A DNA stretch of 53,654 nt, counting the filler, from Jimgerdemannia flammicorona (taxonomy: Eukaryota), in the NCBI GenBank assembly GCA_003990765.1. It is 3 parts of 3 records of this genome, joined end to end, with 100 filler letters (N's around TTAATTAATTAA, not from the genome) between each part and the next. Parts side by side here need not be neighbours in the genome. Positions count along the whole stretch, not along the records: positions 1 to 17,824 come from RBNJ01002395.1; 2 more parts are not named here. One strand, 5' to 3'. The notes beneath the pieces were generated by a model. It was given only the letters and a program-made list of their open reading frames with translations. It searched no databases and was not told where the DNA came from. The position numbers and the translations under genes were made by a program. Within the stretch, counting starts at the first letter, position 1, and each line of letters starts with the position of its first letter. Shown here in pieces: positions 1 to 53,654 of the stretch.

Positions 1-256
1 CTCCCCCCACCCCTCTGCCTCAGTCCACCTCTCCCTCCTCCTCCAGCACCACCGCCCACCACAGATGGCCCCAGCATCCCCAAACCATCTCCTCGTTTCC
101 TCCCAACCTGCTGCCAGTCGAAGGCCCAGCTGCCCCCCTGGCCGACCTGCCCACCAGTATGCTCGTTGCTCGCCATGTTGATAGTAGCTTTTCACCAAAA
201 ACTTCGCAGAAAGTGCTGTCCAAATCTTGTGTCACCTGAATGTTACCGGTGAAAAG
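1..256 (-). mobile_element. 5' end of an L1/Tx1-like LINE (ORF1 ATG at 176, runs off the window start)
   Basis: Reverse complement (ttcaccggtaacattcaggtgacacaag...) aligns with the LINE 5' ends at 47900 and 7179. The open frame MASNEHTGGQVGQGGSWAFDWQQVGRKRGDGLGM...GGRGGLRQRGG matches ORF1 near 48046. Confidence 0.85.
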
Positions 257-270
257 GCTGATTTTTATGC

Positions 271-387
271 CCTGAATACCTTGTCAAATGGAAAGGATAT
301 CCAATCCATGATGCAACATGGGAACCCAAGACCAATCTCCAGAATGCCACTGACTTAGTTCAGGAATTTGATTCCTTGAACAACTGA
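271..387 (+). pseudogene. C-terminal half of the integrase chromodomain of Ty3/Gypsy family A (copy A1, 5'-truncated)
   Basis: PEYLVKWKGYPIHDATWEPKTNLQNATDLVQEFDSLNN*, nearly identical to the chromodomain ending at 41670. Confidence 0.9.
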
Positions 388-803
388 AATCTGAATACTC
401 TGATACCTATCAGTACACACTATATATTACCTTTCCGAACATTATAATTATCATGAACCAAATCAAGAACTCAGCAAAACAAGACAAGAATACCAACCCT
501 CTAGAAAAACAGCAAAACTGAAAGCCAGCCTATTCTCCCTATACCACTGGTGGGAAACAAGGCATAGACATTTAAGAAGATTCCTTAGAGGAAATTCTCC
601 AGCAGTGAATGACGTCAGAATCACTTCCAGTGCACGGCATTGAACATACGACCCTTTAATGTGTGAACCCAATGCGTTAGGCAACTGTACTATGAGCATG
701 CCACTTTCTGAAAAAAAATGGACTTTACCAGACTATTGACCTCCTAAATGGTATAACAAGACTAGAATAAAATTAGAAGGCTCTGATGAGGATGTCGAAA
801 GCT

Positions 804-816
804 AAGAAGGGGAGAG
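804..816 (+). promoter_or_regulatory. Polypurine tract of Gypsy copy A1
   Basis: aagaaggggagag sits immediately before the TGTAAG LTR start; same arrangement at 41869-41881. Confidence 0.85.
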
Positions 817-1105
817 TTGTAAGCGCACAACCTCCAAGCCACTGAAATCACACGTCACCCTCTGAACAAGCCACTGAAATCACATGCGACCTCCGAACAA
901 ATCTGGAAATCACCTACTTGATCATGAAGCTGAGTCAAACTGAAGTCACAGCGCACAAAGCTGAGTCAATATGAAGTCACAGAACACAAGATTTACACAA
1001 ATGGAATCTTACCAATCAGGACCAAATGCATATATACCAAGCACCGAGACGCATCGAATCAGAGAACCAAAACAAACAACAACTACAACTTCCAAACACA
1101 CAAAC

Positions 1106-2203
1106 ATGACCACTGAGATCTACAACTGTATCCACGCTGACATTTGGAATGCCATTGTCAACCGAGCCACACCCCCTCTGCCCCTCATGAATATCCATAG
1201 CCTAGCACCCCTCTACTTTGTGGAAGCCCGATGGAATGCCCTGAACATGCTTAACGAGGTCCACCAGATTGGACAAATCTCAAGCTATTACCAGATCGGC
1301 CGCCTCCTAGAAGACATGGTCGAGCACCACTATGACACAGATATTACTCAGATGTCGCAACATCAGAAGCTTATTGCGTGCAAACACAGAGAGCTCTTCT
1401 ATGAGTACAGCACCTTTATTCCCTGCCTCCGAGTTACTACCAGTGAGATGATTGCTACCCTGTCCTATGGCCAAATTGATAACATGATACAAGAACTCAA
1501 CCACAAGTACCTCGAGTACATCCAAACTACTGACAGAACTTTCTCACACCCCAATGATCACATCCTGCAAATGCCCCAAGTTGGATATGCCATAAAGGAC
1601 ATCTACGATATAATCCACTTCGATGAAGATGAAGCAGAAGACAATGACCCCTCTGATGCCGACATGACCTCAAGCCAAGGATCCTTGCCAACCCTGATCA
1701 CGCCACCAACATTGCCAATGAACTTACAACAGTTCATAACTGCATATGAGACTTATTGGGACAATGACCACTGGCACGAATACCAACCCGCATTCACCCC
1801 TGATTACTTCAATTACAATGAAGAGACTGGAGAACACAATCTGTACCTCCAGACAACCCTCGAAATTGAACCAACAACTCCACCACCCAAGTACGAGTGA
1901 TATGAACCACAGCCACCAACTTACTACAACCCCGCGACTCATAGTGCTGTAACCTATAGAAGGTATGCAGACAGCGAATCCGATGAAAGTGAAGACAATA
2001 CACCCATCCTTCGCCCACCAACACCTTATCCAGTATATGAAACAGACAATGCTATTCTGTGGGATGGAGATGAAGTTCTAATGTATTATTACCTCACCGA
2101 ACAAGGAGAAGTAATCCACGAACCACTTTTCCTAGATGACTACTTCATCAGAGATGATGCAATCGATGGTGATGTCATCGAAGACTATCCAGATAGTGCC
2201 TAA
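1106..2203 (+). pseudogene. LTR(U3)-encoded 365-aa acidic protein of unknown function; one internal TGA at 1898-1900
   Basis: ATG in acacaaacATG context. The frame is open to TAA 2203 except one TGA that is CAA in copy A2 (both derivable from CGA). Identical 1098-nt length in copy A2. Confidence 0.8.
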
Positions 2204-2266
2204 ATCTATAAATAGTCTAGCAGTCATAGTATAGATAGATTAGCCTTATACGACGTGACTGTGAAC

Positions 2267-2523
2267 TGACTCAGCAGTCAGACGATCTCTTGACATGTCA
2301 GATCACTATTGTACTACATGACTGCATTCCGACTCAGCAAAGCACTTAGTGCTACATCCATATCTAGCATAGTCCAGATAGTCCCTCACTAGTATAAATA
2401 CCCCCTCCCCCAGACCTCAGAATCTCAGACTTGAACAATCCGAACACAACTCCTGAGCACTTCCCCACAATATCCCTTCACACAACTACTCCTAGTATAG
2501 CAATATCATGAATAGCGAATAAA
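2267..2523 (+). promoter_or_regulatory. LTR promoter/polyadenylation region (TGACTCAGC motifs, TATA box, AATAAA)
   Basis: tgactcagc at 2267, cgactcagc at 2330, tataaata at 2393-2400, aataaa at 2518-2523; all conserved in copy A2. Confidence 0.65.
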
Positions 2524-2881
2524 CCTATTTAATAACCCACAAACCACTCTTAAGTAAATTCGCTCCCTGTTAGGTCCTACTCCTAACCCCATCACGAAAT
2601 TTCCTAATTGGGTATTGTCTGCAGCGATACACTAATTCAACTAAGCTAGTCTTAGTTTCTTGAACTTCCTGAAATACGGAAAATCCTGAACATCCAGAAC
2701 TAGTCCAAAAAAGGACTTTGGTTGAGACGTCAACCCAATCTTGAAATCAATAAGCATAGAGGATGTACTCCATACGAAATTGATCTTGACCATAAGAAAA
2801 CAGTCTTCCAGAATATCCAGAACTTCCAGAAAACCCTTCCAGAACTACATAACAGTTACCTTAAAAAGTAACCCTCTTACA

Positions 2882-5800
2882 CTTTCAGCCAAGCCAATAG
2901 AGACTCTAAGGACAAAATATAGAGCAGGGGGGAAAGAGGATCACTCTGAGGCACACTTCTTTCCAGGATAAACTCTAGATTACTCCACTCATTCATCAGC
3001 ACTGCTGCTCAGCAGCCTTGTACCAGGCCCATCAATCTTTGATCATTTACTGTACTGAACTCTACCTTCTGCAATACTACCTTCAAATAGTTCCACTGCA
3101 ACCTATCATAAGCCTTTCCTTGATCCAAAAAAACCATCTGCCTATCTACTTGCTAGCTTCTGCAGCCCTCCAAAATATTCTACACCTAGGCAGTACTGTC
3201 TCTAATCTACCTCCCCTTTATGAAGCCTCTCTGATCCTTGCCCACTAATTGGCCAACCCACTGCTATATTTTCCCAGCCAAAATTTTAGACACCAACTTT
3301 CTGTCCACATTCAGTAACATGATAGATCACCAGTTCCACCATATGCACTAATCTCTCTTCTCCTTATACAGCAGAGAGATCAACTCTAAGGAACTATTGC
3401 CAATCTAGCAGCCTTTTCTCAAAATGAAGTTTGTCATTTCTACTAGCCATCTACCAAACTTAACTCCAGAATTCCCAAGACAGTCCATCTTTCCCAGGTA
3501 ACAAATCAGCCTATACTCTCCTCAGTACCTTCAATACCTCTTCAAGGATCACTGTACCCATCACTGCCCCATCTATCTTAGGTACTGCTACCACTGGCCA
3601 ACTGCCAATCAAATTGTCATTGTTCTCCTATAAGACCCCTCTCCTCCCAAGCCCCCCTTCATCTTATCAGAGAGCTTGTTATTGTCTAGACACCTCTCTA
3701 AGTATATTCATAATGCCAGTAACCTCAATACTATCCTCTTGCAGTATCAAAGCCCAGCTATGTCATACTCTCCTAGCCTTCAGTATATCTAATAAATATT
3801 TGGTGGGCCACTCTTCTTCTTCCAACTATCTTTCCTGTAACCTTACCAACAGTCTATCTACCACTCTATCTTCAGCTATCTTTAGATCTAACTTCAACTT
3901 AGCTATCTTCATGGCCAACTAGGAGTACCTCTTTCCTGACAAGTTCTCTCTTCCAACAACCTCAACTACCATCACAGCTCTTGCTTGACTCTTCTACTTT
4001 ATCCTTCTGCTCTTTTCCAGCTACTTCTCCAACATTACACCAATAGACACCCACTAAATATTTAAATTTACCCTACTACCACTCTATTAGCTATTCACTA
4101 TTCTTCTACTATATCACTTCTTATCTTACAGTTGCCACAAATTATTCCTGCTCTACCTGTCTTCTGAGTAAAGCCACATTGAGTCACCAGTGACCTCTAC
4201 CCCTGCTAACTGCCTAAAACCTTCTACATATCTTTACTTTCTTGTGATCTGACCAAAGGCACCACCATACCTCTGCTAAGTCCAACATATTGCCCCAGTA
4301 TTCAGCTATCAAAATCCAATCAATTCTCATTCTAACCAGATCCTCACCCATAGGGTACCACCTAATGAAGGGTTCTGGCTTCTCTCTTTGATGTTGCTGG
4401 ACACCATCAACCAATCCCATATCTCTCTCAATCTGAAGCCAATATAAGAGCTCTGCTGAGACAGTCACTCCAACCCCACCATCAGACCTATCTAATGTCC
4501 TATTATATACTATATTAAAGTCTTTCCCCAGAATGTCCAGCCCAACCTCCTCTTGGTCTCTCTAAGCTAGCCAGCTCTCCACCTATTGGTTTTGCTCTCT
4601 GCCAACTACTGGAAGATAAACAGAGCCCATAACTAGTTCATCCCCAGCTCTTCCTTTCAATCTACTCCATATTAATTGATCACTATAAACTTCCACCTCT
4701 ACTAGCTCACCTCTCTCCATACCCACCAAAATGTCCACCTGCTCATTCCAACCTGCACTATCATGCTATTCCTTACTCTACTCCTCATAATTCTGCCTAC
4801 CATAGATATGAAAATTCTGAAGAAATATCACATCATGTCTCCTGATCTTTAGCTAATAAATAGATGCCATCACTTTACTCTATTTTATAGATTATTGACA
4901 TTTAGCAATAATATATATAGACTATTCATCATCATCAGTAAAAATGCTTAGAGTTCCACAGAGATTATCACTACCTTCTCAGTCTATCTATAGATTATTT
5001 CCTTTTACTCCTCACAGATAGCTCTCCAGATACAGACTCTATTTATACTACTGCAGAATATATCCACCCACTCAGATGCCACTTTTCTGATATCAGCCAT
5101 TTGGTCCTCATCTATATATCTCATATCTTTCATCATCTAGAAGTACTGTTACCATTGCTATTACCAACTTCAATCCCTATATAGTAATATTGAGAAATAT
5201 CTCCCAAGCCTCCTGAGACCTATTAAACATATCTACCTCCTTAATATCCTCCTCTATAAGTTCCTCAAGTACTGCCTGATACCAGCTGTCTGCTATCATT
5301 ACCAGAGGCCCAGGGGTGGCAGGCCTAGGAGTTCTACTCAACTCTTAAAGCATCTCTCTATCTGCTGAAATGTCAGAGGCCACATCTATCAGGTCATTCT
5401 CCTCAGTGACCTTCTCCAGCACACTATCTTGCCTGCCTCAGGATACTCTTAATGAATATTTGCTGCCTCTACTATATTGATGTCCTCCAACTGAGTTTCT
5501 GGTACTACTTCAGTGATATCCTCAAAACCTCCTCCTCCTTATTAGCCCACTTCCCTATCACTGGTATATGAGTTGAATCCTCTACACCATCTAGCTGTGA
5601 AAAGGATATCTCAGCTATCTCTACATCTTCCATCTGACTCTTGGCTATCTCTGCCCTCACTATCTTCTCTAATTTTGAATCTTGAAGGACTGTCTGCAGA
5701 TATTCTCAGTTCACTTTTTACCATCTCTTCCTCCTCCCATCTGTCAGAATCCAGATCCAGTCCTTAGTGAACTCCTCTCATCTCCTCTTTTACAATTCCT

Positions 5801-6886
5801 TTACTGCCTCTCTCTCCTCCAGAGTAAGTAACAATTCCTCCTCCTCTTACTCAGATCCCTTCCTCCTCTATACCTTATACTCTTGACCACTAATATAAAT
5901 CACTTCTGGCCAGTCTCTCCCTAGCCCCATAGCCTCCTTGCCCTCCAGTCATACCATAATCTCACAGTTGCTATTCCTTAGCTTAGTCCTCTCCCAGAAC
6001 ATAAATCTGAAATCCACTATCTCTCCAAAGCCCCCCAGTGCTTCTGCCATAATCCCCTTAGTCTCCTGTCTCTCCAGAGTTAGCAACTCTTCTACCACCA
6101 GACATATAGTATGTAGATCCCATCTCAGACATCTTGCCATTCCAATCTTGACATTCTTAATCATCAATCCTTTCTCCAGAGCCTTCACCATCTCTTCTTC
6201 CTCCACAAAGTCAATCTCTACTATCTCTACTGATAGAATAAACTTCAGAGACTCTGTACCAGCAACCTCCTCACCTACTAGCTGCAGAATCTCTCTGGCA
6301 GACATACTCAGCCCCAAGAAGTTTACTGAGATTACCCACATCAATACTAATTTGTGAAAGAAAGAGTGTACTATCAGTTTACTAGAGCCCACTACTATTG
6401 TCAACTTCTTCTTACTTTCTGAGACTCCAGCAGTTACTCCTCCAGCTCCTACAAGCCCACCAGTAGGTCTACCATCAGCCACTAGCTCAGCCTCAGGAAT
6501 ACTAGTCCCAGCCATCACACCACCAGATCCCTGCCCCCTGCCAGGCACCTGACCAGTCACCTGACCTATCACCTGACTCCTCTCTCTGTCAATACTATGT
6601 CCCCCCTGCTCTACCCTCATGGACCTAGCAGTAGCTCTCCTGCCCCATACCACAGTATACTAGCTTTCAATATCAGCAGGTCTCTCCTGATCACCTGTCT
6701 CACTAACAGTAGCACCAGCCCCCATCACCACCATAAAACTCTTGGAGAGGCCCAGACCAGGCCTCCTCCTTTCTAAGTACTCAGAGCTTAATGAATCTTA
6801 GGTTGTCATTAGACAAAAATTTGACAGAATTTGATAAAACTTATTATAAACTATAGCTAGACTCCTGCTGCACCTAGTACACCGGT
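2882..6886 (-). mobile_element. Decayed L1/Tx1-like LINE (ORF1, APE endonuclease, RT N-half), interrupted by the Gypsy A1 LTR
   Basis: ORF1 segment 5949-6653 is homologous to 48046-49359 (AREILQLV...LKFIL...MARCLRWD). ORF2 relics WSDH, GKDGLSWEFW, FLDQGKAYDRL and PQSDPLSPLLY end at the LTR terminus. Confidence 0.85.
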
Positions 6887-6899
6887 GTAGGCAAAGTAA

Positions 6900-7178
6900 A
6901 AACTTGAAAACATATTGCTTTTTATAAAAAGATACTTGTGTGGCTTAGCTTGGTTAGTTTGATTTGAGCAAAAGAAGTCTTGTCTGATCTATGTTACTCA
7001 ATATATAAATATATATTATCAGAAATAATAAACAATACTCCTTCTTCTCTCTACTCTATATTCTCAACTTATTTACAATAAAGGTTATAAGTTTCACTTA
7101 GCAGCTAATAAGAAATATTTTTTTAAGACTCTATACTATACTATGCTATAATGTCATAACTGATAAATTAAGAAGTCA
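6900..7178 (+). mobile_element. Probable Ty1/Copia 5' LTR end, primer-binding site and leader relic (boundaries approximate)
   Basis: aaggttataagttt at 7081-7094 resembles a decayed Copia-type PBS (aggttatgagccc). Once the LINE is removed via its TSD, this joins the Copia gag at 13202. Confidence 0.45.
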
Positions 7179-10100
7179 TTTTTCTCCAGTAACATTCAGA
7201 TTATCCAACCTTCTGACAATACTTACAATACAGTTTTTGAAGAAAAGATACTAGTATCATAGTGACTGATGAGTATCCTGAGATGTGTACTGGGCAGAGT
7301 GGTCTTAGTATATTTGACTAACAGTATGTAGGGAGGGGCCCCAGCTTGGGGGGAAGCATGCAGGGCCTGCTGGCAGGAGGATGTGGTAGGGGAGGGGATA
7401 GTGCTGGAGGTCAGGGGACAGAGAGAGTGAGCTTCATAGAGAAGGTGAAGGGGGATCAGCAGAGAGCTGGGCTGGAGAGTTGGCTGAGGAGAGATAAGGT
7501 AATAGTAAAGACTATAGAGCAGAGGCTTCAAGGGAGAGCCCCTCTGGGGGGCCAGAGTAGTGGGACTGGTGATGTAGTGGCTGAGAAGGTGACTACTGAT
7601 AGAAGCATGATAGGCAATCTGAAAAAAAATCTAAATGGAACTGCTGATGATAGACTAAGCTGTGGGAAGGGCATGAGGCCTAGTGACCTGGCTGATGATA
7701 TAATGGGACTGGTAGTGGCACCATTACTCAAGAAGTCAATCTCAGAATTTATAGTCACTCTGTACTTCAAAGGCTTAGTGGTGATGGCAAAAATGATCCT
7801 GGGGCTGATTGTGAAGCAGGTGGAAGGCACAGCATCTGTTAAGTTCCTGAAGGGCCTGGAGGTGGGCTTTGAGAAGGCAGGGCTACTGAAGGAGGTGCTG
7901 AAGACTGGGTTGATGGTTGGAGAGGTGTGTGTCTCAATAGCATAGTGCTTGAGATGAGATCCCAGAGTGGTGTAGCTCCTGGTGAAGGGAGTGCCTATGG
8001 TGACTGCTGTGGAGATGAGGAGGAGAGTTGAGAAGGTCATGGCAGAGTATGGAGAGGTAGTTGATATAGGGTTTAGGGTCTGGGAAGGAACCACCTTCCA
8101 GACAGAAGATGTTGATGTTCAGATTCAACTAGCAGAGAGGGAGACTACTGATAAGGTGTATGATTGACCTTTGGTGATGATGTGGGGAACCTTTGTATGC
8201 AAGGTGATGAGGGTAAAGGGGAGTGAGGAGGAGGAGAAGGACCTGTTAGAGGTACTGGAGGAGCTGAGTGGTGCAGTAGAGTGGAGGGTGAAGGCTTGGA
8301 AGATGTATATGAAGTCAATATACTTAGAGATTATTGATGAGAGGTGAGTCTATATTGACAAGGGGCTGTGAGAGAGGACCTAAGATTACAGGAGGCAGAG
8401 GGAGTTGCTGGCAAGTCTGGAGGTGAAGAAGACAAGGGCTACTAATGGCAGCAAGGATGCTGAGAGAGCTTTGGCAAGTGTCTGGGCTGGGAGGAAGAGG
8501 GAGAATATAGAGGTGGATCTGGAGGAGGCCAGGAAGGCACTGAGTGAGGACCTATATGAGAATGGTATATTCAAAGTCTGGGAGCAGTCTTCTACTCCTA
8601 CCTCTCTTATCAGGTAGGGACTGGCTACAAGGGGCTAAGTGGCAGAGGATGTGCCCATGCATAGTGCTCAGTGGATATACTTTGGGGTTCCTGAGGTAGT
8701 AAAAGGAGGACAAGTAGTGGCAGTTGGTGAGGAAGAACTGGTGAATATCCTGGAGGAGAGGTGAAATGAGACTGCAAGTATAGGAGAGAATATCTTAATA
8801 CTGAGTAGAGAATGGCCTGCAACCCCTGGGGAGAAGGAAGTGGGGAATATAAGGTGGATGTGCCAGATGATAAATAACCTTGTAGCTGAGAAACTGAGAG
8901 AAGTGGACCTGAGAGTGATGAGTGATGAGTATTAGACAAGGATCTTGTATGGTGATAGAGTGGTAGAGACATTAAGGGCAGAGGTACTAGCAGTCTTCCT
9001 GGAGGAGGAAGGGTATGAGGTAGACAAAGATAGAGAGGCTGAGCTAGCAGTTATTGCTAGTGAGCAAGCCACCTACTGCTGGGAAAAGCCTCATAGTTTA
9101 CAGCTCTGGTAGGAGGCCTGCCTGGAGTATCATAACGATTTTGAGGAAAAGGAAAATAGGGAAATGGCTGAGCTACTGGAGGGATTAGAGACTAAGAGAG
9201 CTGAAGAGAAGGAGGTGTCCACTAAATACAACCTAGACTTGGCAAGAAAGGTAAGAGATATAGAGCAGTAGAGGATGCATTTTCAATTTCACAATATTCC
9301 TTATGAATAGTATAACTAACATTTTTTCTCTCAATATGAATGGGTTATGGAGTTCAGTTTGGTGTCAGAATATTTTTACTTTGCTGAAAAGACTGGAGGC
9401 TGATCTCTTTCTTTTGCAGGATATCAGGTGTGAGGATGATTTGGATAGACTGGAGTAGACTAAAGAATAGAAAGAAGAGGCTATATGGAAAGACAAGATG
9501 GAGATTTTGATCTGGAGGAGTAGAGAAGAGTTACAAGAGGTGAGGAGCTGGGGAGACAGGCTGGTTTTGGGAGAGTGGATTTGAGTAGGTTGGGAGCCAG
9601 TTATAGTGGGGTCTTACTATTGTCCTGCTGTATGGGAGAGGCAGGTGGACTGGGTGAAGGGTCTTCAGGAGAGTAGGGCCCTCAAAGAGACTGGAGTGGT
9701 TATGCTTGGCAGGGACTTCAATATGTATGGTCTGGGATATATTGGTGGATAGAACTGATTGAGAGCAGGGGGCTAAGAGTAGGAGTAGAGGTCTGGAGAT
9801 ATAGGAGAAAGTGGAGAGACTGAGTGTGCTGGTGGATGCTGGCAGGGGATTTTGGGGTGATAGGAGGATATATACACACTGGGCCAGGGGTCTGGAGATG
9901 AGGATTGACTGAGTTTTGACCACAGACTGCTGGGGATTAGATAGCTGAAAATCACTGGAGGTTGAATGGTATTTGTAATCTGATCATTGGAGGTTGTTAA
10001 GATAGGGACATTTTGGGGGGAGTGGGGATGGGCCTGGACATTGGTGCCTGAATTTCTCTTTGTTAGATGATAAGGAGCTGTGGGATAAGTGGGCTGTAAA

Positions 10101-13100
10101 CATTCAGCAGAGGGTAGAGAGATGGGTACAGGAGGGGACCCCTATGGGTGTCAGGTAGATGTGGCTGAAGAAGGCTGCTAGGGTTTACTGGAGAGAGGCT
10201 GGCAAGATGACTGGCAGAGAGGAGGTAATGGGGGGCATGGGCTTCTACTAGGCTGGCTTGGCTTCTGGAGGATGAGGCTGAACTATTGGCCCTAGAGGGG
10301 AGGACTGGAGATTGTTGTGAGTATAGAAGGAGATTGAGGAGCTATAACTGATAGTAAGAGAGGAGGAGGAGGCATGGGTGCAGAGTCTGATAGCATAGTT
10401 ACATTGGCAGGGACTGGAGGAAGAGAAGAGGCTCTCTAAGTTTCTCATGAGGGTCCTTTGGGCAAAGAGAGTTCAGCAGAGGTAGGAGGGGGTATTGGAT
10501 GCTGATGGTCATCTGGTATATAGTATAAAAGATATTCTCAGATTGTTAAAAGAGAAGTAGAGTGGTCTGTGGAGTGAGGAGGAGGGAGGGGGGTATTGGA
10601 TGCTGATGGTCATCTGGTATATAGTATAAAAGATATTCTCAGATTGTTAAAAGAGAAGTAGAGTGGTCTGTGGAGTGAGGAGGAGGGAGGGGCTGATGAT
10701 GCTACCATTGACCATACTTTGGAGGATTGGCATCCACCACAGGTAGGAGGACTGGACAGTCTGGTGTTGCTGATGCAGGAGGAGAAGATTCACCAGGTTC
10801 TTGCTATAACTTTGCTGGATATGGCACCAGGAGAGGATGGCTTGCCCTGGGACTTTTGGAAGAAGATGGTGGGAATCCCCAGTATGCTAGAAGAATTAAT
10901 AGTAATGTGTGACTTGGTGCTATAGTCAGAGAGATGAGTGGGTGAGCAGAATCTGGGGCTGGTGGTACTGCTCTATAAGGATAAAGGCAGGAGAGAGGAC
11001 TGGAGGAACTAATAGCCAATTATGCTACTAGATATAGACAGAAAGCTGGTTACTAAGTTAGTGGTGGCAAAGTTATAGAAGGTGGCCCAGCAGGTATTGG
11101 GGGAGGAGTAGCAGGGCTTTGTGGGTGGCTGGCTCATTAGGGATGGCATGGCTTGAGTACATGGTATTATTGAGGGGGATGAGCCTGTGGACTGGATGGG
11201 TGCCTGGGTTTTCTGGATTAAGAGAAGATATATGACTGTGTCTAGTGGGTCTGGTTGGCAAAGGTACTGGATAGGATTGGTATCTCTCAGCAGTTCTGAG
11301 TGGTAATAATCAGTCTACTGGAAGAGAGTCAAGTGGTGCTTATATGCAATGGGGGCTTTTTCTCTAGCTAGAGGGGTCCCCCAAGGGGACCTGCTGTCCT
11401 CTATTTTGTATATACTCTTATTGGAGCCATTGATAGATAGGATTTGGTAGAAGATAGTAGGGCTCTCAGTATTGAGCATTAGATGAAAGATTGGAGCTTT
11501 TGCAGATGATATAGTGGTTGGTCTAAGATCAATCACTGATGTGGAAGAACTCAAGGTATCAGTGGAGTAGTATGAGGTACATTCTGGGACTAAACTCAAC
11601 TGGCACAAATGTGAGACAATAGTGTTAGATAATGGTCTAGTGAGAGGAGATGTCATTGGAACAATTGTCCCTGCTAGGGAGGTGATGTGATATCTAGATA
11701 TTTATCTTATAGTTTATGGATCCATCTTATCTAAGGCTTGGTAGAAGCAGTGAGTTGCAATCTGGGGGGAGGTCCTATAGAGTTGGGGTGGCTGCCAGTT
11801 GTTTCTAGCTGGGCATATTTCTATTTCGAATGTCTACTGGCTACTGAAGCTATGGTATTTGGCTTATCATCTGGACTTCCTAGCCTGGGTGGTGAAGTGA
11901 TTGTTGAAACAGACCAAGAGTTGGATCTGGACTAGGAAGAGGAGCCAGATTAGCTGGGAAATCTTGTCTCTGCCAGTCACTAAAGGAGGTCTGGGACTGG
12001 TTGACTTTCTGAAGAGACTGTACTATCTGAGAGCATGGTAACTGAGGAGGGCAGTGGAGCTGAGAGATAGTAGCTGGGTTTCCCTGATGAAGAGGGTCTG
12101 GGAGATGAGGTCCTCACTAAGAGGCTCTACAGATAATCTACTGTCTTTGGTTAGGCTTCAGAATATTGGTCACATGTAATATAAGGAATTCTGGTGGGGA
12201 GTTGTAGATAGAGTACACCATATTGGAATTTGCTAGTAGGGAGATGAAGGGGAAATACCTTGGGGCCCTGTGATGTTGAGATGGAACTGTATACTGTTGG
12301 GGAGTATCTTGTTACTTAATTTTGATATTAGTGATGGGGTAGAGTATCAGAGAGAGTTAGAATAGGATTTGTGGCCTGGTAGATGGTAGCAGGTGGATAT
12401 CAGGGAGGAGTGGGACTGGAATAGAGTTTGGGCCTAGAGTGCTGAGATTAGATAATAGATACCATCAAAGTACTGGGTGGTCTAGTGATACATGTTGTGG
12501 AGGAATATCATGCTCAACTTTTGCTCAGGCCATCTAGTTGAGGGGGGAAGTTTTAACTATGAGGAGTGCTATAATGTAGAGCAGGAAGGAGGTTTTATAC
12601 AGACGCCTGAATATTGACTGAGAGTGTGTGAGATACTTGGTAACTTCTGGTTGATGGTTGGGTATTGATTGAATGTAGTGCATAAGAGGTGATATGAGAG
12701 GCAGATGGGAGGATTTGCAGAATAGATTGGTAGAGGGGATTGGGTTGGAGTAGCTTACTTTAGGTTGGGTTATAGCTGTATAGGTAGAGTTGGTAGATTA
12801 CTAGTTGTTTATTTTTGAGAATGAGAGGAGACTAGGATTGAGGACATGGTTACTGAGATGAGAAGGACTGATGGAGGACATCTTGATGGGCTAGTGGCTT
12901 GGTTGAAGTCTGCAGGGTGGTTGACAGTATAGTTTGGTTCAGAAAATCTATAGATAGAGTGGGGGAAGAGTTGAGTTAGTGGGTAAAAGGATATCTTTCA
13001 AGTGTGAAGAGATGAGAGGAGCCCCTCTAGGGAGATTGGGTAGTGTGAGGTGATACTGTAACTATATCTATAGACTGGTAATAAATGGCAAAGTTCAAGT

Positions 13101-13147
13101 GATTATAAAAATAAAATAAAATAAAATAAAATAAAATAAAATAAAAT
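7179..13147 (+). mobile_element. Full-length decayed L1/Tx1-like LINE with target-site duplication
   Basis: ORF1 relic from about 7260; ORF2 relics FSLNMNGL, AGDFN, APGEDGLPWDFW, GVPQGDLLS, AFADD, YL. AATAAA and (TAAAA)n tail. TSD ataaat[t/c]aagaagtca at 7163-7178 and 13146-13161. Confidence 0.92.
10486..10692 (+). repeat. Exact 101-bp tandem duplication inside the LINE
   Basis: tattggatgctgatggtcatc...gaggaggagggagggg begins at both 10493 and 10594. Confidence 0.9.
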
Positions 13148-13150
13148 AAA
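13106..13150 (+). repeat. (TAAAA)n LINE tail
   Basis: Direct pentamer repeat at the 3' end of the LINE. Confidence 0.9.
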
Positions 13151-13879
13151 TCAAGAAGTCAGTATAAGTACACAGCTATAGTAGGCATAGGTACTCTCAA
13201 AATGAGTATAATAGTTATAGTTTCTGCAACTAGTATAAATATAGTCAAAAGATTAATCTCAATCTTTAATAGTAAGAATTATACTATTTGGATTTTTTAT
13301 ATAAGCAATCTCTTAAAAAAATATGACTTAGCAGAATATATAAAACTGCAAGTACAGATTCAAGATTATAATATTATAAATAATTACTGAGTATTATAAG
13401 AGATTATGTTTATATTATCAAACTAATAAACAAAGCTTATAATGTAACTATAATAGCCTACAATATATGAGAGACTCTATATAATCATTATATATAAGTA
13501 TCTTTGTTAAATTAATTCTATCTAGAATCTCAGTTATTCAATTTATAAATAAAATCCAAGAAGAGTATCTTTATATACTGATCATATCAATAATCTGATG
13601 AATCAGGTAAATTTTTTAAGTATATCAGTAGAGTATATTAGTAATGAAGACTCTTATATAAGGTCATTCTAAGATATATAACATTGTAATGATAGTCATA
13701 TAGGAGAGCAAGAAACTCACAAATTATATCTATTATAATAATATCTTCAAAATAAGTTACATCAGAATTCAGAAGACTGTCTTGATTTTGCAAGTAACTA
13801 GTTAAAAATTATATGTAACTCAACTATGATTCATCTTAATTATAAGATAATCTACATCTAAACTCATAATGACTTACAA

Positions 13880-15575
13880 TAACTCTAGCAATATACTACT
13901 ACTAGTCAGGTGACCCTACTCTCTGGACTAAAGAAGGAGATCTTCAAGATATAAAAGAAGTATTAAGAGAAGAAGTACAAAGTATCAACTATAAAAGACT
14001 TACTATAAAACAAAATGCCTACTATCTATCAAACAGTCAGATCAAGGAGTCACCCAGATCCATTAGTTCAAGAATAAATATTTGCTAATATCAAGAGAGC
14101 AATGAGACTGTATATAAGAAGGACCCCTAGTCTGAACCTCTATATAAGAGACCCCTCTCAACCACTGAGAAATGGAGATAAAAATCACTACTACTGCTGA
14201 GTATCTTTGGATATAGTAAAAATATCAGCTGGAATATTATCTCTGCTAAGAGTTCATACAAACTAGCTCTTACGAAATTGTGGACACTACAGGCATAGAT
14301 AGATATAAACAGAAACTAGCCAAAAGAGTCCACCAGATCTTCAGATATGTACTCTAGACTATTCCCAATCTAGAATATATCAAAGTCTCTGATATTTAAG
14401 AATTAACAAACTACTATATAGACTACCTTGAGGAAATGGTTGTAGAAGAGACCTAATCTACTATTATAGTCAAAAGTGATAAGGTTTAAGATCTTTAGAA
14501 CTCTATTCTAAAGGACAATCTAGACCAATTTATTTATAATCTGATTATATTATTTCAAGGCCCTTCCTTAAGAGTCTGCTATCTTCAGAATTCTATAGAT
14601 ATTCTCTACTTTGAGGATGACTTCACCATTGACTGGAGACCTTAAGAGCAGGATGATCTTATATCCTTTAATAATATCACCCCCTCAAACAACTTAGAGA
14701 ATAATGATAACCCACTTATTTTATTAGAAGATAATGTCAACAACTTTTTTTTCTCACTCCCAGATCTCCCTACTAACTTCAGTACAACTGTAGGAGATAC
14801 AAAAAATGATTTGGCCAGACTTTCTGAAGAAATGAGAAGGAGGATGAAGATGACATAATTCCAGTCATATTAAATTTTAAGATATATGAGGATAGTACTA
14901 TTAGCTAAATTAAGTAAGTTAGTTAGTTGTATAATAGTGACTTCATATTAACTAGTCAAATTCATCATAAATATAAAATTAGCCTTATCTAGTTAGTCAT
15001 CTGAATTTCAAAAATATACTAAATAGTATCTTCTAGTAATTGTGAGTTATAACTAATTACCTAGTCTTATTCTTAGTCTGAAAGTTATATAAATACCCTC
15101 TGATCTATAGTAAAAAAATCTTAGTCAGTTGAAGTTTGGAATAAAAAGAAAGTTTTATAAAGAAACATACTACCTCTAAGAGACTGAAATATTCTAAGAA
15201 ACAAGATAACTAGAGAAATAATCACTTGAGGTTTGAGTTTGAAGAATTTACTCTTACTGCTCTCAGAAAATCACTATTATGGAAAATTACCTCAGAAATC
15301 AGATATAAAACCCCAGAACTCAAGATACAAGTCAGTTAATACTATCTTGAAAAACTGTATAAAATTCAAGATATAAGTCAGTTAATACTGCTATCAGAAA
15401 ACTATATAAAATTCAAAGTTAGTTAATACCACTATCTCAGAATTTATAAATCAAGAACTGTTGGAAACTTCAGAACAATCCAAGGATATAAGATCTAGGA
15501 AACTTAGTCAAGAATATACTTGATTACCAAGCAATATAGAGAACTCACAAAATGATTACCAGGAAATATCACAAT
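13880..15575 (+). repeat. Putative solo LTR of a distant relative of family A (boundaries approximate)
   Basis: Decayed ORF followed about 180 bp later by tataaataccc (15088), aataaa near 15140 and short tandem repeats, the same layout as LTR 818-2881. No TSD identified. Confidence 0.5.
14015..14908 (+). pseudogene. Degraded distant homolog of the LTR-encoded acidic protein
   Basis: VDTTGIDRYKQKLAKRVHQIFRYVL*TIPNLEYIKVSDI*ELTNYYIDYL aligns without gaps to TDITQMSQHQKLIACKHRELFYEYSTFIPCLRVTTSEMIATLSYGQIDNM; also DILYFEDD vs DIIHFDED; acidic tail. Confidence 0.6.
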
Positions 15576-15958
15576 AATATACAATATAAACAAGCTACTG
15601 ATCCATTCTGAATGACCAATCACATGACCAATAGTTTGAAATATACAAACTCTAATATGATGTAACTTCATTATAATACAAACTTTAGCAAATAAATCAA
15701 ATAATAGTTAAAGTAAACATTGAGCCAGAATATTATTAGTAAAGATATAAGTAGCATATAAATAACTAGTGGTATATTGAGCTATATATATCAGCAAAAT
15801 AATCTATACAAATCACACACCATATTTTAGAGACTCAATTGGGAAAGTTTTCTAAAGACTTAACAATTTGGCTCAAGAACTTAGCAGTCATCTACAGTGG
15901 AGAATTTAGGAGAAACTAGTCAACAGTAGTCTACTTTAAGAAGAGAGGTACATATATA

Positions 15959-16606
15959 CAAAGTGTCCCGCGCATGAGAAGGCTAATGTGAGATAAATAG
16001 TGTTCTATATAAAATGAATCTAATGTGGGACATGGGTTTGGCTCAAAGGAAGCATATGCTTCTGAAGGCCCACCAATCGCATTCATATGCTAAGAGGCTG
16101 GGCACATATTTATTGTTCCAAAGAGGGATGGGTGGGAGGGGTGCATGAAATCGATTGATACGAATTACTAATGATGATTGCTAGAGTATGTTGAGGGAAA
16201 TGTGTGGCCACTGCCTAACTCTTGGGCATGCAGTTAGAGCTTGAGCTAGCTAAGGTAGGGTGCAGAAAGCAATTGAAACTGACTAAGCTAAGATGGTGGA
16301 TTGCATGATTACATTGCATGAATGTTTAAGCGCATGGTAGGGTGCAGGAAGTGATTGAAACTGACTAATCTAAGATGGTAGTTGCATTGCGCGATGAATG
16401 TTAGATGCACAAGTGTTAAGTGCAATGGCCACTTTGCTGCATTTTGAACTATGTTCACAACTATATCAAAGTGTCCCATGCATGAGGAGGCTAACATGAG
16501 ATGAATAGTGTTCTATATAAAATGAATCTAATATGGGACATGGGTTTGGCTCAAAGGAAGCATATGCTTCCGAAGGCCCACCAATCACATTCATATGCGA
16601 AGAGGC
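15959..16606. repeat. 140-bp direct repeat pair (15959-16098, 16467-16606) with an ~80-bp tandem duplication in the spacer
   Basis: caaagtgtccc...cattcatatgc(t/g)aagaggc occurs twice; ggtagggtgcag...gaaactgactaa occurs twice in the spacer. Confidence 0.9.
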
Positions 16607-16641
16607 AAAAGAACCACGGGCCTGGGAAGTGGGCAAGGCTC

Positions 16642-17405
16642 CTAAATGTAATACTGGTGCCGCTGACCACTTGTGGGCACCTTTTGGCCACCACCCGCCA
16701 AACCCATGGCCTGCTGGTAGTCGAGTAGAGGAAGTGTGGTCAAGGTGACTGTCGTCCGAGATAGAATCTGGTTGAGTTGCCAGATGTAATGCAGAAAGGC
16801 CGTAGACTTCCACCAATCAGCCAGTTGAATGATGTGATCCGGATATCCTGCCGATGTAAGAAGAGTAGCACTGCCGATACGGAAGGAATGAACATGAATT
16901 CCAGAGGCTAGTGGAGTGTCTCTTAAAGGGGCCCAAATGGCCTCGATGAATGTTGAGCAAGAGAGGGGTTGAGTGGGACTGAAGGAGAAGATGGGGTCCT
17001 TGGGACGGGTAGGGCAGAGGCGGATCATATTGTCAATTACAGAACAGAGACAATTGAAGGCACCTGAAAACCCCAGAAATACATCACCTGAGGTACCAGT
17101 TTTGGTGCAAGGGAGGTGTAGAGACCAAAAGGGCTGGGAAAGTATAGGGTCCCAGTGCCATCGAAGGTGGCGCCTGCATGTCTGCCAGTGTGAGTCGAAA
17201 GGTAGATGGTCAGGAGATATCAGCTCGCTAATTTGCATGAGGCCATAAAAGGCTGTATACATGGCCGCCCATATGGTGGCACATGAGGTGTAGTAAGGGG
17301 GAGAGCAGCATGAATAAGCTGCAAGTATTGGCAAGTAATAGGAAGGCGTTCCAGTGAGTGTGAGGGGGGTGGGTGGTGCTGAATGGATTTCAATACCATG
17401 TCGAA
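16642..17405 (-). pseudogene. Tyrosine recombinase (DIRS/Ngaro type), decayed
   Basis: Motifs TAFYGLMQISEL (R->Q), LPCTKT, HSFRIGSAT, WWKSTAFLHYI (from GRWxSxAxxxYI). Confidence 0.88.
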
Positions 17406-17410
17406 CAGGG

Positions 17411-17824
17411 GTAAGGATGCCTCCTTTCTCCGCTACCTTACCGGTCACAAGGTTTGGTAGGCGACCTTCCGAGTCCCCTTTCCCCTATTATTACCCCCTC
17501 TACCTCGGGTTGGTTTGCTGTACCTGCAGGGGCATGGTGGGAGGAGGGCAATGGTGATGAGTTGCCCCTTTATCGGTGTCGGATCGGTGCTTCCTCCACT
17601 TTTTCGCGGATTCTGGTGCCTTCAGCTGCGTCTGGGGTGTACCCGTTTTGGTGCGGCGCCTTCTTCCTTTTGCTGTCGCCAACAAGGTGTTGTCTCAGTG
17701 TGTCTCGGGCTACATAGGGAGTCGGCCGACCTTGGGCGTCAAGTGCTCAGTGTAGGTTACCTGCAGGTCCTCGGTGCCTGTGGTGGGGCCCTCTGGCTTT
17801 GGCGAGCTTCCCGGTGAGCGCGGT
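17411..17824 (+). mobile_element. Possible 5' end of a younger CpG-rich LINE inserted into the YR gene
   Basis: Abrupt switch to CpG-rich sequence; taccggtcacaaggtttgg resembles the LINE 5' motif; weak ORF1-like translation (AVANKVLSQCVSGYIGSRP). Confidence 0.3.
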
Positions 17825-17924
17825 NNNNNNNNNNNNNNNNNNNNNNNNNNNNNNNNNNNNNNNNNNNNTTAATTAATTAANNNNNNNNNNNNNNNNNNNN
17901 NNNNNNNNNNNNNNNNNNNNNNNN
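17825..17924. other. Artificial assembly spacer (N44-TTAATTAATTAA-N44)
   Basis: 100-nt N run containing an all-frame stop linker. Confidence 0.98.
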
Positions 17925-17933
17925 AAAAAAAAA

Positions 17934-17965
<32 letters not shown>

Positions 17966-17979
17966 CTCCCAGCAACCCA

Positions 17980-19061
17980 CCTAACCCACGGCAATATACT
18001 CAACGTAACCGCGGGACTAAGCCTCCCACCCTCCACCCATCCGCGCATGGGCTCATTACCCATGACGAACAGTGGGACGAGGGGCATGAACGAGTCAAGT
18101 AACGTCGTGCGCGAGGCGACGAGGATGACAGGGATGAGCGGCAGCCCAACCCAGACACGCCAGCCCCACGGTTGCGGGGAACCCAGGAGACGCTCACCCT
18201 CGTCGGTACCACAGATAGTTAGGACGGCGTAGGCGCTGTAGCAGAGAGGAGGGAGAAGAGGCGAGTTTAGTGGATTTAACGGTACATATGAACGCTCATA
18301 TGCCTTCTACTATTTCGATCTGCCGTTTGCCGACTCATTCGCCTCACCCCACCGCGCATACATCTGCGAATAACTCTTCCCAAATCGTATCCTATCCATC
18401 TCCAAATAACATACCCGTACGTCGTGCTGGTGATGAGCACCGAACAGGTGAGGCCGAGTACGGTCATGTAGGGAATAGAGGCCTGGATGGTTGCATCGAC
18501 GCGAGACATGAACCAGAGGAGAAGGGAAGAGCGCTCCTGGAGCTGGTAGACCATATTACATTGCGGGCAGCGGACCTAAGCGGAGAGATATATCGTAGAG
18601 CAGGAGTGTGGCCGGCGGGATATAAAGGATGAATTTGCCGGCGGGATATAAAACATGTCCCACTAAGGGGAACCAAGCCACTCAACGCACATACAGACAC
18701 GTACAGAGCCTCAACTAACCAATGCGCGTACCTTCTTGAACGGGATCCCCTTCTGGTTCTCCGATATCCAATTCAGCAAACACTCTTCGTGGCTGATGAG
18801 AGAACATTTGCACGGCCGGACCCACCGGCCCTCGGAGTCCGAGTCCTCGCCAAAGCAAATCCAGCACTTGCATTGATCCTCGTCCTCGTCGTCGTCACGG
18901 GTGGTGACGGCTGGTGCGGTGGCGGGGACGAGGGTAACGGAGGTGCCCGCGGAGGAGGCTCCGCCAGACAGGTCCGGTGTGTGAGGATCTTCTGCGGGAC
19001 GGTGAAGGTGTTGATAGGGTGTTGAGTCGTGGTCTGTGTATAGAGCTGCGATGTGGGACAT
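17980..19061 (-). CDS. RING-CH (MARCH5-like) membrane E3 ubiquitin ligase; 3' end lost at the gap. Exons 19061-18732, 18575-18415, 18235-~17980
   Basis: Spliced C4HC3 RINGv CWICFGE...WVRPCKCSLISHEECLLNWI...VRCPQC, then TM segments and VGLPLIP; canonical GT-AG introns keep the frame. Confidence 0.88.
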
Positions 19062-19207
19062 TGTTCTTGTCTTGGCAGTGGGTGTGAAGTTGAAGAGCTG
19101 AGAGTTGAGGGAAAAGTTCGTCCAACGTGACCATCATGACGTCATCCGCCGCACCCCGTGTCCCTTTGTCGTCCAATTGACAGCACACAACGCCACAAAC
19201 ACAAGTC
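19062..19207. promoter_or_regulatory. 146-bp ATG-to-ATG interval, probable bidirectional promoter
   Basis: Divergent start codons at 19061 (-) and 19208 (+). Confidence 0.7.
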
Positions 19208-20326
19208 ATGGAAGACGACGAATTGAACGCGATCCGCGCAAGGCGAATGGCTGAGCTTCAGGCCAGCCAGCCACAGGTACTGCACCTCCACCCTTGCTAC
19301 CCGTTTGCCACACTGCGAACCAACTAATGTGCGTCCTTTGGACACCCACCCACAGTCTCGCGCTGGGGGACCAAGCATCGGAGGTATTCCGGGTGGAGGG
19401 GGATCTTCCAAAGAGGACGAGGAGAAGAAGGGGTAGGTGTTTCGCTTTCGCACTGTGTCGGAAATATGTCTTTGTTCCGAATGCCATCTTCCTGCAGTGA
19501 CGCACATGAGGTCGCGCATAGTTATGTAACGACACGCGACCATACCGAGATCTTGACCGATTGGGACAATACGACCCTTAACAACTTTACTCCTTGTTCT
19601 GTCCTTCCAGCCAAATGGAGGAGATGCGGCGCACCATGGTATGTTGCCCCTTCCCATTCAATTCTTGCACAAAGCACATGCCATGACTGAACTATCCCTC
19701 ACTCTCACCTCGCATTCCTAGCTCATCCAAATCCTCGACAACACCGCCCGCGAGCGCCGTTCGTACTCTCTCCGTTTCCTTCATATACCCCCATTTCCAC
19801 CCTCACCTCGACCCTAACCTTCCTTCACCCCTAAGTTTCCCGCATCCAAATGGTGAAGGCAGACAAAGCGCGTGCGGTGGAGGACCTGTTGATCCGGATG
19901 GCGCAGGGTGGCCAACTACGGCAGAAGATCAACGAGGCCCAGCTAATTGACCTGCTGGGGCAGATTAATGAGCAGGAGAAGGGTGCCAAGGAGACGAAGA
20001 TTGTGGTAGGTACGCGAAGAGTTCGAATGGAGAACGGGGAGAGTGGTATAGGGGACAGATGGAGAAGGTTGGGGTTGAGGCGAGGAATGTGAATGAGAAT
20101 GAGAAATGCCTAATGGAATGAGCGGCGTGGTGTAGGTTGGTTTATCAGGAACCGGGTCCGAATGGGAATCAGTGAACAATGGCTGATATGTGTTGTTGTG
20201 TATAATGCCTTCATTAATATTTCCTCCTTTTCCACTCCATCCTCCTCTCTCCAAACCACCCGCTCATAACAGTACAATCGCCGCCGCTTCGACGACGACG
20301 ACGAGGAGGAGGAGTACGACCTGTGA
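19208..20326 (+). CDS. PDCD5: Programmed cell death protein 5 homolog. Exons 19208-19276, 19356-19432, 19611-19638, 19722-19758, 19836-20005, 20273-20326
   Basis: Spliced product MEDDELNAIRARRMAELQ...EEMRRTMLIQILDNTARERLSRIQMVKADKARAVEDLLIRMAQGGQLRQKINEAQLIDLL...KIVYNRRRFDDDDEEEEYDL*; all introns GT-AG. Confidence 0.95.
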
Positions 20327-21499
20327 CACGTGAATCAGACACTAGCATTCGCATCCAATGTTTCTTTCACATCACGACGGGTTATATCTGTACAGCGCGA
20401 GTACGAATAAATCGGTATTTTGATTTACATATGAACGTGTGACGTAAGTAGGATTTGAGGTTTTTTTTTTCTTTTTCTTTTTTTGTCTTTTGGGGGAGAG
20501 GGAGAGGAGGGTGGCGAATGGGGAAAGTTGGGAACGTGCGATTTGGTGTATTTGAGGGAGGCGTCGGCGTGGCAATGGAATTTAGAGAGGGTGATGTGTG
20601 TGGTGTGGGCCTGATATATAATTATGTATTTGACGACTCGTTTATCAGCATTATGTATGAATAGTGTTATGTGGTATAAGCTGAGTTGGATGGAATATAA
20701 ACCATGTGTCACATTTCACCCATTACCTCACATGACTAAACACGGGAACCCCGAGCCCTCCGCGCCGCGTTAGTGTAAACATTACGGTTCAGAACTTTTT
20801 TTTTTGTCTTTTTTCATTCGCTTCCAAGTCGTCTGTCGTCTGTCGTCTGTGTCGTCCACGTTGTGGATTTGGGATTCCCTTCTACCGGGAGGGAGGAGAA
20901 GAATTTATTGGTATTATCCTACGTTAGCCTCTCGTTCGCTCACAAATCTAAATCGCTTTTCCGTGGGTCGGTCACACATGTGAGTGGCGTGGCTTTTCAA
21001 GATGTAATGCTCCATCAATGAGCGAGATCCGTTGGCAACACGGACTCTTGATCTTGCGCTTTTCTACAGACACACGCAATACCCCACATCCCCTTTCTAC
21101 AATTCTTTCCGGGACGAGCAAGCAAACCCCTTGACAAAATTGGCCGAAAAATTTGTTTCTGTGACTGGTGTGCCCCACTTTCGATCGCAAACCACCATCG
21201 CAAATGCACACAAATCCAGCGCGGCGTGAGTATATACTCGAGGTTTGGGGTACTCGAGGTTTGGGGTACTTACAGATAGGCCTTTTTTCAAAAGGCTGTC
21301 AATCATGTAAACCGTGTCCAAGCACGGGGATTCCAAAGGTGGAAGAGCACTTTATGGGGAACAATCGCATCGATGAAAGAGGTAATGATAAATGAATATT
21401 CCTTTGTGCGAGTGCAAAATAATATACAATGGAATATCAGTGCAATGAAACAAATAAATAAAATTGAAAATGTCCGATAAAGAAGGACAGACTCCCTCT

Positions 21500-22558
21500 C
21501 TAAGTCCAGCTTTTGGGATTATCGCTTCTCCGCCACGGTTTGCGGATGAAGAGGAAAATGGCGACACCGATGAACAACACTGCAATGATAATACCGATGA
21601 TACCGCCAATGCCCCCAACAACGGCCAGTGGGTTGGTTGAAGTCAGTGGGTCAAAAGTAGTTGCCCATCGGAACGGGGTTGTCCTAGTGTCCAAGATGAC
21701 AACATCGTTCAGGTACGAGCCTGAGCTGTTTTCTGATGTGTGGATTCCTATTATCGACGAATCGAGTAGAAAAACCCCGTGTTAAAGTACTGGAACGAAC
21801 TGTCTGCACACTGACAGATTAAATTAAGGCATGTACAATATAATAAATCGAAGAAATGAGGCAAAAATCGTGCATACCAAAGAATAGAATCATCTGCCCA
21901 TTGACCATGACTGCCGAAGCCCCAACTCTTTCTGGTGGCACAGTGCCGTCAATGGCCGGCTGCGTCCACGACCAAGTCTGAGTGTTGAGCACAAAAACAT
22001 CGGAGGCGTTACCGCAGATGATGATGGAGATGCCGTCTGTGCCTGTAAGTGAGAAATATCATATCAGTCAGCTACCAAAGGCATTGTACAACACAAATGT
22101 TAACTCTCGAGCGGCCCGCCAATGCTTTTGCCAATCATCCGGCCGGATCGTGGTTATTCCGGTTCGTAGTTGGCGACATTGCTGGGATGGTAGTGGTCTG
22201 AAAGGCGTGGGCGTTAACAATGCTGTTTCGCTGAGATTCTCGACTGGTCGGGAACAAGGACGGGGTGAATCAGGCCCAAAACAGTATTGGAGGAGTTGGT
22301 GGAGGCGACCGGGCGGGAATTGTTGTCGGAGATGTCGTGGAGTTTGGCCGCGACCGGGGAATGAGTGAAATAAAGTCACCTACCCAACTCAGCATTGTGT
22401 GATTGTAGTGGACCAGGCGTGTAAGATCCCGCCGCGTTTTGAGAACTCCATACAGCAGAATTTGTACTTTGTATAAAAGTTTAAATAATTAAATTTCTGT
22501 CTAGGAGAAAGAAAAAAAGAAAAGGAAAAACGGAAACAGAAAAAGAAAGAGAAAGAGA

Positions 22559-22657
<99 letters not shown>

Positions 22658-23593
22658 TATTCAAAAACTGGAAACTCGCTCATTGAGGCTAACTCCCCCA
22701 TCGTATAAGTAGTATTCGGTTGAAGTTCTAATATACCTCCAATAATGACCATCTGGCCATTTCTGGAAAGATTGATGACCAGAGGGCAACAAGTTACAAA
22801 GCTGCAGGAAGAAGGTCATATACAAACAATTCTAACGAGGTTTAGAGATATAATAGGGTCATCTTACGGAAGGATAGTTGCGGTGTGTCCGTATCTGGGG
22901 GTGATATTACTACTCAAAACACTCCATTCAAGTTTGTTTGAATCAAAGGCATTCGTGTTGGAGGTCATTTTTGGTCGGGAAGTGTTTCCTGTCAGTACAA
23001 AAAATAAATAAAATACGGGAATCATTCAAGTAATATTAACGGATGAATTGGTTAATCAGTGAATGAAACCCACAAGATCGTGACCAACCTGTGTATACGT
23101 CGGTCCACCCGCCCCAAATATACGCTTTTCCAAACGAAGTCCACGCAACGGTGGCAAAATATCTTTCCTGCGGCGTGCTTGCAATAGTAGATGGAATGGA
23201 CCAAGACCTCGTGGCGATCTTGTATTGTGCGAATCCGCTTTGTGCCAGCTTTTTGGTGACATTATAGCCGCCGCTGCCGCCCCAAATATAAATGGAATTG
23301 CCATCGGAGGAGGGCCACATTACGTTTGCGTACACCTTTGGAACAGAAACAGTGCCAGCGTCACTTGTTCGGTTAGCCCATGGTGGACTTGATGTTGTCC
23401 AGGACCTGGATACATCAAGCGTGTAGAGGTTTGAGGACGCTTGCATGCCGTCTCCTTGGCCACCGTACACGTAGATTATATCGTTGACGAGAACGGCGGA
23501 CTGTACTACCGAGCCTGGAGGACTGAACGCGGCGATGAGATGAGCCATGGCGGTGAGCAACACATGCAACGCTAAGAAGGTAGGTTTTGTCAT
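21500..23593 (-). pseudogene. Kelch/galactose-oxidase-repeat single-pass membrane protein, disrupted. Exons 23593-23089, 22988-22868, 22762-~22660, 22042-21878, 21747-21500
   Basis: Signal-like N-terminus; kelch motifs IYVYGG, IYIWGG, PRYGHTAT, MVIIGG; C-terminal TM IGGIIGIIIAVLFIGVAIFLFIRK. Exon 3 breaks off at a poly(A)-tailed insert. Confidence 0.8.
22106..22655 (+). mobile_element. CpG-rich poly(A)-tailed retroposed insert (probably a LINE 3' end or SINE)
   Basis: About 400 bp of non-kelch sequence followed by an A-rich tract and a ~94-nt pure poly(A); replaces part of kelch exon 3 and the next intron; no TSD seen. Confidence 0.6.
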
Positions 23594-24999
23594 TAGGGAT
23601 TGATACTGGTGAGAATGTGATGGGGAAGCAAATGGAAGCAAACCCGGCGGAGTTTATCAATGTTTTCGCTGATCCGCAAATGCCACCTAGTTAATCGAGC
23701 TATTTTCGAAGACAAATAATAATTCGGCGATCCCCAGTGCTTTGTAAATGACAATATCTGTGTGTGCATTCTCAGGGTACATTCTCAGAGTGTACAATTT
23801 ATCAGGGGTACGGATATTGCTCGGAAATAAGTTTGGTTCAACTCAGAATGTTTGTCATCCATCCCTGTGATTACGTAGGATAATTTGTGCAGTGGAAATC
23901 CGTGGGTATATACGTGAATGCAATTTGAATCTGAGAGCGCAATTCGAATCTCAAAATGCATTTTGGATGCCCCCAATATTTAGGTTATTTCATGGAGAAT
24001 AGCCACGCACAAAATTCCGGAGGGAACGGACAAAACGAATGTCAAGCTCGGCTTAATTATAACTATTGTGATATCGTGTGGAAGCCATCAAGACACATCC
24101 GCACCACACAACATACCAATTCTCTGAATACACATCCGCACCTTTGGCGCCGTGCTCACCACACTCACTGAGTAGTTCGAGGTGTGATGTATGACAGGAA
24201 TATGTGCAATAAAGGTGGAAGAGCAGGGAGCCCCTGATCTCGTCATCGAGACTGCACTTGTCCTTGTTGACTACGTTGAAGCAGTTTAGCTTTGTCCTGG
24301 CAGCACGCCTCCTTGTTAGCGCAGTGTGCGATATCGCAATCCTTCTGTGGCAGCACTGGTTCGCGTTGTTGCACGCGTGTCGTAGTTTTCCACGCAACTC
24401 GCCGGTTAGCCGTACGCACTGTTGAAGCCGAGAGCGGCGAGATCGCGTTCTTGGGGCTCGGTGATGGGGCTTGTGATGTGAATTGTGTGAGAGAGTTGTG
24501 ATTCGCTTTACTTGCTGTGAAACTTGAGAGGTGGTGCGGATACGATAACCGCGTTCTCTCCAAAATATATTCCTACATGCGAGAGTAGTGGCTTTATACA
24601 TATATCACACCTAAATCAGCTCTGGTGCATACAAACCATCATAGCTTCAGTTCCTCAAAGGAATCACAGATGCAACTTGATTCCATTGCTTGCATTTTTA
24701 TAGAACTTGAAGCGATCGACATTGCGCTGATGCGCCAATGTTGGGCCATCTTTCTCTACCCACTGTTATTCGGAATTAAGATTCAGTCAACAGATATTGG
24801 ATTTGTACCTCTAAACTGAGTTGAACGAACAGGTTGGTTAGAGAGACAAAATCGGTGTCTAAAATATATATAGAGTACTCGTTAAACCCGATTCACACAT
24901 CAATCGTTTAATGAATTTCAACAGTTCCACTTCAGCGGTATAATTGTGGGACGCACCGAACTATCCTTAGTGACCTTTTGCTGAATTTTGATTTAGAAG

Positions 25000-25170
25000 T
25001 AGCCGCAGCAACGTCAACCATCCTATACCGGTTGATAGCAAAATTTCCAGTTACGATCACCCCCACAAAACGATTCATGGGCCGAGAGCATATCCTCAAA
25101 CAGATGCAAACAGTACTCTTTAATAATCGGTCGGAAAGCGTACATGTGCTGGCTCAAAGTGGTAGCATGG
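25000..25170 (+). pseudogene. Possible fragment of an NB-ARC/NACHT (NLR-like) gene
   Basis: FPVTITPTKRFMGREHILKQMQTVLF...VHVLAQSG resembles the FxGRE pre-P-loop segment; truncated before any GKT. Confidence 0.4.
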
Positions 25171-25404
25171 AAAATCGAGCTTATACTTACAAATAGGCCT
25201 TTTTCCAAAAGGCCGTCAATCATGTGTCCAAGCACAGGGAATATTTAGTGAGCCGATTCCAAAGGTGCGAGGGCACTTTATGGGGAACAATGGGAGAGGT
25301 AAGGATAAATGAATATTCCTTTATGCATGTGCAAAATATACAATGGAAGATCAGTAATAATTAAATAAATAAATAATAGTGAAAATGTCCGACAGACTCC
25401 CACT

Positions 25405-25893
25405 CTAAGTCCAGCTTTTGGGGTTATCGCGTCTCCGCCACGGTTTGCGGATAAAGAGGAAAATGGCGACACCGATGAACAACACTGCAATGATAATACC
25501 GATGATACCGCCAATGCCCCCAACAACGGCCGGTGGGTTGGTTGAAGTCAGTGGGTCAAAAGTAGTTGCCCATCGGAACGGAGTTGTCCTAGTGTCTAAA
25601 ACAACAACATCGTTCAGGAGCGAGCCTGAGCTATTTTCTGATATGTATCTTCCTATTAGCGGCAAATCGAGCAGACAGATTAAATTAAGGCATGTCCAAT
25701 ATAATAAATCGACGAATAAATGAGGCAAATATCGTGCGTATATACCAAAGGATAGAATCATCTGCCCATTGGCCATGACCGCCGAAGCCCCAACTCTTCC
25801 TGCTGAGACAGTGCCGTCAATGGCCGGCTGCGTCCACGACCAAGTCTGAGTGTTGAGTACAAAAACGTCAGAGGCAACTTTTTGCCCGCTACC
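25405..25893 (-). pseudogene. 3' part of a tandem paralog of the kelch-TM gene, fused to Gypsy B
   Basis: Near-identical last exons (DVFVLNTQTWSWTQP; LDTRTTPFRWATTFDP...RKPWRR). The 3' flank from 25184 also duplicates the region from 21268. Confidence 0.85.
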
Positions 25894-27140
25894 GATGTGG
25901 TTGACTTTATATTCTGATTACTGATCAATAATTACTAGATCTGGAGGTGGTACAGTTCTCCCTTCAAAGATGTTTGGGGTATATGGCTAAAGTTGAGATA
26001 TATAAAACACTGGGTGAATTCTTCCTAGTATTGCTGGAAGTTCCAACTTGTATACAATAGGTCTATATTTTTGAGGAGCTTGAATACTCCAATATAGTGG
26101 GGTCCAAGCTTCTTTTTGGGGCCTATGTTACTTAGAGTCAGATAAGTAATACTTGTTCTCCTATTTCATAGGTGACTTCTCTTTAATTTTTGTCAGTGTA
26201 TGCTGTTTGCATTCTTTATACTTCCATGAGAGCATCTTGTGCTTACTAGATATTGTCTTATATAGTATCAGTGATTCCTTATACTACTGATACTATAGTT
26301 TGAGTGATAACTATAGGAGTTTATAGATGTTGTCTATGATTTAAGTAAAATGGCATCATCTTGATACTTATACTTAAGTTGTTGTAATATGTAAATTCAG
26401 CTAGGGTCAGCTTTTTATCTCAATCATTTTACTTATAGATATAATAGATACTAAGCATCTGCTTCAGAGTTCAATTGGTTCTTTCTGTCTGGCCATCTGT
26501 TTGCAGATAATATGTGTAGATATTTTCAGCTATACTTATAGACTCTTGAAGAGTGCTTACTAAAAGTTACTTGTAAACTTTATATCTTAGTCTGAGATAA
26601 TTGCTGATAATAGTTTATGAAGGTGAAATATATTATTAATGAATAGCTGTACTATTTCTGATACTGTTATAGTGATAGTTATTATAATGAAGTGAGCCTA
26701 CTTTGCTGAGGCAATCAATAAAAACAATGATCACATCTCTTCCCTTCTTGGTTTTTGGTAACTAGATAATAAAGTTTATTCTGATATAGTTTTAATTTTG
26801 AGTAAGAATTGGTAGCAGTTATAGATTACTGATTGATGTCTGATTTTTAAGCTTGTATCTTTAATAAGTATTATAGAATATATATAATATAATTCTTGAT
26901 ATTAGATGTCATTTTGGACTAGTAGAAGTCTCAGACAAAATATTAGTATATCTTGTCAAAATCTATATATATATCTAGCTATAGATATGTTATATAGTTC
27001 TTATAAGATTCATAAGTGAATAAAGATTTTAGAGACCTAAATTCTTATATTATTAAGGTACATATATCTATTTTTAACAGATATATCATTGTAGATCTTT
27101 TTTATAATATTGCTGTCTTTTTTAAAAATTTGTTTAGTAA

Positions 27141-30100
27141 TTTTTTTTTTTTTTTTTTTTTTTGTCTTTTGGACTTTTTCTTTTTTTTATTTTTTTTTTT
27201 TTTTTTTTTATAGTCATTTGGACTTCTACTTTATTATCAATTAGTCTATATTATACTAATATAGATGTACCTCTTACCCAATCCCACAAGGAGCCCTTTT
27301 CCCCTCTTTCCATTTTTTTTTGAAAGATTACCATCCCCTCTACCACCTCAATTCTCTCTCACTCTACCTACAAATCTTTTCTACAAGCTCTTAATAGAGC
27401 TCTCCTCTAGGTTCCCACCTTTGCTACCAACTATTCAAAAGATCCAGCATTAATAATTCTCATCTTACAACTCACAATTTAAGTGCCAACTACTGACTAT
27501 CCTCAAATATATATAGCTAATATCTGATAAGCCCAATCCAAATAGCCAGAGCCCACCTAATAGTTAACTACTTATTACCAATCTCTCCTACTAGCCTCCT
27601 CTGAAGATCACCCCACCTTCTATCCACTATTAGCTCAGGTGGATATATCTCCAGCTGACTCTCAATTATTCTCCAAAAGTCTCTCATTATCTCACACTCC
27701 TCTAGCCAATGTTCAGAAGTCTGTACCTCTCCACTCTCTTGCCTGACATTAAGGCACTCTTTATACTTCAAGGTACTCCCTTCTACCAAATGTTCTGACC
27801 TATAGTTCGATATCACATTATACTACAAGAGCCTCCACTATACCACCTGCTTGCTCTATAACCAAATGCTATTCTAGTCCCACTCTTCACCAATCTCCAC
27901 TCTCTGCCAAGTCTCTGGCTACAAATCTCTCCTATGCTTCTGAAGATACTCTATACTATTCACCAAACTGAAGTCATCCACTGGTGTACCTCCCAATAGA
28001 AGACAGTCTCACCTTCACATCTGGGGTCTCCAGTCTACCTCTCTCTCATTACCCCATCATTGAAGATCTATTTATCAAGCTCTATCAACTACTTCTCACC
28101 AAAATCCTCTAAAGTATATCTTTTAACTCTCCTTCAGTACTACCAGAGAAAGCAAGTCACCAGATGTGCCATAGAGAGAGAATTATATCTTCTACATCCT
28201 CTGCATAAGGGGTACTCACTCTTGATCTCTCAACTCACTAGCTTGCTTCAGCCATCATACTCTCAAGTAGTATAAGTACTTAGCAAAGTCTATCAGACTC
28301 AGCCCTCTCCAGTCTACTGGTAATATTAATACCTTTCAGCCAATCTGACTCTATCACCCTACCTATATCTAAGTTTGGCTATCTTCAACAATCTCTTGAC
28401 CACCCATACTAGAAAATCTAAGCAATACTCTAGATACCATAACTTAGGCAGCTAATATATATTCAACACTATCACTCTTCTAGTTAGAGAGATATATTAG
28501 CTACCCTACCCCAAGAGAGTATTTTCCCACTCAATCAGCTGCTGCTTCCATTATTCATAAGATAATAGAGAGCTATATACTGAGAAATAGATCTCCAGAT
28601 AATAGACTATCTCTCCTGCTGAGATAACTATTCCAATCACATCTCCACCTACTATCTCTCTACCTAATATCAGAGTCTCATACTTATGCCAGTTAAGCTT
28701 AGTATCTGAGTACTCCTCATACTATTCCACTTCTCTCTTCAGTACTGCCACATATTCCACAGAGTCCAGTCCAATTACCATATCATTAGTAAAGGCCCAC
28801 ACCTTCCAATTTACTCTCAGAATGTTCAACCCCCTCATCTTATATGTATATATCTAATTCTATTCAACAGAGACTCCAGAGAGAGAGTATAAATAATTAG
28901 TAATAGTAGATCTCTCTACAGCACTCCTCTGTCTAGAGGGAATGAACCCCCCCTCCTCTTTATATCCATTTATCAAAATAGCTGCCTAACTTCCCTCCAA
29001 CAGACTAATCAAAGATCATCTAAACTATGAAAAAACCCCTATATACTTCAGTATCCCTCTAGCCATATTTATCAGACTCTGTTATAGGCCTTCTCCTAGT
29101 TTAGAAATACTAGCTAACCATCTACCCCTATAGCATATACTTCTTCAATGATACTATGTACCCACATTGTCCCATCTAGTACTCTGAATGAGCTAATCTA
29201 GATTGATTTGAATTGAACATTTTTTGATTTCCAAAATTAGACAATTAAATATTTACATCAATAACTTGATGTATAATTATTTGATTTTAATGCTTATAAT
29301 GTCATTTGAAATCTCTTAATAAGGCCTTTCTAATGATACTAAGAACATTAAAATCAGATTATGCATTACTAAGCTATTAAGAAAAATATTCTTGAAGAAA
29401 TTTCCAAAATTGGCAAGTCAAATAATTTGCAAAATCAGTAAGTCAGATATTTTCCTTGATAACTCAGTAATACATAATCCAATTTCAATGTTCTTAATAT
29501 CATTAGAAAGATCTTATTAAGGGCTTTAAAATGATACTATGATTATCAAAATTGAATAATTATACATCAAGTTATTGATGTAAACATTTAATTGTCTAAT
29601 TTTGGAAATCAAAACAATATTCAATTCAAATCAATCTAGATTAGCTTGTTTTCTATCTGAGTTGATCCAGATGGGATTTAATCCAAATCAATCCAAATCC
29701 AATCTTAATTGAATTGACTTATTCAGAGTACTAGTCTCATCTCTTATTAAATAACTTCTAATAAATTCCCTCTACTCTGCTCCCAGTATCTACTGAGCCA
29801 CTTTTTGTAACCTAGCCATCAATATCTTTATAACTAGCTTACAATCTATATTCAGAACCATGATCAGCCTCCAGTTCTTCTACTTCTCTCTTCTTCTCTT
29901 ATTCTTATATAATAGAGCTATAAGACCCAGATGCTGCCCCCCAATCTAAGCCCCTGAGTTAATAACTTCATCATACATCTATATTATCTCCTTCAAAGTC
30001 AACTCCATGCCTACTATTTTCTTCCAGAAATCCCAAGATAAATCATCCTCTCCAGAAGCTATCCCAAGACTTATCATTGTCAATATTCTACAGATCTTCT

Positions 30101-30783
30101 CTCCTTGAACAGATACTCTAAATTTTCCTTGGGTCTGGATACTAATCCTTTAGATACCATTTAATATCCAGTATATTCCCCCCAACTTTCTCCTCACTCC
30201 ACAATTACTCCCACCATGAACTCAACTGGCCTAAGATCTTTAGAGTTTCTACCACCATCTCTCCTACCTCATCTAGTACTCCTTCCCACTGCTGCCTCAC
30301 CCTTCTCATCTGAAGCAGCCTTGACAGGAACTTTGTAGGCCTCTCTCTCTCTTCCAAATTCTGTTACTGTAGCTGGACTGCCATATTCTTTATCTGTAAG
30401 TCTTCCTCCTGCCTCAGCAGCCCCTTCAGTTCTTCTACCTCCAGCCAGATCTACTGAACCCTCCAATCTTCCTTCTCTCTGTTGTTCAGCAAATCAGCCC
30501 ACATTACTAATAACTTCTCCAACCTCTGGGAAGTCTATCTTAAATGACTCCTCCTCTAAGTATCTCTCTCTCTCTCTGTCTTTCCCCAGAACCATTAAGT
30601 ATCTGATTTCAAATACCACTAATAATCTCCAATCTCCAGTCCCTTTGCCCTCTAGCTAATAATCCTGGAGCTAATGTCTACCACTTATGTATTCCATAAG
30701 GAGAGCTCTCCCAGCAATAAAGTATTCAGACACCAATGTCCAGGCTCCTCTCTACTTCATCCAAACCTTCTATAATCTATAAT
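27141..30783 (-). mobile_element. 5'-truncated decayed L1/Tx1-like LINE inside Gypsy B
   Basis: Poly(T) tail at 27141-27210 with AATAAA on the minus strand; ORF2 relics ECLNV...EHWLEEC, RT motifs and GPGHWCLN. Confidence 0.85.
29177..29733. mobile_element. hAT-type foldback MITE (557 bp)
   Basis: TIR tagtactctgaat...attcagagtacta; 8-bp TSD gtcccatc/gtctcatc (29169-29176, 29734-29741); internal ~200-bp inverted arms at 29191-29390 and 29447-29646. Confidence 0.88.
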
Positions 30784-31337
30784 TTCTTTCATATTTATTG
30801 AGTTTCTGAGATAGGTAGACAATAGAGTACTCATATTATGTTAGGATAGCTCTAATGATGATATTTGAAATATCAATAGTGACTATAAAGGATCCTATTA
30901 TATCAGAACTAATTAAGATTAATATATTAGTCAGCATCCTCTTGAGAGTGTTCATGGCTATAGTGTATGTTTCTGTCTATTCTTTTTCAATATTGGCTCC
31001 TTTCTTGACAAGACTTATCAGTAGGGTGACAATTGTAGAGAATTCTTAAATAAATCTTCTATAATATTCTACTAGTTTATTGAATTCTCATAGGGACTTA
31101 AGAGTCTTCAGAATGTGTCAATTGTGGATTATTTGGGATTTCTTAAGATCAATAACAATAATGTTTTCTGAGATAATGTATCTCAGATATTTGATTTTCT
31201 TTTTGAAGAAGTAGTATTTCTTTCTTTTTACTAAGAGCTTATATTTGCAAAGTATATTGAAGACTATTTATAGATATTATTGATAAATAATACTACTTGT
31301 ACTATATATCAGAATATTATCTAGGTAGATTAGAATA

Positions 31338-31617
31338 TGAGAGTGACTGATAATGGACCTGTTGAAGGGGTGGTGGAGAGAGTGGGATGCTGGGGGGGAG
31401 TACTAGAGATAACTGGTAGAGATGATCTATAAGAAGAGTGGGGGGAGGATAGGAGTAGCAGGGGGGTTAGCAGCATTTCAGAAGAATGGTAAGGGAAGGA
31501 GAGAGCTTCCAAGTGAGATTGGGTGAGAAATTCATTTGTATATTTATATTAAGTATATTATAGATAGTTTAGTAATAAAGTAGAAGTTCTTATAACTATA
31601 AAAAAAAAAAAAAAAAA
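31338..31617 (+). mobile_element. Short 5'-truncated LINE 3' end inserted at the RT YLDD motif of Gypsy B
   Basis: AATAAA plus poly(A); 16-bp TSD taggtagattagaata/tagataaattagaata at 31322-31337 and 31618-31633. Confidence 0.85.
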
Positions 31618-33054
31618 TAGATAAATTAGAATAAAAACTCTGAGATATATATTTTTGAAAAATATCATTTATCAGTATTTAGAAGATTACTGGTATATTA
31701 GTAAGACTAAATGGTAGTATACAGAATTTATAGTATTTAAATCTTATTCAAAAGGCTGTCTTGAAGATATCTTCTTCTTTAATATAGATTTAATAATATC
31801 TAGATATGTATGAGATTGATAAATGAGAGGTCTTGACCTTATACACTTAGTCAAGTAGTTTATTAATTCTTAGAAGTATATATTAGTTCTTAATTGAGAT
31901 CTTATTGAGTGCTTAGTAATCAATATATATGTGAAGACTTCCATCCTTCCTGCAGACAAAGAGGATCAGTATACTATATGGTAATTTTGATAGACAGATG
32001 AGACCTTTGCTTGTTAATTCTGTTAGTTATTCCTTGAGAATTCCCAGCTTAAGTTGGACTAGTTGATAGATTCTATAGTAAGAAGAGTCTGAACTAGAGA
32101 TGGTCTTGATACTATATTCTACTACTTGGACTGTTAGTAGTTTCTGAGGTTCTTAGAAAATGTCTTCATATTCCTTGAGTAGTTCTTGGAGGTTGTTTTT
32201 CTCATCATCCTTATTCTTCAGAAGTTTGGAGAGTTCTTTATTATTTTTTTCTGAGATTTTCTTAACTATATATATATATAGATATACTGATCTGATTTCT
32301 GAATCAGCTTCTTCATCTGGGTGGCAGAGATAATATTATATATATCTGAGCTTTGGTTTCTCCTTGATATACTTAGATTGTAACTTAATATCTCCTAGAG
32401 AGATTGTATTAGTTCATCAATTAATGTGGAGATTCTCCTGAGTGAGCTAGGATTTTCCAAGAATGAGATTATGTCTAGAGAGATATATAATATAAAAGGT
32501 TTGCCTTGTGGTATAGTTTCTGAGTTATAGAAGTATATTCTTACATATCTCAAAGAGTTTCTGTATCATTCTATTTCTAAATATAATGATATTTTTAGAT
32601 TCCTACATTTTAAGGTAGAATTTGTTAGCAGTTTTTTTTTTATTAAGATAGTATTTGCTTGCTCTACTATTGATAAGAACTTCAATAGAATTTTCTTTGA
32701 TTTTTCTTAAAGGCAGATATATTCTGTATTAGTTTCTTATTAGGTGATAATTACTTCTGAGATAGTTTCTTCTTTCTAATCTTATAATTCTCTGTTTTCA
32801 TTATTGATGTTCTTGATTTCTTCATCTCATTATTCTGAGATAGTTGGCTTATACTTTTTGGATTTGAGGACATATATAATGCATTCTCTTATATATTTGA
32901 AATAGTATATCTTGATTCTGTGAGGACATCATTCTGTAGAAATATATCTATCAGTAATACACTGATACTATTTCTGATCTCAGTCTTGAGGTTCTTCAAT
33001 ACAGATAATCTTTTGTATCTTGGTCTTTTCCTTGGCTTTGTCAGGGTACTTTTC

Positions 33055-33465
33055 TGTTGATCCAAAAGCTTTTTCTCCTCTATCAGAGAGTGATAGTTCA
33101 TTTATTTCTTCTACTTCAAGATCATTATATATTACTTCAATAATAGCTTTAGTAATTCATTTTTTACATATGATTTTGGCAGTCTTCTATTCAGTAATAT
33201 ATAGTAGGACCTTAATCTCACCTTTGAATCCTTGATCTATAACTCCTCCAGCTATATAGAGTCTCTCTTTTTTGACCAGACTACTCCTTTCTATAAGGCA
33301 GATATAGGTTCCTTTGGGGACTTCCATTCTAATATCTATACTAATGATTGCTTACTTGTCTATATTAATGGTTACTTCTATACTAAAGTAGAGATTATAG
33401 CTAGTATTGAATTCATGTACTTTATCTGAGATCTTTGCAGCAATGTGGAATCTCTTAATCTTGAT
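33055..33465 (-). pseudogene. dUTPase domain of Gypsy family B
   Basis: Motifs NTSYNL (from DAGYDL), ERSSL, AGGVIDQGFKGEIKV, DRGEKAFGST. Confidence 0.85.
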
Positions 33466-35745
33466 TTTCTTAGAGATTTCTTTGAGATCATCTCCTATAT
33501 ATCATAGTGATAGTATGGGAGGAAGATAGTTCTTTATTTATATTTATCTTCTTATTGAGGTATTTATATAATATATGTTCTCTCTTTTTGCAGTGGAAAC
33601 ATATTTCTTTCTTTATGAATTCTTCTATTTCCATGTTGAATAGTTTCTTGAATCTATCTAGTAATCTTAAGAACTTATTTTGGAATTTATACTTCTTCTT
33701 AAATTGATATTATTTGTCTCCTTTATTGTTGTTTCTATTGTCTTTTAGCTTTTGAGCTATAAGGATAGTATGTGCTCTAGTGACAGCTTATCCTAGGTAC
33801 CATTGCTCATGTAGATAATTATAGGGTCATTCTTGTTCTTAGATTTTTTCTGATAACTATTCAGAAATAGTATCAAAGAAGTAGATAGCTTATATTCTAT
33901 TTATAGTCTATTCTTATTAGCTATATTCTACTTCTATAGTATTCAGGAGAGTTTCTAATCTTATAGTAAATACTTCAAGATCTTCTTTTCTATTATTATA
34001 GAATTATAGATTCTTGAGCTTAGTTCTGACTTTGGCAATATAGGCAGAGCTACAGAACTACTAAATAATTAGCTCCTTTAGGCCTATAGTAGTTAGATAG
34101 GCTTTATAGTCTGAGTGATTATTATCTCCTTCACTTATAATGACTTTGGTATAGATTTCTTAGGTGAGAGGATATACTGATAGATTGTGCTACTATTGGG
34201 CAACAGTATCTGTAAAGTGTGTGGCAATCTTTTCTACTTATGAGCCTGCAGTTATATAGAGATCTTCAATCTTATAGTACTCATTATTATTGAGAGTACT
34301 GTCTGAATTTTAATTGTCATTTCATCTATTGGCACAGTAATTGGTGTCAACTTATTCTATAAATATTATTACTTAGTCTGCTTTGCCTTCAAATGGAGTA
34401 AGGCAGAGGCTTTTTGTAGGCTTGTTTATTTCAATACTGAGACAAAGGACTTGAGTGAGTATAGCTACTTGGTCAGCTAATATCATTCTGCTATCTCTAT
34501 TGTCTATTTGGTATGATAGTTGAGGTTTTTCTTCTATTATTATAGTGTGTCAATTATAATTTGAAGTTGATTCTTCTATAATATTACTGAGATAGATGCA
34601 TCTATAAACTGATAGTTTCAATAGAATAACTATTGGATCTGCTGTAATTTTTGGTAGGCTTGATGTTTTTGATAGTAGTTCTATAACAATACTGAGGCCA
34701 CCAATATTAGATTTGGATATTTCTTCAATTATTCTCCTAGATCTAGATGATGTAGTGGAGGCCTCACTAGGTCCAATAGCTTGTAGTTCTTATTACTAGA
34801 TTATTCTTACTTATGTACAGAGAATTTGATAATAGAAGTAAAAAATTTTTCAATAGATATAGTATCCCTTATAGTTTAGGAAGATCTTGACTTTATAGTA
34901 GCAATTGTTTGGAAAGAGGTTCAGAAAATATTTACTTGCAGTCTTAATAGCTTCTTATATATATTTCTTATGAAAGTGGCTGCTGACTAACTTGTTGAAT
35001 TCCTTCTTAAATTCAGAAGTATAGGAGACTTCTTTATTGAGTATAAGAAAAGTATTGAATACATCTTGGAAGATTTCATTATTGAGTTTGTCAAACTTCT
35101 CTTAGCTGGTGTGAGTTTCAGTCTACTTAGTAATAATTCTATTAAATTCTTTAGCTTGAGTCTGAGGAGTATTTAGAGTGAAGATAATTTTTGACTATCA
35201 CTAGTAATATTAATGATATTGACTGGTTTTGATTATCTATAGTAGATTCTTGAAAGAAAATTGTTCATGAGTAGAGCATAACTTCTACTACTATCAAATT
35301 GTAATAAAACTATATACTAATAGAATTAATATATTGGAGATAATCAATAGTGACTATTGGCTCTAAGTTCTGAGTTCTTGAAGAAGCACTGAGTTCTAAT
35401 TGCCTATTATGACAGTATCTAGATTTCACTTTCAGATTCTTATACTGATAGAAGAGTCATACTTATATTTTAAGTTAATTAGACTCAGAATTGTTAATGG
35501 GTTGGATCTGAGGGTTTTTTATGATAAGAATACTACTTTATTTTTGTGTTTAAAGAAAGTGGAGCTGAGGTTATAATATATTCAGTATATAGGATATTTA
35601 TATATATATAAGACTATAACTAAATATAATATACTAGATATATCTATATATAGTTATACTACTTTGGGTAACTTAAACTACTAGTCAGAAATTCCATAGG
35701 AATTTCCAGAGGCTTGTAGATGTACGTATATAATGATTCATTTTT

Positions 35746-35845
35746 NNNNNNNNNNNNNNNNNNNNNNNNNNNNNNNNNNNNNNNNNNNNTTAATTAATTA
35801 ANNNNNNNNNNNNNNNNNNNNNNNNNNNNNNNNNNNNNNNNNNNN
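35746..35845. other. Artificial assembly spacer (N44-TTAATTAATTAA-N44)
   Basis: Same structure as 17825-17924. Confidence 0.98.
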
Positions 35846-38800
35846 CTTGCACTACACCCAGCAAGTCAAGATGAAGAAGGTCTTATTGAAGCCTTCTTTA
35901 CTCTTCTCAACAAGAGTTTTGTCAGCTCCACAAATCCGAGCAACCTAGGACAACCAGCAGCAGTCTTTCTAGCCTTAGTTCCTCATGAAGCCCAAGCCTC
36001 TGTAGCTAAGTGGCTCAACTCTACCAACTTTCACCATATCAGGACCAAGACCACATTATACTACCGATTCCAGAACAGCAAGACCTACCATATTCTTAAA
36101 GAAGAAGCAAGAGAAACTCTTCATCAACTACCTGACCCTGAACCTGAAGCAGGCCCTACTACAGCCCTATCTGAATCTGAAACCAATACCGAACCTGAAC
36201 TTGACTTTGAATTAAGTCCATCTGAAATCAGATATATAACTGATTCTGTCTACTTTGATACCGAGCAAATCCAATTACACGGGGACCAAACCAAAGAAGA
36301 GGAGGAGTATCTCAGCGAATTCGATCCCAGATATACCACTGAAGGAGAAGTACCTCCATCAGGACAGAATACACCTACACAGCAACAAACAGTTATCTAT
36401 CAAGCCCTCACTCCAGACCCACAACTACTACTCCAGCAACTTACACAGACCCAAAGAACCCCATTACACTCTGCACCAGTACCTCAAGTAGTACCAGTAA
36501 CACCACTACCAGCAGTCCAACCGCCTCTAGTAAATAATATAGTGAACCAACAGATTCTAGACCTCACAGCCCAGGTAGCCATAATGGCAGCAACTATTAC
36601 TACCTTAGCTGAACAGACCCAACCTACCAAAAATCTGAGCCTACCTACCTTCAATGGTACTGCACAAGAAGTCCAAAGCTTCATTAGTATAGTTGACACC
36701 AACTTCGAAGCCAATCAATGGACTAATGAGTGAGTTGCTGACCATGTTCTGACAAACAATCAAGACCACACTCTGGAATAACTCTTTGCTACTACTACAG
36801 CCTATGTCTGCCGAGTTGTTACATTCTTCTGAGGACCTGCTGAAGAATAATGGCAAACCCTTCCTGAAAAACCCCTCACATGGGATACCCAACCTGCAGA
36901 AGTTGCTCAGAATGTAGCAAACAATGCCCCAGGATATGGAGTCCATCCTGTAGCCCCTGGACTCAAACAACTCATGATTGCTCAATACTGCAGCAAAACC
37001 ATGATTGCTGAATCTCAAGTAAAACTCCACAACCTCAAATTTGATGTACATGACAAAGAAGAATTCAAAACCTTCTGTACAAAACTCGAGTCACTCCTGA
37101 ACACTGTTGGCCTAGGATACATTGCCAATGATGAAGTACAAAATGGTACAAGAGCAGACTACTTATTCAATGCCCTGCCTGAATGGCTTACTAGAAAAAT
37201 CTGAGAACAATGCCGCCCAGTTGGTTGTGACCACCAACAATAGTGCCTAGCAAGAATCAAGACTATGGTCAAGCAAATCCTAACAGCTGGACCAATTCTG
37301 CCCTGAAGACAATTCAACAACAAGGAAAAGACTTGGACTAAGAAAGAAGAACCCAAGCATGAAGTATCCTAAGCTCCCTCCACATCCACCTCTTGGACAC
37401 CTAGAAATCATGAACCCACCCAGCCAAGTACCTTCAAGAAACTCACTGAAGGTGAAAGAAATGAACTTTGAAAAAGTGGAGCATACTTCTATTGCTGAAA
37501 GACAGGACACATGGTCAGTGCCTGCCCTAACCGAAAACCCCAAACAGCAACACAAGCAACTGTTACCACTCTGCACTACCTCAACAATCTGACCACCAGA
37601 ACACTGGACTTTGTCAAGTTAAGACAAACTACTAAGGCCCCAACCAAAGGAAGTCAGAAAGCAGCTGGATATGACCTGTATGTAGTTGAAGAAGCTACAG
37701 TTTCCAACCGAGAAGTCAAACAAGTCTACACAGGAATCAGTATCCAAATCCCTGAAGGACATATTGGAAGAATATGCTGTTGCAGCAGCCTAGCATTGAA
37801 AGGACTCTCAGTAGAAGGAGGAGTCATTGACAAGAATTACACAGGTGAAATTATTGTCCTCATCTGAAACCACAGTTGGACACCCTTCAAGATCCCTATT
37901 AGTTTCTGCATTGCCCAGATTCTATTCGAAAAAATCAAGTCAACCCTGATAGTCAAGGAAGTCCCTGAACTACTGCCTACCATCTGAGGATCCAAAGGAT
38001 TTGGCTTATCAAACAAGGCCCCAGCCCAACCTACCATGAGCAAAGAAGAACAATTCTACAAGAAGATCAAAGATAGATATGTACCAAGTGGCCAATGCCC
38101 TCATGACATTGGAATGTACTCTTCCTGAATGATTGATGATTGCTTCTCTTGTATCAATGAACTGGCATAAAGAAGAACCAATAGAAGGAAAGCTCCTATA
38201 ACTGAAATCACCACTATTGGATCAGACAAACTGCTCACACTTAAGGCTTTTGTCAACCGAGTATCTGTCAAGATTATGATAGATAGTGATGCCTCAGGCA
38301 ACTTTATTAGTGAAGAAACAGCTGACAGACTTAAGATCTTTACCTCTCCAGTACAGCAAACTCAAGCAGTTGCTACAGCTAATGGAACCTCACATATTAT
38401 TAGCAAAGAAGTCTGCAATCTACCTTTCCAAATTGGAGACTACCGAGTACATGTTACCCTCCAAATTGTATCACTTCCTGACAATGAAATCATCCTTGGA
38501 ACCCCATGGTTAAAACAAGAGAACCCTATGATCGATTGGGTAAACCATTCTCTGACCATCAAGAAAGGATGCCACAACTTCAAACTGTAAGGAGAAAAGG
38601 ACCCACTTAATTCTAGTGACCCTGGACCAAAGATCACTCACATCAACAAGCTACAACTCAAGAAATTGGTCAAGAAATGCCCTCTCTTCACCATCTCCAT
38701 CTGTCCATTCAAAGGAGAACCTGAGAACTCTGAAGAAGATTTTTCCAAAGTTGACAGCCATGTCAGACCACTACTCCAGAAATTTCGAGACATATTCCCA

Positions 38801-41670
38801 AAGAAACTCCCGAAAGGCCTACCTCCTAATTGAGTAGTATACCATGCTATTAAGACTATTCCAGATGCCAAACCAGCCTTCAAGTCAATCTACCATATGT
38901 CTCTGAGAGAAATCGATGCACTCAAGAAAGAAATTAATGAACTCCTAGAACAAGGATTCATCAGACCCAGCATATCACCCTATGGTGCACTGGTCCTCTT
39001 TGTTGTCAAAAAAAGAGAAGACCTGTGAATGTGCATTGATTACCATGACCTCAATGAACAGACCATCAAGAACTGTTGCCTACTACCAAGGATTGATGAA
39101 ATATTTGATAGGCTCACCAATCCACAATTCATAAGCTCCTTTGACCTATGAAATGGTTAATGGCAAATTGTCATGAAAGAAGAAGACATCTACAAGACAG
39201 CTTTCCGAACTCGCTATGGACACTTTGAGTTTCTGGTTATGTTCTTTGGCTTAACTAATGCTCCAGCAATCTTCCAGACACTGATGAATACTATTCTGCA
39301 TCCATACCTGGACAAATTCATTGTTGTCTATATTGATGACATCCTAGTCTTCAGCAAAACCCTGGAGGAACATCTTGAACACCTTGAACTAGTACTACTG
39401 AAACTCCAAGAAAACCAACTCTTTGCAAAACTCAGCAAGTGCGAATTTCTTCTGAAAGAAATCCAATTCCTTGGACATATTGTCATGCCAAATGGAATTA
39501 AGGTGGACCCCAGCAAAATCTCCACAATCAAGGATTGGCCCAAACCCAAGAAGCTGAAAGACCTCCAGTCATTCCTGGGATTAGCAAACTATTACAGATG
39601 ATTTGTTGCCAACTTTGCCAAAATTGCTACCACCCTCACCCAAATGACCAAGTACAGCAAGAAACAAGAACAACTCTGGATCATAAAACAAGAGAAAGAC
39701 TTCAACAATCTTGTAAATTAGGGACCTGAACAAGATACAGCCTTTTAAGCATTAAAAGATACTCTGATAACCACTCCAGTACTTCAAGCAGCAAATCCTG
39801 CTCTATTATATAAAGTTACCACTGATGCCTCTGACCTAGCCCTTGGAGCAGTACTCATGCAAGAAGGACACCCTGTGGCCTATCATTCCTGCAAGTTCAA
39901 TGATGCTGAAATTAACTATGTAACCCACAAGAAGGAAATGCTAGCCATCGTAGACACTCTGATCAAATGGCAACCATATCTAGAAGGAGCACACTTCACT
40001 GTATTGACTGACCACAAGTCATTAGTCAACATCAAGACACAGACTACCCTTTCTCGAAAGCAAGCCAGATGGATGAAAGTCCTCACCAACTTCGACTATG
40101 AAATCCAGTATCACCCTGGTAAGGAAAATATTGTTGCCGATGCAATCTCCAGACCACCAATTGAAGAGGTTATCCAAACTCTCACCTTGGTTACAAACTC
40201 CATCATGGAACAAATTATCACAGCATGTGCTGATGATAAGGAAGCTCAAGTACTGCAAGAAATCCTGAATAGTGACAATGCTGACAAGCATACACAGTAT
40301 CATTAATACCAACTGAAGGACAATGCTATCTACTACAAAGACAGACTGTATGTCCCAAACAACCAAGACCTCCAAAGGACTATCCTATTTGAATGTCATG
40401 ATGCCCCTACAGCTGGACATTTAGGATTTGATAAATGTTACAAAGTTATCTCCCAAAACTTCTATTGGCCCTGCATGGCAGATCAGCTCAAAACCTACAT
40501 CACTTCCTGTAATGCCTGCCAATGAAACAAGTCCTCAACACTAGCAAAACCCAGCTTACTTCACCCTATCCCAGTACCATCTGTGAATTGGGAACAAATC
40601 TCTATGGACTTCATTGTACAACTACCCCAAACCAAGAATGGAAAAGATGCAATTGTTGTCTTTGTAGACTATCTCAGCAAACAAGCCCACTTTGTACCTA
40701 CTACCACTACTGCAACAGCATCAGACATGTCACACTCTTGTTTGACAACATCTTCTGCTACTATGGTCTTCCCAAGATCATCATTAGTGACCAAGACCCG
40801 AAATTCACCAGCCATTTTTGGAAAGCCCTCCATACACACCTTGGAATAAAACTTGCACTATCCACAGCCTTTCACCCAGAAACTGATGGCCAAACTGAAA
40901 GAATGAACTGAACTCTGGAATAAATACTAAGGAACTATGTTTCCTACAGACAAGATGACTGACATGCACACCTCACTACAGTTGAGTTTGCCTATAACAA
41001 TAGCAAGCAAGCCTCTCTCAGAATGACTCCATTCTTCACCAACACTGGACAAAACCCAAACACCCCTTTGACACTTATCTGAACAACTGAAGAACCCTCC
41101 ATAGTCGAAGCTATTGAAGAATTCTTACTTTGAATGCACAATCTAAGCCAGATTGCTATCAAGAATTTATCACGAGCTCAAGAACAACAGTCACAGTATG
41201 TTAACCAATATCACTGAGAAGAAACCTTTGATATTAGAGAAAAAGTTCTACTGGACATCAGAGGATACTGAGTTGACAACCTCAAGTATAGACCATCTAC
41301 AAAGCTGAACAGCAAGTTCATTAGACCATTTGAAGTCATTGCACAAGTCTCTCCAACCTCCTACAAATTGGCACTACCAGACACTATTAAGATTCACCCA
41401 GTCTTTAATGTTCAATATCTTAAGCAATACAATGAGAATGATGATGAGCTATTTCCAAACCAGACCACCAAACCACCTGCACCTGTCATTATTAATGATC
41501 AAGAAGAGTATGAAGTTGAACAAATCCTCAACAAACATGACAACAAGAGCCACCCTGAGTACCTTGTCAAATGGAAAGGTTACTCGATCTATGATATAAC
41601 CTGGGAACCCAAGACCAATCTCCAGAATGCTACTGACCTAGTTCAGGAATATGATTCCTTGAACAACTAG
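35846..41670 (+). pseudogene. Single-frame Gag-Pol polyprotein with premature stops and a frameshift near 40730
   Basis: LPTFNG (CA); YFYC*KTGHMVSAC (NC); MIDSDASGNF (PR); [13 protein letters not shown] and [10 protein letters not shown] (RT); TDAS and TDHKSL (RNaseH); ISMDFI and HPETDGQTE (IN); EYEVEQIL...YLVKWKGY (chromodomain). ORF pieces from 36542 to 40583 share one frame. Confidence 0.93.
37600..38015 (+). pseudogene. dUTPase domain of Gypsy family A
   Basis: All five motifs: AAGYDL, (R>C)SSLA, GGVIDKNYTGEI, (R>C)IAQ, (R>*)GSKGFGLS. Confidence 0.93.
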
Positions 41671-41882
41671 AACCAAATACTCTGTACCTATCCATACATA
41701 CTATATATTATCCTCCCAAACATTATAATTATTGCAAACCAAACCAAGAACTCAGCAAAACAAGACAAGAATACTGACCCTCTGGAAAAATGGCAAAACC
41801 AAAAGCAAGCCTATTCTCCCTGTACCACTGAACAAAATTAGAAGGCCCCAATGAGGACATCGAAAGCTAAGAAGGAGAGAGT

Positions 41883-43944
41883 TGTAAGCACACAACCTCC
41901 AAGCCACCGAAATTACACATCACCCTCTGAACAAGCCACTGAAATTACACACGACCTCTGAACAAATCTGGAAATCACCTGCTTGATCATGAAGCTGAGT
42001 CAAACTGAAGTCACAGTACACAAAGCTGAGTCAATACGAAGTCACAGAACACAAGATTTACACAAACGGAATCTTACCAATCAGGATCAAATATATATAT
42101 ACTGAGCACTGAGATGCATCGAATCAGAGAACCAAAACAAACAACAACTATAACTTCCAAACACACAAACATGACCACCGAGATCTATACCCATATCTGT
42201 GCTGATATTTGGAATGCCATTATCAACTGAGCTATACCCTCTCTGCCCCTCATGAATATCTATAGCCTAGCACCCCTCTACTTTGTGGAAGCCCGATGGA
42301 ATGCTCTGAACATGCTTAGCGAGGCCCACCAAATTGGACAAATCTCAAGCTACTACCAGATCAGCTGCCTCCTGGAAGATATGATCAAATACTACCACAA
42401 TACAGACATTATCCAGATGTCTCAACACCAGAAGCTCATCGCCCACAAACATCAAGAACTCTTCAATGAGTATAGCACTGTTATTCCCCACCTCCGAGTT
42501 ACCACAGCCGAAATGGTTGCTACCCTATCCTACAGCCAAATCAATGACATGATACAAGAACTCAACCACAAGTACCTCGAGTATGTCAAAACTACAGACA
42601 GAACCTTCCCACACCCCAATGATCACATCCTGCAAATGCCCCAAGTTGAATACACCATGAAGGATATCTATGATATAATCCACTTCAATGAAGACAAAGC
42701 AGAAGACAATGATCCCTCTGATGCTGACATGACCTCTAGCCAAGGATCTCTGCCAACCCTGATCATACTGCCAACCTTGCCGATAAACTTACAATAATTC
42801 ATAACAGCATATGAGACTTATTGGGACAATGACCACTGGTACAAATATCAATCCACCTTCACCCCCGATTACTTCAACTACAATGAAGAGACTGGAGAAC
42901 ACAATCTGTACCTCCAGACAACCCTCGAGATTGAACCAACCACTCCACCACCTGAGTATGAGCAACATGAACCACAGCCACCAACTTACTACAACCCTGT
43001 GACTCATAGTGCTGTAACCTACAGAAGATATGCAGACAGTGAATCCAATGAAAGTGAAGATGATGCACCCCTCCTTCACCCACCAATACCTTACCTAGTA
43101 TATGAGACTGATGATGCCATCTTGTGGGATGGAGATGAAGTTTCAATATATTATTACCTCAGTGAACAAGGAGAAGTAATCTGTGAACTACTCTTCCTAG
43201 ATGACTACTTTATCAGAGATAATGCAATTGATGGTGATGTTATCGAGAACTACCCAGATAGTACCTAAACCTATAAATAGCCTAGCAGTCATAGTATAGT
43301 TAGATTAGCCTTGTATGACATGACTGTGAACTGACTCAGCAGTCAGACAATCTCTTGACATATCAGATCACACTTGTACTACATGACTGTATTCTGACTC
43401 AGCAAAGCACTTAGTGCTATATCCATATTCAGTATAGTCCAGATAGCCTCTCACTAGTATAAATACCCCCTTCCCCAGACCTCAGAATCTCAGACTCGAA
43501 CACAGAAGAACATTCCTGAACACTTCCCTACAAATATCCCTTTACACAACTACTCCTAGTATAGCAATATCATGAATAGCAAATAAACCTATTTAATAAC
43601 CCACAAACCACTCTTAAGTAAATCCACTCTCTGTTAGGTCTCACTCCTAACCCCATCATGAAATTTCCTAATTGGGTATTGTCTGCAGCAATACGCTGAT
43701 TCAACTAAGCTGGTCTTAGTTTCTTGAACTTCCTGAAATATGGAAAATCCTGAACATCTAGAACTAGTCCGAAAAAGGACTTTGGTTGAGACATCAATCT
43801 GATCTTGAAATCAATAAGCATAGAGGATGTACTCCATATGAAATTGATCTTGACCATAAGAAAACAGTCTTCCAGAATATCCAGAACTTCCAGAAAACCC
43901 TTCCAGACTACGTAATGGTTATCCTAAAAAGCAACCCTCTTACA
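41883..43944 (+). repeat. 3' LTR (2062 bp) of copy A2
   Basis: TGTAAG...CTTACA after a PPT; colinear with 818-2881. Confidence 0.92.
42171..43268 (+). pseudogene. LTR-encoded 365-aa acidic protein, copy A2 (stops at 42228 and 42795)
   Basis: Same length and frame as 1106-2203; its stops fall at codons that are sense (CGA, CAG) in copy A1. Confidence 0.8.
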
Positions 43945-44269
43945 ATTGGTTAGTTATATTCCTCATTTACAAGTAAATTACATATATTATATTCTTTATA
44001 TTCTTCATCTATAGATATTTTCAGATATATTTTGGAACACTTTTTAACCTATGAAAATTTCTACATTAGTTCAGATCTATATTACCAGTCTTTTACTATA
44101 TTCTTTATCTATTTTCATACTTATAAGTAGTGAGTTTTGACCTACTGCAGTTATCTAGATAGTATTCTATTAGTTATGTTTAGTTTACTCTAGTTTGCTT
44201 CTATTCTAGTTTATATATTTTTTTTAATTATATTTCTTGTTGAGTGGGAGTATTGAGATAGCAACTCAA

Positions 44270-46715
44270 TATACCAATATGTGACCTTATGCTATTCTAT
44301 CAGATTTATGTAATTCATCAGTAATATAGAGAAATATATGATCTATATAACTTCAATAAGAATCACCTCTCTTTTACAATAATATTATTTAGAAGATATT
44401 AAGTTTGATATTATTAATAACTATCAATCTCTTAAATTTATCAATACCTAATTCACTCTATTATATCAATAAGCTAAGTAAAGTCAAATACTTCAAATTT
44501 TCCATCCAACAATTATCTATAAGTCTGGTAAGATATTTGTAGTATTAGATATCTTACTAAGATATTCAGATCTTACTATAATAATATAAGTTATCTTGGC
44601 ACTAAAATTTCTAAATCAAATTAAATAAGTTTATAAAAAAGATACTATTACTACTAGAGTTTTTTCAAATAAGCTCAAGAATATATATATATACTATTAA
44701 AGATAATCTGATCTATTATTAAAATATAGTCTATCTACTAAGCAATAGAACTTCACTATAAGATATTACAAGAACACTATAACTTTCCATTTATTAGTTA
44801 TTTTGAAATTGAGAAAACTATCAAGAATCTTTAGTATTATTATTACTAGTTTGATATGATCAAGAAAATCAAAAACTATATTACTAGTTATAATCTATAC
44901 TAGTACAACAAGTCTAGCAATTAAGTACTAACCAGTCTACTCTAGTTATTGTCAATTTCTCTCAAGAAGTTTGAGTAAGTTATAATAGACTTTATAATAT
45001 AACTCTCTTAAACTAAGTTTAGTACTAATGTTATAGTTATATTTGTTAACTATTTGATTAAGACTATAGTTGTCTAATCTATTATACATATATAACTAAT
45101 ATTATTATTTTTAAAATTATAAAAATCTCTTTAAGTCAATCTTCTATTATTATAATCTACTATAAGTTATTATTAGTAACTAAGATCTTAAGTTTATTAG
45201 TTACTTTTAGTAAGCCCTCTTTAAGACTCTTAGTATTCAAATTATCACATTTACTGTCTTTTACCTTTAAACTAATAGAAAAACTGAGTATATAAACAGA
45301 ACTCTTGAACAGATATTCAGAAACTATATTTTTTATAAATAAAATAATTATAACTATTATTTGATCTATATAGAATTTATATATAATATATAATATAGTC
45401 TAATTATTTACTGATATTTTTCTTTCTAACTACTTTATGGTCAAGACTCTAAGATCTCTACAAGTCTAGTCTCCTTTTAGAAAAACAGTTAAACCCAAGT
45501 CTTTACTATTAAAAATCTTATTAATAAGATAGATAAACTACTCAAGATTGTTACTGTGAATCTCCAGAAGACTCAATAATATTAAGCCAAGTATATTGAT
45601 AAGAAATATCACAATATTACCTATACTATTAGTGATTAAGTTCTTTTGTCTACTGAGAATATTAAGATATAATCTCAATTCATTAGACTCTTCAAGATTA
45701 TAGAATAAGTTTCTATATTCTTCTATTATCTCAAGCTATCTGAAACTATATAAGTATATTCAGTCTTTTATATTTTATATCTTAAGATCTGAAACTAGTC
45801 ACTATTTTACTTTAGTCAAATTTCCAAACTATTCACCTCTATAATTATTGAAGATCATATTGAGTATAAGGTTAAAAAAATTCTTGATAAAAGAATCTAC
45901 TACTACTGATCTAAATATCTGATCAAATAGATAAACTATTATTTAATCTCAAAAATTAGCAAAATCTCATTTAAGACTTTGAAGTAAAAATACACACCCT
46001 TATCTTTATCTACTAGCTAAATATATATACTTTCATATATAAATATAATTACTACTTATAAGCTTACTTAAGACAATAAGGATTTTGCTCTATATAGTTT
46101 GAATATTTAACTATTAAGTCATTAGTTTTCATTTTATATAAAGTTAGCCAACTCTTTATAGTAGTATCTATTCAAGTTTGAGAAATTTTAGTTAAGTATA
46201 GTTATTCTTATATAACTTTAAACTTTAATAAAAATAGTAATTCTTAAGGAGAGAGAGATATAATAATTTTTTAGTTATATTTTAGTTATAGTATATTTTT
46301 ATATTATTTCTCTAGTTTTTTTCTATTTTTTTTTAATATCTTTCAAATACTTAGAAATTCTTTTTTAGTATAAAGACTTTACTAGAATATTTTTGTCTTT
46401 TTTTTAATATTAAGTATCTTATCTTAGCTAGCTATAGAATTTTTTTAAAATATTGTAAAATCTTATTAATTATCTTTATGAAGAACTACTTTTTTGACTT
46501 TTCTTTTCATTTCTAAGATTTTTCTAGATCTTTCTTTCAGATCATATAAATATCCTCTTCTCTGTACAAATAAAGCTTAGAATATTTTCTCTGAAAATTC
46601 TTCAAAACTACCTAAATCTATAAGTATCTTTTTAAGCTACTTTAGATCTACTAGAATTATTCAGATTTAGTTACTTTCTTTTAAAGAAACTAAAGCTATT
46701 ATAATGATACATATA
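44270..46715 (+). mobile_element. Very old AT-rich Ty3/Gypsy chromovirus relic (RNaseH-IN-chromodomain-PPT-LTR)
   Basis: IYKSGKIFVVLDILLR (from YKPGK.NVVADALSR); integrase Zn-finger relic; EYKVKKILDKR...YLIK* at ~45860; PPT aaggagagagag at ~46247. Confidence 0.7.
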
Positions 46716-47065
46716 TACTAAAAAAAAGAGATAATACAACAAACATTCAACAAAAGAATAAATACAGCAATAAATAGCAGGAGAAGTATAGAGAAAGATA
46801 TACTAAAAAAAAAAGAGATGGTATAACAAATGTCCAACAATAGAATAAATACAGCAATAACTAGCAGGAGAAGTGTGGAGAAATTTACACTAAAAGAGAA
46901 GAGATGATACAACAAATGCTCAACAAAAGAATAATATAGCAATAAAAAACGTGAGGAAAATGTGGAGAAAGTTACACTAAATGATATTACAAAAGGACAA
47001 CTAAAGATGAAAAACAGTAATAAAAAAATGCAAAGAAAGTGTGAAGAAAGTCATACTAAAAGGGG
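46716..47065. repeat. ~85-bp minisatellite, three to four degenerate units
   Basis: Units atactaaaa...agagat.atacaacaaa...aagaataaatacagcaataa.tagcaggagaagt.t.gagaaa start near 46716, 46800 and 46887. Confidence 0.8.
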
Positions 47066-47080
47066 AGGAATAATATGACA

Positions 47081-47660
47081 TTAAATTGAATGGGAATTCT
47101 CCAGAGCTTTACCAACTTCCTTGTTCACATCTATAACAGTTAAAAACTGTTCCGTAAATACAGGTTGCATTACGGAGGTCCTTCGAGTTACCTGTACTTC
47201 CATAGGGTGATCTACTATCCTCCTTTTGACTTTCTCCATAATCCACACAAAATAGATACTGACTTCAGTATACTCTTTGAGCTGACTATTCCAATGATTC
47301 CAATTGTTGAAAAAATTGGAGACAGAGTCTGAGTGGCTATTGGCAATAGTAATCTGGATTGGGATTACAACAGCTTTTGTCAGCCCATCCTTTGCTTCCA
47401 ATGAAAGAAGAAACCCATCAATTGCCTTGAAGTTGAATGCCTTTGGGATATAGAGGGTACAGTCTGGCAATCTCTCTGGTGCACAAGAGTAAAGAGTCCT
47501 TTGAATACTACCATCATCTTCAGAGAGTACCTCTTGCTGGCCACATTCAATCCCAAATGTGTAATACTCCTGAGGCACATCTGTTCCATGAAGAAACCAA
47601 GCATTGCTGCATTATTTAAATATTTAACAACAGCCATAAACAACCTAAGGTCAATCTGGT
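47081..47660 (-). pseudogene. Last exon of a Crinkler/RHSP-type gene with a PD-(D/E)xK-like restriction-endonuclease domain; frameshifted
   Basis: LGFFMEQ...YIPKAFNFKAIDG...IPIQITIANSH matches the G..xE / P..xNFxAID / IQxT pattern; acceptor ctcacag at 47661; upstream exons not found. Confidence 0.6.
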
Positions 47661-47977
47661 CTGTGAGATAGATATATATTCAGAGAATTATAATGATGGG
47701 CTTAAGCAATTAACAAAAAAGTAAAAGAGCACATGAAATATTCAAATGCATATCTTGGATGGAAACTATTGATAATAGCAAATGTGGCACAATCCAGAAA
47801 TAAAAGAGCAAGAATGAAAGATTAGAGTTTATTTTAAATGCAATCAGAAATTGAGAGAGTAGTTAAGAGAGGAAGTTGAACACACACTCAGATCACCACT
47901 TTCACCAGTAACATTCAGGTGACACAAGACTCAGACAATACTTTTTACAATGTTTTTGGTGTCTGACGACTCACAAC

Positions 47978-49892
47978 ATGGACAGCAATGATCGAACTGG
48001 TGAGCATACTGGCCAGGGGGGTGTGGCGCCTTTGGCTGGCAGCAGGTGGGGAGGAGGGGAGATGGTCTGGGGATGCCAGGGGCCTCGATGGCTAGCCAAG
48101 GCCCTGGTGGTGGAGGGAGGGGTGGTCTGAGGCAGAGAGGAGGGGAGAGGTCGACCTTTGCTGACAAGGTCAGAATGGGGAAGATGACTTCTGGGCTGGA
48201 TAGTTGGCTGGGCCTGGGGAAGGCACTGATGGCTACTGCTGGGGGTCAGGGAGGTGCACCCCAGGGTGCTTCTGGTGGTAGGGAAGGGGTCAGAGTAGGG
48301 GCTGGAGATGTGACTGCTGATGGGGCTGTGACTGGGGATCTGGCAAAAAATTCAGATGTGACAGCGGTTGGCAATTCCGGATATGGAGTGGGCATGAGGC
48401 CCGGGGACCTGGCTGATGGGGTGATGGGCATAGTGTCGGCTCCATTACTTAAGAAATCGAGATCAGAATTCATGGTCATGATGTGCTTCCAGGGCTTGGC
48501 AGTGACAGCGAGGATGATTTTGGGGCTGGTGGTGCAGGAGGCTAAAGGAGCAGTATTGGTGAAGTTCTTGAGGGGAAAAGAAGGGGTTGAGGTGGGGTTT
48601 GAGGAGGAAGACGCATTGTTGGCAGTCATGGAGAAGGGGGTGATGGTTGGCAGAGTTGTGGTCCCTATGGCCCGGTGCATATGTTGGGACACTCGAGTGG
48701 TACAGTTGATAGTGTTGGACCTCCTGACTGTATCAAAGGAAAGGACCAGGGAGTTGGTTGTGGAGGCAGTCAAGGAGTATGGCGAGATTGTGGATATTGG
48801 GTTCAAGGTCTGGGAGGGAATGGAGCTTAGAACTAGTGATGTCGATGTCAGGGTGAGGCTGGCTGGGAAGGAGAATACAGGGAAGTCAAGGGACTGGCCA
48901 GTGGCACTGTGGTGGGGACCGGTGGAGTGTAAGGTCACCAGGGTGAAGGGGACTCCAGAGGAGGAGGAGGATCTGTTGGAGGCTCTGGAGGACCTGGAAG
49001 GGGCAGTGGCAAGGAGGAGATTAGCCTGGAAGGAGTTTGAGGCCAGGATGGTGGTGGGGGAGGTGGATGGGAAGAGGATTCGGATGGAGAAGGGGGCCTG
49101 GGAAAAGATGCAGGGGAGGAGGATCCAGAAGGAGCTGTTGGCAAAGTTGGGTGGGGGTGAGGCTAGTGGAAGCTCAGGAGAGGGAGTTACAGGGTCGTGG
49201 GAGAGCGCCTGTACTGAGGGGGGAGAGATGGCCCAGAGTGAAGTTCAGATTGGGGGTGGGGAGGGAGGGAGGGCATTTTGGAGGCAGATGCCGAAATGGA
49301 TGAGGGTGTGCACCCTCAGTATAGTATTTTGGATGGGGCAGAGGGGGAGGAGGAGTTGATGGATGTGCTGGATGAGGAGTGGGATGAGTCAGTGAGGAGG
49401 AGTGCGTTGGTGGACCCTGAGGTGGATGGTGGACAAATCACTCAGGGGGCGGCAGAGGCAGTTGATGAGGAGAAGTGGATGTGGAAGACCTTGGAAGGGG
49501 TAGCGGCTGAAGAGCTGGGGGGTGAGGACTTCAGGGTGTTGGAGGAGAAGCATTGGGAGGAGATCCTACGGAGGGAGGAGGTGCCGAGGAAGATGAGGAA
49601 TGAGATCCTGGTGGTCCTCCTGGAGTCGGTTGAATATCAGGTTGATGATCAGCGAGAGGAGGAACTTAGGAGGATTGCGAGTGACAGAGCACTTTTCTTG
49701 TGGAATTCGAGAAAGGGACTGGAGAAGTGGCATGCTGTCTGCTTGGACTACAGGGCTGATATGGAGGAAGTGGACAGGGTGAAATGTCAGGAAATCTTGG
49801 GGGCACTGGATGCTCAGGATAATGCAGAGGGTGAATTGGAAGCTGAGCGGCACTTGGATCTGGTGGGAGATGAGATGAGTATGGAATTGTAG
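47978..49892 (+). pseudogene. LINE ORF1 (Gly-rich N-terminus, RRM-like middle, acidic C-terminus); frameshifts near 48020 and 49280
   Basis: ATG aligned with the open copy at 176 (-); ORF pieces 48046-49359 and 49278-49892. Confidence 0.8.
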
Positions 49893-49923
49893 AGTGGGGT
49901 CTCTACTGCAACATTTCTTCAAT

Positions 49924-52900
49924 ATGAACAGTACAACTAGGATTTTCTCATTGAACATTAATGGGCTACGGGGGTCGGCTAGGAGGAAGTTTATATTTGG
50001 TTGGCTTAAGGGACTGGATGCAGACCTCTTCTTACTGCAGGATGTTCATTATGAGGCGGATGTGGACTTACAGGATTAGACTAAGGAATGAGGGGGCACA
50101 GCAGTTTGGAGGGGGAAAGTGTGTATTCTCATTCAGAAAGGGATGGGGGACATTGGGAACATTGGACATTGGGGGTCTCAGGTGGTGTGGGGAGTGTGGA
50201 AGAGGCCTGGATGGGGCCTGCTGATGGTCGGGTCCTGTTACTGCCCAGCTGAGAGAGGGGAGAGGGTGGAATGGATCTGCGGATTGAAAGAGGCTGGTAT
50301 GGTGGGAGAAGTTGGGTTAGACTGTATGGGGGGTGACTTCAATATGGTATGGGATAAGGAGTTGGACAGAACTGATGGAGGGAGAGGCATGCAGGGTGAA
50401 AGTGGTGGGTTGGGTGACTGATTGGAGATGGAGAGGTTGTGTGCTCTAGTAGACTCAGGAAGACATTTTTGGGCTGATTGGTGGGTGTACACCCACTGGA
50501 CGGCAGGACTGGGCTCCAGGATTGACTGGGTTCAAACGGCAGAGTGTTGGGGAACTGATATCTGGTTGGTGCTGGAAGTCATATAGTGTCTGTGGTCTGA
50601 TCACTGGGGGCTGCTTGGAGGGAGGAGGTTTGGGGGAAATGCGGATGGGCTGGGACATTGGCAACTAAATTCTTCCCTGTTGGAGGATAGGGGGTTGTGG
50701 GAGGGATGGGAATCAGAGGTGGTTGGAAATATCGGCAGGTGGCAGGAACAGGGACTGGCGATTGGGGACCACTGGAGAAGGCTGAAGGCGAAGGCTCAGG
50801 AGTATTGGAGGGAAGCGGGGAAAGGGAAGTGTGCCCAGCAAAGGCGGCGGGTGCTGTGGGCCTCGCAGCATCTGGCTGCACTCATGGAGAGATGGGCAGG
50901 TGTGTTGGAGGATGGGACCATGACTGATTGGCATATTGTAAGGATCCGGCAGGAGGTGGAGGAGCTCAAAGGGGTTTTACGCAGGGAGGAGAAGGAGCAG
51001 TTGCAGGGAATGGTGGTCTACCTGCGGTGGCAGGGGCTTGAGGAGGGGGAGAGGCCTACCAGATTCTTGTCACAGTTGTTATAAGTACGACGAACAAGAC
51101 AATGGTGGGAGGGTGTTCTGGATGAGAATGGCAAGCTGGTGGTGGAGACTCTAGCGATTCTGGGCCTACTGCGAACCCAGTGGGGGAATCTTTGGAGTGA
51201 GAAGGATGGGGGATTGGATGCCCTGGACATTGAAAGACAGCTGGGGGATTGGCACCCGGACCCTGCAGTTGGACTTGGGGCATTGGGGGACCCAGTGAGT
51301 GGGGAGGAGATTTGCAGGGTTGTGGCCTCAACGAGTAAGGAGACAGCTCCGGGAGAGGATGGGCTTCCCTGGGATTTTTGGCAGAAGATGACTGGGGTGG
51401 GTGAGGTGCTAGAGGAAATGACTGCTATGTGTGATGGAGTTTTTCGGTCTGGTGTCTGGATTGGGGGACAGCACTTAGGGCTGGTCTCTTTGCTCTTTAA
51501 GGACAATGGTAGGCGAGAGAACTGGAGGAACTGGTGGCCAATTATACTGCTCAACATGGACTGCAAATTGGTGACGAAAATCTTGGTGATGAGGTTGCAA
51601 GGCATCGCTCAGCAGGTTCTTGGTGTGGAGCAACATGGGTTTGTCGGTGGTTAGTTGATTCGAGATGGGACAGCCTGGGTTCATGGAGTAATTGAAGGTG
51701 CCTGGGTGACAGAGGTGGATGGCAGATTGGTGTTTCTGGACCAAGAGAAGGCTTATGATAGAGTGCAGAGGATATGGCTGGAAGGAGTGCTAAAGTGGAT
51801 TGGTATCCCACCAGGGGTCCAAAGTTCATTAATTAGCCTTCTGGAGGACAGTTGGGCAGCATTGGTCATCAATGGCCACAGGGGGGTGACTTTTCCCCTG
51901 GGACGTGGGGTACCACAAGGGGACCCCTTGTTGCCCATATTGTATGCTCTTTCCCTGGAGCTGCTACTGGACAGGATTTGGTATAAGATTGGAGGCTTAG
52001 ACATTTTAGGGGTGAACTGGAAGGTGGGGGCCTTTGCTGATGATATGGTGGTTGGGCTGGACTCTTTGGGAGATGTGGGAGAGTTACAGAGGACTGTGGA
52101 ATGGTATGAGCGGGGTTCTGGTACTAAACTTAACTGGCACAAATGTGAGATACTGGTGCTGGGTGCTGGAATTGTTGGTGGCAATGTTATTGGGACAGTG
52201 GTGCCGGCGGGTGAACCAGTGTGCTACTTGGGGATCTACTTCTCGGTGTTCGGATCTCTTCTTCCCTGGGCGTGGTGGGACCATAAACTTCTGGAGTGGG
52301 GTAATGTCTTGCTGTGATGGGGAGGCCGGTATATGTCTCTTGCCGGAAGGGTGATGGTGTTGAATGTGTACTGGATGCCGAAGCTGTGATATGTTGAATA
52401 TCATTTGGATTTCCCAACCTGGGTGGTTAAGGAGTTGTCGAAGATGGCGAGGTCATGGATCTGGGGAGGATGGCGAAGCCAGGTTGGTTGGGAGGTGCTC
52501 ACACTACCCTTGGAAAGAGGTGGGCTAGGCCTAGTAGACTTTGCTAAGCGGCTTCTATGTCTGAGAGCCTGGTGGCTGCATAGGGCGAGCAAGCTCAGGG
52601 GGCAGGAGTGGGTGCCACTCATGCAGAGGTTGTGGGAGGTTCGGTACTCCCCACATGGTAGCTCTGGGGATCTGCTTGCGATGGTGGCCATGGAAGGGAG
52701 CAGGAAGATGTGGTTTACAGGCTTTTGGTGGGGGGTGGTAGATGGTGCTAAGAAGATTGGACTTCGGTGGCGAGGTGAAGAAGCTGAGGAGATTTGGGGA
52801 CTGTGGATGTGGCGGTGGGACAGGCTTCTATTGGGTGGTGTCCTGGTAGAGGACTTTCAGCTTGGCAAGGGCCTGGAGTGTTTGTGAGGCCTAGGTGAGG

Positions 52901-53586
52901 ACCTGTGGCCTGAAGCCTGGTAGAGGGTTGGAATTGGAGAGGAGTGGGATTGGAATGGACTCTGGTGTTGGAGCAAATGGGTGTGGCAGTAGCTGCCCCC
53001 CAAGTTCTGGGTGGTGTGGTTGCGGGTCCTATGGCGGAATGTGATGTTGAACTATTGGTCTGGACACTTGGTGGATGGTGGGGTATTCGAGTATGAGGAT
53101 TGTTTTAATGTGGGTCAGGAGGGAGGAGTGATACAAATACCTGAACATTGGCTTGGGGAATGCGAGGTTTTGGGGGAGTTTTGGAGAGGTGTTGGGGATA
53201 GGGTAGGGCTGGGTGCCATGGAGGGAGAGGTAGGGGGGAGATGGGGAGAGCTCCGCCAGCAACTGGTGGGTGGAGTTGAGGACGAATGGCTGACCCTTAG
53301 TTGGGCTTTAGCTATGTGGGTTGGGCTGACTGGTCATTGGGTTTATGTATTTGAGGAAGTGCACCGGGTCGGGGTTGGTGATAAGATGGCCCGGTAGGAA
53401 TAGTTGATGTTGGATATTTTGAATAGCTGGTAGCAGGGTTGGGGGATGGGTGGGGGGTACCGCAGGGGTCTGGTGCAGTGTATCGCCCAGAAGAGTGGTG
53501 AGAGGGTTCAGGTAGTGGGTAATTGGGTGGTACTCAGGCAGGGAGAGGTTGAGGGGGGGGGTTTGGGCCCCCAGGGCATTGGTTGA
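49924..53586 (+). pseudogene. LINE ORF2: APE endonuclease plus reverse transcriptase, with premature stops
   Basis: FSLNINGL, GGDFN, SRID, WSDH, APGEDGLP, FLDQEKAYDRV, GVPQGDPL, AFADDM, YLG, EHWLGEC. Confidence 0.92.
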
Positions 53587-53654
53587 GGGTAGGGGTGGCA
53601 TTGTATTGTTTACATTATAGACTTCGTAATAAAGGGCAGTCCAAGAGACTATAA

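Follow-up and report, generated by a model that had tools for sequence, protein, structure and literature searches.

Two 3' element ends and their LTRs

The window analyzed here, a 53,654-nt stretch of Jimgerdemannia flammicorona DNA assembled from three joined parts, holds two copies (A and B) of the 3' end of a retrotransposon. In each, a polypurine tract (PPT) is followed by a long terminal repeat (LTR) of about 2.06 kb that encloses a 365-codon open reading frame (ORF). The features are as follows, all on the + strand:

270–549, 3' end of pol (chromodomain) in the truncated copy A, 86.1% identical to 41553–41830 and reading ...EYLVKWKG...
550–764, a 215-bp part of the copy A spacer that copy B lacks, seen as a gap in the A/B homology
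804–816, PPT of copy A, AAGAAGGGGAGAG, 13 purines, followed by one T and then TG
818–2881, LTR of copy A, TGTAAG...CTTACA, 2,064 bp; homology with copy B stops at the terminal CA
927–989, tandem repeat of 2 x 31 bp with one TGAGTCA per unit (931, 962), from TRF and a motif scan
1106–2203, 365-codon ORF of copy A, ATG at 1106, TAA at 2201–2203, 1,098 nt, in-frame TGA at 1898–1900
2393–2400, TATAAATA, presumed genomic-RNA promoter with the U3/R border ~25–30 bp further on (pattern only)
2518–2523, AATAAA, presumed poly(A) signal at the end of R (pattern only; 43582 in copy B)
35846–41670, internal region of copy B, beginning directly after the N-run/linker, with many stops and frameshifts
41869–41881, PPT of copy B, AAGAAGGAGAGAG, again with one T between it and the TG
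41883–43944, LTR of copy B, 2,062 bp, CTTACA at 43939–43944
42171–43268, 365-codon ORF of copy B, a 1,098-nt frame with in-frame TGA at 42228–42230 and TAA at 42795–42797

The internal region of copy B contains, in order, an open frame with no family match, a gag region, dUTPase, protease, reverse transcriptase, RNase H, integrase, SH3, and chromodomain. Pfam matches were obtained for dUTPase (3.1e-19), RVP_2 (2.1e-11), RVT_1 (3.3e-24), RT_RNaseH (5.1e-32), Integrase_H2C2 (1.4e-19), SH3_Tf2-1 (2e-16), and Chromo (PF00385, 1.4e-15). Protease, reverse transcriptase, RNase H, and integrase follow the Ty3/Gypsy order along 38171–40522, SH3_Tf2-1 and Chromo lie in 41272–41667, and the dUTPase sits ahead of the protease. 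Judged by its domain content, the backbone is a dUTPase-bearing Ty3/Gypsy chromovirus; the Pfam domain order and the Chromo match in copy B bear out the chromovirus identity proposed in the initial annotation.

The LTR of copy A opens with TGTAAG (818–823) and closes with CTTACA (2876–2881), a terminal inverted repeat pairing at 6/6 positions, and copy B has the same layout of PPT, TG/CA ends, and terminal inverted repeat. Within 270–2890, a single purine run of at least 9 is followed by TG (804–816), and TGTAAG occurs once, at 818. Between the ORF stop and the LTR end there is no purine run followed by TG, and 2204–2881 contains no TGTAAG-like end. TATAAATA at 2393, which lies 190 bp past the ORF stop and is conserved in copy B at 43458, and AATAAA stand in the expected order after PPT and TG. 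By the mechanism of reverse transcription, a stretch that lies behind the PPT and is bounded by TGTAAG...CTTACA should be the LTR. The initial annotation's LTR at 818–2881 thus has the anatomy described, and its ORF at 1106–2203 does end about 190 bp before the TATA box; in copy B, the LTR ends at 43944.

Upstream of the ORF, the tandem repeat with its TGAGTCA motifs is retained in copy B (at 41996 and 42027) and is a candidate enhancer. A TATA-like box near 1030, ~70 nt before the ATG, is likewise conserved in both copies. An Rfam scan of 250–3000 returned no RNA family.

Both copies are 3' element ends, with pol/chromodomain homology upstream of each (270–549 corresponding to 41553–41830). 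Copy A is truncated, its homology to copy B ceasing at ~268, and the 5' LTR of copy B is absent because the internal region of this only long copy starts at a contig joint. No 5' LTR, primer-binding site, or target-site duplication was seen in the window, and a BLAST of the window in purine/pyrimidine (transition-masked) form gave no further LTR copy. The earlier claim that the ORF lies inside the LTR therefore holds as far as its position behind the PPT and within TGTAAG...CTTACA is concerned, for two 3' ends; we infer the placement from the PPT, the terminal inverted repeat, and the logic of replication, not from an observed 5' LTR.

Divergence and decay of the two copies

The ORFs of copies A and B align over 1,098 nt with no gap, in agreement with the equal length reported initially, and differ at 151 positions (86.2% identity), 133 of them transitions. 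Indels are found outside the frame, as the 215-bp segment in the spacer before the PPT and as gap columns in the LTR past the ORF. That other copies also carry the 215-bp segment follows from sequencing run X1, where its first bases form a loose end at 41830. Within the LTR, divergence is greatest in the ORF (90.9–92.8% identity elsewhere), and 818–1105 is among the best conserved parts (92.7%). With transitions masked, the two LTRs are 98.6% identical; their CpG observed/expected ratios are 0.53 and 0.25, compared with 0.91 in a gene-like stretch.

Both window copies are dead, with one and two nonsense codons, respectively, from transition and CpG decay. Codon 265 is TGA in copy A and CAA in copy B; codons 20 and 209 are TGA and TAA in copy B and CGA and CAG in copy A. 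The stops do fall at different codons, as first described, but the proposal that each arose by C-to-T decay does not hold throughout: a single C>T step (CGA>TGA) accounts for one of the three, and for the other two, the step from the opposite copy's sense codon takes two transitions or a CpG intermediate.

We place the start at 1106 because the related protein P0006 opens at the same methionine (MTTEIYN) and because change in 971–1105 is of a noncoding kind, with 6/10 differences in this in-frame extension at second codon positions. The upstream ATGs at 971 and 1001 were rejected as starts, both being ACG in copy B.

Selection on the reading frame

Differences between copies A and B are distributed over codon positions 1/2/3 as 50/23/78, so that the many third-position differences noted initially amount to 78/151. 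The dN/dS ratio of the ORF is 0.18 (NG86), 0.42 (YN00), or 0.35 (ML), below the 0.69 and 1.54 of the shifted frames; the comparison of dN/dS suggested in the initial annotation, made here on two copies, thus came out in favor of a coding frame. We compared the 65 observed amino-acid differences with three null models. Base- and CpG-matched placement of the differences gave 92.7±4.9 expected (0/5,000 as low), and trinucleotide-matched placement gave 89.0±4.5 and 91.3±4.7 (0/3,000 each), that is, 0/11,000 permutations in total reached a value as low as 65.

The other two frames of the ORF stretch contain 17 and 31 stops in copy A and 17–37 overall. Codon usage resembles that of the element's pol (RSCU r = 0.78, compared with 0.23 and 0.66 for the shifted frames), as does the position-specific base composition. 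Drawn from two DNA copies and two protein fragments, these comparisons show that the frame was kept by purifying selection as a protein-coding gene while the family diversified.

The encoded protein and its relatives

The 365-codon protein is very acidic (pI ~4.2). Its N-terminal half is helical by prediction. The claim that its C-terminal half is rich in D, E, Y, and P is matched by the composition of residues 171–365 (D+E 22.6%, Y+F+W 14.4%, P 11.3%), yet this half is conserved in blocks and so is more than a low-complexity tail. Over the final 35 residues the net charge comes to about -11. Two PPxY motifs stand at residues 260 and 270, candidate sites for Rsp5-type WW domains. A hydrophobic segment is absent (maximum Kyte-Doolittle 19-residue mean 0.86), basic residues cluster nowhere but in a single RR at residue 285, there is no nuclear localization signal, and a Pfam scan found no DNA-binding domain in the protein.

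Only two relatives were found among ~15 billion proteins, both singleton clusters. P0006 (128 aa) is open and 91% identical; P0004 (247 aa) is 64% identical, stays open as far as the shared C-terminus, and has just two gaps, each of 2 residues. Homologue searches sorted by length yielded 1/544 candidates of near length, 1/42 shorter, and 0/1,435 longer ones. A profile search of 1.84 billion representatives gave three hits, the third of which, P0007 (E 8.8e-7), was discarded as a tandem-repeat protein that also matches 24 unrelated Pfam families. Protein alignment against contigs confirmed no locus among 202 pattern matches in metagenomes, 149 in viral sequences, and 107 in prokaryote genomes.

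Searches for a family or fold gave Pfam matches below threshold only (RAMP, 17.6–18.5 bits with a cut-off of 27; WW_TCERG1, 14.4 with a cut-off of 70), a best score of 0.85 in the ESM Atlas (0.84 for an F-box lead), and a best E of 0.55 in a PDB profile search. Two AlphaFold models were uninformative (mean pLDDT 31.7 and 32.4), and the protein did not resemble copy B's N-terminal frame. We regard it as an orphan without a family, and any function assigned to it is a guess.

Occurrence in sequencing runs

Part of the stretch is present in 20 listed runs from 13 studies, and none of these runs is on record as RNA. Run X16, whose RNA status is only guessed, covers 42095–43944 with almost no gag-pol and was not used as expression evidence. 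In one contig of run X3, other sequence is joined exactly at 41882/41883, the LTR start. In 3/3 DNA runs, the summed depth of contigs goes up where the LTR begins and again just past the ORF stop, where it stands 2–3 fold above ORF depth in runs X1, X3, and X4, a value that is ambiguous as a measure of copy number. A shorter LTR, or sister families with ORF-less LTRs, would account for this second rise as well. Runs X3 and X4 further contain variants lacking 31–57 bp within 41898–41961, in the 5' part of U3, which we read as copy-number variation of a U3 repeat. A 22-mer from the U5 region was also found in metagenome contigs, and its three loci were rejected as one unrelated sequence with 27 bases in common by chance.

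Interpretation and alternatives

The best explanation, to which we give a probability of roughly 70%, is that U3 of this ~2.06-kb chromovirus LTR holds a complete gene for a 365-codon acidic protein, located between the PPT and the TATA box. Going by the replication mechanism, sequence from the PPT to the 3' end would be copied to both element ends, placing the gene in each LTR, solo LTRs included, and in the genomic RNA the gene would be present once, 3' of pol. It would then be read from a subgenomic message, for which our first choice is one running from the TATA-like box at ~1030, behind the two TGAGTCA repeats, to the AATAAA within the LTR, with a spliced message as the other option.

The ORF could also lie within the LTR in R, if the genomic RNA ran from ~1060 to past AATAAA at 2518. 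On that reading it would be the first cistron from the 5' end, repeated at the 3' end of the RNA, and TATAAATA at 2393 a second or internal promoter. Such an arrangement would make use of the TATA-like box ~70 nt ahead of the ATG, which both copies conserve, and of the two TGAGTCA repeats upstream, would suit the good conservation of 818–1105 (92.7%), and would make splicing unnecessary. It seems improbable, since R would measure ~1.5 kb, far more than any R known to us, the poly(A) signal of the 5' LTR would have to be ignored across 1.4 kb, gag would be demoted to a downstream cistron, and a canonical unit of TATAAATA, ~120 nt, and AATAAA lies downstream. A third internal gene (ORF3), situated after pol and ahead of a true LTR of ~680 bp, is a reading of the ORF that we consider very unlikely. 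Many plant and animal Ty3/Gypsy elements have such a gene, extra internal ORFs are the usual arrangement according to passages of PMC6431247 and the abstract of PMC5408684, and both the 2–3 fold higher depth past the ORF in X1, X3, and X4 and the lack of a 5' LTR in the window would agree with it. However, 2204–2881 offers neither a purine tract with TG nor a TGTAAG-like end, the TATA box would leave less than 190 bp of U3, and one X3 contig breaks exactly at 41882/3. By our estimate, a 6/6 match like that of TGTAAG at 818 with the terminal CTTACA, only a few bases from the best PPT, has chance odds of roughly 1 in 500.

Least probable of all is a frame that does no work in the element, either left over from a host sequence once captured or open through its composition with no function behind it. 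The stops in both window copies are what a relic would lead one to expect, and the failure of our searches to find a family, fold, or distant homologue, with no transcript on record, points the same way. Against this, amino-acid change falls short of the context-matched nulls by a highly significant margin, and the other two frames carry 17–37 stops. The third-position excess, the pol-like codon usage, and the restriction of indels in the 64%-identical relative to in-frame ones would all be unexpected in a neutral relic.

If the gene does reside in U3, our guess is that its protein works in trans by contacting other proteins, the likeliest role being that of an acidic activator or adaptor which a host factor brings to the element's promoter. 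The initial annotation had suggested perhaps a transactivator or an anti-silencing factor; the acidic and aromatic makeup agrees with the former, on composition only, and the DNA-binding domain and nuclear localization signal are missing. The lack of a basic cluster and of a DNA-binding domain weakens the case for a direct DNA-binding transactivator and leaves at best an activator recruited through another protein. More speculatively, each LTR, solo LTRs included, might be a self-contained cassette of two AP-1/Gcn4-like TGAGTCA repeats, TATA-like box, ORF, and poly(A) signal, seeding many expressed copies of a trans-acting factor that outlive the loss of gag-pol and feed back by activating the LTR promoter with a host DNA-binding partner or by blunting chromatin/methylation silencing. 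We hold this to be possible but doubtful.

Relation to known systems

To our knowledge, protein genes inside LTRs are otherwise known mainly from complex retroviruses. Mouse mammary tumor virus (MMTV) has its superantigen gene, sag, in the U3 part of its LTR, and we view the ORF, by analogy, as a U3-borne accessory gene of this kind in a fungal Ty3/Gypsy element. In both cases a gene of some 300 codons would lie inside U3 of an unusually long LTR, in both LTRs, and downstream of pol/env in the genomic RNA. Unlike MMTV, the present element is an env-less Ty3/Gypsy chromovirus with a fungal host. The ORF protein has no hydrophobic segment, whereas Sag is a membrane glycoprotein, and no sequence similarity between the two was found. 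Neither Pfam at its cut-off nor the PDB profile search (best E 0.55) indicated a relationship to Sag or Nef.

Lentiviral nef and foamy-virus tas/bet are 3' accessory genes that overlap U3 and are expressed from subgenomic messages, and foamy-virus Tas, which has an acidic activation region, activates its own LTR. Like them, the ORF would be a lineage-specific regulatory gene at the 3' end of the genome, its role being assigned by analogy. Their overlap with U3 is partial, with an internal start, whereas the present ORF stands behind the PPT over its full length; searches revealed no homology.

Among retrotransposons, Ogre ORF1, the Athila/Tat env-like ORF, and bdelloid ORF3 are lineage-specific ORFs of no known function added to gag-pol, and, unlike the present frame, they are sited in the internal region, as far as the relevant passages of PMC6431247 describe them. 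Fig. 3 of PMC2864245 depicts fungal Gypsy elements with an "add. ORF". The part of that article on dUTPase-bearing fungal chromoviruses names PosPlaTy3 (Postia placenta), Phanerochaete chrysosporium elements, and Tmt1 (Tuber melanosporum). These elements share with ours the dUTPase and the PR-RT-RH-INT-chromodomain order, and their description in those passages of PMC2864245, on which alone the comparison is made, mentions no LTR-borne gene. In Cassandra TRIM elements, according to the abstract of PMC10886601, each LTR carries a 5S-rRNA-like unit. There too, something gene-like and distinct is copied whenever the LTR is, with the difference that it is a small RNA gene and ours a protein gene. 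A full-text literature search gave no description of a fungal Ty3/Gypsy element with an LTR-borne protein gene, consistent with the novelty initially suggested.

Retrotransposon LTRs are treated as noncoding promoter/terminator modules and are masked by annotation pipelines. If the LTR carries a selected gene, each insertion would bring two gene copies and each solo LTR would leave one. Retrovirus-style accessory genes would then have arisen independently in a fungal Ty3/Gypsy lineage, and an orphan protein family would be hidden in the repeat-masked sequence of a fungus present in many soil metagenomes. Should the cassette reading be true as well, the gene would be an accessory gene with positive feedback, a type for which complex retroviruses are to date the only known source. 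The case provides a fungal retrotransposon with an accessory function concrete enough to test.

Structure of the element and its copies

Upstream of copy B of the LTR, Pfam domains follow in the order dUTPase, aspartic protease, RT, RNase H, integrase zinc finger, SH3, and chromodomain, which identifies a Ty3/Gypsy chromovirus with a dUTPase and bears out the fungal chromovirus proposed in the initial annotation. The internal region, which carries many stops and frame changes, includes:

35846–36730, + strand: 295-codon open frame, beginning at the contig start and ending shortly before the gag-like part
37499–37864, + strand: dUTPase domain (Pfam, 3.1e-19), between the gag region and the protease

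E, Q, P, and T abound in the 295-codon frame, which has no Met until its last third. The frame has no Pfam match and was unlike the LTR protein in comparison; it could represent either the long added N-terminus of a Gag protein or one more extra ORF. Parts of PMC2864245 place a dUTPase in Postia, Phanerochaete, and Tuber elements and, for some fungal chromoviruses, at varying positions in pol.

A BLAST search with the LTR region (copy A, 818–2881) found one other copy in the window, at 41830–43947 (88.8% over 2,121 columns). By self-comparison, pol-like upstream sequence is common to both (270–549 = 41553–41830, 86.1%), and copy A has 215 extra bases at 550–764. Homology stops in both copies at the CA of CTTACA, which sets the span of copy B at 41883–43944. 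The copies lie on separate contigs: the upstream part of copy A is cut off at ∼268, and the internal region of copy B starts at 35846, right behind two N runs flanking the 12-mer TTAATTAATTAA. Such N runs with the 12-mer, which has stops in all frames, occur at ∼17840–17924 (12-mer near 17869–17880) and 35746–35845 and look like contig linkers, across which neighbours need not adjoin in the genome. The window thus strings together at least three contigs. The 5′ LTR, PBS, and gag start of copy B are not assembled; no 5′ LTR was found in the window, even with transitions masked. The CpG observed/expected ratio is 0.53 and 0.25 in the copies vs 0.91 in a gene-like stretch.

Other repeats and frames in the window

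AT-rich blocks (13001–16000, 26001–36000, and 44001–47000; GC 0.22–0.40) contain what is left of integrase and RT from other Gypsy elements, of which 44843–45350, 26378–26779, and 31659–31985 match at 81–85% in purine/pyrimidine space and are visible only when transitions are masked. CpG observed/expected falls to 0.03 in 44000–47000, and the blocks suggest older copies erased by C>T change, through RIP-like or methylation decay. Very strong GC skew, from −0.37 to −0.49 and then +0.33 to +0.57, marks 3001–13000, 27001–31000, and 48001–53000. These blocks form one diverged repeat family (7669–12619 vs 48390–53153 at 64–66%; 27670–28844 matches 53187–51982 on the opposite strand), and their long Gly- or Pro-rich ORFs look like nonsense. 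Further features are:

21267–22007 and 25184–25875: direct repeats of ∼740 bp, 80% identity
23039–23653 and 25405–25917, − strand: kelch-repeat exons, surrounded by the direct repeats
16642–17484, − strand: 280-codon open frame with the motif HSFRIGSATLL

The direct repeats could have arisen by duplication of a gene segment, or could be a pair of LTRs from a further element; one kelch-repeat exon in the window has fungal look-alikes, in Ascomycota and Mucoromycota clusters (scores 0.90–0.92). The 280-codon frame has nothing in Pfam at E 0.001; its motif, judged by eye, recalls tyrosine recombinases, and the frame could be a Crypton- or DIRS-like remnant.

LTR boundaries and placement of the ORF

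Copy A begins with TGTAAG and ends with CTTACA, as had been described, and the purine run AAGAAGGGGAGAG at 804–816 plus a single T precede it. In a scan of 270–2890, this polypurine tract (PPT) was the only run of at least nine purines followed by TG, TGTAAG occurred only at 818, and the following signals were located:

931 and 962: TGAGTCA, two sites
2393: TATAAATA
2518: AATAAA

Both TGAGTCA sites of copy A fall in a 2 × 31-bp tandem repeat, a TATA-like box lies ∼70 nt upstream of the ORF ATG, and the LTR is well conserved over its first 290 bp (92.7% A/B identity). TATAAATA corresponds to the TATA box predicted downstream of the ORF, which ends at 2203; the unit of TATAAATA, ∼120 nt, and AATAAA is canonical.

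Plus-strand DNA synthesis begins at the PPT, and the stretch from there to the 3′ end is copied to both ends of the element. From the PPT, the adjoining TG, and the 6/6 inverted match to the terminal CTTACA, we strongly infer (probability about 0.9) that the ORF lies in the LTR; these features would place all of it in U3.

Contigs of four public sequencing runs (X1, X3, X4, and X16) were aligned to copy B. Their summed depth, a poor measure of copy number, increases at the LTR start (X1, 300 to 963; X3, 31 to 121; X4, 6 to 35), and in one X3 contig the junction with other sequence falls exactly at 41882/41883. Depth rises 2–3 fold again just past the ORF stop, which would be explained either by a shorter LTR or by sister families that have only the 3′ half of the LTR in common. 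Between the ORF stop and the end there is neither a purine tract followed by TG nor a TGTAAG-like word, which argues against a shorter LTR in which the ORF would be a third, internal gene. Variants in X3 and X4 skip 31–57 bp within 41898–41961, in the 5′ part of U3, probably through copy-number variation of a ∼32-bp U3 repeat (copy A 836–900, by eye). Among 12 of the 25 indels recorded relative to copy B, only one fell within the ORF (+C at 42504, in X1, where it accounts for the smaller share of the depth). The runs with LTR sequence are mostly soil metagenomes. In X16, a small run ('organism B') compared with 42724–43079, a 9,601-base contig of depth 368.7 matched ∼250 ORF bases at ∼84%, with a 103-base skip, and was otherwise unlike; it may represent a related family with a diverged version of the ORF.

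Evidence for a coding ORF

The ORF copies (1106–2203 and 42171–43268) are each 1,098 nt and align without a gap, with 151 differences, 133 of them transitions, distributed 50/23/78 over codon positions 1/2/3; the equal length and third-position differences noted initially are thus upheld, as is the location of stops at different codons. Copy A has a single in-frame stop (codon 265, TGA; CAA in B) and copy B has two (codon 20, TGA for CGA in A; codon 209, TAA for CAG), and the corresponding counts in the other two frames are 17 and 31 (copy A) and 17 and 37 (copy B). An upstream start at 971 was rejected: copy B has ACG in place of both ATGs of the in-frame extension, and of the 10 differences there, 6 fall on second codon positions. 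Since the extension behaves as non-coding, we place the start at 1106, the Met at which P0006, an outside predicted-protein fragment, also begins.

Estimated from these two DNA copies, dN/dS was 0.18 (NG86), 0.24 (LWL85), 0.42 (YN00), or 0.35 (ML); shifted frames gave 0.69 and 1.54. When the observed changes were reassigned among sites matched for base and CpG status (5,000 runs), 92.7 ± 4.9 amino-acid differences were expected vs 65 observed (0/5,000 as low), and 54 ± 5 third-position hits vs 78. Matching full trinucleotide context in both directions (3,000 runs each) gave 89.0 ± 4.5 and 91.3 ± 4.7 (0/3,000 as low in each). Base composition by codon position is that of the element's pol (G at positions 1/2/3, 0.28/0.10/0.14 vs 0.27/0.11/0.13), and codon usage correlates with pol at r = 0.78 (shifted frames, 0.23 and 0.66).

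Among ∼15 billion predicted proteins, only two relatives were found. P0006 (128 aa, 91% identical) shares its first residues with the ORF protein, and the frame of P0004 (247 aa, 64% identical) stays open as far as the shared C-terminus, ...YPDS, differing in length by only two 2-residue gaps. At sites where copy A encodes Cys or His, P0006 carries Arg, as expected if CpG sites in copy A have decayed; this fits the CpG depletion of the copies. No part of the LTR has diverged further than the ORF (86.2% identity vs 90.9–92.8% in the other four segments), which we read as stronger cis-acting constraint on the non-coding parts than on synonymous sites; recombination between subfamilies would produce the same excess. 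On these comparisons the coding status of the ORF is well supported, and the initial observation is confirmed.

Predicted protein

The product would have 365 residues (∼42.8 kDa, pI 4.2). Its N-terminal 170 residues are predicted to be helical, and residues 171–365 have the D/E/Y/P-rich composition claimed for them (D+E 22.6%, Y+F+W 14.4%, P 11.3%). This C-terminal half is kept in blocks out to the 64% relative (such as FTPDYFNYNE.TGEHNLYLQTT and YYYL.E.G..I.EPLF.D.YFIRDD). No hydrophobic segment was found (maximum 19-residue Kyte-Doolittle mean, 0.86), and basic residues cluster only at residue 285 (RR). Searches gave no Pfam family at cut-off and no PDB sequence match, and the best Atlas look-alike scores 0.85. 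Both AlphaFold models have a mean pLDDT of ∼32.

Two conserved aromatic motifs, W-x10-YFNYNEETGEHNLY (1736–1855; residues 211–250) and W-x7-YYYLTEQGEVIHEP (2060–2125; residues 319–340), resemble the WW-domain pattern; a WW_TCERG1 Pfam match is sub-threshold (E 0.023). Both models draw them, at low confidence, as beta hairpins, between which lie PPxY motifs (residues 260 and 270) that are present in both window copies and absent in P0004.

Relation to known systems, expression, and possible function

Complex retroviruses are known to carry genes within or overlapping U3 (MMTV sag, nef, and foamy-virus tas/bet). Extra ORFs of other LTR retrotransposons sit in the internal region according to sections of PMC6431247 and PMC2864245, whereas the present ORF appears to lie inside the LTR. 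A fungal 'add. ORF' is shown in Figure 3 and Table S1 of PMC2864245 and may bear on priority. A full-text literature search, in which subscription journals were thinly covered, turned up no fungal Ty3/Gypsy element whose LTR codes for a protein, and no such LTR is described in the available portions of PMC3248453, PMC5408684, PMC10787394, or PMC12581995.

Genomic RNA would contain the ORF a single time, downstream of pol, so that it would need a message of its own. We tentatively favour an LTR-internal promoter, given the conserved first 290 bp, the TGAGTCA repeats, the TATA-like box, and the downstream poly(A) signal: the two repeats and the box would drive the ORF, the LTR's own poly(A) signal would end the message, and each LTR would be a small gene. 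A spliced subgenomic RNA ranks second as a possible route, and a third option is that R is long and the ORF stands first among the cistrons of genomic RNA. Because the conserved C-terminal half is acidic and aromatic-rich and the protein lacks DNA-binding features, our most likely guess is that it would act in trans as an activator or adaptor working via host proteins; we give the activator version a low probability.

What the first reader, a model, noticed from the sequence alone, without database searches (positions are those of the whole stretch)
14015..15100. Distant homolog of the LTR protein in a second LTR-like insert: a protein family, not a one-off
Seen: manual translation gives an ungapped ~50-aa match to the family A LTR protein (D-x-T...[IL]A[RK][KR]xx[EQ][LI]F-x6-IPxL-x7-IxxL[ST]xxxID). 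A second block DI[IL]xF[DE][DE]D, an acidic tail, a similar start context (caaaATG) and a tataaataccc box about 180 bp after the stop also match. I see no obvious nucleotide similarity. It sits between the gag and protease relics of a Copia element, as a solo LTR would. Inference: protein-level conservation across diverged LTRs implies long-term selection on an undescribed LTR-encoded domain.
Basis: partly seen in the sequence, partly recalled or inferred. Interest (0 to 1): 0.75.

Follow-up and report, generated by a model that had tools for sequence, protein, structure and literature searches.

The report
Accessory gene inside fungal retrotransposon LTR
This is a decayed copy of an extra protein gene inside the terminal repeat of a jumping gene; the gene belongs to an unnamed family that several different jumping-gene lineages carry and have swapped, and it may act as a switch that turns the element on.

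Summary
14015-14917 is a decayed ORF (2 frameshifts, 12 premature stops) inside a 2091-bp LTR (13734-15824) of a dUTPase-bearing, non-chromodomain Ty3/Gypsy family (B). It is a 5' LTR with leader, not a solo LTR; it sits in a Copia gag, but no Copia protease follows. A profile of relatives holding no A sequence does recover A over ~125 nearly gap-free residues (0-1 of 2000 shuffles; hhalign 0 of 150). Five Gypsy families carry the gene: four inside the LTR, one just before the polypurine tract. It evolved under purifying selection, and its tree conflicts with the RT tree (AU p 0.0008 and 0.0125), so lineages exchanged it. No Pfam, PDB or fold match. A helical core, an acidic tail and an upstream TATA-like box in three of five families suggest a separately transcribed regulator of the element (inferred, ~0.4). 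The scan noted this family before on other DNA of this genome.

The parts
13734..15824 (+). Family B LTR, 2091 bp, a 5' LTR (TG...CA ends in other copies, decayed here)
   Evidence: Left end shared by 17 of 20 loci, 7 of them behind a polypurine tract; right end from 10 loci; two-LTR element at G000:C4131
13950..13957 (+). TATA-like box 65 nt upstream of the ORF start; candidate own promoter (inferred)
   Evidence: TATAWAWR 45-110 nt upstream in 27 of 31 B, 39 of 41 C, 17 of 17 E, 2 of 33 A, 0 of 17 D anchored hits; background 3-19% of windows
14015..14917 (+). Decayed accessory ORF, about 300 codons, in three frame pieces (14015-14155, 14157-14831, 14831-14917), 12 premature stops
   Evidence: tblastn with intact metagenome homolog P0011: 69%, 46%, 64% identity, E 3e-68
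14070..14445 (+). Conserved helical core (~125 aa) shared with family A
   Evidence: Profile positions 4-133 match A residues 52-179; helices in the model
14640..14917 (+). Acidic low-complexity tail ending in a P-x-x-L-N-F motif shared by B, C, E
   Evidence: tail of P0011 has 28 D+E and 3 K+R in 110 aa
15088..15096 (+). Main LTR TATA box; the ORF lies wholly upstream of it, in U3
   Evidence: followed by AATAAA in L099, C, D and E
15825..15951 (+). PBS-like site and start of the family B leader
   Evidence: Shared with 5' LTR copies L006, L009, L014, L019, L152 and with family D; priming tRNA not tested
13145..13733 (+). Copia-type gag relic into which B inserted
   Evidence: Other copies run on past the junction; Retrotran_gag_2 and Pol_BBD in those copies
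15959..17824 (-). Younger tyrosine-recombinase-type repeat that cuts off B; the contig ends at 17824
   Evidence: Copies 91-96% identical; weak Phage_integrase hit, E 0.012, under cut-off
818..2881 (+). Family A LTR with its ORF (likely 1106-2203, one internal stop at 1898); second copy 41883-43944
   Evidence: chromodomain and dUTPase in its element

Best explanation
SHOWN: a dead copy of an accessory gene in the U3 part of a Ty3/Gypsy LTR. The gene belongs to an unnamed family (helical ~125-aa core, acidic tail) carried by at least five dUTPase-bearing Gypsy families in this genome, of both chromodomain and non-chromodomain type. It was kept by purifying selection and exchanged between lineages. 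INFERRED: it works like the 3' regulatory genes of complex retroviruses. A TATA-like promoter just upstream gives a short mRNA that ends at the LTR poly(A) site; the core binds nucleic acid or chromatin and the acidic tail recruits host machinery, raising expression of the element. Moving the polypurine tract upstream of an internal gene (the family E layout) would put it into U3 and so into both LTRs. Odds: identity 0.95, homology to A 0.85, exchange 0.85, transcriptional-activator mechanism about 0.4.
For: Family: homologs P0001-P0011; in-genome families C, D, E. Homology to A: an A-free profile scores 9 of 9 A proteins at 10-17.4 bits, reached by 0-1 of 2000 shuffles, reversed controls below 0 bits; hhalign 33.2 against 14.4 +/- 2.5, 0 of 150 column shuffles. 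In 534 six-frame window tiles the hits are B (151 bits), the two A copies (14.1, 12.0), then 2.4. Selection, pN/pS in frame against three control frames: window copy vs L099 0.31 (0.74, 1.07, 0.74); A-A 0.21 (1.00, 1.13, 0.95); C-C 0.29 (0.88, 0.84, 0.72); E-E 0.33 (0.81, 1.11, 0.76). Exchange: B and D bodies are 70-74% identical in DNA but their ORFs 25-31% in protein; B-C ORFs 48-62% but RTs 30-36%; AU rejects B+C on RT (p 0.0008) and B+D on the ORF (p 0.0125). Chromovirus E shares 255-324 bp behind integrase with D and B at 74-76%. Upstream TATA-like box in B, C, E. Helical model, pLDDT 76.5. Acidic tails.
Against: No test of expression or function. The core is not net basic (P0011 N-part: 21 K+R, 30 D+E) and no known DNA-binding fold or family was matched. 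A and D lack the upstream TATAWAWR (2 of 33, 0 of 17); copies within a family are not independent, so this is 3 of 5 families. The A match is weak in absolute terms (hhalign probability 31%; not found in the 1.84-billion-protein search with a B/C profile). B-B pN/pS of 0.43 is barely below its controls (0.52, 0.70, 0.49). Codon pairing was protein-guided, which favours the true frame. AU groupings were named after I saw the identities, D has a long branch, and A+E as one ORF clade was not rejected (p 0.124).
Confidence: 0.45

Rival explanations
1. An anti-silencing or RNA-binding factor that protects element RNA or chromatin from host methylation or RNAi, rather than a promoter activator.
For: The genome decays these elements heavily by C>T/G>A change (114 of 201 differences to L099; CpG o/e 0.02 in the window LTR). 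Fast divergence and swapping between lineages fit an arms race.
Against: No match to a known suppressor family; no functional data.
Confidence: 0.25
2. A particle, trafficking or integration helper: the tail motifs D-L-I-x-F and P-x-x-L-N-F dock on host proteins (the likeness of the first to a clathrin box is recalled, not from a call).
For: D-L-I-x-F in 5 of 7 and P-x-x-L-N-F in 5 of 7 example proteins.
Against: A strict clathrin-box pattern fits 1 of 7; D has neither motif; intact B-type P0011 lacks the first. Acidic-hydrophobic motifs are also typical of activation domains (established knowledge).
Confidence: 0.15
3. A and the B/C/D/E proteins are unrelated, independently acquired LTR genes; the likeness is convergent helical patterning.
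For: Pairwise tests fail; identity 14-19%; hhalign probability 1-31%.
Against: A 123-column alignment with two small gaps; apart from pattern-fetched L100, the only hits of 5 bits or more outside B-E among 6648 tiles are family A (judged from the printed rows); same place and strand in the LTR.
Confidence: 0.12
4. The ORFs are unselected open frames kept by base composition.
For: B-B comparisons show little frame specificity.
Against: Frame-specific pN/pS in A, C, E and window vs L099; B-C DNA similarity is confined to the ORF; second codon positions carry half the B-C transversions of first and third (0.093 vs 0.187, 0.178).
Confidence: 0.03

Closest known systems
Additional ORFs (aORFs) of LTR retrotransposons: Grande, RIRE2, Retand, Boty, env-like (PMC7264820, main text read)
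   Same: A conserved extra gene of unknown function at the 3' end; some have their own promoter and nuclear products. Family E has this layout, in sense.
   Different: The review describes aORFs in the internal region. Here four of five families carry the gene wholly inside the LTR, so each LTR holds a copy. No sequence relationship was found.
MMTV sag/naf (PMC9412291, passages read)
   Same: An ORF in U3 of the LTR, expressed from a second promoter (P2) inside U3.
   Different: Vertebrate retrovirus with an immune function; no Pfam match of any family member to it. A likeness of position only.
Foamy virus Tas (PMC8670036, PMC4929722, PMC13220597; abstract openings in the search listing only)
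   Same: A 3' gene expressed from an internal promoter whose product activates the LTR: the model for the proposed mechanism.
   Different: No sequence or fold match; transactivation is untested here.
dUTPase-bearing fungal Ty3/Gypsy elements (PMC2864245, passages read)
   Same: dUTPase in varying positions; a figure legend lists an additional ORF of unknown function.
   Different: The passages seen mention no LTR-internal gene; I did not see the figure or supplements, so the site of that ORF is unknown to me.
LTR swapping and LTR subfamily variation (soybean LTR swapping, seen only as a reference title in PMC6894440; Podospora crapaud, PMC10787394 passages)
   Same: LTR parts exchanged or diversified on a shared body.
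   Different: Here the exchanged part carries a selected protein gene, and exchange spans chromodomain and non-chromodomain lineages.

Membership tests
Ty3/Gypsy LTR retrotransposon (family B) | Two direct LTRs around RT followed by integrase | tested here: met
   G000:C4131: LTR+ORF, dUTPase, RT, IN, LTR+ORF; rve hit upstream of a 3' LTR, E 4.5e-7, just under cut-off
Ty3/Gypsy LTR retrotransposon (family B) | Polypurine tract before the 3' LTR | tested here: met
   7 of 17 loci with the left end carry the same purine tract
Ty3/Gypsy LTR retrotransposon (family B) | PBS and target-site duplication | tested here: inconclusive
   Shared PBS-like site, tRNA not tested; ATAT on both sides at C4131 but in AT-rich DNA; not determinable for the window copy
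Chromovirus (family B) | Chromodomain at the integrase C-terminus | tested here: not met
   No hit with chromodomain queries behind B integrase; Chromo found for A and E
Solo LTR | LTR with host DNA on both sides and no internal sequence | tested here: not met
   127 bp of family leader follow the LTR
Insertion within a Copia element | Copia gag on one side | tested here: met
Insertion within a Copia element | Continuation (protease) on the other side | tested here: not met
   1.3 kb downstream of the empty site in one copy (L136) has no blastn or tblastn match right of the insert
Same protein family as the family A LTR ORF | Significant pairwise similarity | tested here: not met
Same protein family as the family A LTR ORF | Significant profile similarity with an A-free profile | tested here: met
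MMTV sag-like | ORF wholly inside U3 | tested here: met
   ORF between the LTR start and the main TATA
MMTV sag-like | Sequence relationship | tested here: not met
   No relevant Pfam hit for 35 members at E up to 1
Foamy Tas-like transactivator | Own promoter upstream of the gene | tested here: inconclusive
   TATA-like box in 3 of 5 families; no transcript data
Foamy Tas-like transactivator | Binds and activates the LTR promoter | not testable with these tools
   Needs reporter and binding assays
env-like aORF | Transmembrane segments | not tested
   No membrane prediction was run
DUF3102 / HTH-like phage proteins | Profile or fold match | tested here: inconclusive
   Atlas scores 0.90-0.93 with 136-157 of 256 shared features; Foldseek E 1.3; PF11300 found no candidate in G000

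The most novel reading that the evidence does not exclude
These fungal Ty3/Gypsy elements encode their own transcriptional regulator of an undescribed family as an exchangeable promoter-plus-gene module. Because it sits in U3, every LTR, including solo LTRs, keeps a complete expression unit, and lineages trade regulators across the chromovirus boundary. That would be complex-retrovirus-style autoregulation in a fungal retrotransposon.
Probability: 0.3. Interest if true: 0.8.

Novelty: new variant of a known kind. Interest (0 to 1): 0.58.

Why it matters
LTRs are treated as non-coding control regions, so annotation pipelines miss genes inside them. A selected protein family in the LTRs of several abundant Gypsy lineages, swapped independently of the enzymes, gives a testable case for the open question of what retrotransposon accessory ORFs do, and a natural series (internal in E, LTR-borne in A-D) for how a gene enters U3. 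The window copy itself is dead; its value is as one more member.

Tried and rejected
Pairwise A vs B and A vs C tests: not significant. Database search with A residues 45-260: none of 65 candidates scored. The 1.84-billion search with the B/C alignment: 5 hits, none family A. One search found A-type P0012, but the query held A rows, so it is circular and not counted. Pfam, PHROGs, PDB sequence: no credible hit. Fold searches: Foldseek PDB and BFVD nothing at E 0.001 or better, VIA best Z 5.0; this shows neither a new nor a different fold. Single-sequence fold of the A core: pLDDT 48.8, too low to use; the B model's alignment held 6 A rows among 35, so it is no independent test. Atlas hits are leads only. 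Viral contigs: 14 pattern hits, none confirmed. Metagenomes: 2 of 184 stretches; L100 is a 15-residue match, discarded. RNA: no RNA holder listed; no reads laid. In one search L099 was mis-binned among 34 B rows and dS was near saturation, so I quote. A recalled likeness to helical motifs in Glomeromycota retroelement proteins was not recovered by any search and is not used. Literature searches listed no paper whose title or abstract opening describes an LTR-internal ORF family in fungi; most were seen as listings only, subscription journals and repeat databases were not searchable, and supplements were not read.

Full report
1. Observation. In its best ungapped register it has 11 identities in 55 columns with the family A protein, raw score 26. 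Local alignment scores 44 and 48 against the two A copies, reached by 50 and 29 of 1000 shuffles, and tblastn with A does not find the locus. The pair alone is chance-level.

2. What the insert is. The window is a scaffold; 1-17824 is contig G000:C2395. A DNA search gave 1248 candidates, 40 scored, 20 loci kept. In 17 of the 20 the shared left end falls at 13734; 7 of these have the same purine tract in front, the other 10 varied AT-rich flanks. Ten loci define the right end at 15824. G000:C4131 holds a two-LTR element with dUTPase, RT and integrase, no chromodomain hit, and the ORF in both LTRs. So family B is a non-chromodomain Ty3/Gypsy element. The window copy runs on into the family leader (15825-15951), so it is a 5' LTR, cut off at 15959 by a younger repeat. 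On the left it interrupts a Copia gag. The Copia continuation, protease included, is not in the window right of the insert (one donor copy tested).

3. The ORF. An intact B-type gene of 323 aa in a metagenome contig (L099, P0011) maps onto 14015-14917 in three frame pieces with 12 premature stops. It lies between the LTR start and the main TATA box at 15088, in U3. None of the other 19 B loci has a long open frame here. Decay is mostly C>T and G>A.

4. The family. A less-decayed sister family C has ORFs of about 270-280 aa in both LTRs. Database searches gave six and five relatives; two of them led to in-genome families D and E. First-look candidates number 4,600-6,500 per protein query; these are not copy numbers. 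D carries the ORF in both LTRs. In E, a chromovirus, the gene ends directly before the purine tract: 5 of 11 LTR starts have gene and tract in front, 6 of 11 unrelated flanks. All five families carry dUTPase.

5. Homology to A. Profile-profile E-values improved as diversity rose: 0.044, 0.0014, 0.0005. A 17-sequence profile with no A member scores 9 of 9 A proteins at 10-17.4 bits over profile positions 4-133; 0-1 of 2000 shuffles reach these scores; hhalign gives 33.2 against 14.4 +/- 2.5 for 150 column shuffles. In a six-frame scan of 6648 tiles, family A is the only sequence outside B-E at 5 bits or more, apart from pattern-fetched L100; within the window the next best score is 2.4. The signal would not stand out in a global search, so it rests on this targeted test: about 0.85.

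6. Selection. pN/pS is 0.21-0.33 in the true frame for A-A (496 pairs), C-C (300), E-E (105) and window copy vs L099, against 0.72-1.13 in shifted and reverse frames. B-B (171 pairs) separates poorly: 0.43 against 0.49-0.70. Pairs share ancestry and codons were paired through protein alignment. B and C share DNA only inside the ORF (64% over 411 bp).

7. Exchange. B and D are 70-74% identical in DNA across gag-pol, RT 58-70%, yet their ORFs are 25-31% identical. B and C share 30-36% in RT but 48-62% in the ORF. A and E share 49-50% in RT and 14-17% in the ORF. AU tests reject B+C on the RT tree (8 rows, p 0.0008) and B+D on the ORF tree (12 rows, p 0.0125), but not A+E on the ORF tree (p 0.124). 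The groupings were chosen after seeing identities and the trees are unrooted, so no donor is named. E also shares the DNA behind integrase with B and D.

8. How it may work. Shown: a helical core (model pLDDT 76.5) with no match in PDB or BFVD; an acidic tail with short hydrophobic motifs; a TATA-like box 58-88 nt before the ATG in B, C and E but not A or D (hits include a few duplicate loci). Inferred: a gene at the 3' end of the genomic RNA needs its own message, and the upstream box with the LTR poly(A) signal would give one. Core plus acidic tail fits a regulator that raises element expression, as Tas does for foamy viruses (abstract openings). I give this about 0.4, anti-silencing 0.25, a particle or trafficking role 0.15.

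9. Against what is known. Extra ORFs are described between pol and the 3' LTR (PMC7264820). An ORF in U3 with its own U3 promoter is known from MMTV (PMC9412291). dUTPase-bearing fungal Gypsy elements are known (PMC2864245); passages of PMC3248453 showed nothing on LTR ORFs. It works like an aORF placed like sag, but it is a member of neither sag nor Tas by sequence. Searches listed no description of this family; that is limited evidence.

10. Verdict. New variant of a known kind; interest 0.58. The scan had already noted this family on other pieces of the genome.

Noticed in passing
window 15959-17824: Young repeat (copies 91-96% identical) with a tyrosine-recombinase-like ORF at 16642-17262 (-), inserted in the B leader; DIRS/Ngaro-like by recall.
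   Followed up: partly
window 6990-7140 and 13145-13733: Two parts of one Copia-type element separated by a 6-kb insert (about 7180-13130) that ends in a (TAAAA)n run and resembles 47900-53190; it looks LINE-like, not tested.
   Followed up: partly
L157 about 7990-8300; L151 and L155 behind integrase: Chromovirus E shares 255-324 bp behind integrase with non-chromodomain D and B at 74-76%; the stretch may hold a short reading frame.
   Followed up: partly
window 971-973: The longest-ORF ATG of family A is ATG in only 13 of 30 copies (ACG or ACA in the rest); the conserved start is at 1106.
   Followed up: yes
L155/L156 (family D) and window 15154-15257: D and B LTRs share their first and last bases and 111 bp behind the TATA box (77%) while U3 differs, which places the exchanged segment in U3.
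   Followed up: partly
window 37600-38600 and L076: dUTPase lies before the protease in A and E; in B, C and D it lies just before RT.
   Followed up: partly
window 21267-22007 and 25184-25875: An 80%-identical 750-bp duplication within kelch-like host gene sequence.
   Followed up: no
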